From the NCBI RefSeq assembly GCF_004010195.1, contig NC_057760.1, positions 210,320 through 274,319 on the forward strand: a stretch of 64,000 nucleotides of DNA. Reading direction: 5' to 3'. Shown in pieces: positions 1 through 64,000 of the stretch (positions are counted from its first letter, which is position 1; each line of letters opens with the position of its first letter). This DNA comes from Chiloscyllium plagiosum. Taxonomy: Eukaryota. The translations under genes were made by a program, and so were the position numbers. The notes beneath the pieces are model-generated. The model ran no database searches and was not told the origin of the DNA. It saw nothing but the letters and a program-made list of their open reading frames with translations.

Positions 1-574
1 TTAATGTATCTTCTCAAACATTGTGCGCGCACATCCCCCCAACCTGAATTGCCCACCACTGTGTTCCCTGCTCACCCTTCACCTTCACCCCAGCCCACCA
101 ATATTAACTGGTGGTGAATCCTTGTGTACGCCTTTTATTTATCTGGTTGTGTTGCTGTTGGTTTGATTGGATAGTGCTTGTATGTGCTCTTATGTTTGTG
201 AACTATTTACCTTTGACCTTACCAAAGAAGTTGCTCTTCAAAATGTATAAATCTAAACGTGAGCTGAAATTTTATTTGTATGACGCTGTGCTGTCTTATT
301 TGTTTGCATTGGTGTTGTCATAAGTTTATTCACTGAACACATCTTGTTCTGATTTCAGACTATCTGCACTATTGCAATTTTGAAAAGAATTTGTTCTGAT
401 GACTTAGGACTCTGAGTGTTTGTGTTCGAATCTTGAGGATTTTGCATTTTCATGTTGCAATACTAAAAGGCAACAGGTGCCTAGAAAATTGAGTTGCCCT
501 TGCATTTTGGTACTGACCCTGTTGTCCTGTTTGTAATGTTAAGTTAACTTGCTTGAATCATCAGCCATTTGGAC

Positions 575-860
575 AGAAGATTAAATTGAGGCCCTGTTCG
601 TCATTAGTCAAATGTAAAGTATCCCCGGCCGCTAATGGAAGACGATAAAGGGTAGAGATCTCTTGGGTGTCCTGGGGCCAATATTTATCTCTTGACCAAC
701 ATCACCATATTTAAAACAACTATCTAGGGATAGTTCATCACATTGTTGTTTTGGGGAGTTTACTGTGTGCAAATTGACTGTGGTGTTTTCTGAAACCGTA
801 ACTGTCTGTCAAAAAGTATTGGTTATGGAAAGCTTTTAGAGACATGCCAATGATGAAAAG
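575..860 (+). mobile_element. DeuSINE-like (Deu domain) remnant
   Basis: GGTGTCCTGG..CCAATATTTAT...CCAACATCAC and GGGAG.TT.CTGTGTGCAAATTG resemble the recalled Deu-domain consensus; another copy on - at about 53560-53790. Confidence 0.55.
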
Positions 861-983
861 TTAGTTGGACTTGGGAATCTGTCTTGTGATACACCAGTCA
901 ATCTGAAAAGTGTGACAAAGCTCAGATTGCAATTATTGGCCTTTGTTCGTTGATGATTTGCACTCAATTGACTGCTCTGTCTA

Positions 984-1150
984 AAGTCAAAAAGTGTGGT
1001 GCTGGAAAAGCACAGCAGGTCAGGCAGCATCTAAGGGCGGGAGAGTCGACATTTCAGGCATAAGCCTGCTCCTTGGGTGCTTGCTGTGCTTTTCCAGCAC
1101 CACACTTTTCCTCAATCTGATCTCCAGCATGTGCAGTCCTCACTCTTCCA
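984..1150. mobile_element. Palindromic Penelope-pLTR-derived insert (degenerate)
   Basis: Inverted arms gtgtggtgctggaaaagcacagca / tgctgtgcttttccagcaccacac; near-TSD GCTCTGTYTA at 974-983 and 1151-1160. Confidence 0.65.
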
Positions 1151-1398
1151 GCTCTGTTTACAGACCTGAAACAAAAGTTACAAAGTCTTTTGTGGATTGA
1201 AACCAAATTGAATTAGAATTGGATAACTACTGGCAGGGGAAGAGGCAGTGAGTGGGGACTAGACTACTTCAATACTTATTTTTCAAAAATGAGCACAAGT
1301 GAAAAAGGTGAGTTGGTGGACTAGTAATGTCGGAGGCCCAAGCTGATGGATATAAACTCCATCATGACGAATTATATTTTATTCAAAATAATGTAGAA

Positions 1399-1670
1399 TA
1401 ACTCCACACAGACAGTCGCCTGAGGCTGGAATTGAACCTGGGACCCTAGTGCTAGGTTTGATTCCAGCCGCTGGCGACTGTGTGGAGTTTGCACATTCTC
1501 CATGTACCGACGTGGGTTTCCTCCGGGTGCTCCAATTTCCTCCCGCAGTCCAAAGATGTGCGGGTTAGGTGAATTGGCCATAGTGTTAGGTGCGTTAGTC
1601 AGAGGGAAATGGGTCAGTGTGGACTGGTTGAGCTGAAAGGCCTGTTCCCACACTGTAGGGAATCTAATCT
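1399..1670 (+). mobile_element. HE1-type SINE with inverted 5' fragment
   Basis: V-domain and tail on +; 1399-1452 is an inverted copy of the head. Confidence 0.75.
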
Positions 1671-1699
1671 TTTTTTAAAAAACCTAGCTAAATGGTTAC

Positions 1700-2075
1700 C
1701 ATTGTTGATGTTTATAAATCCACATCTAGTTCACTGTCATTTAGGGAAGGATACCTGTTCTGCTTACCTGGTCTGGCCCAGTGGGACAACCGCACCACCC
1801 TGTGGCCAACCACTTTAACCTCCCCCTCCCACTCTGCCAAAGGAAATGCAAGTCCTGCGCCGCTTCCACTGCTGAATCCAAACCACCTGACACCTGGAGG
1901 AAGAATGCCATATCTTCCACCTTGGGACCCTCCAACCACGCGGTATCAACGTCAATTTCACCAGTTTCCTCATTTTCCGCCCCCATGTCAGATCCAACCC
2001 TTCAACTCGGCACCTCCCTCTTGAACTGTCATACCTGTCCATCTTCCTTCTCACCTATCTGCTCCACTCTCCCCT
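1700..2075 (+). mobile_element. Penelope-like endonuclease C-terminal fragment
   Basis: HHPVANHFN...LEEEC.IFHLGTLQPRGINVNF-like sequence, homologous to 3980-4250. Confidence 0.7.
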
Positions 2076-3089
2076 TTGAGGTGGTGGACACTGTTCTTAA
2101 AATGTGAGCCAATGGGTTTGCGGATTCTGCCTTTGAAAAGAAAAATCTTGTCCCTGTTTATCTTAATTTCTACCTTTTCCATTTTGTCAAAGGTAAAAGA
2201 TAGGATATCAACATAGCACACTGTCTCCTGGTCAAGTAACTCTGAATTTAGGATTCTTATCCTTGCTTTAAAACCTTCTATAGCCTCACCCTTCCGTCTT
2301 TCAGCCCACAACCCTCTTGTTTAATTCCAGCCTCTTCTAAGTCCCCCCTAGATTCCATTCCTTCATGATTGGTGGCCATGCCTTCAGGGACTGGGAGGTT
2401 TTGTGATGTAGGAGGCACTAAAGAAATATCGGTTGTTGGCCGGGTGAAAATGAGAGACATGAGGTGTGATAAAAATAGAGCTACTTAGACTTTTTAATTT
2501 TCCCCACTTGCTTCTTTCAGAATTATGTGGGAGGCTTGTAGAAGGAGAGAAATGGGGTTATGGAAATAATTGAGCATGAAAGTACTTATTTCCACTAATC
2601 AGGAAATGAACTCGTGCTCGATATCCAAAACCCTAACTACACAAGTCGAGGACGTGAAGGCAGAGTTAGAAAGGCTCAATCAAGGTAGACATGAATGGAA
2701 TTTGGAATTTTGTCTCTTCCTTCCCCTAGCTTGATCAGCTCCTGTAATCACTGTCAGAGTTTTTTTTTGTAGTTTTTATTACATTTTCAGGTTAGATGCA
2801 GTGATGTTGGGGGAAGTCCATTTTAACTTTGGCTTTGCAGCCTTGGAGAGCAAGGACAGTAAGGGAAATGTATATATAATGTAAAGATTACATTGATTAC
2901 AGAAATAACAAGTTTAAAACACAGTTGAAACTGAACAGTTAAGACAATGGGGTGTAGGTTCAACTGGGAGTGTACTGCTGAGCTATGGATCTTAAAGCCA
3001 TAGGTTAGTTCAGCAAGCAGACTGAGGCTGTATACGACTCTGGTCAGACCACATTTGGAGTATAGTGCATAGTTTTGGGCCCCATATCT

Positions 3090-4489
3090 GAATCGAGAGT
3101 GTAGTGCTGGAAAAGCACAGCTGGTCAGGCAGCATCCGAGGAGCAGGTGAATTGGTATTTGGTATTTCGGGCATAAGCCCTTCATCAGGAATGAGGCTTG
3201 TGGATCAAGGAGGCTGCGAGATAAGCGGGGGGGGGGGGGTACGAGGAATGGGACAGATGAAGGTCAGGTGGAAGTGATAGGTCAGAGGGGACGGTGGAGT
3301 TGTTGGGTGGGAAGAAAGGAAAATGGTTAGGTCGGACCAGTCAAGGGGGTGGTATTGAGTTGGAGGCTTGGAACTGGGATAGTCCAGGTGTAGTCTGACT
3401 CCCACAGCTACCTGCTCTGCACCTCCTTCTGCCAAAATGTCATGTTTTATTCCCAATTCCTCCATAGAACATCCCACATGACCGCCTCCTTCAAAGACCG
3501 CAATTTCCCCCCTCACGTGAAAGTTGTTGCCCTCCACATCTCCTCCACTTCCCACTCGTCTGAACTTGAACCTCACCCTTCCAATTGCAACAGGGGCAGA
3601 ACCTCTCTGGTCCTCACATTCCAACTCACCAACCTCCAAATACATTGCATCATCTTCTGCCACTTGCAAACAGAGCCCATCACTAGGGATGTATTTACCC
3701 CCTCACCCCTTTTGGCATATCGCAGAGACCATTCTCTCTGCGACTCCCTGGTCAGATCCTCCACACCCCCCACCCACCGCAGGAAGTGCAAAACCTGTGC
3801 CCTCACCTCTGTCCAATGCCCCAAAGGATCTTTGCACGTCTGACAGAAATTTAGCTGTACTTACACCCACATTATCTATTGTGTCCGTTGCACCCAATGT
3901 GGTCGTCTCTACATCGGAGAGACAGGATGCTAACTTGCAGATCATTTTGGAGAACATCTCCGAGACACCTGCACCAACCAATCCCAGTGCCCTGAACATT
4001 TTAACTCCACCAAGGACATGCAGGTAGGTCATGGGCCTCCTCCATCACCAAACCTTTACCACTCGATGCCTGGAGGAAGAATGCCTCTGCCTTGGGACCC
4101 TGCAACCATATGGGATCAATGTGGATTCTCACCAGTTTCCTTATTTCCCCTCCCCCATATTATCCCAGTCCCAAGCCTCCAACTTGGCACCAGCCCCTTG
4201 ACTGGTCCTACCTGTCCATCTTCCTTCCTTCCCACCCACTGGCTCCAACCTATCACTTCCACCTGCACCTTCATCTACCTATCACATTCCCAGCTACCCC
4301 CTCCAGCTCTATCCCCACCCCAATTGCCATTTATCTCTCAGCCCCCTTGGCCCACTAGCCTCATTGCTGATGAAGGGCTTATGCCTGGAACGTTGATTCT
4401 CCAGCTCCTCAGATGCTGCCTGAACTGCTGTGCTTTTCCAGCACCACACTCTCACCCCTGATCTCCAGCATCTGCAGTCCTTGCTTTCT
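3090..4489 (+). mobile_element. Penelope-like element 3' part (GIY-YIG endonuclease remnant and pLTR) with an inverted pLTR copy at its 5' side
   Basis: IIYCVRCTQCGRLYIGETG at about 3870-3930; 3090-3385 is an inverted copy of about 4140-4460; 9-bp TSD CCCATATCT at 3081-89 and 4490-98 splits a CR1 RT fragment. Confidence 0.85.
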
Positions 4490-7400
4490 CCCATATCTCA
4501 GGAAGGATGTACTGGCTCTGGAGCGTGTTCAGAGGAGTTTGATGAGAATGGCCCCAGAAATAAAAGCTTAATCTGTAAGGGACGTTTGACGACACAGGAT
4601 TTATACTCAGTGGAGTTTAGAATGGGTGAGGGGGTATCTAAATGAAACATACAGAATACTGAATGGCCTGGATAGAGTAGATGTTGAGAAGATGTTTCTA
4701 GTGGTAGGAGAGACGAGGACCCAAGGCCACAGCCTCCGTGTAAAGGGAAGATGTTTTAGAATAAGAGATAAAGAGAAACCTCTTCAGCAATCTATGGGAT
4801 TCATTGCCACGGAAGGCTATGGAGGCCAGATCATTGAGTGTGTTTTAAGACTGCGATAGATAGGTTCTTGAGTATCAAAGAGACCAAGGGTTACAGGGAG
4901 AAAGGGGTTGAGAAACTTATCAGCCATGATTGAATGGCAGAGCAGACTTGATGGGCTGAATGGCCTAATCTGTGCTCCTATGTCATAGTCATAGAGATGT
5001 AGAGCATGGAAACAGACCCTTCGGTCCAACCTGTCCATGCCAACCAGATATCCCAACCCAATCTAGTCCCACCTGCCATCAGCCCATATCCCTCCAAACC
5101 CTTCCTATTCATATACCCATCCAAATGCCTCTTAAATGTTGCAATTGTACCAGCCTCCTCCACTTCCTCTGGCAGCTCATTCCATACACGTACCACCCTC
5201 TGTGAAAAAGTTGCCCTTTAGGTCTCTTTTATATCTTTCCCCTCTCACCCTAAACCTATGCCCTCTAGTTCTGAACTCCTCGGAGATTTTAATTAGAAAA
5301 AGCAAATTTGATTATTTCCCTCAACTTTCCTCAGATGAACAGCTATTGCTTTTACTTTGCCTATCACTGAAGGAAAAGGCTGAATAACTTCACTCAATTG
5401 ACTGATTTGCTGAGGTCCTGCATTAATTTTAATGTTTGGCCCTTGGGGTTACAGATTTTAGCGTCTGATTGGCTGAAAGTCAACCCTGAAAACTGAGTTT
5501 TCCAGAGCCAAAAATGTGAGCTTTGTAGTGAAATGTTCAGGGAACATTGCTGATTGAGTCATTCTGGCACTGACCCAGGAGCCTGCTCATGTCCCTTCTG
5601 ACAAGAACCTGATGCACTCTCTTGTTTCTAATGGGCCAGATGTGCTAAGTGGAGATGTGGGAACCTAAGTGTTTGATGAAGCACTTAAGATTCCATGAAA
5701 ATTGGAGGAATTACATGGAATCAGGCCATGTTGGATGACACAAATTATAAACCTTTGACTTGCTCATTGTATTTACCCAAAAGAAAAAGTTTACTAACTT
5801 AATGATGCTCCAGATTGCATGGCCAACACCTCTGTCTCAGGCCTCTGCAATGCTCCAGCAAAGCTCAGTGCAAGCTGGAAGAACAACACCTAATTTTCCT
5901 CTGGACTCGGTATCCAATTCAATAATTTTAGGCCTAAACTCTTCCCATGTCCTAAACTCCCTACCCCACACACCAGGCCTTTTATTACGCACTACCTATT
6001 GTAGGCTTCTAACAGTCTCCATTAACAGCTATTCACCCTCCCAGCGGATTGTTATCAAGTCGTTTGTCTGTCCAACTGTTCTATCTCTTTGGGCTCTATC
6101 CCTATGTATTGTTTACTCCTTAAACCCCCTCCCAAAAAAAACTTCTGCATATAAACTGACATTTTCCAAGCTACCATCAGTTCTGAGGCAGGGTCACTGG
6201 ACCCAACATGTTAACTTTGATTTCTCTTCACAGATGCTGCCAGACCTGATGAGCTTTTCCAGCAACTTCTGTTTCTGTTTCTGATTTACAGCATCTGCAG
6301 TTCTTAGTTTTTACTTGCATGTATGTTGTATTGGGAGGAGTTTGCTGAATGGGACATATCCTTGTGCTCCCACTCAAGTTGCACAGGAAATTAATTGACA
6401 TACATGAAGAGCAAATGAAAGCAAAGTACTGCAGAGGGTGGAGATATGAATCAGCAACAAAGTGCTGGAGAAACTCAGCAGGTCTGGAAGTACCTTAAAT
6501 ATTGCTAAAAGCAGACCAGAAGTTGAAAGCTTTTCATTTTGCACTCCTTAGAACTGGACACATGAAACTGAGTTAAGAAAGAGACACCATATACATAATG
6601 TGAAGAGGGTGCTGATTGAACTGTAATTGTAAGAGGTATAGCAAGGACAGCTAACTGTCAATCTTTACGATAAGACCAGGCAAACGCATTCTAATTAGTC
6701 AGGGCATTGCCATGGGGATGCAACAGAGTCTGACTGTCCCTCTCTCACCCCTTTTTTTTTGGAAAAGGTGCAACGTATGTACAAATTCCTTTTGCCTACA
6801 TAGGGTCTTGAATATTTACATATGTAGCTTCTAGCATGCTCAAATCCTGTGGTTCAGCTGATAATCTTAAATTGGTTTCTGATATAACTCTTGGCATAGC
6901 CCAGGTTATTTAGTGAATGATTTCCAATAGTAGAATCACATCTAATGGTGAATGTACTTCCCTGAGACTTGCAAGCATGAGCTGATTGAACACGAGTGGC
7001 CTGCTGCCAGCTGCAGATATTTGACAGGGTGCCTTTTTTATTCCAGCCACCAGTTGTGGGAGGGAGGTGGAACCACAGCACAGCTACACACACACAAGCT
7101 GCATTAGTCAAGTCAACAAAGACACTTGCTAGAGCATACTAATCTGAAAGCAGCAGACCTCAGAAGCTAAGTAGACTCACTTAGTACTTGTATTCCCAGA
7201 CAGATTTATCTTAGGTGCAGAAGGAAGGATCTTGTGGCTCGATGGTAGCATTGCAATATCTGCCCTAGAAAGTCTGGTTTCAAGTTCCAGTTCAGGATGT
7301 GATGTCCACTGAGATGTGCCATGGCATGTCTGTCCATGTTGATTGACTTTCCTTTTTTTCGAAAGAAAGGGTCCTCACTAACCTTTTTAAGATGGAAGAT

Positions 7401-7682
7401 TAAAAACATAGATGTTATTTGCTTTTTAGCTTATCAAACATATTTGCAACCAATCTGGGGTGTGCACAAATCCAAAAATTGTTAACAAGCGGCCTTGGTG
7501 GATATCAATCACTCCATGCCTTCAATTGCTTTGTCCCTAAGTTCTTGACAGTCACTTCCTTGACATCACCACCCCTCACTCCTCCTTTTAAGGTGCCTCT
7601 CAAAGTCTACTTTATTTCCACAAATATCTCGTTATGCAGCTACATTACAATTTGTTAACACATCTGTGAAATGCATTAATGT

Positions 7683-8240
7683 TTTAGGGTATAGGTTTGC
7701 TCACTGAGCTGTAGGTTTGATATCCAGACGTTTCATTACCTGACTAGGTAACATCATCAGTGGCGACCTCCAAGTGAAGCGAAGCTGTTGTCTCCTGCCT
7801 TCTATTTATATGTTTGTCCTGGATGGGGTTCCAGGGGTTTGTGGTGATATCATTTCCTGTTTGTTTTCTGAGGGTTTGATAGGTGGTATCTAGATCTATG
7901 TGTTTGTTTATGGCGTTGTGGTTGGAGTGCCAGGCCTCAAGGAATTCTCTGGCATGTCTTTGCTTAGCCTGTCCCAGGATAGATATTGTCCCAGTCGAAA
8001 TGGTGGGTTTTTTCCTCCCTGTGTAGGGCTACGAGGGAGAGAGGGTCGTGTCTTTTTGTGGCTAGCAGGTGTTCGTGTATTCTGGTGGCTAACTTTCTTC
8101 CTGTTTGTCCTACGTAGTGTTTCTGGCAGTCCTTGCATGGAATTTTGTCCATGGGTCTTTTTAAGTTTTAGTTTTTGTTTGAGGGTGTTGGTGGGTGTGT
8201 GCTACTACGATTCTGAGGGGTCTTAGTAGTCTGGCTGTCA
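7683..8240 (-). mobile_element. Penelope-like element 3' fragment, second family
   Basis: KIPCKDCQKHYVGQTGRKLATRIHEH GIY-YIG motif (ORF 7964..8152) followed by a hammerhead motif. Confidence 0.85.
7724..7763 (-). ncRNA. Minimal type I hammerhead ribozyme motif
   Basis: - strand reads CCA-CUGAUGA-U-GUUACCU-AGUC-AGGUAAU-GAAAC-GUC-UGG: intact core, stems I and II, palindromic ACGU in place of stem III. Confidence 0.75.
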
Positions 8241-9089
8241 TTTCTGAAACTTTTTTTTGTCTTTGAGAGTTAAGTGTTACAGGAATTCAAGTTTTCAGTA
8301 ACTGGATGGATGTAGTATGCTTTGTGAGGAAAGTGTGGTTCCTTGTCTTCAGAGCCCTGATACAGATCAGTTTCATTTTTGAAATATTTCTCTTCTCTTC
8401 TCTCAAATTTTTGAACTTGCTTTCCTTATCCATATTTTTGATTGTTATTTCTGGTTCTACCCTTTTGCATAGAAGTCATGCTGCAATATTTTTGCATTGG
8501 AAATGGTGCCTTAACCAGATGCCAAACATGTTGCTGCAAGGTTGAAAAATGGTAACACTTCTCCCCTGTGAAGAAGCACTATCTCTAGGATTTCAGTAAA
8601 GAGTAAAATTAGCACTCTTATAACTGCCCTACTGGTTATTTCTGTACCTGGAAATATGGGTGGTTTTACAGGCCTATGTTGTGATGATGAAACAAGAATG
8701 GAAAAGTATTGTTTATTTCCCCTTCAGTCTACGATAAATTTGTTTCGTGACATTATTGACCAATGTTCATAACTCAATCGGACTACAAGTTAAAAATGCA
8801 TCTCACTGTTGAACTGGTTGGGGATATTCAGGGCTGTGGAGGTGGGTACCATATCAGCCAGCATCACCTGAATAATGGAATAGTCTTGAGGGACTGAATG
8901 GCCTAATTTTTAAAAGTCCCTTGTTAGCCAGCAGATCCAGAAACATATGACTGGTCTGTGAGTTTGGGAGAAAATGAGGACTGCAGATGGGCACTCCCCT
9001 GCACCTTGGATGCTACCTGACCTGCTGTACTTTTTCAGTGCCACACTGGTCTGCTAGTTTGAGGCACCCTATAGCAGGTTCTAAATGAG

Positions 9090-9367
9090 TCAAGATTAGA
9101 CTGATGCTGAAAAAGCACAGCAGGTCAGGCAGCATCCGAGGAGCAGGAAAGAAAATCAGGAATGAGGCTGGGAACCTTGGGGTGGAGAGGGATGGTGGAG
9201 AGATTTTATCTCTGCATCCCTGAGGCTTCCAGCTTCATTCGTGATGAAGTGCTTTTGCCTGAAGTGTCAATTTTTCCTGCTCCTTGGATGCTGCCTGACC
9301 TGCTATGCTTTCCCAGCACCACTCTAATCTTGACTCTAATCTCCAGCATCTGCAGTACCTACTTCTG
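9090..9367. mobile_element. Palindromic Penelope-pLTR-derived insert (degenerate)
   Basis: Same family, inverted arms, decayed hammerhead core near 9240. Confidence 0.6.
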
Positions 9368-9599
9368 ATGACTAAACGTAATGACCCATGTGAGATTGGA
9401 AAAGCAATAATTCTGTGTTTGGTACAGATGAGCTTTTCTTTCTCATGTCTAATTTGAAATGCAGCCCTTGACTCGTGGTTGCCAAATACCTGAATCCTTT
9501 CTTTGCTCTGTGAAAGGCTGAGCACAATGTGGATTTGCTGACAGTAGTCCCTGTGTATTACCTCTGATCCCAAATGATGATGCATCGTTACATACTCAA

Positions 9600-9760
9600 T
9601 CCACATCTTGCCTCTTGGTAATATCATCTGAAGCTTCCACATGTATGCTGATGACACCCAACCTCCATTTCACCACAACGTTTCTCAACTTCTATACTGC
9701 TTGTGTTATCAGATCACTTGTTTTAACATTTGGTTTTGGAGATTTCTCTGGTTAAACAAT
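9600..9760 (+). mobile_element. L2-like RT remnant
   Basis: LPLGNII...FHMYADDTQ motif. Confidence 0.55.
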
Positions 9761-11192
9761 GGAAGAACAGAAAATCTGGATTATTGAATATATTTGAGGT
9801 TATTTATCAAAAGCCAACTTCATGATGCCCTTTGCATAGCACACCAAATTAATCCCAATCTATTGTAATCTGATTATAAAACATAGGAACAGAAGCAGAC
9901 CATTCAGCCCATCGAGTCTACTGTGCCACTCCAATGAGATCATGGCTAATCTGATAATCCTCACTCCACTCTCCTGTGTATGGTACCTTAAATACTATCT
10001 GATAATCCAAATATATTACAATTGCTGCCTTTCCCTTATTTCTCCTGCTTGTTGCCTCACTACCTCTAGTAAATTTGTCAGGCATGATTTCCCCTTCATG
10101 AAGCCATTCTGACTCTGCTTCATTTATATTATGCACTTTTTTTTTGTCTCCTTGCCTCCTTAAATCCTCTGGGACTTCTTCAGAATCTTAAGTATTCTAA
10201 AAAGATTTCGATTCAAAATGTTGACTTCTCTAGAATATTCTAGTGATCTTCATGAACCACTACTGTCATGGTATATTTTTAAAATTTATTTAGTGAAAGA
10301 AATCATGCTCTTTGAAAAATACAGTGGTTTATACTTTGCTTTGGTATTATGTAGGATAGTGGTTCATATCTCAGCCCTTTTACAATTGGCTGTCTGTTTT
10401 CTTTCTGTGAAGGGCCACCTCAAGTTTTAAGCCTTAAAGATGCTGTAGTTTGATATTGAATGTCCAGCTTGCACGTTATGGTGCAGCAAACACACAGTTG
10501 CACTTTTCTTTTTCAAATTTCCCCAGGAATGGTGATTCAGTTTCATGTTGGCTCCTTTCCATGTCACTCATATTTGGTTGAAAAGAAAAGGAAGTCCCTA
10601 TACTGAAAGGCTCCTATGTGCCATTGCTGAAGATTATGATTTTTGTCATATTGCCCAACTGCATTCGGAATTTCTGAAAAACAAGCCATGGGATTTGCAA
10701 ATAATGTTTCATGACTCCAATTTTCTCGTTGCATCACAATTACTCTTGGCATAAGTTCCAAAACCATCCTCACAGGAAGTTCTAAGGGCTGTTCCTGGTT
10801 CTAATTACATTTGCGCTATATTTTAGTTTGAAGGCAACTGACTTAAAACTTGTTCAATAGTCAGGCAGAGTTCTTCCACATCATCGCTCTGAAGGTTCAA
10901 ATTACATTTGGTGTCTAATTACATTTGGTGTCTAATCACATGCTAATTTTGTATGGCTGATCTGTTCCAACATTTTGCAATCTGAAGAACATTGCACCAC
11001 TCAAGCCTGTTTTGTCATTCTATGAGATGGTGATTGTGGTTGATCTTCTGTGTCAACTTCACTTTCTTGCATCACTCCTATATCTCCCGGCTCACTCAAT
11101 GAGCAAAAATCTATCTGTCTTGAATAAGGATTACCTGTGTGTCCTTATCCTTTTGAGTAAAGAAATTCCAGTTTACAATGCTGAGTGGCTGA

Positions 11193-14100
11193 TTAGAACA
11201 TACAACAATACAGTGCAGAACAGGGCCTTCGGCCCTCGGTTGCGCCAACCTGTGAACTATTCTCAGCTTGTTCCCCTACACTATCCCAAAATCATCCATG
11301 TGCTTATGTAAGGATTGTTCAAATCTCCCTAATGTGGCTGAGTTGACTACATTAGCAGGTAGGGCATTCCACGCTCTTACCACTCTGCGTAAAGAACCTG
11401 CCTCTGACATCTGTCTTAAATCTATCATCCCTCAATTTGTAGTTATGCCCTCTCGTACACGCTGATGTCATCATCCTAGGATAAAGACTTTCACTGTTTA
11501 CCCTATCTAGTCTTCTGATCATCCTGTATGTCTCTATCAAATCCCCTCTTAGCCGCCGCCTTGCCAGTGACAACAGGTTCAAGTCTCTCAGCCTTTCCTC
11601 ATAAGACCTTCCCTCCAGACCAGGCAACATCCTGGTAAATCTCCTCTGCACCTTTTCCAATGCTTCCACGTTCTTCCCGAAATATGGCGACCAGAACTGT
11701 ACACAATGTTCCAAGTGTGGCTGCACCAGCATTTTGTATAACTGCAGCATGATATTGCGGCTCTGGAACTCAATCCCTCTACGAATGAAAACTAACACAC
11801 CATATGCCTTCTTAACAGCACTATCAACCTGGGTGGCAACTTTCAGGGATCTGTGTACATGGACTCCAAGATCCCTCTGCACATCCACACGGCCAAGAAT
11901 CTTTCCATTGACCCAATACTCTGCCTTCCTGTTTTTCTTCCCAAAATGCATCACCTCACATTTAGCTGCATTGAACTCCATTTACCAACTCTCAGCCCAA
12001 TTCTACAGTTTATCCAAGTCCCCCTGCAACCTGTAACATTCTTCCACACTGTTCACTCCTCCACTTACTTTAGTGTCATCTACAAATTTACTAATCCATC
12101 CACCTTTGCCTGTGTCTCAGACATTTATAAAAATGACAAACAGCAGTGGTCCCAAAACAAATCCTTGTGGCACACCACTAATAACCGGACTCCAGGCTGA
12201 ATATTTTCCATCAACCACCACTCGCTGCCTTCTTTCAGAAAGCCAGTTTCTAATCCAAACTGCTAAATCACTGAAGAAGGGCCTGTGCCCGAAACGTCGA
12301 ATCTCCTGTTCCCTGGATGCTGCCTGACCTGCTGTGCTGTTCCAGCAATAAAGTTTCAACTGCTAAATCACCCTCAATTCCATGCCTCTGTATTTTCTCC
12401 AACAGCCTACCATGTGGAACCTTATCAAAGGCTTTACTGAAGTCCATGTATACCACGTCAACTGTCCTACCCTCATCTACATGCTTCATCGCCTTCTCAA
12501 AAAAACTCAGGTTTGTGAGACACGACCTGCCCTTGAAGAAACCATGTTGACTATCTGAAATCAAATTTTTGCTTGCTAGATGATTATAAATCTTATCTCT
12601 TATAATCCTTTCCAAAACCTTTCCTACAACAGAAGTAAGGCTCACTGATCTATAATTACCTGGGTCATCTCTGCTGCCTTTGAACAATGGCACATTTTTA
12701 ATCCTCCAGTCCTCTGGTACCAAACCTGTAGACAATGACGACTCAAATATCAAAGCCAAAGGCTCTGCTATCTCCTTCCTAGCTTCCCAGAGAATCCTCG
12801 GCTAAATCCCATCTGGCCCATGGGACTTGTCTACTTTCACTCCAAGAATTGTTAACACCTGTTCGTAACTAACCTCTATCCTTCCTAGTCTAATATTTTG
12901 TACCTCATTATTCTCCTTTTTCTGAGTGAAAACCGACGAGAAATGTTTGTTTGGCACCTCTCCGATCTCCACAGGGTCCACACAGAACTGTCTTTGCTTG
13001 ACCCTATTCCTACCCTAATCATCCTTTTATTCCTCACATATCTAGAGAAAGCTTTAGGGTTCTCCTTTATTCTATTTGCTAAAGACTACTCTTTGCTCTT
13101 AACTCTCTCTTTAAATCCTTCCTAGCTGATCTGTAACTCTCCATCGCCCCATCTGAATGGTCTTGCCTCATCAACACATAAGCCGCCTCCTTCTTCATAA
13201 CAAGAGATGCAATTTCTGTTGTAAAACACGGTTTCCTTACCTTATCACTTCCTCCCTGCTTGACAGGGACATACCTATCAAGGACACGTAATATCTGTTC
13301 CTTAAAACAGCTCCACATTTCCATTGTCTGCATCCCCTGCATTTTGCTACTCCATTCTATGCATCCTAATTCTTGCATAATCTCGTTATAATTGCCCTTG
13401 TCCCATCAATAATTCTTGACTTGTGGCATGTGCCTATCCCTTTCCATCACTAAACTAAACGTAACTGAATTATGGTCATGCTCTCCAATGTGCACACCTA
13501 CAACTAAATCAAACACCTGGCCTGGTTCATTACCAAGCACCAGATCCAGTGTGGTCTCCCCTCTTGTCAGCCCTTCGATATACTGTGTCAGGAACCCTCC
13601 TGTACACATTGGGCAAAAACTGATCCATCTGCCGCACTAGAGTTATAGCATTTCCAGTCAATGTTAGAGAAGTTAAAGTTCCCCATAATGACCACCCTGT
13701 TCCTTTCACTCCTACCCAGAATAATTTTGCTAATCCTCTTTTCCACCTCCCTGGAACTCTGTGGAGGCCTATAAAAAAACACCAACCATTGTGACCTCTC
13801 CTCTCCTGTTTCTAACCTCAGCCTACACTACCTCAGTAGACGAGTCCTCATCAAAAGTTCTCTCAGCCACCGTTATACTATCCTTGATTAACAAGGCCAT
13901 GCCTCCCCCTCTTTTACCGCCTTGCCTGTTCTCAATGAAAGACCTAAATCCTGGAACCTGCAACATCCATTCCTCACCCTGCTCTATCCACGTCTGCAAA
14001 ATGGCCACAACATCGAAGTCCCATGCTGCAAGCTCACCTACTTTACTTCGTACACTTCTGGCGTTGAAGTAGACACACTTCAAACCACTTTGCTGTCTGC

Positions 14101-14265
14101 CAGCACATTCCTGTGACCCTGAAATCCTGTCCCTGTCCTTCCTACTCTCATCGTCCTGTGCACTGCAACTACATCTCCGGTTCCCATCCCCCTGCTGAGC
14201 TAGTTTAAACCCACCCAAATAGCACCAGTAAATTTCCCATCCAGGATTTTAGTACCCCTCTGGTT
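11193..14265 (-). mobile_element. CR1/HER1-type LINE, decayed ORF2 (endonuclease and RT) to the 3' tail
   Basis: CVYFNARS, VYMDFSKAFDKVPHGRLL, SGVPQGFVLGPLLF, MEFNAAKCEVMHFG, LEKVQRRFTRMLPG in ORFs 11352-14218. Confidence 0.93.
12272..12357 (+). mobile_element. Short Penelope-pLTR insert inside CR1
   Basis: Flanking direct repeat AACTGCTAAATCAC at 12258-71 and 12358-71; the insert begins at the hammerhead core. Confidence 0.8.
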
Positions 14266-16010
14266 GAAGTACTTTTTTGTCTAGCGACTCATAGTACAAG
14301 GGTTTGGCTTCCACCAGGGCAGCTGGTGGAATTGAAAGCTAGTCTCGATGATTGTGACCAACCATCATTGTGATTAAAAATCATCTTGTTCACCAACCAG
14401 GTAGGAAATCTGTCATCCTTTAGCAGGATACGTACCATGGCTCCAAACCCACAGCCTTGTGATTGACATTTGACCGTCCACTGAAATGGCCCTAGCAAAC
14501 CACTTAGGGTCAGTTAGAGATTGAGATCAAATGTAAACTAACTAGTAGCGCTTGCGTTCTGTGAAAGAAATTCTACTGAGAGACTTAGTAGCCAATGAAA
14601 TACTTCTCATTTGTCTGTCGTAACCACATTGTACGCAGCGTGATTCCTCTTACTGACCGATCTCATTTCGTGTCTTTTGAACTTACAGAAACTGGTAGAG
14701 TAATGCTGGTCTTTAAACTGAAATAGGGATAAAAGGTCTCCATCTTTATCTGAGAGAAGAGACAGGACTTCTGTTTAACCATTTCATCTCAAACCATTTC
14801 TTACCAAAATTAGCATCTTGACCAATGCAATAGTGTGCTCAAATGTCAGCCTATGTTATGCTTTGAAGTCTCTCTAAAGTAGAACTAAAGTCAAAGACTG
14901 GGACTTTTTCCCACCGAAGCATAGGAAGTTGAGAGATGACCTTGTGGAAGTTTATAAAATGAGGGTATAAATAGGGTTAATGGTCATTGTCTTTTCCCTA
15001 GGATATGTAAGTTCAAGACAAGGGTGTGCATTTTTAAGATGAGAGGAAAGAGATTTTAAAAGACATGAGGGGTAAATTGTTTACACAGATGGGGCTCGTG
15101 TGGAATGAACCTCCTGAGGAAGTGGTGGATTTAGGTACAATTACAATGTTTAAAAGACATTTGGCAAAGTACATGAATAGTAAAGGTTTGGAGGAATATG
15201 GGCCAAGAGCAGGCAGGTGGGACTAGTTTAGTTTGAGATTATCTTTGGCGTGGACTGGTTAGACCAATGGACCTGTTCCCATGCTGTATAACTATATGAC
15301 TGTATAGGGTCATTGAACCAGGATTGAACACTGTCTGTCCATTTCTGTGAATTATACCTGTTCGGTGCCTCCTCCCAGGACATACTTCACTAGTGTATCT
15401 CCCATGGCTTTCCCATTTTAGAAATTGAAGGATCAATCACATTTCCGTCATTAGCTCTAGTCTAGGTTTGGGGGGGTTGAAGTCCAGGAATGCCCATAGA
15501 ACAATCTGCTGCTTAGTGAGATAATGTCCAAGTAAGAAGACTGTGACACAGATTGCAGATTTTATACGTACTACTCAATTTCCTATTGCTGTTGGGAGTT
15601 CTGTCCAACTACAACATGGATATTGGAGGGGGAGTAATTGGGTTAGGGTGAACAGTTGTGATTCAGCTCTTTTTCTTAAGTCCTACATTTTGTTTTATTT
15701 CTATTTTTCATTGTAAATATTAATAAATGTTGAATAGACTAAGCTGGCATACTGTAACATGCCCCTCCAATTATGGCATTTCAGTGCTTGAACAGGTCAG
15801 AGGGTCAGTACAGTGCTATATGTTACGCAATTCCTTTTCTATTATAAATTTGTTTTAAAAATTAAATATACTTTATTCATAAAACATATCTTTGTGTATG
15901 TACATACATAGTCACAAATGCAGTGGCGTGTCAAGGAAACTGAACTACAAACTTAGAATGGCTCAGTGAATTAACTCTTCAAGCTGCTCCATCATTCTTT
16001 AGTGTTATGA

Positions 16011-16325
16011 TTCGATTAGATTTCCTACACTATGGAAACAGGCCCTTCGGCCCAATGATTCCACACTGACCCTCCGAAGAGTAACCCACCCAGACCCATT
16101 TCCCTCTGACTAATGCACTTAACACTATGGGCAGTTTACCATGGCCAATTCACACTAACCTGCACATCTTTGGACTGTGGGAGGAAACCAGAGCACCCGG
16201 AGGAAACCCACGCAGACACAGGGAGAATGTGCAGACTCCACACAGCCAGTCACCTAAGGTGGGAGTTGAACCCGGGTCGCTGGTGCGGTGAGGTAGCAGT
16301 ACTAACCACTGTGCCACCGTGCCGT
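16011..16325 (-). mobile_element. HE1-type tRNA-derived V-SINE, full length
   Basis: A box TGGCACAGTGG, B box GGTTCAACTCC, V-domain GTGGGTTTCCTCCGGGTGCTC, CR1-like tail. Confidence 0.88.
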
Positions 16326-17956
16326 GGTAGATAAGTGTGAACGTACGAAGGTAGAATGAAAGAGCATATGCAGTCACAAGATGTCTAATATATATTGACT
16401 AAGTTATGGTGTTATGCATTGTGCAACACTGACACAACAGCATCTGGAATACATAGTGAAGAATAACATATGGAAATTAGTCACCTTGGAGTAAAGTGCA
16501 AAGGCACCATGAAAAATGAATGAACCTTGCTCTTTTTTTCCCCCCCTCTTTTCCTCCCTTTCCCTGCCTCTCATATCTGCTGGTGCCAAGTATTCTCTGA
16601 TGTTCCTTGTTGAAAGTATAAATTGCAGTGTGGGTTGAGATTGGGAAAGTAGCCAGTATAAGATCACTGGCCCCTTCCACTGAGCCAATTAAATCCTATT
16701 GTGGACCAAGTTGGCTAAAGTTTTCCATACGAATGAAATCAAAAGCAACTCAACCTCTTCACTCCGTGCAGCTTTCCTTCCTGCATTTCCTACAGTCTGT
16801 TAAAATCCAGACGTGGAAGTGTGTCATTAGACCATAGTGGGGGGATGGGTGTGGCCCGGTATTCCCTCGTCTCTGCACATTTTAGCAAAATTCACTGAGT
16901 GGACTCAGGATATATCCTGAAGTTTATTTTCTTTTTGACCTGTTCTATTGGGATCAAATGTGTCCCTCTTGTCTGCCTCTGTTGTTCCTCACCTCCACTC
17001 ATCCCTTAGAAAACCCTAAATTCTGAAGCAGCAGAGATGAATTAATTCAATATGTTCCATTTGCTGTGGTTTACTTTAAAAGCAAGCAGCACTGTGTTAG
17101 TTGTTACGAGGCTAGTGTAGCTTAGTAGGTTAGTTTATTTTAATGGTATCATAGAACATTCTGATAAAACTGTTGCAGTATGAGCTGACTCTAGTCACTG
17201 TGAAAAGGCTCGTTGTCACTGATGTGAGTTTTCCCACCTCTGTGTCCAGGATGCTGTTATCTCTGCCCAGGTTAAAGATCCAGAGATGTTGGTGGCTCTG
17301 CATTTGCTTTACCCAAACGACCATCCTTATTTGTTAGTTGACTTTTGACGGGAACTATTCGACCACGTGCAGTGAAGGCCTAAAAACCGAAAGAACTGCA
17401 GGTGCTGCAAATCAGAAACAAAAACAAAAAATTGCTGGAAAATCAAAGGTCTGGCAGCATCTGTGGACAGAATTCAAAGTTAACCGGGGTGACCCTCCGA
17501 ATGCAGTGAAGGCATGTTGCCAGTATATGCACTTCCATGGCCCACTTGGGTGGTAGGCGTGATTCCTTGGTACACTGTTAGCAGTGGGAAACCTAAAATT
17601 TAATTCTTGTTTCCATAGCCCAGAGGCAATGAGACCAATGTCAGCATCTTGTCTCCCGATCGAGCTTGTCAGGTAACTTATCAGGCCATGAATCAAACCA
17701 GCATCTCTCTTGAATTATATGGTGTGTCATACATCAGGTGCTTTTCCATTGCCTTGCTAGACCGTGGATAATTTTGAACCCCTAGGTTGTGTTGAAGAGG
17801 AAGCATGCTGAATCGGGCAGTAACAGCGAGTGTGTGTTCCGAGTGTCACTTGTCTTCGGTATTTCTTAGCGAACAATAAGTTTTCAATCTCTCAAGCTCT
17901 AACTGTTTAACAGTCTGACTTTTTTTTTCTTGTCTTGTCCTTTTTGAATTGGCCAG

Positions 17957-18064
17957 ATGTCCCTGGTGGATTTGGGGAAGAGGTTGTTGGAGGCCGCTCG
18001 AAAAGGACAGGATGATGAGGTGCGAACACTAATGGCAAATGGTGCTCCCTTCACTACAGATTGG
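17957..18064 (+). CDS. GABPB2: GABPB2 coding exon 1 ([36 protein letters not shown])
   Basis: Pyrimidine tract and AG at 17955-56 directly before the ATG; GTAAGT donor at 18065. Translation matches the recalled GABP-beta N-terminus with GABPB2-type residues ([15 protein letters not shown]). Confidence 0.95.
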
Positions 18065-19084
18065 GTAAGTGAACCATTTTTTTTCGGTGTGAGTGCTGGT
18101 TGGTGAACATCAGGCAGTATATTTTTTAAAAATGTGATGTTTTTGAGCAGGAACTCTGCATTCTGAACATGGCCCATCCCCAGGAAGCATTGAAGAAGAA
18201 AGAGGTGCTTTAAAACCTCAAACCACAGCTGACTGGCTATGAACCAGTAATACAGCAGGCAATATGTTTACTTTTAGAGAATACTCTGGGAGCCCCTGGA
18301 TAACAGTATTTGGGCCATTGGATTCTAGTAGTTAGGAAGATGATGTGAATGCACCCAGACATTTAGAGATACTAGACACAAGCAAATCAGGTGGGTTAGA
18401 AATAATGGTGAAATGGAGCAGATGGAAGTTAGGTAGATTAAAGCTGCTTTGTATGCGTATGTGAGAATGGGTGTAGGAAAGAAAAAGACTGTGTGGTACC
18501 GTCTGTCAGGAATCATTCGTGTGTTGATGAGAGAGAAGACTGGGAATTAGAACAGTCGCTATTCATGAATCCAGAGGGAGGTAAAGATAACAACAACATT
18601 GCATTCCAGGGCAATTGTCTGGGAGGACAAGTAAAGCATCAGTGCTTAAAGCCTTAGTTATAATCACCAGGAAGGATTTAATCTGCCTGACACAAGTCTG
18701 AACTTAAACCTGAGATAGTCTGAGTTAATTATTCTTCAAGAATCTCCCCTCATAGTCTGCAAGGGAAGCCACAAGAAGAATGTCAATATTGGATTTGTTC
18801 TAGACTAACAATAATGCTTCCTTGTGCTGGGGTGGCAAGAGGAGGAGTTGGGATCTAGTATTAAAATAGTGGTTAATTTAAGGATGAAATAAAGCAGAAC
18901 ACTAGCAAAAACTATTTTAAGAAATTGAATTTTAACTAAATTCCACCAGTTTCCATGGTGGGGTTTGAGGCCCTGTCCCTCTAACATTACCTGGGTGTCT
19001 GGGTTACAAGTTCAGTGTTTTAAAACTGCACCACTGACTTCACTTTTTTTTCATAATCCTGTTGTACTCGTTGACATTAGTAGG

Positions 19085-20462
19085 GAAGATGTGTTGGGTA
19101 GGCCAGAAGTTATTATCTCCAGGACCCAGATGGGATCTATCCCAGGTTGCTGAGGGAGGCGAGAGGGGAAATAGCTGGGGCCCTGATAGATATCTTTGTA
19201 GCATCCTTAAACACGGGAGATGCCTGAGGACTGGAGGGTCGCTGGTGTTGTTCCCCCTGTACAAGAAGTGTAGTAGGGATATTCCGGGTAACTACAGACC
19301 AGTGAGCCTGACGTCAGTGGTGGGAAAGTTGCTGGAGAAGGTACTGAGGGATAAAATCTATTTATTTTTGGAAAAGAATGGGCTTATCAATGATAGGCAA
19401 CATGGTTTTGTGTGGGGGAGATCGTGCCTTACCAACTTAATAGAGTTCTTTTGAGGAAGTGACTGAGTTGATAGATGAAGGAAGGGCTGTAGATGTCATA
19501 TACATGAACTTTAGTAAGGCGTTGATAAGGTTCCCCATAGTAAACTAATAGAGAAAGTAAAATCACATGGTACGCAGGGTGTTGTAGCTAGGTGGATAAA
19601 GAACTGGTTGAGCAACAGGAGACAGAGTAGGAGTTGAAGGGAGTTTTTTTGAAATGGAGAAAGGTGACCAGTGGTGTTCCACAGGGATCAGTGCTGGGGC
19701 CACTGTTGTTTGTGATATATATACATATATGATCTGGAAGAGGGCATTGTTGGTTTGCAGATGACACGAAGACTGGTGTAGTAACAGAAAGCATAGGGGA
19801 CTGTCAAAGAATACAGGAGAATATGGTTAGACTGGAGAGTTGAGCGGAGAAGTGGCAGATGGAGTTCAATCTAGGCAAATGTGAGGTGATACATTTTGGG
19901 AAGTCTAATTTTAGAGCGCAGTATACAGTAAATGGAAGTCTGGAGAAAAGTTGATGAGCAGAGAGAACTGGGAGTTCAGGTCCATTGTACCCGGAAGGTT
20001 GCTGCACAGGTGGATAGTGGTCAAGAAGGCATTTGGTATGCTTGCCTTCATCGGACTGGATATTGAGGATAAGAACTGGCAGGTTATGTTAAAATTGTAC
20101 ACTATGTTGGTTCGGCCGCATTTAGCATACTGTGTACAGTTCTGGTCGCCACATTACCAAAAGGATGTGAATGCTTTGGAGAGGGTGCAGAGAAGGTTTA
20201 CGAGGATGTTGCCTGGTATGGAAGGTGCTAGCTGTGAAGAGAGGTTGAGTAGGTTAGGTTTGTTTTCATTAGAAAAAAGGAGATTGAGGGGGGGATCTGA
20301 TTGAGGTCTACAAAATCAAGAAAGGTATAGACAAGGTAGATAGAGATGAGCTTTTTCCCAGGGTGAGAGGTCAAGGTGTGAGGTGAAAAGTTTAAGGGGG
20401 ATACACGCAGCAAGTCCTTTACACGGGGTGGTACGTGCCTGGAATGTGTTGCCAGCAGAGGT
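19085..20462 (+). mobile_element. CR1/HER1-type LINE RT fragment
   Basis: PGNYRPVSLTSVVGKLLE, QHGFV..RSCLTNLIEFF, LERVQRRFTRMLPG. Confidence 0.9.
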
Positions 20463-20555
20463 GACTCCAGATCCACAGCAATGTGATTGACTGACTCATC
20501 ACTACCTTCTGAAATGGCCTGGCAAGTCACTCAATTTGAATGTAAGTAGTGATGG

Positions 20556-20880
20556 TGTTATGTGTAGGGCAGTTTAGAAATTCACTGAGGAGGCTTGTAG
20601 AACTTGAACCGGGAGAAATCTATTAAATGTCTTTAGAGCTATTCAAACTGATCCAAAGCTCTCGCTCCGGGTCACCAGACCCACTGTTTTAAAGAGACAG
20701 CATTCGCTTCCAACTGCATACATAACATCCCTCCTTTTAATTTAATAACTCCCATTCATGAACATATATACAACATTTGTACTGTCATCATAGTAAACTT
20801 ATTTTACATAGTCAGGAATATTTACAAAGACACGGAAAGCATGTGAATGACCACTCTCTCCACCTGTGCAAGTCCTGGCC
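20556..20880 (-). mobile_element. LTR-retrotransposon 3' end (PPT and 172-bp LTR)
   Basis: 20556-20727 is bounded by TGTTATGT...ACATAACA; the - strand purine tract AAAAGGAGGGA abuts the TG at 20727. Confidence 0.55.
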
Positions 20881-21386
20881 AATCAGATAGCTTTGTATCA
20901 TTAGCAAATATAGATACACTAATGTCTGTCTGTTCATCTAAATCATTCAGAAATAGCTGAAGTCTCATGACTAATTCGTGTGGCACCTCACTGAGCACAG
21001 CTTGCCAGCGTAAAAAGTTCCCTTTTAAAGATGGGAAGGACATGTGGTTTTGTCAGCAGTGTCCATATCCTAACCAGGTTAAGGTCACATCTTGCTCTGG
21101 TGTCCTCCACTGGTGAGCTCAACCTATTGATGGTCATCCTAGAACGGTCACTGTCTAGGCTTGAGAAACGGAAGGTTGACTGCGTGCTTGTGAACTGCTT
21201 TCCCACAAATCAGAAAGAGCAGAAGGGACAGAGTGCAGCTTTTTAAAATTGAAGCCTCATGTAGCGAAGCATTGTCATCGATTCACTCGCGTGTCTTTCA
21301 GAGGCAATACTGCCAGGTAGCACCATTTTATCTCTGGGCACATCTTGCTGTAATAGAATTTGATGTATCATTCTCCTTCTCCCTAG

Positions 21387-21554
21387 CTGGGCACATCTCC
21401 TCTTCATCTTGCAGCCCAGTACGGTCATTATTCAACAGCAGAAGTCCTCCTCCGGGCCGGAGTTAGTCGGGACGCCCGAACCAAAGTTGACAGGACACCA
21501 CTGCACATGGCAGCAGCTGAGGGCCATGCAAGCATTGTGGAGCTCTTGATCAGG
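21387..21554 (+). CDS. GABPB2: GABPB2 coding exon 2, ankyrin repeats ([56 protein letters not shown])
   Basis: ccctag acceptor, gtaagc donor, 168 nt, phase 0/0; ankyrin S/TPLHxAA motifs. Confidence 0.96.
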
Positions 21555-21911
21555 GTAAGCTTTCAGTAGAGATTTGCCCATTGGGAGTCACTTCCCTGCT
21601 TTATATCTTTTAAAAATGAAACAAACTATGACCAAATTCTTTGACTAAAAGCCACAAGTGTCAGAGTTGTGCAGCTGGTCAGTCAGTTTCTGGCAGACCC
21701 CCCCCCCCCCCCCCCCCCCCACCGTGCCCCTACACAGCTGCTGGATACGTGTGTTTAATACTGAGAATCAATTTTCTTTCCTACAATCCAAACTGAATGC
21801 TTCCAAACAGGAGAAGGCAAAGTCAAGAGAAGAGAGGTGCTAAATATATTCACAAAGAAACAGTGTTGGGTCAATGCTCAGCAGCTGGTATTTTATCTGC
21901 AATACTCTATA

Positions 21912-22053
21912 CAGAGCAACCTCGATTATCTGAGCATCGATTATCCGAATGAGATCCCAAGGCCCAGATGCTTGGGTAAACTGTTGTCCGAACATTCACT
22001 TTATCCGAACAAAATACTCTGTCCGTGTCGTTCGGATAATTGAGGTTGCCCTG
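21912..22053. mobile_element. Tc1/mariner-pogo-type MITE, 142 bp
   Basis: 22-bp TIRs (CAGAGCAACCTCGATTATCTGA vs CAGGGCAACCTCAATTATCCGA) flanked by TA at 21910-11 and 22054-55. Confidence 0.8.
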
Positions 22054-23279
22054 TATATCACTGAAATAGCAAGCTGATAAGGCCATTAACAGAGAGCAGG
22101 CCAAGCTCTGGGGTTCAGTTCTCGAGGCATGGAATTGAAAAATAGAATAATCGCCTTAAACATGTTTTAAGTCTTGGGTGGATCAGACTTGGTGTTCCTG
22201 TGAACAGTTTAGAGACACTGGAGAAGGTGCAAGAAAAGATTTACTGGAATACAGCAATGCTGCTGCAACCAAAAAGACTTTAAGCCTGTTGGGGAAGATT
22301 AAACGATGTTGGATCCTTTTCTGGTTATGTTAGGAAGAAGAGAGATTGACTTAATTGAGGTCTTTAAAGCATGAAAGGATTTGATAGAATTAATGAAAGG
22401 CAGCTGTTTCTGTTTGTTGGGGAAACTAAAGGTATGGTTCAGAGAGCCCTCTTGTGGCACAGTGGTAGTGTCCCTACTGCTGATGACCAGGAGGCCCAGG
22501 TCCAAGTCCAAGTCCAAGTCCCACGTCCCACCTGCTTCAGAGGTATGTCGTAACATCTCTGAACAGGTTGATTAGGGAAATTAGTTTAAAGGAAATATTT
22601 GGGTCAGCTATATAAGGCTGAACAATCTAATTGGGAATTGAGGGCAAACTTGTTCACCCAAAGAGTTGGGGGAGAAATGGGACTTACTCCCACAGGGAGT
22701 GGTCAAGGTGAATAATAGATCCATTGAGAAATGAAGCTGGGTAAGTACACAGTGGAGAAAGGAATAGAAAGATACGATGATGAAGTTAAACGAGGAAAGA
22801 CAGCAGGAGGCCATGTGGAGCAATAATACCAGCATTAACCTTTTTTTGGCTGAATCAATTGTTCCTGTGCTGTTTGCAGGAATGAAGCATCAGAAAAGCT
22901 GATAGCAATCTTTTCTTAGATATGTGAAGAAGTAGTAACGACAGCTGATTTTGTATTCCAACCTGTCCCTCAGCAATGTCCGAGAATGTGCTGTTTGTTT
23001 GCTAGCTGCAGCTCGGGTTGGTGTGGGCCTCAAACATTTTGGATCTGTGAAAGATAAATGATGGCGTGAGTTTACAGATTGGAGAGTAGGAGCAGGAAGG
23101 TGCAAATGGATTTGGGTAAAGTGGTGCACAGAAAGTGAGAAGCTAATGGATTGGTGCAGAAAGTTATGGAAAACACGAATAGATTGGTTTTGTGTGGATT
23201 GCATGTGTTGACATGTAAATGTGAGAAAATCGTATATGGAGGCTTGTTTTGGCAGCACTTGGAACACTGTGATCAGCTT

Positions 23280-23810
23280 TAGGCACTGGATCTCAGGGAA
23301 ACAGTCTCCTGCACTGTTAACCCATTTTTATAGATGCACTGCAGAAAGCATCCTATATGGATGCATCATGGCTTGGTATGGCAACTGCTGTGCCCAAGAC
23401 GGCAAGAAATTAGCATTGTGAATGTAGCCAAGTCCATCATGCAATCAGCCTTGCATTTGTTGACTCGGTCTGCATTTCCTGCTGCCTCAGGAAAACAGCC
23501 GACGTAATCAAAGACTCCTCCTGTCCAGGTTATACTCTCTTCCCACCCTGCTCCATGGGCAGGAGATACAAAAGTTTGAAAACACGTACCAACAGACTCA
23601 AGAATAGCTTCTTCCCAACTGTTATCAGACTTATGAACAGACCTCTCATATGCTAGAATTAATCTTTCTCTACACCTTTTTTTTGTAGCTTTAACTCTAT
23701 ATTTTGCATTCTATCCTGATGTAGTTACATTAGATATGATTTATCTGGGTAGCACACAAAACAATACTTTTCACTGTACCTCGGTATATGTGGCAATGAT
23801 AAATTAAATA
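23280..23810 (+). mobile_element. Rex1/Babar-type LINE 3' fragment
   Basis: LLTHFYRCTAESILYGCIMAWYGNC...DGKKL, a recalled Rex1-like C-terminal motif. Confidence 0.65.
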
Positions 23811-24280
23811 AAGCATTAAATTATGAATCTGGCATATATTCAGTTTAAGGTGATTTTAATTGAGATATTTAAAATTTTATAGAATAGATACCAGGGAAAC
23901 TATTACCTTTGGGCAAAGCAAAAGGGTATGATCTTAAAAGCTAGAGCTAAGCCATTTGAAGTAAAATCAGGGAGCACATTTGCATACACAAGGTAGTGAT
24001 GTAAATCCGGAGCTTATAGCCTCAGAAGGCTGGAGATGCTGAGGGAATTAAAATTCCTAAGGTTTGAGATGGATGAATGGATTTTGTTTATTATAAAAAT
24101 GAGGAAATGGAATTTAGATGCCAATGCCAATGATCTACTTGAATGGCAGGACAGATTTGAGGGGATGAATGGCCACCTCCTGTCTTTTTGCCACTAGTCG
24201 TCACTTTGTCTCAGATGTGTGCAAATGCAGGCTGGCTCAATGACGCATGTCCAAATACCTTCTTTTTCTTTCCAATGTAG

Positions 24281-24475
24281 AACAATGCAGATATAAATGC
24301 TAAGGACATGCTGAAGATGACTGCTTTGCACTGGGCAGTGGAACATGACCATCGCGAGGTGGTGGAGATTTTGTTAAAATATGGAGCAGATGTTCATGCT
24401 TTGAGCAAATTTGACAAAAATGCCTTTGATATCGCCCTTGACAAGCACAATCCTGAATTGGTGGGAATATTGCAG
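24281..24475 (+). CDS. GABPB2: GABPB2 coding exon 3, ankyrin repeats ([22 protein letters not shown]...[24 protein letters not shown])
   Basis: tgtag acceptor, gtatgt donor, 195 nt, phase 0/0; overlaps ORF 24308..24508. Confidence 0.96.
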
Positions 24476-26309
24476 GTATGTGGAAAGATGTTTGGAAGGT
24501 GTGGGTGAGTTTTGGTAAATTTGGAAAGCATTGCTTCAGTTTACTAGAAGAATTTCCAGATAAAAGAGAACACAGCACCCTTGTCGTGTAATTATTGGGT
24601 CAGAGCAGGAAGAGAAGCTAGCATTCTTATGGCACCTTTTATACCCTGGAGACCCTTTTTTAAAGCATTTCAGAATGCATGAAAAACAGACAAAGTGTAA
24701 CTGTTGCTCTAGGAGGGTAGTGGTTTGAGTACCATAATGGCTTTGTTGGCTATGAGCAAAATTAGCCACAGCCCTTGCTCCTAATTTATTATGTAGCTGA
24801 GCTGGGAGGTGGTATTGCTGAGAAATCAAGATTAGCTGAGATATCTTTATGGGCAGCTAATGTGGCTACTCTTCCTGAATAATATATCCAGGAGGAATGG
24901 GTGAGATACTTTTTCAGTAATGGCAGGTGGTACAGGAGCTTCCCCTATAAAGAATTGGTCTCTGCAGAACAGAAAAGAGGGGAATTACAGCTATTTTGAG
25001 AGCAGGGTTTAATCATCAGTAATGTGTTCTTTATAATAGATGTAAAGAACCTTTCGTACTTGTAACAGAGTTTCATTCTTGGTACTACCCATGACCGGTT
25101 GATGAGCATGTTTTATGTGGTTATAATACACACAATACAGTGAGACAGAGGATCTAAAACTCTTTCTACCTAGGGAAATTGCAACTAAATTGTTACAATT
25201 GTTTATGTGCCAGGTTCCCTTTTGAGACATTTTCATCAGTAAGCAATGCCATTGTTCAGTGTTGACTTGAAAGTACAACCACAGGAAGGTTGGGTGAGAA
25301 CATCTGCAAAATTTTTAATAATCCTGATAGTTGGAGACAGGGTTGGTAGGCATTAAGCAATGATGACTTTTACGTATACACCATTAATGTGATGGTTTTC
25401 TGCATGTTTGCCCAACTGGCTGCTGCAGTGCAGCCTTGATTTATCATGTTAATTCTGAATTCTCCATGAACTCTAGCACAAATGGGATCTATCAAACTTC
25501 ATTTGGAAGTAACCTTGTTTGACATGACTCTGGGAGCATAATGATGTTCATTAGAAAGACTGCAGTTTTCAGAAAACCCATTATTTTAAACAGTTAATGT
25601 CATCCGCCAAGAGCTTCTCCGTAGACACAGCTAACTGAAATGTTGCACTAGTGTCCAGTAGGTTCATTTTCTAAAGTAACTCCAAGTGAGTCCTGTGGCC
25701 TATCTTTGCCACAGCATTACGTCTACTTGCCGAGATGCAATGCCTTAACATCTGCTGCCCAGCTGTGCACTTAGTAATGTCACCATCCAGATTTCAATGC
25801 CAAACCAGTTAGCTTTGGTAAGCATGTAAATATCCATATGGATTCAATGAAAAATTACCTTAAGAATGCACGTCAATGCTAAAGTGTCTTGAAGCTCAGC
25901 TATCGCAAAATCACTCTCACCTATTGAGGAAAAACTCTACAGGCTGGGGCTGTTTTCTCTAGAAAAAGGAAGATTGAGTGACCCAATAAAGGGTCTGTTG
26001 TTTGGATGGAGAGAAGCTTGGGTGGCTGTCTTATAAATAATTTGGGTTGCATTGCCTGCCAGTGCTCAGTATGCTTGTACTTAAGCTGCCAAATGAGGCC
26101 TCCCCATGTTTCTGAAACTTAACCCAGCAAGTGTGAGCACATAGGACAGGTTGTCAGGAATAGGATGAAGGTCAGGATGCAAAAAATATTCAAGCAGATT
26201 TAGAATTCTGTATTAGATTAGGAAGATGATTGGATGTGTTGGTCTGGATGACCCCATGGACTTTGAAACCTATTCATGATTGCAGATTACTGAAGCATCA
26301 TGAAGTAAT

Positions 26310-26655
26310 CATATAATCCCTACAGTATGGGAACAGACCATTCAGCCCATCGAGTCCACACCAACTTTCTGAGAAGCAGCTCACCCACAGACCCACCCCA
26401 CTACTCTGTTTCTGTAACCCTGCACTTCCCATGGCTAATTCACTTATCCTGCACATCCCTGGACACAACGGGCAATTTAGCATGGCCAAATCACCCTAAT
26501 TCTCACATGTTGGACTGTGGGAGGAAACCGGAGCACCCAGAGAAAACCCAAGCAGATGCTGGTGAACGTGCAAATTCCATGCAGTTAGTCGTCTGAGGTT
26601 GACATTGAATCCAGGTCTCTGGCACCGTGAGGCAGCTGCGCTAACCAGTGAATCA
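26310..26655 (-). mobile_element. HE1-type SINE
   Basis: Homologous to 16011-16325. Confidence 0.8.
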
Positions 26656-26677
26656 CCATTCTGTTCACAAGTCCTTT

Positions 26678-27212
26678 GGAGGAGGCCAAGGACCTGCATG
26701 TCCTTGGTGGAGTGGGAGGGAGGTCCTTGGCCGCCTCCATCACCAGAAAGGACATGCAGGTCCTTGGCCTCCTCCATCGCCAGACCCTGACCACACGACG
26801 CCTGGAGGAAGAGTGCCTCATCTTCCGCCTAGGAACCCTCCAACCACACGGGATGAATGTAGATTTCTCCAGCTTCCTCATTCCCCCCCCCCCCCCCACC
26901 TTATCTCTGTCCCAACACCTGGATTCAGCACCGCCCTCTTGACCTGCAATCTTCTTCCCGACCTCTCCGCCCCCACCCCCTCTCCGGCCTATCACCCTCA
27001 CCCTCACCACCTTCCACCTATCGTGTTCCCAGCGCCCCTCCCCCCTACCTTTTATCCCAGCCCGCTTGGCACACCAGCCACATTCCTGAAGAAGGGCTTA
27101 TGCCCGAAACGTCGATTCTCCTGCTTCTCGGATGCTGCCTGGCCTGCTGTGTTTTTCCAGCACCATATTTTTCAACTCTGGTCTCCAGCATCTGCAGTCC
27201 TCACTTTCTCCC
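26678..27212 (+). mobile_element. Penelope-like 3' end/pLTR with hammerhead motif and short 5' inversion
   Basis: RRLEEECLIFRLGTLQPHGMNVDF C-terminal motif; CTGAAGAAGGGCTTATGCCCGAAACGTC at 27086-27113. Confidence 0.8.
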
Positions 27213-27535
27213 AGTATACAGCATTTCCAGGCTTGGCATACAAAGTTTTCTCTGCTCTGATATTGTGACCCAAAAGATACTCTATGACATGCTTTTACTC
27301 CAGAAGGGCATGGGCTACTGCCTCCATGTTTTAGATTTCCCACATTTCCCAGCCCCCAGAGTGGAACTGCTGGGTTTTTTTTTGACATTGAAGCAATGTG
27401 CTCCATCCTTGTATGATGTTGCTCATTACCTGACCCTGGGATTTCTAACTCCTCAAAGTGCCACTTTGAAGGTGTTAAATCTCTGAGCACACCATAGTAT
27501 ACCCCATGTAACAGGTTCACTCATGTCCTTTGCAG

Positions 27536-27677
27536 GAAGCCATGCAGAATCAAGTGAACACAAATCCAGAGAGGACAAATTCAGTCGCTGTCGCCACACC
27601 ACAGTTCATCATTGCGCCTGCAGGAGTGATGAACCTCTCAGGACTGGTTTCTTCAACATCTACCAAAACAACCTCAG
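27536..27677 (+). CDS. GABPB2: GABPB2 coding exon 4 ([47 protein letters not shown])
   Basis: tttgcag acceptor, gtgtgt donor, 142 nt, phase 0/1; EAMQNQVN and TKTTSG as recalled for GABPB2. Confidence 0.9.
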
Positions 27678-29624
27678 GTGTGTAAAGGGCAAGTTATGGC
27701 CTCCCCTTACAAAGGCTGAATTTCAGAATGGGACAATCTGAGGTGGTTAACACTGTTGTCAGTGGGTTTGTGTGTAATCTTTTCTTTGTATTTACTGTTA
27801 CCCATCATGGCTGTGCTGAGTTGGTCATTATCACTTTTTGATATAGATGATGATTGTGTTAATTGTAGGGTCAGAGGCCTGGCTAGGGGTTAACCCTTGC
27901 TGATCTATTCGCTCTTCCTGTCCGCAAGTAGACCTTGGACCTTGCCAGGAGCTCCACTCATGCCACGTTTCCCCATGTTTGCCTCCTGTCTGGCTGTTAA
28001 CAAAGTGACCTGTTGAAATCAAACACTACCAGGCCAAGTGCAGCACTGGTTAGATGCAGAATAACTGCTATCCCCTCACCAACACAACCACCACCACCAC
28101 ATACACACCCACCCTTCGTTTCTTCATGCACTTCCACCAAGTGTAGCATGCATCATGTATAGAATAAATCTCCCTCCACACTGCCTAACAAACACACACC
28201 AAGAAAGTTGACTCAATGTGTCCGTGTTGTACTCACCCACCTAACCCATTCGGTCTGGTTGTCATGTGTTCCACGGGCTGGTTGCTCAAACCAGTGGAGG
28301 CTGTGTCGCCTATTACCACCAATTCAGTTTATCTTCCCCACCAAAACATTTGTTTGTGGTGCCCACAGACACGGTCAATGGATTGTTGTCAATGTATGAA
28401 AGTAAGCAATAAATGTAGAATCTGGATAGACAGTAATGGCTGAACCTTTTTCTAATTGGAACCCAAGCGTGTGTCTGGGTTCACCCTGCCATTCTTGTTG
28501 CAGTGGACCCAACCCCAAATGGGGGACCTCCTTTGATGCACAGAATGAAATCATCTAGCTGAGCAGGGATGAGGACACAAGTCCCTCCTTTAACTTCAGA
28601 ACCATTGCAATTCAGCTGGAAGAAGTGAGCTTTTCATTGTACTCGTGAGTACATGTGACAATAAAGCTAATTCTAATTCTGAAAGAGGAAGTTCAGAGTG
28701 CCATAACCAAGGTAGAGGATGGATGCATCAATGATTCCTTTTAAATGGGAATGTTTACATTTTTGTCATTTTGGCAATTAATAGTTCTTTTCTGCGGAAC
28801 ATCACTTTTAAGACCTAGCAGTATTAACAAGGTGAAAGAAGGACATTTTCATGTCAGTGTAACATTTCATCCATACTTTTCCCTTGAACTGAGTGGCTTG
28901 CTTGGTCATTTTAGAGGGCAATTAAGAATGAAACACATTGTGAATTTGGTGTCACATGTAGTCACAAGTTTGGCAAGGATAGCATATTTCCGCTGATGGG
29001 CATGAATGAACCAGGTGGGATTGTACAAGAATTGATAACAGACTCTCGGTCATCATTGCTGGTTCAGGTGGAATTTAAACCCATGTCTCCGGTGCGTTAG
29101 CATTGAGCTTCTGGATCACAGGTCAGTGACATCTCCTCTGCATCACTGACTCCCCTCTGTCACAGAATTGTTTTTCCATTGCAAAGTTGTCTTGATTTCC
29201 AAAAATCTTAGTGAGTCCTCTGTCACTTTTTTTTGACTTCTATCATTGTGACCCTGGTAATGTATTGTGTGTCTGTGTGTTCGTATCTGTACCTGTGAAA
29301 ATTAAACCGTATCCGCCCAATGGTTGATGCCAACTCACTGTCTTTATACCCATGTAAATCAGCATGGTCAAAGAAATAAATGCATTCTGAAGTTAGGCAG
29401 TGTCTGTGGAGAGAGAAAGCAAGTTAATGCTTCAGGTCCCATCAGAAGTGGTCAGGGATCGCAGAAGATTTGGATGGAACGGTATTACTTTCCATTCTGT
29501 GTCCTTGGTTTGGGAAAGAAAGATCGGCTTGTGTATGAGCTCATCACTGGTGTCGTTTACACAAGCTGCTTGATATGTTTACATTATAATTTTTTTTTTA
29601 GAATTTTGAGGGTTTTTATTGGCT

Positions 29625-31737
29625 AGTGGAGAGGACCCAGGGAGATGGTGAGGAAAGAGATCGATCTGAGACGGGTATAGCTGAGAAGAGAAGTGAGTCA
29701 AACAGTCAGAGCAGACAGGGACAAGGTAGGACTAATAAATTGAACTGCATTTATTTCAATGCAAGGGGCCTAACAGGGAAGGCAGATGAACTCAGGGCAT
29801 GGTTAGGAACGTGGAACTGGGATATCATAGCAATTACGGAAACATGGCTCAGGGATGGGCAGGACTGGCAGCTTAATGTTCCAGGATACAAATGCTATAG
29901 GAAGGATAGAAAGGGAGGCAAGAGAGGAGGGGGAGTGTCGTTTTTGATAAGGGATAGCATTACAGCTGTACTGAGGGAGGATATTCCTGGAAATACATCC
30001 AGGGAAGTTATTTGGGTGAACTGAGAAATAAGAAAGGGATGATCACCTTATTGGGATTGTATTATAGACCCCCGATCATCAGAGGGAAATTGAGAAACAA
30101 ACTTGGAAGGAGATCTCAGCTATCTGTCAGAACAATAGGGTGGTTATGGTAGGGGATTTTAACCTTCCCAACATAGACTGGGACTGCCATAGTGTTAAGG
30201 GTTTAGGTGGAGAGGAATTTGTTAAATATGTACAAGACAATTTTCTGATTCAGTATGTGGATGTACCTACTAGAGAAGGTGCAAAACTTGACCTACTGTT
30301 GGGAAATAAGACCGGGCATGTGACTGAAGTGTCAGTGGAGGAGCACTTTGGGGCCAGCGACCATTATTCTATTAGATTTTAAATAATGATTGAAAAGGAT
30401 AGAGCAGATCTAAAAGCTGAAGTTCTAAATTGGAGAAAGGCCAATTTTGACAGTATTAGGCAAGAACTTTCGAAAGCTGATAATGGCAGATGTTCGCAGG
30501 TAAAGGGAGGGCTGGAAAGTGGGAAGCCTTCAGAAATGAGATAACGAGAATCCAGAGAAAGTATATTCCTGTTCGGGTGAAAGGAAAGGCTGGTAGGTAT
30601 AAGGAATGCTGGATGACTAAAAAAGTTGAGAGTTTTGGTTGAGAAAAAGAAGGAAGCATAAAGATTAGATTCGATTAGATTCCCTGCAGTGTGGAAACAG
30701 GCCCTTCGGCCGAACGAGTCCACACCGACCCTCCAAAAGTCACTCCCCCCCCCCCCCCGACTAATGCACCTATAACACCATGGGCAATTCAGCATGGCCA
30801 ATTCACCTGACCTGCACATCTTTGGATTGTGGGAGGAAACCGGAGCACCCGGAGGAAACCCACGCAGACTGAGAGAATGTGCAAACTCCACGCAGACAGT
30901 TGCCCTGAGGTTGGAATCGAACCTGGGACCCTGGTGCTGTGAGGCAGCAGTGCTAACCACAGAGCCACTGAACCATAGATCGAGTGAATCCTTAGAGTAT
31001 AAAGGAAGTAGGAGTATACTTAAGAGGGAAATCAGGAGGGCAACAAGGAGACAAAGCTCCTTGAAAGTGGAGTTGCAGGTAAATAGGATAGTGAAGAAGG
31101 CGTTTGGTATGCTTTCCTTTATTGGTCAGAGTATTGAGTACAGGAATTGGGACGTCTTGTTATGGCTGTACAGGACATTGGTTAGGCCACTGTTGGAATA
31201 TTGCATGCAATTCTGGTCTCCTTCCTATCGGAAAGATGTTGTGAAACTTGAAAGGGTTCAGAAAAGATTTACAAGGATGTTGTCAGGGTTGGAGGATTTG
31301 AGCTACAGGGAGAGGCTGAACAGGCTGGGGCTGTTTTCGCTGGAGCGTCAGAGGCTGAGGGGTGACCTTATAGAGGTTCACAAAATTGAGGGGCATGCAT
31401 AGGGTAAATAGGCAAAGTCTTTTCCCTGGGGTCGGGGAGTCCAGAACTAGAGGGCATAGGTTTAGGGTGAGAGGGGAAGATATAAAAGAGACCTATGGGG
31501 CAACTTTCTCAAGCAGAGGATGGTACGTGTATGGAATGAGCTGCCAGAGGATGTGGTGGAGGCTGGTACAATTGCAGCATTTAAGAGGCATTTGGATGGG
31601 TACATGAATAGGAAAGGTTTGGAGGAATATGGGCCGGGTGCTGGCAGATGGGACTAGATTGGGTTGGGATATCTGGTCGGCATGGACGGGTTGGACCGAA
31701 GGGCCTGTTTCTGTGCTGTACATCTCTATGACTCTAT
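29625..31737 (+). mobile_element. CR1/HER1-type LINE with internal RT deletion (near 31050) and nested SINE
   Basis: CIYFNARGL, IIAITETWL, VMVGDFNLP, then a jump to KKAFGMLSFI; 3' tail ends ctctatgactctatg. Confidence 0.9.
30661..30968 (-). mobile_element. HE1-type SINE nested in CR1
   Basis: Homologous to 16011-16325. Confidence 0.85.
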
Positions 31738-32625
31738 GGTGTGCCTTATTTTGATTTGAGGCGCTGCTCACAATGATTGCTGCAGGAGTACAGTGCAAGT
31801 TATACTGTGGAGATTCAGGTGAAGTGCAGAACAATTCAGTGTTGAAAAACTAGTTGGACAATGACGTGTGGATGAGAATGTTTAAATAATCAGATTGCTT
31901 CCAATGTTTCAAAACAAAGTCTATCCAACAGCCCCTTCGAGCGTGTGAGTTCAAGATGAATGTTTCTCTTTTTTTAAGAGAAAACTATTGTCCCTTCCCC
32001 TTGTGATGGCAATTCTTGCTGATGTGAAGTTTCAAGTCTGCTTCATCTAACATGTCATTTGTCTCCTGGAAGACTAGAAGGATATTATTAGATATTTATC
32101 CACGTGGAGGGGTGTGGGGAAAGAAGAGTGAGGGTAATGTCTAGAGATCTGGATTACTCATTTGGACTTTTTTGAACTCTGCCCTCTGAGTACTGCAGCC
32201 AGTGGCTGCTCCACTAGTTCAGACCAGCAATCAACCCTGTAGCCGTCCATATCTCTTGTGGCTAAGTACAGCACTTTCTTTTTCTTGTTATCTTGAAGAG
32301 CACAGAGAGCCCAAATAGTATTCTTCTTAATAATACAGAAAAAGTTCTGTCTCCAGAGTTGGAGATAACTGGCACCGAACTGTCATTTGCAACTTCTTAA
32401 GAATAGTCTATTTACTTCGATGTAATTTTTGAACCATGGCAAAATATAAGATGGTCAAATGAATCAGTGCCCTATGCTGTTTTTGTAATACAGCATTGAA
32501 TATTTGCCACACTTTATCAAACTACATATATAAGATTTTTTTTAAAAATGAGTCTCCATAATTTCCATCCTTAGTTGCTCATGTCTTTGTTTGGTACTGA
32601 GTCTAACCCCTCGTTACCTCTGCAG

Positions 32626-32739
32626 GTGAATCTGGTGTATCCACAGTACAGTATGGTAACTCCACAACCTCAGTACTGGCTACGCTGGCTGCTTTAGCTG
32701 AAGCTTCAGGGCCACTCTCAAATTCACCCCGAAGTACAG
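32626..32739 (+). CDS. GABPB2: GABPB2 coding exon 5 ([38 protein letters not shown])
   Basis: ctgcag acceptor, gtaatt donor, 114 nt, phase 1/1; conserved [13 protein letters not shown] motif. Confidence 0.93.
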
Positions 32740-35091
32740 GTAATTTCCACAAATGTATCGTAAAGTGTGCCCTTTTTAAATATATATATGATACAAATAT
32801 ATTTGGAATATGTAAATATTCCATAAGTTTTTTAATTTAAAAGTCTGCCCCTTAACAGTTGAGAGTGCATAGTTCGAACATAAATGTGGCACAGGCAGAG
32901 TTAGGGTAGAACTAATACCACCATTGCAACTAAAACAAAACATTCTGAACAGTCATGCTATATGAACAGTTTGGAACTGACCAGTTTGCTACTGGAGGTG
33001 CCTGGGCTAAATGCAGCACATGGATCTAGTTTAGTTTGGGAAACTTAGTCAGCATGGACGAGTTGGACTGAAGGATCTGTTTCTGTGCTGTATGATTCTT
33101 TGACTCTATAAATGATCATGACAGAAATTGCAATGTTCACGAAGAATGTGGATACCGATTGTTTTAATTAGCAAAAAATTCTCTTTGCTGTGCTGCCCTA
33201 TATATTCACTCAGATCCTGGAATGAAGAGTTCAACAGCTTCTGCAGCTTGTGTTAATATATTTCTGTCACAGCGGGAGGGAAAATGATTTTCTCTCCACA
33301 ATATGACCAAACAAAAAGAAGTGAAACTCATTAAAAAATAAGGCTGGCTCCAAGGCAATTAATATTGTACCAGAACACTCCTCAGTATTTTCTTTTGTGG
33401 CTTTGTTTGCCCATAGGCTAAAATCCCAGCAATAACGTTTCTTGATGCTTGAATAAATGTTATTTACTGTACCTATTGATGTTTGTTTTATATTCGCAGT
33501 GTGTGAACTGAGGACAGGCAATGCAAATTACTGCAGAAAGATGAGGATTTCCCTGACCCTGCTGACAGGGGGTTATGATGCAAATTTTTGGTGTTGCTAG
33601 ATGTGAGACTATTTTAAGATAACAACCAACCATGATCTAATTACATGGTTTAACAGGCCCAAGGGGGCTGATTGGCCCACCCCCTCCTGTTCCCATGTTT
33701 TTCTGATAGGTTGATATAACTTGATGAACAAAACCAGACTGTAAATAGTAAACATGAGTGAAATGAAGCGGTCAGTGAAGTGGGCTCCCACTTTCCAACC
33801 ATCAACATGATTTTGCCAGTACATGGATCCCCAACTTACAAACACTCACATGTTTGAACACAATCCCATACTGGGGTATAATCTTAAAGATCCAACCCAC
33901 AAATGTTTCTGTACTTATAAACTAATATTCTATATTGTCCAGCATTGTGTTCTGACTTGTGTACAAATTAGCTTGCGAATCAAATCAAGAATGGAACCAG
34001 TTCACAACCTAGGGATTGCTTAATTCAAATTGTAATGCTATTTAGCTGGAGCCCTCGAGATCCTCCTTGTGCATTGATGACCGAGTTTATTCAATAAAGA
34101 GTACCTCTGGGACGCCTACTGGCGATGGGGGAGAGTGAAGCTTGTAGCTTTTTCAATCGGGGAAATCTTTGTCCAACGCTGGCATGTTTTTTTTAAGTTT
34201 GCAATATTACTGGTTGTGAAACTGAATGCCTGTGTGTTAAGTTAATAATTTTTGAGAAATATTTAATGAGACAGTAGCCATGGTGACTGAAGAGTTAGGA
34301 TCCCTTTGACCCTCTTCTACCATTTGATAAGTTTACAGTTGATACTTTATATAATTTTCCTCCCCGCTACCATGTCCCTTGATTCTTCTTGCATCTAAGG
34401 ATCTGTCAATCTTAGCCTTGAATATACTCAATACTGGAATAGAGAAATCGAAAGATTCTTCTGCGTTTAATAAAAGTTTCTGTGTGAAATGGCTAATTTT
34501 CTTCATTGATCTTGTGACCCTTAATTCTGGACACTCTAATCAGGGTGAAACAGCCTCTTGGCATCCACAATGTTAAATGTTTCATCACATCTCTCACTTT
34601 TCTCAAGTGCGGACAGTATACTTCATTCTGCTCTGAGACAGTCCCATAATCTCTGGTATCGGCCCAGTGAATTTTCTTGGGTCAATTTTGGGTAATTAGT
34701 CATAGCTTTTCTAGCTTTTACTTTTAATTTCTGGAAAATGTCATTGTTGCCAGTAGATGACCACTTCATTATTTTTCCCAGAATTTTGGCAGCAGCCAAA
34801 AAGTGCCTGAAAAGAGAGCTTATTTAAGGATTCAGATGGAAATTTTTTTTTTTCACTTTTCTCTTTCAGATCCTGACCAACCATTCACAGCAACTTCTAT
34901 CTTTAATACTGGTTTACTGTATTTTGCAATTTTTTTCTCAACTTATAGCACTCTTTACTAGCTCGTGCAGAAGATGAGCTCTGAGCCCACATTCTGGTAA
35001 ATGGCGAGTGTGCTATGCTGCATCCTTGAGGACGGTACTTCTGAAATTCTGGCTCTCTATTGAATGAGCTTTTATTTTCTTCTGTTTCCAG

Positions 35092-35271
35092 GTGCAACAG
35101 AGGAAGTGGTGACTGCAGACTCGGTCGACTCGGCGATTCAGCAGGTCGTAGGCAGTGGAGGTCAGAGGGTTATCACCATAGTGACGGACGGTGGGGTGCA
35201 GCTGGGTAACCTTCCAGCGGGCATTAACACTGGCCAGCCATTCATTGTGACCATGCAGGATGGACAGCAAG
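35092..35271 (+). CDS. GABPB2: GABPB2 coding exon 6 ([34 protein letters not shown]...[13 protein letters not shown])
   Basis: ttccag acceptor, gtaggc donor, 180 nt, phase 1/1; lies in ORF 35064..35327. Confidence 0.94.
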
Positions 35272-36299
35272 GTAGGCGAGGAATCATTCATATAGCAGCC
35301 AGAATTGGGTTTCATGGGTTCCCATAAATTTTGAAATAAGCTTGTTAGCCTCTCGTCCACTCTTTCTCCGTTCATTTTCCTGGCCTATTTCTCTCCCCAG
35401 CATCTGAAGGGCCTACTGTTGGAAGACACTAGCTTCTCATACGTGCCCTTTCTGGCAGTGGTCTTTAGATCACAAAAAAGTTAGATCCAGATTTTATTTT
35501 CTCCTTGCTCTTCCCTGTAAGAGTTAGGGGGTAACTACTGCCCCACTCAGTGCAGATTGACAGTCACCAGAACTGTTACAATGCAGAAGACGGCTAATTG
35601 GCCCAGTGCCACTGACTGAATGAGAACTCATCTAGTGTCATTCTCTGCCTTCTCCCAGTAACCTTGCATATTTTTTCCTTTTCAAATAACCATTCCATTA
35701 CTTTCTTGGAAGCCTCTGCCCCCACCAGATTCTCTTGCAGTGCATTTGGAACCCAAAACACTGGCTGCATGCAAAAAGAATTTTTTCATTATCACTATGT
35801 TCTTTATGAAGCCTAATGCATTTTCTCGTTCTTTATCCTTTTGAGGATTAAAACTTAAAATATTTCCTGGTCTGCTGAGCATTGGTGTCACAACATGTCC
35901 TCATTCTGCTGAGCTGTTGGACAAATAAAACTTTCCTGTTGTGTGACTGCACAGAGTCAAACACACAAATTATATTCACTGCCTCACCCAGTCCTATGTG
36001 TCATCAAGAAAGCTGATAGCTTGGTTTGGAAACAGGTCAGCCACCTTTGCATATTCACCTGGTGCCTGCGTTTACATTCGGGGAAAATCACTCTTGTACA
36101 ATGGTAGTCCTGTTCTGCAGTGTCCCTTTTGGTTTGCATGCTATGCGTTGCAGCCATAATGTCCAGAGTAAGAAATAAATCTCGGTTTTCCTTGAGTTAG
36201 GACATCTATTATAGGGTATTCCTGAATGACCCATCTGATCAGCCTTGCTGGAAAATACAAGTCCAGTGCAAGGAGTGTTTTAACCTCAGCTGACCCTTA

Positions 36300-37150
36300 G
36301 TAAGCTTGCAGATAACACAAAGATTGGCAGAGTTGAGGGTTGTGAGAAGGATTGTCAGAGGATACAGCAGGATATAGATAGTTAGAGGCATGTGCAGGAA
36401 GTTAACAGATGGAGTTTAATCCGGGCTAATGTGAGGTGATACATTTTGGAAGGTCAGGTACAGGTGGAAATTAAACAGTGAATGGCAAAACCTTTGATAA
36501 ACTGAGGGTTCCGGATGTGCAGATCCACAGCTCGCTGAAGGTGGCAGCGTAGGTAGATAAGGTAATGAAAAAGGCCTATGGCATGTTAGGCTTTCATTGG
36601 AAGGGGCATTGAGTATTAGGATAGGCAAGTTATGCTGCAGCTTTATAGAACTTTAGTTAGGCCACACTTGGTCTGGTCACCACACTGCCAGAAGAGTGTG
36701 GATGCTTTGAGAGGGTACAGAAAAGACTTACCAGAATGTTACTTGGTATGGGGGATTTTAGCCTTGAAGGAAGGTTAGATAGACTGGGTTTATTTTCACT
36801 GGAACACAGGAGGTTGAGGGGTGACCTGATAGTAGTTTACAAGATTGTGAATGGCATGGATTGAGTGGAAAGTATGAGGCTCTTCCTCCAGGGTGGAAGG
36901 TTCAGTTACGAGGGGGCACAAGTTCAAGATGCGGACGGGGAGTTTAAAAGAGATGTGCCAGTCGAGTTTTTCGTGCAAAGAGTGGGAATTGCCTGTAACA
37001 TGCTGCCAAAAGTGGTGGTGGAAGCAGACACAATAGCAGCATTTCACCAGGACGAATGCATGAATAGGAAGGGAGGAGAGGGATACGGATCCTGTAAGTG
37101 AAGACAGTTTTAGTATGGCAGGGCAACATGTGTCGGTGCAGACCTGGAGG
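36300..37150 (+). mobile_element. CR1 LINE 3' fragment
   Basis: Decayed ADDTKIG...QMEFNP..CEV.HFG...LVRPHL motifs. Confidence 0.8.
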
Positions 37151-37170
37151 GCCTGTCCTTTGCTATTTTG

Positions 37171-37375
37171 GTCAGAGTGGTGCTGGGAAAGCACAGCAGG
37201 TCAGGCAGCATCCGAGGGACAGGAAAATCAACATTTCAGGCAAAAGCCCTTCATCAGGCTTTTGTCTGAACCATTGATTTTCCTGCTCCTCAGATGCTGC
37301 CTGACCTGCTGTGCTTTTCCAGCACCACTCTGATCTAAACTCTGGTTTCCAGCATCTGCAGTCCTCACTTTTGCC
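37171..37375. mobile_element. Palindromic Penelope-pLTR-derived insert
   Basis: 14-bp TSD CCTTTGCTATTTTG at 37157-70 and 37376-89; two inverted arms of about 75 bp. Confidence 0.8.
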
Positions 37376-37433
37376 CCTTTGCTATTTTGTTCTTTGTTCT
37401 CAGCTGTGATGCCTTTTTAATCAAGTAGTATGC

Positions 37434-38365
37434 ATGGTAATCTGTCAGAGCTCACTTAGAAAAGATTAGTTTTATTTGTTTTAGAAACAAAGCACTGTTG
37501 TTCCTGTCTAGAAGGACAGAACTGATAAGCCAAAAGGTTTCTATTAAGCTTGTACTGTTGCTTGGTTTGAGCACGCTTGTACAGGTCTGGTCTCCTTAGA
37601 ATGAATACATAACAACAAGAATCTAAAGGCCTTGAACAAAATGCAAATTGAATTAATGGTAATCTGTCAGAGCTCACTTAGGAAAGATAAACAATCGGGT
37701 GAGGTGCTGGAGCTACCTTGCGCTTTCACCCTGGGGTCAATTTTCAGGAGAGGTGAAAGAAAGCTGTATGGTAAGTATCATCAGTGACCTATTTGAGAGG
37801 AGCGGATGGGGTGAAATGATGATTAATTACAGTGTGCTGCTTGCCAGCATAATATTTCTTACTGGAATCCTGTTCCTGCTTTTCAGTTTTGACCCTCCCA
37901 ACCACCCATGTTGAGGAAGAGACAGTCATCACTGAAGAAATGCCAGCAAAGAAAGAGTGTCTGGAAGAAGTCCTGAATCATTCCGAATCAATAGAGAAGG
38001 TAAAGTGAAGCATACAACATTGTTTTATTTAGTTTCAAAATAGTGCTTTGACCTTCTCGAGCTACTGAAAATTAATATTCCCACATAACTGACCAGAGTT
38101 AGTGTTGTTGAACCTGTGAAGTAACCTAAAATGGCAATTCTGCTTCCTAAAAATAGTAATGCAGTTTATTAAAGTTTATTAATTTTTTTTTAGAAACAAA
38201 GCGCTGTTGTTCCTGTCTAGAAGGACAGAACTGATAAGCCAAAAGGTTTATATTAAGCTTGTATTATTGCTTGGTTTGAGCACGCTTGTACAGGTCTGGT
38301 CTCCTTAGAATGAATACATAACAAGATACTAAACGCCTTGAGTAAAATGCACATTGAATTAATGG
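37434..38365 (+). repeat. About 180-bp intronic segment duplicated on both sides of coding exon 7
   Basis: 37479-37659 matches 38188-38365; the first copy is bracketed by a 26-bp direct repeat (37434-59 and 37656-81). Confidence 0.9.
37887..37999 (+). CDS. GABPB2: GABPB2 coding exon 7 (VLTLPTTHVEEETVITEEMPAKKECLEEVLNHSESIEK)
   Basis: tttcag acceptor, gtaaag donor, 113 nt, phase 1/0; EETVI..PAKK resembles the GABP-beta basic region. Confidence 0.88.
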
Positions 38366-38599
38366 GAGGATAGCAGCAATGCAATGTTTGACCAGGCGTC
38401 AAAAGATTGCACTGGCTGGGCTTCCTGTCTCTAGAAACGTGAAGGTTGACCTAATAATTGAGTTCATTTAATTCTTTGCTGGGAAAGGAGAGTTGCCCAA
38501 TGATGAGAGCCTGAGTAAATCAGATCAATATTCTCTGGTATTTAGAAGAGTGAGAGTTGATCTCATTGAGGGAGACAAAATTCTGAAGGGCTTGACAGG

Positions 38600-39250
38600 T
38601 CATAGAGTCATACAGATGTGCAGCACAGAAACAGATCCTTCAGTCCAACTCGTCCACGCCGACCAGAATAAATCTAATCCCATTTGCCAACATTTGGCCC
38701 ATATCCCTTTAAATCCTTCCTATTCATGTCCCCATCCAGATACCTGTCAAATGTTGTCATTGTACCAGCCTCCACCGTTCTTCTTGCAGCTCATTCCATA
38801 CAAGCACTACCTTCTGCATGGAAAAAGTTACCTCTCGGGTCCTTTTTGAATCTTTACCCTCTCATCTTAAACCTATGCTCTCTAGTTTTGGACTCCCTTA
38901 CCCTGGGGAAAAGATCTTGTCTATTTACCCTATCCATACCCCTCCTGATTTTATAAACCTCGAAGGTCACCCCATTGCCTCTAACACTCCAAGGAAAAAA
39001 ACCCCAACCCATACCTCAAACCCTCCAAATCTGGCAACATCCTTGTCAATCTTTTCTGAACCCTTTCAACTTTCACAATATCCTTCCTATAGCAGGGAGA
39101 CTAAAATTACACGTGGTATTCCAAAAGTGGCCTAACCAATGTCCTGTACAGATGTAACATGACCTCCCAACTCCTATTTATGCACTGACCAATAAAGGCA
39201 GGATGCCAAATTCTGCCTTCACTGTGCTGTCTACCTGGCATGACTCCTTC
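38600..39250 (-). mobile_element. CR1 LINE 3' fragment
   Basis: LHLYRTLVRPLLEY and the same 3' tail as other copies. Confidence 0.8.
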
Positions 39251-40502
39251 AAGGAAATCCAGTAACTCAATCTCACACATGGGTGTTGCAGTGCTCCACA
39301 TGATGCTATAATACAGCAGGACATTTACACTGTGCACCTACAGAGGTCATAGATATATAGAGTCATACTGCACAGAAAGAGACCCTTCAGTCCAACTCAT
39401 TCATTCATGCTAACCAAATTTTCCAAACTAACAAATTCTATTTGCCTGCATTTGGCCTATATCCTTCTCAACCTTTTCCAATTCATTTACTTCTCCAAAT
39501 GTCTTTTGAATGTTGAAATTGTACCTGCACTGATTGCTTCTGGCAGTTCATTCCATGTATGAACCACCCTCTGTGAAAATGTTGTCCCCCAGGTTATTTT
39601 TAAATCTTTCTTCTCTTACTCCCTCACCTTAAAAGTATGCCCTGTAGTATAGCAACTTAACACCCACCCTTGGACAAGTTGGACTGAAGGATCTGTTTCT
39701 GTGCTGCACATCTGTATGACTCTATGACCTGTCGAGCTGCTTTGTGCCATTGTCTGTGTTTCAAACAAGCTTCTTCTCAATCCACCTTCACCTTATTTTA
39801 TCATAACCTCCTATTTCTTCTTCTTCTCGTGAATTTATCCAGTTTCCTCTTAAATACGTCTCTGCTGTTGGCTTCAACCAACCACTCCCTGTGGGAGTGT
39901 GTTCCACAGTCTCCCCACTTTCTGGCTCAAGTCCTTTCTTCTGAATAGTTAAATGAATGCATCAATGAATGTCTAATATCAATGGCTATCTCGGTCTGGT
40001 CTCGCCCATAATTGGAGTTATCTTCTCTACATTTACCATACCAAACTCTTTTATGTAAGAACAGAAAAAATAGGAGCGGGAATATTTGGCCTACCAAGCC
40101 TGCTCCACCATTCAGTACAACACCGCTGATCTTGCATTTTGCCTCTGCACTCCCACCTGGCCTGCATATTCCTCGATTCCCTGAGACAAGAGAAATCTAG
40201 ACCAGCCTTAAACACGTTCTACTGTGAAGCATCCGTAACATTCTGGGTGAGAGAATTTCAAAAGTTCCACAGCCCTTTCAGAGAAGAATTCCTTATCTCA
40301 GTCCTGAATGATCAGTTCCTCATCCTGAGACTGTGCCCAATGTCCTGGATTCTCCAACCATATTTGCTTGATGCCTACAGCCACCTTGAGCTGGATATGT
40401 AATTGCTACATACACTCCTTAGTGTCTGCAGATCCGCGCTATCACAAAGGTGACCCTAAATTTTTCTTTTTCCCTCGTGAACCTGTCCATTCTCACCATG
40501 CA

Positions 40503-41205
40503 GTCATAGAGTTGTACAGCACAGAAACAGACCTTTCTGTCCAACCCCGTCCATGTCGACCAGATATCCCAACCCAATCTGGTCCCACCTGCCAGCACCC
40601 AGCCCATATCCATCCAAATCCTTTCTATTCATATACCCATTCAAATGCCTCTTAAATGTTGCAATTGTAGCAGCCTCCACCATTTCCTCTGGCAGCTCAT
40701 TCCATACACGTATCACCCTCTGCGTGAAAAAGTTGCCCCATAACTTTCTTTTATATCTTTCCCCTCACACTCAAAACCTATGCCCTCTAGTTCTGGACTC
40801 CCTGACCCCAGGGAAAAGACTTTGCCTATTTACCCTATCCATGCCCCTCATAATTTTGTCAACCTCTATAAGGTCAATCTTCCGCTTCCGACGCTGCAGG
40901 GAAAATAGCCCCAGCCTGTTCAGCCTCTCCCTCGAGCTCAAATCCTCCAACCCTGGCAACAGCCTTGTAAATGGCCAATGGGCTGAGAAGTGGCAGATGG
41001 AGTTTAATTCAGATAAATGTGAGGTGCTGCATTTTGGGAAAGCAAATCTTAGCAGGACATATACACTTAATAGTAAGGTCCTAGGGAGTGTTGCTGAACA
41101 AAGAGACCTTGGAGTGCAGGTTCATAGCTCCTTGAAAGTGGAGTAGCAGGTAGATAGGATAGTGAAGAAAGTGTTTGGTATGCTTTCCTTTATTGGTCAG
41201 AGTAT
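40503..41205 (-). mobile_element. CR1 LINE 3' fragment with inverted upstream segment
   Basis: 40503-40970 is the - strand 3' end; 40971-41205 is + strand WAEKWQMEFNSDKCEVLHFG...MLSFIGQS. Confidence 0.8.
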
Positions 41206-41335
41206 GATAAAGTTACAGGGTGGGAGTATCCTCAATTTCTGTTATCCATGGGAATTCCATGTGTCTATCCCCCACGATGACAAGGATTTGGTCTATGTTG
41301 TAGAGAAAATGGGTTGTTCTGAAAAATAATGCTGG

Positions 41336-41647
41336 GTGTTACGGTGGCACAGTAGTTAGCACTGCTGCCTCACAGCGCCAGAGACGCGGGTTCAATTCCC
41401 GCCTCAGGGGACTGTGCAAACTCCACACAATCATTTTCCCCGTGTCTGCGTGGGTTTCCTCCGGGTGCTCCGGTTTCCTCCCACAGTCCAAAAATGTGCA
41501 GGTTAGGTGAATTGGCTACGCTAAAATTGCCCATATTGTTAGGTGCAGGGGTAAATGTAGGGGAATGGGTCTGGGTGGGTGTGCTTCAGCTTGTCGGTGT
41601 GGACTTGTTGGGCCGAAGGGCCTGTTTCCACACTGTAAGTAATCTAA
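41336..41647 (+). mobile_element. HE1-type SINE
   Basis: A and B boxes, V-domain, tail ...CACACTGTAAGTAATCTAA. Confidence 0.88.
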
Positions 41648-41826
41648 ATGCTCTTTGCAGATTGCTTTCACAAATACTCTGATCAAAATCAGAGTAACAA
41701 TTGGACTCTCCTATGACAGAAAAAATGCAGTTGGAAAGGGCATTTGACCCACAGTTTTGAAGTTTAATTTTCATTTATGGAAAGGGAAGTACTGTTTGTC
41801 AAACAGTTATGTAATTACTCTTTTTT

Positions 41827-43497
41827 TATAGATATTTTTACTGAAAATTTAACATGTTTTTACAAATTTACAAAAGAAAACTTAAAAAAAAACCAAGTAT
41901 AAACATTGACATACAGTTAAATCTTAAATAAATGATAACCAAAATCTATCAAACAAGAAAAAAAGAAATACCAAGAGGAAGAAAAAGACAAAACTCAACT
42001 AACTACTCATCTAACTTACACTCTGGTTAGTTGTATCATTAAAATTCTTACATTATTCAAGAGAAAAAAAACCCAACAGATAACACATAAATTGAGCAGT
42101 GATATACATGCTCGCTGGATATATTTGGTAATGTTAATACCATGTAAATACATATATAACTATAAAATTACAACCACAACAAGTAATAATTAAATATAAT
42201 AATACAAAATAACAAGGGAAAACAACCCCACTCCTAGAGACAGCGGTAAAATAGAATAAGGTAACCACCTCCCCCCACCAACATTAACTAGACCCCCTGG
42301 CCCATATATATATTTTTATATATAAAAGGGGGGAAAGAAAATCGCTAAGTAAAGGATGAATAAATAAACCCTTCTTCCCACCCCCCGGAGATAATATTAA
42401 ACAGTAAGGTAATGAAAGGAAAGAAAAAAGCGGGTAAACCGGGGTGGGGGTAGGGCAAAACAACATCAATTAACTCTTATAATTTGTTTAAGAGAGTCCA
42501 AAAGTTCCTTGGCCTTCTCCGGTGATCTGAAGTTATACACTGACCCTTCATGGCGTAGTATAGCTGGGTAGCGCAAGGAGTATTGAATGTTTAAATCCCT
42601 TATTCGCTTCTTTGCTTCATCAAACGCCGTCCTCTTTCGGACCAGAGCTGAGGAAAAGTCCTGAAATAACATAATCTTGGATCCTTTATAAGTCATGGCT
42701 TGGGGATCTTTCCCAAGATTTCTGGAGGTTTCCAAGAGCATCTGCCTCACCTTATAGCTCTGCAGCCCTAACAGGACTGGGCAGGAGTGCTGGTTCGAGC
42801 CGGGCCCGTGTATTGCAGCCTGGTAGGCCCGTTCCACCCTTACCTGGCCTGATCCAGCCTCCAGATTCAATAACTGCGGAAGCCACTGTTCAAGGAACCT
42901 TGTAAGTTGGCCGCCTCCTTCCCGTTCGGGAAGGCCCAGCAAACGAATATTTTTTCGACGATCTCGAGAATCAAGGTCGTCAGTGTGATTCTCTAAGGCC
43001 TGGACTTGCTGCTCAAGAGTCCGGACCCAATCCACGGCCGATTCTGCAATGGCCTCTGAGGTCGCGGCCTTTAGCTCCGCCCCTCCGACTCGGCATTCAA
43101 TTTCTTCGATGTCTTGGCTGTGCTTTTGTAGCGCGGCCGAGAATGAATTCCATCGACTTCGGGACTCTTCAATGAAAGCATCGATCTTTGCATCGAGTTA
43201 TTTCCACGAGGCTCGCCACCATAGGTAAGCCCCCCGGGACGGCTGCGGATGTCGCAGCTGGGGAGGGTGGGGGAGGGGCTCCTGCCTGCTGAGAACTGCG
43301 GGCTCCTTTTCCCCATAGTCATTTTTACAGGAGACAACTGTTTAAATTTAGTACCAAACCACTAATTACATTAAGTAAAAACTATTTTTAATTGATTTGG
43401 TGAGTGTGGTGGAGGAGGGTGGCCCACTTTGCCTAGGTATTGGGAGGAGCACTATAGACTCAGACTTGCTGAGTCGCTGCCATCTTGGATCTCCCGA
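41827..43497 (-). mobile_element. ORF1-only L1-clade element (half-L1-like) with both termini
   Basis: 14-bp TSD AATTACTCTTTTTT at 41813-41826 and 43498-43511; TT/AAAA target; 5' end GGGAGATCCAAGATGGCAGC; ORF1p homology; AGTAAA plus short A tail at the 3' end; no ORF2 seen. Confidence 0.85.
42466..43322 (-). pseudogene. Frameshifted L1 ORF1p (coiled coil, RRM, CTD)
   Basis: LENHTDDLDSRDRRKNIRLLGLPE...VERAY...MLFQDFS...YSLRYPAIL are typical L1 ORF1p motifs; the N-terminal part (from ATG 43322) is in other frames. Confidence 0.85.
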
Positions 43498-43859
43498 AAT
43501 TACTCTTTTTTAAGAAGCTCTACAGGCGTTGACATTAAAAGCAGCAGGTGCAGGTCATGACATGTATGGATAAAGGGAAGATGAAACCAAGTCTTATTGA
43601 TTCACTCCTAAAATCCCATTGGCATGTCCCAGTCTCGCTGTCGCTTTATTGCTTGCTCTCTTGCTCTCTAAGAAAATAACTTGGGGAAATCATTCACTTA
43701 CATCTTTTTCAAGGCCACCAATTATCCCCCATCCATAATTACCCCTTGTGAAGGCAGTGGTGAGCTGCCTTGAATTGCTGCAGTCCATATATTGTAAGTC
43801 TCTCATTTTCTCTCTTCCCGCTCCCCCCCCCACCCCCCAAAAAAGATGGTGCAGGGTTT

Positions 43860-44218
43860 TTTCTTTATTAAGTCACAGGATGAGGGTGTCACTGTCCAAG
43901 CAGCACTTATTGCCCATCCCTAATTGCCCAGAGGGCAGTTAAGGGCAACCACATTGACTGTGGGCCTGCGGACCCATATAGGCCAGACCAGGTTAGGATG
44001 GCAGTTTCCTTTCCTAAAGGATATTAGTGAACCGGAAGGGCTTTCTGACAGTCAGCAATGGATTCATGGTCATTGTTAGATTCTTAGTTCTAGATGTTTT
44101 GTTGAATTCCATTTCCACCATCTGCCACAGTGGGATTTGAGCCCGGGTCCCCAGAATGTTATCTGGATCTCTGGATTAATCGTCCAGCGATTAGTACCAC
44201 TACGCCATCGCCTCCCCT
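43860..44218 (-). mobile_element. Second tRNA-headed SINE-like repeat
   Basis: - strand head with TGGCGTAGTGG and GGGCTCAAATCC; related fragments at about 14320, 18930, 28860 and 56500. Confidence 0.6.
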
Positions 44219-44508
44219 CCCCTGTGTTAGGGAAGGAGTTCCAGGATTTTAACCCAGCCACAGCAAAGAAACGGCTAGTTTATAGTTCCAAGTCAAGATA
44301 ATGTGTGGCTCAGAGGGGAACTTGCAGTAATAGTTTTGCATGCATCTCTTACCCTTGACCTTGCAGACGAGAGAGGGCGCAGGTTTGGGAGGTGCTGACC
44401 AAGCAGCCTTGCTGAGTTGCTGCAGTACATGGTGCAAATTGCTGCCACTGTGCTTCAGTGGTTGAGGGACTGAATGTCACCGCTACTATTGACGGTCTCT
44501 TGTTTCAG

Positions 44509-44811
44509 GACACGAATGACTGCTTGGAGAGGGAACTACTTCAAAAGCAGCTCCACGAAGCAAACCGGAAAGCTCAGGAGTACCGGCAGCAGCTGATGAA
44601 GAAGGAACAGGAAGCAGAGGAGTACCGCATGAGACTGGAGGCTATTGCAAGGCTCCACACCACAGCTGAGGAGATCACTGTTGTAGAGGAGGTCACAGAT
44701 GATGGCACTGGCACGGTGATCACTATGGCAGCAGAGCTGGAAGGTCCTGAGACCACGGTGGAAACAATGGAACAGCCTACTGACATGGCGACAGAAACAG
44801 TGACTTCGTAA
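44509..44811 (+). CDS. GABPB2: GABPB2 last coding exon, coiled-coil/leucine-zipper region ([40 protein letters not shown]...ETVTS*)
   Basis: tttcag acceptor at 44507-08, phase 0, TAA stop ending 44811; the exons sum to 1323 nt = 440 aa + stop. Confidence 0.94.
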
Positions 44812-47800
44812 AATCTCCCTCTCAGCGCCCCCACTTCCCCATCCCCCACAACACCAACCTTCAAAACCTTCTCCCTGATGCATTTTGTTTGTCAAATTTG
44901 ATGCGCCTGTGTTTGTGCGCACAAGTCAAGTACAGCTCGGGGGCAAGCTGTTGGTCACTGCCACACCCCACACACAGACGATCACTTTATGATTGCACAA
45001 GAATTCCTCTTGGAACTCGACACCAGGAAACCTTTGAACGCTAGCAGGTACAATTTTTTCCCCCTGGATTTTCAGAAAATGGGGAGCGATGGGAGGATGT
45101 TGGGTGTTGCTAAGTGCGTTGTTAGAATCCAGATACTCCAATTCACGTCCAAGCAGGAGAATATCCAGCAGCTTGAACTCCATTGGGGTTATGGTTTTGA
45201 CTGCAGGGGTTTGGTGGGAAGTGAAAAGAGGGAAGGATGGAAATTAAACGGCTTCAACGTCAACGTTGTTTTGTTTCTGCTGCGAAAGCACCGAGAGGCA
45301 AGGCTGGCGAAATGACGCTGGCCCTGCAACTTAATACATCCACACGCCTAGGCACCATGACCTCTTGGTGTATGTCTTCTCTAGGCCATCGATGTTATGT
45401 CTGCATTTTAATAATTTCAAAAAAAAAATATGTAGTAGAGTCCTTTTGCCTTGAATACGGAGAAAGAAACAAACAGTGCAAAATCTTCCTATGGGTAATT
45501 TTAAATTATTTTGAACTGTGAGAATTTCCCACACTGCAATATGCAATCAGTTATTCACCTGGTAAAGAGAATATTTTAAGTTTGTGAGCAGCGTGGGGGC
45601 AAAGCGAGTCCACTAATAGAGACTTTTAAAAAATTGTTTGGTAATATTATTTGGTATTATTATGTACCAATTCCTTTGTCTGTATTCCCGCAGAGGTATC
45701 TTTCTGACAGATGTAAATTTCCCCTCTGAACTTCTGTCAGTAGGTAGACAGGGAGTTTGCTGTTTGCTGCTGACCTTCAGAGTCTATGAAGATTTGCATT
45801 CATTTAGCACCTTCTCACATTGCTCAGAAATGCCACAAAGCATTTCGCCTGCAGCGAACTGCTCTGAAGTGCAGTAACTTGTTATGGAGGCAACGTTCAA
45901 AGATAAAGGTGCTGACCACTCCTTAGTTGTCAGCATTTCAGGGGTTTTCAACCATTTTGGATGTTTCATTTCAGAAGAGATTGAAACAAAGTCTAAGATT
46001 GAAATGTCACCTCTTCAACCCGTTCCCCCATTCTGTTTTCAGTGTTCCAGTTTAATTTGAAGCTTCAGAAGGTTCTATTCTGGCTGTGGAGGGTTCCATC
46101 ACATGGCCTTGGAATTGGCAGAAGTGCCCAGGCATCTTGCAAAACGTTTTCTCTTCTTGTTTATAACACCCTTTATTTTACCAGCATCTCCAAGATTTTG
46201 CATAATTAATTAACAAAGATGGTCAAAGTAAATGAAACAAGTGCATCATGGTGTTTTTTAAACTCCTGTGATTCTTCCCCCAGCTGTTGCTGCAGCAAAT
46301 TTTCAGGAAGATAATCTTTTTTTCTCCCCGAAGACTCCTGAACAGTTCAAAGGGCTGGTGAACCCTCAATGAGAAAGCGGCTGATATATCCACCTTGAGC
46401 ATTTTGTCTTCCTTGATCCCAATTAAAATGAGACCTGTTGGATTTGTACTCGGTCCAACAACAGCCACATCACTAGAGTCCAAGGACCCGAAACTCCAGG
46501 TTCAAAGACCTAAAGTTTAGATCAGTTTTGTCAGTATCCCTTCATATAAATCAAGTTTGCTTTATTGCCGAAGTAGGTCCCCTCTGTGGGCAGATGTTAG
46601 AATTTATTAGTAACTTTCCCCTTTACTCTTTTGAAACATAGACTTGAAGTTACCTGATAATTTGAAGGTAAATACCAAGTCTTATGTGGGCCTTCAATCC
46701 AGTTAGATGCCTGGATGTTGATCAGGGACAGGATGTGGCTTCATTCTGGTGCCCTGCTATTTGGAACTGTATGCCAAAAAATCACAGCTGGTCCTGCACA
46801 GATATGGCCTCTTTGCTCATGAGGCACTTGGATATGAGTGATGTTTGTGTGATAATTCCCCTGGCATAAATGAGTAGCAGAGGGGGAAATCTCTGTTTGC
46901 TTCCCAGTGTCTCCTTTTAACTGAAGCTGGTCTGTAAAGTGAGATCTGAAGAGCATCAATTGAGTTGAGATTGTCAAACGACATAACTTGGTGATGAAAA
47001 GGTGGTCATTTATGCAGCATTTAATTGTGTCTGAGACATGGTGGAGAGCACTTCCTATACAATACCTTGCCTACGTAACAACTGCACTTCAAACACCTTG
47101 TTGCTTTGGTGTCCTTTCATTTATATTTCAGAAGGTGATCACATTTTTAATAGATTTATTTTCTAATGAACCTTCCTGTGGACAGGTTTGCTTTTCTCAT
47201 TTACAGCTGCATTGTGCATTAGCTGTACAGCCAGGGTCTCGCATAATTTTCTCGACCCTTTTTTATATTTAAAGAAGAAATTTGTATTTTTTAAATCATT
47301 TTTACTGTTGTCTAAGGTTGTGCCTCATAGTTATTTTACAACTGAATATTCAGTTTACGCAATTGGTTATATTAAAGCACCGTTTTAAAAAGGTGTCTTC
47401 TCTTCGGATGTGTATTTAGGGTCGTCTTGTGATTTATGGTAGTCTGGTCACGTGGAAGTTGTAATGTCCTGTTGAAGAGCACAGTGGGTCATTTCAAAAC
47501 AGCCGTCAGGGTTTTCATAATGGCTGGCACGCCTGGCATCAGTAAACTCGAATGAAATGGGTGCAGTGTTGTTCAAAATGGCTTTAAGGTCGCTTAAGAT
47601 GGCTGTCTATGCAAGTCACTGGTGAAAGTAAAAACAAATGCCAGCATATTGCTTCATCCTGTCTTCTGCTATTGCTTCAATGTTGTCCCAGTATTTGAAT
47701 TTACAGATTATAATCTTCATTTGGAGGGGTCACTGACTTCCCCAAACTCCAGGCACGAAGCTGGCCATAACTCTGTGTTTGTGTATTTTTTTTTCCTCTT

Positions 47801-50800
47801 TAAATTACATCAAACGCTGGACATTTTCTATAAGATTATCTGCTTGTTGAGCAGCTGCCCTTTTGCAAACAGTCTTTCTGGGTTATGATCATCTAATTTT
47901 CCTACTCATTCAAACCGCCTCCTTGCCTGACTGAAATTAAACAGCAGATGGCTTCTGGCTCACTGTCACATGGACCATTCTGCACTTACTTGTCCCACAC
48001 TCGCTCTGGGGGGGTGGGCCGTGTTACTTGCAGTAAAGTGGGGTTCCTACTTGGTTACTTGTGTAATTATGCTTTCCACTTCTTGACTTTTGGTACTTAC
48101 CAATCAGTGATGTAACATAAGTTGTTTAAACATTTTCTGTAACTCTTTTAAACGTGTTGTCTCTAGAAAAATATCAGCGTTTTTTGTTTGTCTCATTCCT
48201 CCCTTGCCCCCCCCCAACAAATTGGTCCTAACAATTCTTCACCCAACCTCTGGGAAACCAAAACAGAGACTAGATTGAGTATTAATGGGCTCTGGGAGCT
48301 GGCAAGAAATCAATCTGTGTAGAGTTGTGAATAATAGATCAGTGCAATGGGTCTCAGTCTTGCTCTGAATTGGTTGCTGGGGAAAGGCAGACAACCCACA
48401 TTCATGTGACTGCTCTGTGGCTTCACAGAATTTAAACTATTTACCACCATGTTGTGTGACATGGAAGTGCAGAGCACTTTGGGTAGGATGAGTTGGAGAG
48501 TTTATTCTGAGATAGTGGCAGAGGTGCAGACAGATTTTTGATTTTCTACAGAGTTAGGGGCAGACAGAAAAGTGAGTTTCAGGGAATGATTGGGTCAGCC
48601 TTGATCTTGAATGATGAAGCAGGCTGGAGGCGCTGAATGGTTTACTCCTATTTTCTTATGTTGATACGGTATTGAAAGAACTCGACTTTCTCCAACCCAT
48701 TTGTTTGCAGCTGTGTGCTGGTCCTGGTACAGCTAGTATATTCTGTGGCAGCTGTGGGCTTTTCATTTCCTCGCACCCTCCTTTGCATGCTTTTTCTGTA
48801 TCAGTTAATTTTGTTTATTCTCTTTTTGCTCTCGATCTCTCTTGATTGAATCCTAACTCTGAGATGGTGATCTTGTCGGTTTTTCTCTCCATTAACTCTG
48901 CACGTTGTCTGCCATTTTCTGCTAAGCCACATGTCTCTTTGTGCTGAAAGGGTCATTTGTATATGAATCCTAAATCTTTTATACGAGGTACTCCAACTTT
49001 AGGAGCCAGCTGAGCTAACAGTGACTGGAGGGAGATGCAGTTAAAGAACCTTATGGTGAAAAGCTGAGCAGTGTGGAATCGTGGAACAACACAGCACAGA
49101 GGGAGGCTGTTCAAGAGTAGAACTGTTGATGTGCATGATAGTGTTGCTATTTGGACAGCAGTTAGCTTCTGATGGATACCATTCAGCGCCTTGGGCCTGT
49201 TGTCCCATTTAGTTTGAATTGTCTTAGCTCCACCTTCCTGGTCCCCTAACCTTTAATTCGGTAGCCCAACAAAAAAAAAACTCAATCAGGATTGGGTGTG
49301 ATGCTTTTGCAGCCAGTGATCTATAACCTCTCCATCAAATCAAGAAAGTAGGAGCAGACCATTTGCCCCTTCACATTTGCTCCACTACTCCAAGGCAATC
49401 ATGGTTGGATCTCCTGTCTGAATGCCATATTCCCGTTCTTTCTCCATACCTAAAAAACTGTCAACATTTTTCTTGAATGTACAGAGCCAGCGTCCGCAGG
49501 CCGACCACCCTCTTGAGTGAGTAAATATTTCCTCATTCTCATGTCTAAGTGATTGGCACCTGCAACAATAACATAGGGGGGAAAGGAGAGATATAGGGGC
49601 AGGAGTCGGCCATTTGACCCTCTGAGCCTGCTCCACTATTCAGGGTATGCAAGGCCGATCACCCAACTCAACAGCCTGTTTCTGCATTTCACCCCACATC
49701 CTTTTTGATTACTTTAGCCCCAAGTGCTATGTCCTCCTTTAAATCGGTCAGCAGTCACATAACACCAGGTTATAGTCCAACAAGCTTTCCGAACACTGCT
49801 CCACTTTACCTGATGAAGGAGCAGCACTCCAAAAGCTTGCGAATTCGAATAAATCTGATGGACCATAACCTGGCGTCGACCTTGTCCACTCCAGTCCAAC
49901 ACCAGCACCCCCACATCGTCTTGAACTCGAGTAATAGGAATGTACAGGATAGATGCACACCCTTCTGTCCAACTCGTCCATGCCAATCAAGTATACTAAA
50001 TTAAACTAGTCACAGCATTTGGCTCATTTCCCTCTAAACCCTTCCTATTCATTTATCCATCCATATGCCTTTTAAATGTGGTATTTGTACCAGCCTCCAC
50101 CACTTCCTCAGGCAGCTCGTTTCAGACATGCACCACCCTCTGCATGAAAAAGCTGCCCCTCAGGTCCCTTTTAAGTTGTTCCCCTTTCTCATCTTAAACT
50201 TATGCCCTCTAGTTTTGGACTTCCCCCACCACCCCAGGGAAAAGACCTTGGTCTACGTACCCTATCTATGCCCCTCGTGATTTTTATATTTTAGAATCAC
50301 CCCTCAGCCTCTGACGCTGCAGGGGGAATAGCAAAGTCATACAATGTTTTGACATTGACAGCTTTCTGTGATAGTGAATTCCACAGACTCACCTCTCTGG
50401 GTGAATAAATTTCTCTCCATCTCAGTCCTAAAAGTTGACTTGATCCCTGGTTCTGGACTCCCTTACCGCTGGGAACCTCGATCATGCATGTATTCTGTGT
50501 AATCCTGTTAGAATATTGTAGGTTTCAGAGAGCCCCCCCCCAACCATTCTTCTGAATTCCAGTAAATAAAATCCTATGCCTCCTATGTCGGTCCCACCAT
50601 CCCAGGAATCCCTCTGGTAAAGTTTTGTTGCACACTCCATAGGAAGCACATCATTCCTCAGATAAGGAGACCATATTCTCGACATGATCTCACCAAGACC
50701 CTGTACAATTGCAACAAGGCATCCCTGTTGCTGTACTCGAATCCTGTTGTGATGAAGGCCACCATACCATTTGCCACCTTCACTGCCTGCTTCACCTGTA

Positions 50801-51639
50801 TGCTTGCTTTCAGTGGTGTATTTCATTACAAATTTCCCTCTCAATTTATTGCCATTTAGATAATCACCTGCTTCCATTTTATTTTCTAGAATTCCTCCTG
50901 AGTGGAAACAGGCCATCAAAGTGGAAACCTCCCAGTTATCCACTCTGTATCTGTTCGCTCACACAGCTTGGCGTAATGTGGGACAAAGCCAGTAAAGCAG
51001 GTGTACGCCACTATTTTTGTTCTTCCCTTGGAGAATGCCATTGTCGTCATCAATTTGCTCACTGCCCTGGTACCAGGTTAGGAGGTGCAGCATCCTATAA
51101 GAAAGGGAAGAGCTAAGGGTCTGGGTAGGGTCACGTTAGAGAGTGGCCAATGAGGAGTTTTGAGGAAATTGAGAGTGAGCTGATAACCGGGGACGATGTG
51201 CTGTAGGAGAGCAGAGTGGGAGTGTACCTGACTGACATCTCTAACAATCTAACTGCAATCATGTTTGACACTTGGAAATTTCGGTTTTTAATTGCAGTGG
51301 CAGAGGTTAGGTTGAGGAAGAGAGGGGGTTGGGGTGGACCTGCTGTATGGGGAAGCTTCAACGTGTTGCCACCCAGTTCTATTTTCCTTTATTACAGTCT
51401 AGTCTACTGAACTAGAGTGTCCCGTGTGGGTAGCAGGGAACTTTGAGGTTGTGCAAGAGGATTGGAACCAGTTTCGCAATGTCATCTGTGTCCCTTGCAG
51501 GCTTATGGATGGCTTATACATCCCACTTTTTCTCCATCTGTTGCCACATAAGTAACGTTTTCCCCTTGTTGAAAATCTGAAACAAAAACAGAAATCGCTG
51601 GAGAACTCTGGTCTGGCAGCATCTGTGCAGAGAAAGTAG

Positions 51640-51962
51640 AGTAGAATCCCTACCATATGGGATCAGGCCATTTGGCTCATTGAGTCCACACCAACGTCCT
51701 TCCCAGACCCATCCCACCCACCACCCTAACCCCGCATTTCCCATGACCTATCTGCCTACACATTCGTGGACGCCGTGGGAACTTTAGCATGGCCAATCCG
51801 CCTAACCCGCGCATCTTTGGACTGTGGGAGGAAACCAGAGCACCTGGACAAGGGGAGAATGTGTAAACTGCACACCGGCAGTCGACCGAAGGTAGAATTG
51901 AACTCAGGTCCCCTGGCATTTGTGAGACAGCAGCGCTAACTACTGAGCCACCATGCTGCCCA
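51640..51962 (-). mobile_element. HE1-type SINE inside the putative 3' UTR
   Basis: Homologous to other copies; splits a Penelope-type palindromic repeat (51570-52065). Confidence 0.75.
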
Positions 51963-52700
51963 AGAACTTGAAACGTTTGCTGGACTCCAAACGTTCACTG
52001 TACTTTCTTTCTCCACAGATGCTGTCAGACCTCCTGAGTTTCTCCAGTAACTTCTGTCTCTGTTAACCTTTTTCTCACGTCTCATATAGATCAAATGTTT
52101 TGTAATTCCCCTGTGCTGAGCAAAAGTGACTGCTGTTTTGTTTTTTAAATTCAAGTGACAGATCAGTGAATTCAAATGTCCTAATCCCAGGGGAGGAAAA
52201 TGCGAGGAACAAAGCATTCTCTCTCAGCTGCCTCTTCCTTTTTTTTCCTCATATTAACCCCAATCCACCCCAGCAGCCAGCGTTGGCAGCTCAAGTATCA
52301 GATTTGTCCTGTGATTGTGTCTAGATGAATTGTCTTGCATCATTCATCCTGCTTTACTCAATACTGTTCTTAATTACTGTTACTATTATCACTCCAAAAC
52401 TTGCATCTTGGCTTTTGTTTATAAATTGGAAAATTTGAGTTTAGTGTTGGTGACCTTTTTTGTTCCAAAAACAAGATCATTGGTGACCGGTTTGGGAAAT
52501 GAATTCCCATTGCTCTCGGCCATGGGGAAGCCTCAAGTTGTATCTGGTGCGCCTTTAGTACAATGTACTGTAATTATCTTGTGTACAGGATTCCGTTAGA
52601 ACTAGCTGCGTTCTTTTTAGAACCTGTACAAAGTGATACAGATTGTTAAATAAATCTTGTATATACATTTTTGTACCATTATTAAGGGCAGACCTTTGCT

Positions 52701-52706
52701 AATAAA
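52701..52706 (+). promoter_or_regulatory. Candidate distal poly(A) signal of GABPB2
   Basis: AATAAA with upstream TGTA elements and downstream U/GU-rich sequence. Confidence 0.5.
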
Positions 52707-54615
52707 ATGCAGAAAAAGAATTGCTTTGTTAGACATGCGTGCTTTTCTTAAAATCCCTTCAAGAGTTGGATGTAATCTCGTTGAGCAACACTTCTGCAAG
52801 CGCTTGGCACATAGTAGCATCTCTACTTGGGTCAAGAACGAACACTGATCAGGTAACCCTTCCAACCGTCGCGCCTGGAGGGCATCCTGCTGTAAATGTC
52901 TGTGATTTAATTGTATTTAATACGTGCAAGATTCACTCAAATGTGCAGCCTTCTCACGTTGCACAGTGTGACTCATTCCCAACAACTGATCAAAGCATCT
53001 CTCCACTCTCCTAAGCAATCAGGTTAGATAGCTTACAATGGGGCACTGTATCAGAAACAAATCATCCAACGGAAACTTAACAGGACTGGAACGGTAAGTT
53101 GACAAAATCAAATCAAAATCACATTGTCTGGCATTGATGGAGAGGCCCAGCCCTCGCAGTGCCCACCAGTCAGTAAAGGACTCCACTGAGTTGGTGGACA
53201 CCACACACTCCCTGTCCTTGGAGGCCACGTACGAATGTAACTGTGAAGGGAGAGGTGGACTGTTTGCTACCACTGCCACCTCCACTGTCTAATGTTTAGC
53301 CAAGGAGAAGGCCCACGAGGGGACCTTCAGTTCTGTCTGCTCTACTCTGCATCGGGTGTCAACAGAGGGGGAGCATGGTCTAAGCATGAACTCACTGACC
53401 CCCTGACTCTGTCCCACTTTCTCTCCTTGACCGGGGAACCTGGCCGTGGATTGTTTACCTAGGATTGTCAACTCTGCTTGGAGATAGTCAGAGACAATTT
53501 GTTCCTAGACATCATCTGATTACTTAGCTTTGGCAATCCATTGGTGAATATTTAATGTTGCCTTCCTGTATTTTTAATGCAGGAAATATGGCTGCCAATT
53601 TACCCACAGCAAGTTCCCAAAGATATCAATTTGACACGGACCAAATTAGTTTCTTTTAGTGACATTAGTTAAGGAATAAATATTGGCTCTAGGACACTTA
53701 GGACACCCAAATGCACACTGAATCTTTTACACCCGCCTGAAATGGATGGTTGGAGGTCTTTGTTTAACACCTTATTTGAAAAACGCCTCAAAAGTCATAG
53801 TCATACAGCACAGAAACAGACCCTTCAGTCGTAAACAGTCCATGCCTACCATAGTCCCCCCTGCCAGTTCCTGGCCCATATCCCTCCAAGTCTTTCCTAT
53901 TCATATACTCATCCAAATGTTTTTTAAATGTTGTAATTGTGTCCACTTCCATCACTTCCTCTGGAAGTTCATTCCACACGCAAAAATAATTTTCCCCTCC
54001 ATTCCTTTTTTATCACCTTAAAAATATGCCCCCTTGTCTTGAAATCTCCCATCCTTGGGAGAAAGGTACTTGCCATTAACCCTATATATACCCTAATGAT
54101 TTAATAAATCCCTAAGATCACCCCTCAACCTCCTGCGCTCCAATGAAAAAATTGCAGCCCGTCTTCGTAAGTCAAACATTCCATACTTGGCAACACCCTG
54201 GTAAATTTCTTCTGACCCCTCTCCAGCTTAATAATATCCTTCCTGTAATAGGGCGAGCAGAACTGGACCCAGCATTCCAGAAGGGGCCTCGCCAGTGTCA
54301 ATATGATGCCCCAACTCCTAAACTCAAAGGACTGAGCAATGAGGGCAAATGTGCTAAATACCTTTCCAACCAACCTTTCTATATGTGATGCAAAGAATTG
54401 TGTCTGAACCCCCTAGGCCCCTCTGTTCTGCAACACTACCCACAGCTCCAACGGCCAAGTTTGGGATATCTCCAAAAGCCAAACATTGCCTACAAGATAA
54501 CATAAATGGAATGTTTCACAATGGGGGGAAAGAGAAGAGGAAAGATTGTGACAAGAGAAAAGTTGGTGCTATGCCATTTAATTAACTTTTTTTAAAAGTG
54601 TTTGGAGCAGAAAGA

Positions 54616-54621
54616 TTTATT
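54616..54621 (-). promoter_or_regulatory. Candidate poly(A) signal of the cortexin gene
   Basis: AATAAA on the - strand about 570 nt after the stop, near the end of a repeat-free block. Confidence 0.5.
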
Positions 54622-55192
54622 TCAGGAACATTGAAGAGGCAACCACAACAAACAAGCAAATGCATAGCTCGTCTCAGGAATGTTGTTACATTCTCGCAAC
54701 GAGTGTGGAAAAGCAGTAACTTGTGCTCCTCGTTTTTCAGATTTCCAGCATTACTGTTGCATCAGATTGGAAATCACCACTTTGTCTCAAGCGCCCCACC
54801 AGCTTGCCAGTCTTGTATCTTTGTTCTCGATTGCCTGTTTTGTTCTCCACACTACTGCCCCAATTGTCGACCTGCACCCTCCCCACCTTCAATGGCACAA
54901 ATTTCTTTGACCTGCAAGTCCCATCAGTCTCCTGTTGCCTTCAGCATTGTGCGCGACAGTCTTCAATCGCTCTTGGCTTCCAATTAAAATTGCTTTCAAA
55001 TTTGACCGCTGTGTTAGCCAACTGGAAAGCCCTCTGTTTGTTACACTGATATTAAGTTGAACCTGTGATTGGGTAATTGGGTGGAATCTGGTGGGTAGGT
55101 TGACTGCAATTCAACGGTAGTGTCCTGCTGAGGAAGAAGGTTGTTAAAGGCAGTCTACTACGACGAGTCCTCTCCCTCAGGCCTGTCTAATT

Positions 55193-55426
55193 TCATGCCA
55201 TTCTGTAGTCCAGTGCTTCTTTCTCCATGTAGTTCGTCCACGTCGAGGATGACATGCTCTGGTAGGGGTCCAACAAGATCCGGAAGCAACGGACGATGAG
55301 AAGGCCCAGGAAGGCGAAGAGGAAGACAACTAAGACTAAGGTGGTCTTCTGCTCTAGGGTTGCATTGGTGAAGCTTGTACTGGCAGCTGACATGGGTAGA
55401 GTACTACTCAGAAGATCTTGGGTCAT
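55193..55426 (-). CDS. Cortexin-family single-pass membrane protein, 77 aa (MTQDLLSS...TLEQKTTLVLVVFLFAFLGLLIVRCFRILLDPYQSMSSSTWTNYMEKEALDYRMA)
   Basis: LEQK-hydrophobic helix-RCFRILLDPY-SM-STW signature of CTXN1-3. ATG at 55426 has A at -3; splice acceptor (ttttcttgcag) with AG at 55495-55494; single coding exon, as in known cortexins. Confidence 0.9.
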   Translation of the reverse strand: MTQDLLSSTLPMSAASTSFTNATLEQKTTLVLVVFLFAFLGLLIVRCFRILLDPYQSMSSSTWTNYMEKEALDYRMA

Positions 55427-56959
55427 GCTGACCCCTTTTGGGCTTATTCCCTGGCAACCATCCAAATCTGTGTTCTGGTCAGCTTCCAAGCATCTGCAAG
55501 AAAATTGAAGCAAATTGAAGTCCCTTGGTGATTTTTATCCGAACGTACCTGACCCCATGAAGTGCTTACGACAGAAAAAGGGCCTTGCGACTGCATGTAA
55601 TTCTGCTCTGTGAGGCCATGCCTTTTCATGATCGCAAGAAAATAGGAGCCAGTGTGTGCCATTTGGCCCTTTGAGCTTGCCACCACTATTCAATGTGATC
55701 ATGGCTGATCATGCAATTTCAATCTCCCACTCTGGCTTTTTCTCCATACCCGCTGATCCCTTTAAGCCACAGGGGCCGTGTCCAGCTCCCTCTTGAATAT
55801 ATCTAACTGACCCCAATAGCTTTCTGTGGGAGAGAATTTCAAAGGTTCGCACCTCTGAGACTGAAGAAATTCTTCCTCATCTCAGTCCTGAATGGCGTAC
55901 CTCTTATTAGACTGTGGCCTCCAGTTCTGGACTTCCCCAACATCGGGAACATTCTTCCCACATTTAGCCTATCCAGGCCCATCCGGATTATATTTGCTTC
56001 TATGTGATACCCCACCCCCAATTCTTCTAAATTCCAGCGAGTACAAGCCCAGTCGATCCCGTCGTTCCTCATACGTCAGTCCTGCCATCCCGGCTATCAG
56101 TCTGGTGAACTTTCACTGGACTCCCTCAATAGTAAGCATGTCCTTTCTCAGACTAGCAGACCAAAACCACGCAGTACTCAAGATTTGGTTTCACCTAGGC
56201 CCTGTATAACTGCAGCAAGACATCCCTACTCCTATACTCCAGTCCTCTTGATATGAAGGCCAGCATGCCATTAGTTTTCCTCACTTTGGATCATCTGCTC
56301 AGACCTCCGATGAATGCCCGTGTGATTATGCCAGGCGGGCATAGAATTTTGCAAGAATGGAGGAGGCCATTCCCATCAGTCCCCTGCCAGCTCTTAGGGA
56401 GGAACTGTCTGGTTTGCCCCACCACCTCCTTGGTCTCTCCCTTTTCAAAGCGAGTTCTCCGGTCCCTCTCCACAAAATCACTGACATGTTCCCCATACCT
56501 AGCTGCCCCTTGAACCGAGTGTGGTATCATTTCAGGGGGCAGCAATCCATCCCCATGGGCCCGGAGTCATGTGGGCCAGACGGCATGAGCACGACCGACT
56601 TCTTTCCCTTGAGGATGTCAGTCAAGCAGATGAATTCAACGATGGAGGCTAGTCTCACAGTCACCATTACTGCGTTGATTAGTTTTCAATTCAGCTTGTT
56701 TTTTTTTTTTATAGAAGGTGTGCTCTTAAACCCAGCTAAACATTTCTTTTTCCCCTGTTATCAAATCACTTTCTGATTCTTTTTATCATCCATTAATCAC
56801 CCCCAGTAAACTATCCCCATGTTTCCAATTGATCAAGCAAAGCCATCATGAGTAATGCAAAGGTGAGAGAGAGTAAGGAATAGCAAGAGAAGATTAAATC
56901 ACAATGGAGTTGGAAATTAAAATTAAGTGTTCTATCCCCTGCAGTGCCCAACTCTTCCC

Positions 56960-59640
56960 TAAAGGCATGCTTGTCTTCATTAGTCCTTTGGAGTATAAGA
57001 GTTGGGCAATCATGTTGAGATTATACACAATGTTGGTGAGGCCTCTTTTGGAGTAGAACATAGGACATAGAATATTACAGCGCAGTACAGGCCCTTCGGC
57101 CCTTGATGTTGCGCCGCCCTGTGAAAACAATCTGAAGCCCATCTAACCTACACTATTCAATTCTTGTCCATATGCCTGTCCAATGACCATTTAAATACAT
57201 GTAAAGTTGGCGAGTCTACAACTGTTGCAGGTGGTGTTCCATGCCCCTCCTACTCTGAGTAAAGCAACTACCTCTGACATCTATCCTATATCTATCACCC
57301 CTCAATTTGAAGCTATGCCCCCACCCCGTGCTGGCCATCATCTGAGGAAAAAGGCTCTCCCTGTCCATCCTCTCTAACCCTGTGATTATCTTTTATATCT
57401 CAATTAAGTTACCTCTCAACCTTCTTCTCTCTAACGAAAACAGCCTCAAGTTGCTTAGTCTTTCCTCGTAAAACCTTTCCTCCATAACAGGCAACATCCT
57501 GGTAAATCTCCTCTGAACCCTTTCCAAAGCTTCCACATCCTTCCTATAATGCGGTGACCAGACTGTATGCAATGCCCCAAGTGTGGCCACACCAGAGTTT
57601 TGTACAGCTGCAGCATGACCTCATGGCTCTGAAACTCAATCCCTGTACCAATAAAAGTTAACACACCATCTGGTTGTCCTGCTACAGGAAGGATATTCAG
57701 AAGAGAAGATTCAGAAGAGATTTACCAGGATGTTGCCAAGTGTGGAAGATTTGACTTACAGGGAGAGGCTGGGATTCTTTTCATCGGTGTGTAGGTGGTT
57801 TATAAAATCATGACGGATATAGGTAAGGTGAATGATAGGTGTGTTTTCCCTAGGGTGGGGATTTCCATAACTCCATAAGATATAGGAGCAGAAATTAGGC
57901 CATTCAGCCCATCGAGTCTGCTCTGCCATTCAATCATGGCTGAAACATTTCTCGATCCCATTCTCCTGCTTTCGCCCCATAGCCCTTGATCACCTTGACA
58001 ATCTATCCATCTCCATCTTAAATATACTCAATTACCTGGCCTCCACAGCCTTCTGTGGCAGTGAATTCTGTAGATTCACCACTCTCTGGCTGATGAAGTT
58101 TCTCCTTATCTCCATTCTAAAAGGTCTTCCCTTTACACTGAGGCTGTGCCCTTGGGTCCTAATCTCTGCTAGCAAAAGAAACATCTTGGTAATATCCACT
58201 CTTTTCCAGGTCATTCAGTATTCTACATGTTTCAATTAGATCCCTCCTCATCCTTCTAAAGTCTATCAGGTATAGACCCAGAGTCTTCAAGTGTTTCTCA
58301 TATGTTAAGCTTTTCATTCCTGGGATCACGCTCACGAACCTTCTCTGAACACACTCCAAGGCTAGTACATCCTTCCTGAGATGTGGGGCACAAAACTGTA
58401 CACAAATGTGGCCTGATCAGAGCGTTACAGAGTCCCATAAGTACATCCCTGCTTTTATATTCAAGTCCTTTCAAAATCAGTGGCACCATTGCATTTGCCT
58501 TCCTAACTACTGACTCAACCTGCAAGTGTACCTTGAGAGAATCCTGGACTAGAACTCCCAAGTCTCTTCGCACTTCAGATTTCTGAATTTTCTCCCCATT
58601 TAGAAAATACTCCATGCTTCAATTCTTCTTACCAAGGTGGAGAAAGTGAGGACTGCAGATGCTGGAGATCAAAGTTGAAACTTTATTGCTGGAACAGCAC
58701 AGCAGGTCAGGCAGCATCCAGGGAACAGGAGATTCGACGTTTCGGGCACAGGCCCTTCTTTAGGAATGCCAAGGTGCATGACCTCGCACTTTCCTACTTT
58801 GTACTCCATCTACCACTTTGTCCACTCTTCTAGCCTGTCCAAATCCTTCTGCAGCCTCTCCACCTCTTCAGTACTACCTGTCCCTCTGCCTATCTTTGTA
58901 TCTCCTGCAAATGTAGCCAGAATGCCCTCATCTAGATCTTTAATGTATAAAGTGAAAAGTTGTGGTCCCAATGCTTGTGGAACACCACTTGTCACTGGCT
59001 ACCATGCTGAGAAAGACCCTTTTATCCCCACTCTCTGCTTTCAGCCAGACAGCCAATCTTCTAACCATGCTAGCACCTTGCATCAAACACTATGGGCCCT
59101 TTATCTTACTCAGCAGCCTCCTGTGCAGCACCTTATCAAAGGCATGGGGATATCTGTTAAGGTGAGCAGAGAGATTTCAAAAGGTGAAGAGAAAATATTT
59201 TACACAGGGAGTGGGCTGTTTATGGGACAATCATCCTGAAGTGGTAGATGTTGGGTACAGTTACAACATTTAAAAGACATTTGGATAAGTGCATGAATAG
59301 GAAAGGTTTGGAGGCATATGGGCCAAGCGTAGGCAGGTGGGGCTAGTTTAGTTTGAGATTATGCACAGCATAGATTGTTTGGACTGGAGGGTCTGTTTCT
59401 GTGCTGTTTGAATGCATGTTGAGGTTGTAAAGGACGTTGGTGAAGCCTCTTTTGCATGACTGTATACAATTCTGGTCGCTGTGTTATAGGAAGGGTATTA
59501 TTAAACTGAAGGAGATTCAGAAGAGATTTACATACCAGGATGTTGCTGGGTATGGACGGTTTGAGAGGCTGGATAGACTGGGACTATTTCATACTACATG
59601 TGAGGGGATCTTCAGTAAGCTGTCCTCCGAGGGATAGGAT
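56960..59640. mobile_element. Cluster of nested CR1 LINE fragments on both strands
   Basis: Multiple RT C-terminal motifs (SGVPQ, FAGDTKIG, VQRRF) and CR1 tails. Confidence 0.8.
58640..58768 (-). mobile_element. Short Penelope-pLTR insert inside CR1
   Basis: 8-bp TSD CCAAGGTG at 58632-39 and 58769-76; same sequence family as 12272-12357. Confidence 0.8.
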
Positions 59641-59659
59641 GTTAGATTAGATTTAGAAT

Positions 59660-59952
59660 GGGGTGGCACGGTGGCTCAGTGGTTAGCATTGCAGCCTCAT
59701 AGCACCAGGGGATCAAGGTTCGATTTCAGCCTCGGGCAACTGTCTGTGTGGAGTTTGCACATTCTCCCCGTGTCTGTGTGGGTTTCCTCCCACATTCCAA
59801 AGGTGTGCAGGTCAGGTGGATCGGCCATGCTAAATTGTCCATAGTGTTATCTGCATCAGTCAGAGGGAGTGGGTGGGCTACTGTTCGGAGGGTCTGTGTG
59901 GACTTGTTGGGCCAAATGGCCTGTTTCCACTCTGTAGGGAATCTGATCTAAT
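59660..59952 (+). mobile_element. HE1-type SINE
   Basis: A and B boxes, V-domain, tail. Confidence 0.85.
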
Positions 59953-60683
59953 TTAATCCAATAACAAAAGAGAGGCAATAGTTCCCATTGCACAAACTCT
60001 CCATAAAACCCTTCCAAATAACTGTCTGGTTCTTGAAATAGCTGAGGTGACTCGTTACATTGGGATGTTAAATCACTGGCCCCCATTGCCATCTTTTCCT
60101 CCTCCTGCCCCCTCCCAGGGCAGGTATCCCAAGACAATCTTTATCTTGCATCCAACATGACTAAGACTAAACCCAGTAAGCCCAGGTCACTCGCTGCTTG
60201 TGGGATCTCACTGTGCATACACAGGCTGTTATGTTCTGTACATTTACAACAGCGAGTGGAGAGATCCTACAGGCTGTGTCCTGACGGTGGTTATTAAACG
60301 CCCCTATCTTCGCTATTCTGAACCAGAAACACACTCATATTGGAAAGGAAAGAGCAGAAAACCTGCAAAACCAAATTAGCAATGTCACGCAAAATGTGTC
60401 AGGTCCATAGATGGAAGTGATTGCTTCTGTGGGCAGGCACCCCAAGGATTAAGAAGGCAGGTCAACTTATTGCAAAGGGAATGCAGTATGGAAGTGAGGA
60501 TTTTTACTAGTTCTGCATGTATGCTGTGAGGAGATAGAGTCTAGAATGAGGGACACAGTTTGAAAGTGAGAGGGTGTGCAGAGTTGGAGAGAGTTTCCTT
60601 GTGAGTCTGTGGAATTCTCAGACCATTGAGTATCTTTAAAGGTAGAGTTAGACAGATTCCTGATGAGGAAGTCAAAGCTTAGA

Positions 60684-60935
60684 GCGGCACGGTGGCTCAG
60701 TGGTTAGCACTGCTGCCTCACAGCGTCAGGGACTTGGGTTCGATTCCCATCACTGTGTGAAGTTTGCACATTCTCCCCATGTCTGTGTGGATTTCCTCTG
60801 GGTGCTCCTGTTTCCTCCCACAGTCACAAAGATACGCAGGTCAGGTGAATTGGCCATGCTAAATTGCCCATAGTGTTAGGTGCATTAGGGATAAATATAG
60901 GGTAGGGGAATGGGTCTGGGTGGGTTACTCTGCGG
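60684..60935 (+). mobile_element. HE1-type SINE, 3' truncated by a CR1 fragment
   Basis: GCGGCACGGTGGCTCAGTGGTTAGCAC head, GGTTCGATTCC B box. Confidence 0.8.
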
Positions 60936-61304
60936 AGTATAATCCTATTCATGTACTTATCCAAATGTATTTCAAATATTCTTATTGTACCTGCATCTAC
61001 CACTTCTTTGGGCAGTTCATTCGATACATGCACCACTCTCTGGTGAAAAAGTTACTTCTCAGAACCCTTTTTAATCTTACCCCTCTTATCTTCAATCTAT
61101 GCCCTCTGGTTTTGGACTCCCCCAACCCAGGGAAAAGACCTTTGCTATTCACCTTACATAAGCCCCTCATGATTTTATAAACCTCTACAGTCACCTCTCG
61201 ACTTCCTACGCTCCAGTGAAAAATGTCCCAGTCTCAACTCAAACCCCCCACTTCCAGTAACATCCTGGTAGATCTTTTCTGCACCCTTTCCAATTGAATA
61301 TTAT

Positions 61305-61572
61305 CCTTCCTATTTCAGGAGACCAGAATTACACACTGAAATATTTTCACAGAGGCCAGTATCCCGTCACCTTTTATTTACATGTGGAGAGTACTTGACA
61401 GTGATCCAGCTCCCTCAGAGCCAGCTCTCCGAGTGAACAGAACCTTCCTATTTCAGGAGACCAGAATTACACACTGAAATATTTTCACAGAGGCCAGTAT
61501 CCCGTCACCTTTTATTTACATGTGACAGTGATCCAGCTCCCTCAGAGCCAGCTCTCCGAGTGAACAGAACCT
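61305..61572. repeat. Tandem duplication, period 138 bp
   Basis: Copies start at 61305 and 61443; the second lacks about 11 nt. Confidence 0.9.
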
Positions 61573-61798
61573 CTGACATGCCTGCCTATATGTGTCAGCC
61601 GGGGCTCCCCGATTGGACCAGGCTAACAGCCCCAATCAGGGATCTCACATTCTGACGTTGTTACAATTGCTACACTTACACAGTATTCCAAAACGGGACT
61701 CACCAATGTCCTGTACAGCCACAACATGACACCCCAATGCCTGTAATCAATGCAATAAAGTCAAGTGTGCAAACACCTTCTTCACCACCCTGTCTACC

Positions 61799-62195
61799 CA
61801 CTACCTCTGACTGTGCCCACTCCCTCAACACTGACCCTCTGACAGTGCCCACTCCCTCAGCACTGACCCTCTGGCAGTGCATGATCCCTCAGCACTGACC
61901 CTCAGACAGCGCCCACTCCCTCAGCACTGACCCTCTGACAGTGCCCACTACCTCAGCACTGATCCTCTGACAGTGCCCATTCCCTCAGCACTGACCCTCC
62001 GACAGCACCCGCTCCCTCAGCACAGACCCTCCGACAGTGCCTGCTCCCCAGCGCTGACCCTCAGACAGTGCCCGCTCTCTCAGCGCTGACCCTCCGACAG
62101 TGCCCGCTCCCTCAGTGCTGATTCTCTGACAGTGCCTGATCCCTCAGACAGTGCCCACTCCCTTAGTGCTGACCCTCTGGCAGTGCCCACTCCCT
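61799..62195. repeat. 32-bp minisatellite, about 12 units
   Basis: Unit CCCACTCCCTCAGCACTGACCCTCTGACAGTG, head-to-tail with no spacers. Confidence 0.92.
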
Positions 62196-63196
62196 AACAT
62201 ATAACACTGTGGGAGGTGGGGAGGGTTGTGCATTGGGACATGAGGATAAAAACACAGGCTGATGCCTCCTTCCTCCAGCCCAGACCCTGCTGTCCTTCTG
62301 CGCCAGCTTTACGGGAGTTTAAAATTCCCAAACTCTTGTCCAGCCGAGCCGTCTGCCCGTTCCTGTTGGAACAGGTCCAATTCCATCAGAACCTTACTTG
62401 CAAAACTAATGAAGTGATTCAGCCACAGCCAGAGAGAGAGAGAGAGACAGAGGTGTACTGGGGTTTAGCATATCCATTTGACTGGAACGTGAGAAACTGC
62501 AATAATAGCAAGAATTAGCTGGAACCTTTTCATTTCGTCTCCTTGTTAATGAAACAAAACAATGAAATAAGAAAGGTAATCTTTATAAAAGTAAAATGGG
62601 AAAGAATATATCATTAAAGCACCAACCTCTGATAGATTGAATGATATGACGAGACTCACCTAATCAGGAATATTTACACTCTACCAGCCAATTCTAAAAT
62701 TCCTGATGAGATTCCTGCTTATTTTTATTTCAGTAGAAAAGAAACATGCATTACCCACCCGGTTTGTGTTGCAAGGGCCGCCGTCAGTTCCTTGTCTCAG
62801 TAAATAGTGCGTTGGTTTCCCCCTTGCTACTGTGGTAGCTGTCGCTGTGATTTCTTCCCTGTTCTGTGGGTGTTGAAGTCAACAGGAAAAATAGCCTCCA
62901 CTTTCCACAGACAGTCTCACACACACATGCAAAGGCAACAATCTTAGCTCCACCTCACTCTCTCGGTATTGGTTGTATCGAATTAGCAGATCCCTTGTCT
63001 GTCTGGGAGAGGGAGGTTTCAGCAAGAGTGGGAGGTGGGGCAGACGGGGTGGAATTGCAAGAGACCTGAAAACCATAAGATATAGGCCATTCGGCCCATT
63101 GAGTCTGCCATTTGATCATGGCTGACTTATTTCTCAACCCCACACTCCTTCTTCCCCATAACCCTTCATCCCCCATCGAGTTCTGCTGGCTGCAGC

Positions 63197-63850
63197 TTTG
63201 GCTCAGTGGTTAGTACCACTGCCTCATGGTGCCAGGGACCTGGGTTCGATTCCACTCTCGGGTGACTGTCTGTGTAGAATTTGCATGTTTTCGCCCCGTG
63301 TCTGCATGGGTTTATTTCGGGTCCTCCACTTTCCTCCCCATAGTCCAAAGGCGTGCAGGTTAGACTGGAATTGCCCATAGATCCCAAGGCTGTGCAGCTT
63401 AGCGTGGATTGGCCATACTAAATTGTCTCATAGTATCCAGGGGTGTGCAGGTTAGGGTGGGTTGGCCATGGGAAATTGTCCCTTAGTGTCCAGGGATATG
63501 CAGGTTAGGGTGGGTTGGCCATGGGAAATTGTCCCTTAGTGTCGAGGGATGTGCAGGTTAGGGTGGATTGGCTATGCTAAATTGTCCCATGGTGTCCAGG
63601 GATATGCAGGTTAAAGTAGATTTGCCATACGAAATTCTCCCATGGTGTCTATGGATGTGTGGATTAGGGTGGATTAGCCATACTATAGTGTCCGGGAATG
63701 TGTGGGTAAGGGTGGATTCGCGCTAACCTGCATATCCACGCTAACCTGCATATCCCTGGACACTATGGGACAATTTAGCACAGCCAATCCACCCTAACCT
63801 GCACATCCCTGGACACTACGGGACAACTTAGCATGGCCAATCCATCCTAA
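63197..63850 (+). repeat. HE1 SINE whose internal 53-bp segment is tandemly amplified, ending in inverted units
   Basis: TGCAG anchors at 63446, 63499, 63552 and 63605 (period 53); reverse-complement units at 63721-63850. Confidence 0.88.
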
Positions 63851-64000
63851 TATAGGGAAATAGATGGTGACATCTTGCAAAATGTCCAGATTACAGAGGA
63901 GGAAGTGCTGGATGTCTTGAAATGGTTAAAGGTGGATAAATCCCCAGGGCCTGATCAGGTGTACCCGAGAACTCTGTGGGAAGCTAGAAAAGAGATTGCT

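Follow-up and report, generated by a model that had tools for sequence, protein, structure and literature searches.

Chiloscyllium plagiosum carries a member of a distinct cortexin clade linked to GABPB2

In this study, we asked what kind of gene is represented by a cortexin frame lying beside GABPB2 in the shark Chiloscyllium plagiosum. A passage in PMC4367835 states that the cortexin family has three members and places human CTXN1, CTXN2 and CTXN3 at 19p13.2, 15q21.1 and 5q23.2, in agreement with the bands (19p13, 15q21 and 5q23) given in the initial annotation of this locus. The shark frame could be one of these three in a new place, a form of the related CTXND2, an old small-scale duplicate, or a fourth paralogue dating from the early vertebrate genome duplications. 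We refer to it as CTXN4, a name coined in the present analysis. The whole stretch of DNA that was analysed, hereafter the window, comprises 64,000 nucleotides (contig NC_057760.1, positions 210,320 to 274,319 of the forward strand), and all coordinates below are counted within it.

The cortexin exon and its neighbour

The complete coding sequence of CTXN4 occupies 55193..55426 on the minus strand, a single exon encoding 77 amino acids plus the stop codon. Its match to the Pfam family Cortexin (PF11057; E = 9.8e-25, 86.7 bits against a cut-off of 25) is far beyond chance and, together with the open frame, confirms a real, intact cortexin, as the initial annotation had recognized from the cortexin signature. 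The protein has one hydrophobic helix (residues 30-48, mean hydropathy 2.88) followed by the conserved Cys / Asp-Pro-Tyr / Trp block, with landmarks at Cys47 and Tyr55-x-x-Met58, and all invariant residues are present. A glycosylation sequon at Asn21 has no counterpart in the great white orthologue.

The main ATG has an A at −3. Upstream of it, the 5′ part of the coding exon (55427..55493, minus strand) runs for 67 nt, open in frame, to a predicted splice acceptor at 55494..55520 (minus strand), which consists of a pyrimidine-rich tract and CAG. That the exon has its own acceptor had been claimed before and, as a prediction from sequence, is consistent with three predicted devil-ray isoforms: these differ upstream and converge on a common sequence some 21 codons ahead of the same Met, as a conserved acceptor would have it, and a ray isoform aligns across the 67 nt. 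An ATG directly after the acceptor opens an out-of-frame upstream ORF of four codons (55482-55493, minus strand), which could act as a brake on CTXN4 translation. The leader peptides of the ray isoforms found no credible match upstream in the window that would mark a first exon. Consensus splice donors occur upstream on the minus strand at 62398, 62660, 61704, 61649, 61081, 58633 and 56285; the donor at 62398, which terminates a unique stretch rich in purines, is our best guess for the end of a candidate non-coding first exon. Tandem arrays lie at 61308-61573, 61804-62195 and 63337-63850: a stretch of 138 bp is duplicated, a 32-bp minisatellite has about 11 copies, and part of a 53-bp array is inverted. 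Downstream, an AATAAA at 54616..54621 (minus strand) lies 572 nt past the stop codon and is the sole minus-strand copy in 52001-55192, with an ATTAAA at 54577. The hexamer noted in the initial annotation is thus present and plausible as the polyadenylation signal of CTXN4, at a frequency no rarer than chance, by which one to two copies are expected arithmetically in such a stretch.

CTXN4 is arranged tail-to-tail with GABPB2, as had been described, the two being 10,381 nt apart. The GABPB2 coding span, our synteny marker, covers 17957..44811 on the plus strand and was delimited by tblastn and diagnostic sites, with coding exons placed by tblastn near 17957, 21390, 24284, 27530, 32616, 35091, 37856 and 44509. 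Judged from its sequence, this neighbour is GABPB2 and not GABPB1, in line with the earlier assignment, on the basis of named matches and of diagnostic sites compared with a single frog GABPB1. The last coding exon (44509..44811, plus strand) encodes the coiled coil and an acidic tail of 56 residues, typical of GABPB2, against 12 residues past the coiled coil in frog GABPB1. It matches clusters of epaulette shark and whale shark with 100% identity and aligns over 94-100% of its length with proteins named GABPB2 from coelacanth, lungfish, birds and turtles, compared with 56% for the frog protein, the only GABPB1 returned. A PDB search listed GABP beta-1 (1awc), with an alignment to a designed repeat protein, and did not help to tell the two paralogues apart. 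At the N-terminal diagnostic sites, the R/K/T pattern of the window protein recurs in 37 of 120 rows, among them GABPB2 of caecilian, turtle and ratite, while frog GABPB1 has K/A/I. Database names vary: several shark copies of this neighbour are called 'beta-1-like' by NCBI, and a turtle GABPB2 (P0142) bears the name of a G-protein alpha subunit, a mislabel.

Within GABPB2, the exon at 32616-32759 (plus strand) is found in a long isoform (P0122, P0128) and is missing from the short ones (P0123); it is an alternatively spliced exon in sharks. The last intron contains an open frame of 243 aa (42469-43197, minus strand), in which we presume a likeness to a LINE-1-type ORF1 fragment. A Pfam scan of 119 non-repeat frames of at least 50 aa downstream of GABPB2 gave no match. 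Two teleost models carry a PF15017 domain, which we take to be that of MLLT11/AF1q, fused in front of GABPB2, and tblastn with the N-terminal parts of these models found no MLLT11-like exon in the window (best E 0.12). Nor did the portions of the window covered by our scans show an exon of SEMA6C, TNFAIP8L2 or MLLT11. In the consulted parts of pig and goat gene lists, GABPB2 adjoins SEMA6C and MLLT11.

Cortexin tail types and trees

A first homologue search yielded 137 matches among 139 candidates. Among the 120 matches listed, 93 had the tail type of the window protein, 26 were of CTXN2 type and one was a ctxn3. An exhaustive profile search gave 177 matches, and the 150 listed fell into four tail types, CTXND proteins and distant relatives, among them a lamprey and a Ciona protein, while a search of the ESM Atlas returned only cortexin clusters, labelled at phylum level. 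The tail of CTXN4 is indeed shorter than that of its paralogues, as had been noted, by three residues: 11 from Trp to Tyr, against 14 in 107 of the 120 rows of a CTXN3 search and in 26 of 27 CTXN1 rows. We rejected tail length as a sole diagnostic, short tails being found also in a ray CTXN2 (P0090), an unnamed CTXN3-type protein (P0476) and a Ciona protein. The motif SMSSSTW, which the initial annotation noted in place of the usual SMPxSxW, does contain a Pro-to-Ser change. It is not a mark of the paralogue but a trait of sharks and rays, present in four of the 93 listed clade members (all three elasmobranch rows and one flounder).

Some rows stand apart from these types. A second teleost-like form of CTXN4 with a slightly different tail (P0247-P0255, P0273, P0274, P0277-P0279) is probably the second product of the genome duplication in teleosts. 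A distant cortexin-like group (P0335, P0348, P0360, P0372, P0378, P0379, P0382, P0383) shares the Cys and the Tyr motif, carries an acidic pair ahead of the helix, and possibly comprises invertebrate relatives. The Ciona protein P0344 bears the name cortexin-3-like.

For phylogenetic analysis, rows were hand-picked from several hundred to span taxa, and unnamed rows were grouped by tail type. All 20 CTXN4-type rows formed one branch (support 100/95) in a tree of 59 rows and 78 columns, the bootstrap of which had not fully settled, as did 10 of 10 in a 28-row tree (100/98). With the N-terminus and tail removed, the group was kept in the 42-column core (87/84). The seven CTXND rows made a separate branch in the 59-row tree (98/94), and CTXN3 was not recovered as a single clade in either the 59-row or the 28-row tree. 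The stem branch of the shark clade was long (0.43-0.48). AU tests in which the three shark rows were forced into CTXN3, CTXN2 or CTXN1 rejected every placement (p-AU 0.003, 0.033 and 0.0006), so that grouping inside any of the three, an outcome that, with that gene missing from its usual locus, the initial annotation had named as counting against a fourth copy, is not borne out.

The clade spans sharks, a ray, actinopterygians and sarcopterygians, and must therefore be older than the split between sharks and bony vertebrates. CTXN4 is a distinct cortexin clade of that age, linked to GABPB2, and very likely the fourth cortexin paralogue of jawed vertebrates. Like CTXN1, CTXN2 and CTXN3, it has a single coding exon after an intron, one hydrophobic helix, a post-helix Cys, a dileucine, an Asp-Pro-Tyr-x-x-Met block and a terminal Lys...Tyr motif. 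It differs from them, besides its separate clade and shorter tail, in an Arg after the last Tyr, in its linkage to GABPB2 where CTXN1-3 are linked to FBN/SLC12A loci, and in not being found among the named mammal or bird proteins listed. Orthologues with the same tail include XP_067878898.1 of Heterodontus (81% identity) and XP_064416256.1 of Latimeria (68%), each on a contig of the same size as that of GABPB2, and XP_043935952.1 of Protopterus (64%), for which the contig value is uninformative (2e9). In databases, such orthologues bear the names of other paralogues ('cortexin-3', 'cortexin-3-like', 'cortexin-2(-like)').

Linkage, paralogon and alternative origins

In all 14 species with sizes for both genes, a CTXN4 copy was found on a contig of the same size as that of GABPB2; sizes were matched by eye, which shows a shared chromosome or scaffold and not adjacency, and two of these contigs are only 6-7 Mb long. 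The species were Heterodontus, Carcharodon, two Mobula, Latimeria, Protopterus, Platysternon, Arapaima, Albula, Anguilla, Megalops cyprinoides, Scophthalmus, Corythoichthys and Vanacampus; Scleropages, Paramormyrops, Crocodylus, Chelydra and Labrus were left out of the count with one size missing, as was Pelusios. Only one CTXN4 row of Arapaima (P0011) matches the GABPB2 contig. Where a teleost has a second copy (Anguilla, Megalops, Arapaima), that copy is on a different contig, for which there is no GABPB2 row to compare. In Albula, CTXN4 and GABPB2 have consecutive locus tags. Accessions of the two genes were close in one of four pairs compared, being 6-8 apart in the lungfish; the gap was 282 in horn shark, 376 in coelacanth and about 9,800 in Mobula.

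This linkage can be put into the context of a well-mapped paralogon. A passage on the TNFAIP8 family describes 5q, 19p, 1q21 and 15q as paralogous through two duplications (PMC5489176). The portion of the Lamb 2021 supplement examined assigns quartets of SEMA6, TNFAIP8 and MEF2 and a trio of FBN genes to paralogon 7, with arms A (5q), B (19p), C (1q) and D (15q), an empty 1q slot for FBN and, by its column layout, a split of A+B from C+D at the first duplication; this portion has no CTXN row (PMC8040251). By its one marker gene, GABPB2, CTXN4 lies on the fourth, 1q21-type arm, in the slot of SEMA6C, TNFAIP8L2 and MEF2D within the quartets SEMA6A-D, TNFAIP8/L1/L2/L3 and MEF2A-D of the same four arms. 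Those quartets are complete in humans, whereas that of the cortexins is apparently complete only outside mammals.

Given the first split of A+B from C+D, CTXN4 is predicted to be the sister of CTXN2. The best unrooted tree, (CTXN4,CTXN2)(CTXN1,CTXN3), has the shape of this split (support 74/47; 82/88 on the core), and the other two pairings were not rejected (p-AU 0.40 and 0.28). When a lamprey row was included in the 28-row tree, CTXN4 loosely joined CTXN1 and CTXN3 (87/98), the order being poorly separated, and in the 59-row tree it took a polytomy-like position with CTXN2, CTXN3 and lamprey. The pairing of CTXN2 with CTXN4 is accordingly weak: the chromosomal position supports an ohnologue reading, with which the tree order is only compatible. 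We infer an origin by whole-genome duplication, with CTXN2 as the sister and subsequent losses, and the window ORF is most probably the shark orthologue of CTXN4, a product of the two early vertebrate genome duplications.

Could CTXN4 instead be CTXN3, or CTXN1 or CTXN2, moved to a new place? NCBI labels it cortexin-3 in horn shark, great white and coelacanth, and in local comparisons of the window protein with great white proteins the best score besides its own orthologue goes to CTXN3 (187, against 168 and 153 for the other two). The own orthologue scores 288, however, and Carcharodon has all four types, on contigs of 150.3 Mb (CTXN1), 30.8 Mb (CTXN2), 205.6 Mb (CTXN3) and 6.0 Mb (CTXN4). 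The horn shark has CTXN1, CTXN3 and CTXN4 on three contigs, with CTXN2 absent from the rows returned; CTXN3 and CTXN4 occur together in 16 named species; and shark and ray CTXN1-3, including a CTXN1 cluster of nine members, lie on contigs other than those of CTXN4. Orthology to CTXN3 is rejected by this coexistence, the AU test and the tail (11 against 14 residues); orthology to CTXN2 by the AU test, a separate shark CTXN2 elsewhere and the GABPB2 features of the neighbour; and orthology to CTXN1 by the AU test and the other contigs. We consider relocation of any of the three to have a negligible chance of being true. CTXND2 requires similar attention, as its mammalian gene, we assume, is located near GABPB2, and CTXN4 might then be its non-mammalian form, diverged in mammals. 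A horn shark CTXND-like gene is even found on the same 22.06 Mb contig as CTXN4 (rows P0329 and P0002), but this also means that one species has both genes. CTXND1 and CTXND2 share with CTXN4 the Pfam family, the Cys and the Tyr-x-x-hydrophobic motif, and differ in their own branch, another pre-helix motif and a tail that ends earlier, with an identity of 21/53 between the window protein and shark CTXND, against 57/77 to its own orthologue. The view that the CTXND2-type gene is a different one is thereby upheld, orthology to CTXND2 was rejected, and such a form is very improbable. Because all types coexist in shark genomes, CTXN4 is neither a moved CTXN1-3 nor CTXND2.

The duplication order, poorly separated by the trees, also leaves some room for an old small-scale duplicate of CTXN2 or CTXN3, segmental or as a transposed exon, that arose in the jawed-vertebrate stem and came to lie beside GABPB2 by chance. 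A single coding exon is easily moved, and CTXN4 has no close FBN neighbour of the kind found on the other three arms, the 1q FBN slot being empty. Against this, CTXN4 sits on exactly the arm otherwise without a CTXN gene, the predicted intron just before its coding exon argues against a plain retrocopy, and the best topology fits the first-round split of the paralogon; we regard such a duplicate as unlikely. There is a slimmer chance that the paralogue is real and the C. plagiosum copy silent or decaying, as the window protein is absent from the protein collection searched (not annotated), the shark stem is long and a degenerate turtle copy exists (P0291). The frame, however, is intact, with a predicted acceptor and start context, the protein is 81% identical to that of the horn shark over its full length and keeps all invariant residues, and gene prediction gives three spliced isoforms for the orthologues in rays. 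Orthology of the window ORF to a fourth, genome-duplication paralogue accounts better for these observations.

Distribution and possible role

Named species account for 80 of the 93 CTXN4-type rows listed. Among fishes they are two sharks and a ray, coelacanth and lungfish, sturgeons and many teleosts; among amphibians, caecilians and axolotl; and among reptiles, lizards, geckos, turtles and a crocodile. Individual look-ups contributed a rattlesnake, two frogs, another devil ray and a degenerate copy from a turtle. Cortexin-3(-like) or cortexin-2(-like) is the label of most rows, and the others are called hypothetical or uncharacterized. CTXN4 thus persists in elasmobranchs and ray-finned fishes, in coelacanth and lungfish, and in amphibians, squamates, turtles and crocodilians. 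The initial proposal that sharks kept the fourth copy is supported by clade, AU tests and linkage as regards a CTXN ohnologue on the GABPB2 arm, and was too narrow in its taxa, as bony fishes, amphibians and non-avian reptiles kept it too. Altered or degenerate copies appear in turtle or turtle-like rows (P0291, P0259, P0288, P0037), that of Pelusios without a conserved Pro and others with tail changes, which suggests extra or decaying CTXN4 copies in turtles.

Among elasmobranchs, the protein was found in four species only. A further eight genera of sharks and rays, all represented by a GABPB2 row, yielded no CTXN4 protein, and none from chimaeras was among the proteins found. The likeliest explanation is that annotation overlooked an exon of 234 nt, with patchy loss in sharks and rays a possible one.

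No mammal or bird was among the 80 named rows of the matches listed, in a first search of limited recall (7 of 19 in-range CTXN4-type representatives of the profile search were among its listed matches). The GABPB2 search included 44 named bird GABPB2 rows. Between GABPB2 and SEMA6C, no cortexin appears in the consulted parts of the gene lists for pig and goat, and the goat list lacks CTXND2 as well. These lists are weak evidence of absence, since CTXND2 presumably lies within that very interval in mammals. To our knowledge humans have no CTXN4-type gene, which agrees with a three-member family. Loss in mammals appears highly probable, and loss in birds is somewhat favoured.

To discern what CTXN4 might do, we considered motifs shared across the family. 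Among rows retaining the anchor motif (0, 4 and 9 rows without it were dropped), a Cys at the inner helix end was found in 120/120, 115/116 and 141/141, and a Tyr-x-x-Met/Ile/Val/Leu eight residues past it in 117/120, 115/116 and 135/141, reaching CTXND and Ciona. Such features suggest N-out topology, palmitoylation of the Cys and adaptor sorting through the Tyr motif. By analogy, CTXN4 would be a single-pass membrane protein without an evident signal peptide, its outer N-terminus being short and its cytoplasmic tail 29 residues long. Cys47 would probably be palmitoylated, and the Tyr-x-x-hydrophobic motif would sort the protein between surface and endosomes via adaptor complexes. It may then serve, in neurons most likely, as a small accessory or trafficking subunit of some larger membrane protein, and its shortened, differently charged tail end may bind partners other than those of CTXN1-3. 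We offer this palmitoylated, Tyr-sorted subunit as a tentative model, somewhat less likely than not. The literature gives a few points of orientation, in the passages available: PMC4367835 says of cortexin-3 that it 'could be' a signalling membrane protein, CTXN1 is a marker of epibranchial ganglia in the chick (PMC4730756), mice without a CTXND2 homologue are fertile (PMC9226692), and a chum salmon gill table includes a 'Cortexin 3' whose paralogue is ambiguous (PMC7005315).

Among openly licensed papers and preprints, we found no description of a fourth cortexin. With CTXN4, the family grows from the three members stated in the passage cited (PMC4367835) to four, and a paralogon that is well mapped gains the cortexin missing from its 1q21 slot. 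Hidden ohnologues lost in mammals are a familiar type of result, and the family is an obscure one, with no established molecular function, for which a paralogue with a divergent tail provides a natural comparison in the search for binding partners. Many 'cortexin-3(-like)' and 'cortexin-2(-like)' entries of fish, amphibians and reptiles represent a different gene, which matters for the reading of fish expression tables. A broader picture, to which we give slightly less than even chances, is that CTXN4 completes a four-member ohnologue set, was lost twice independently, in mammals and in birds, and stayed almost unchanged in crocodilians, turtles, squamates, amphibians and fishes, its tail marking a dropped accessory-subunit function, and that some fish 'ctxn3' and 'ctxn2' data belong to CTXN4. 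If this double loss is true, the distinct tail would mark an accessory function that both warm-blooded lineages dropped.
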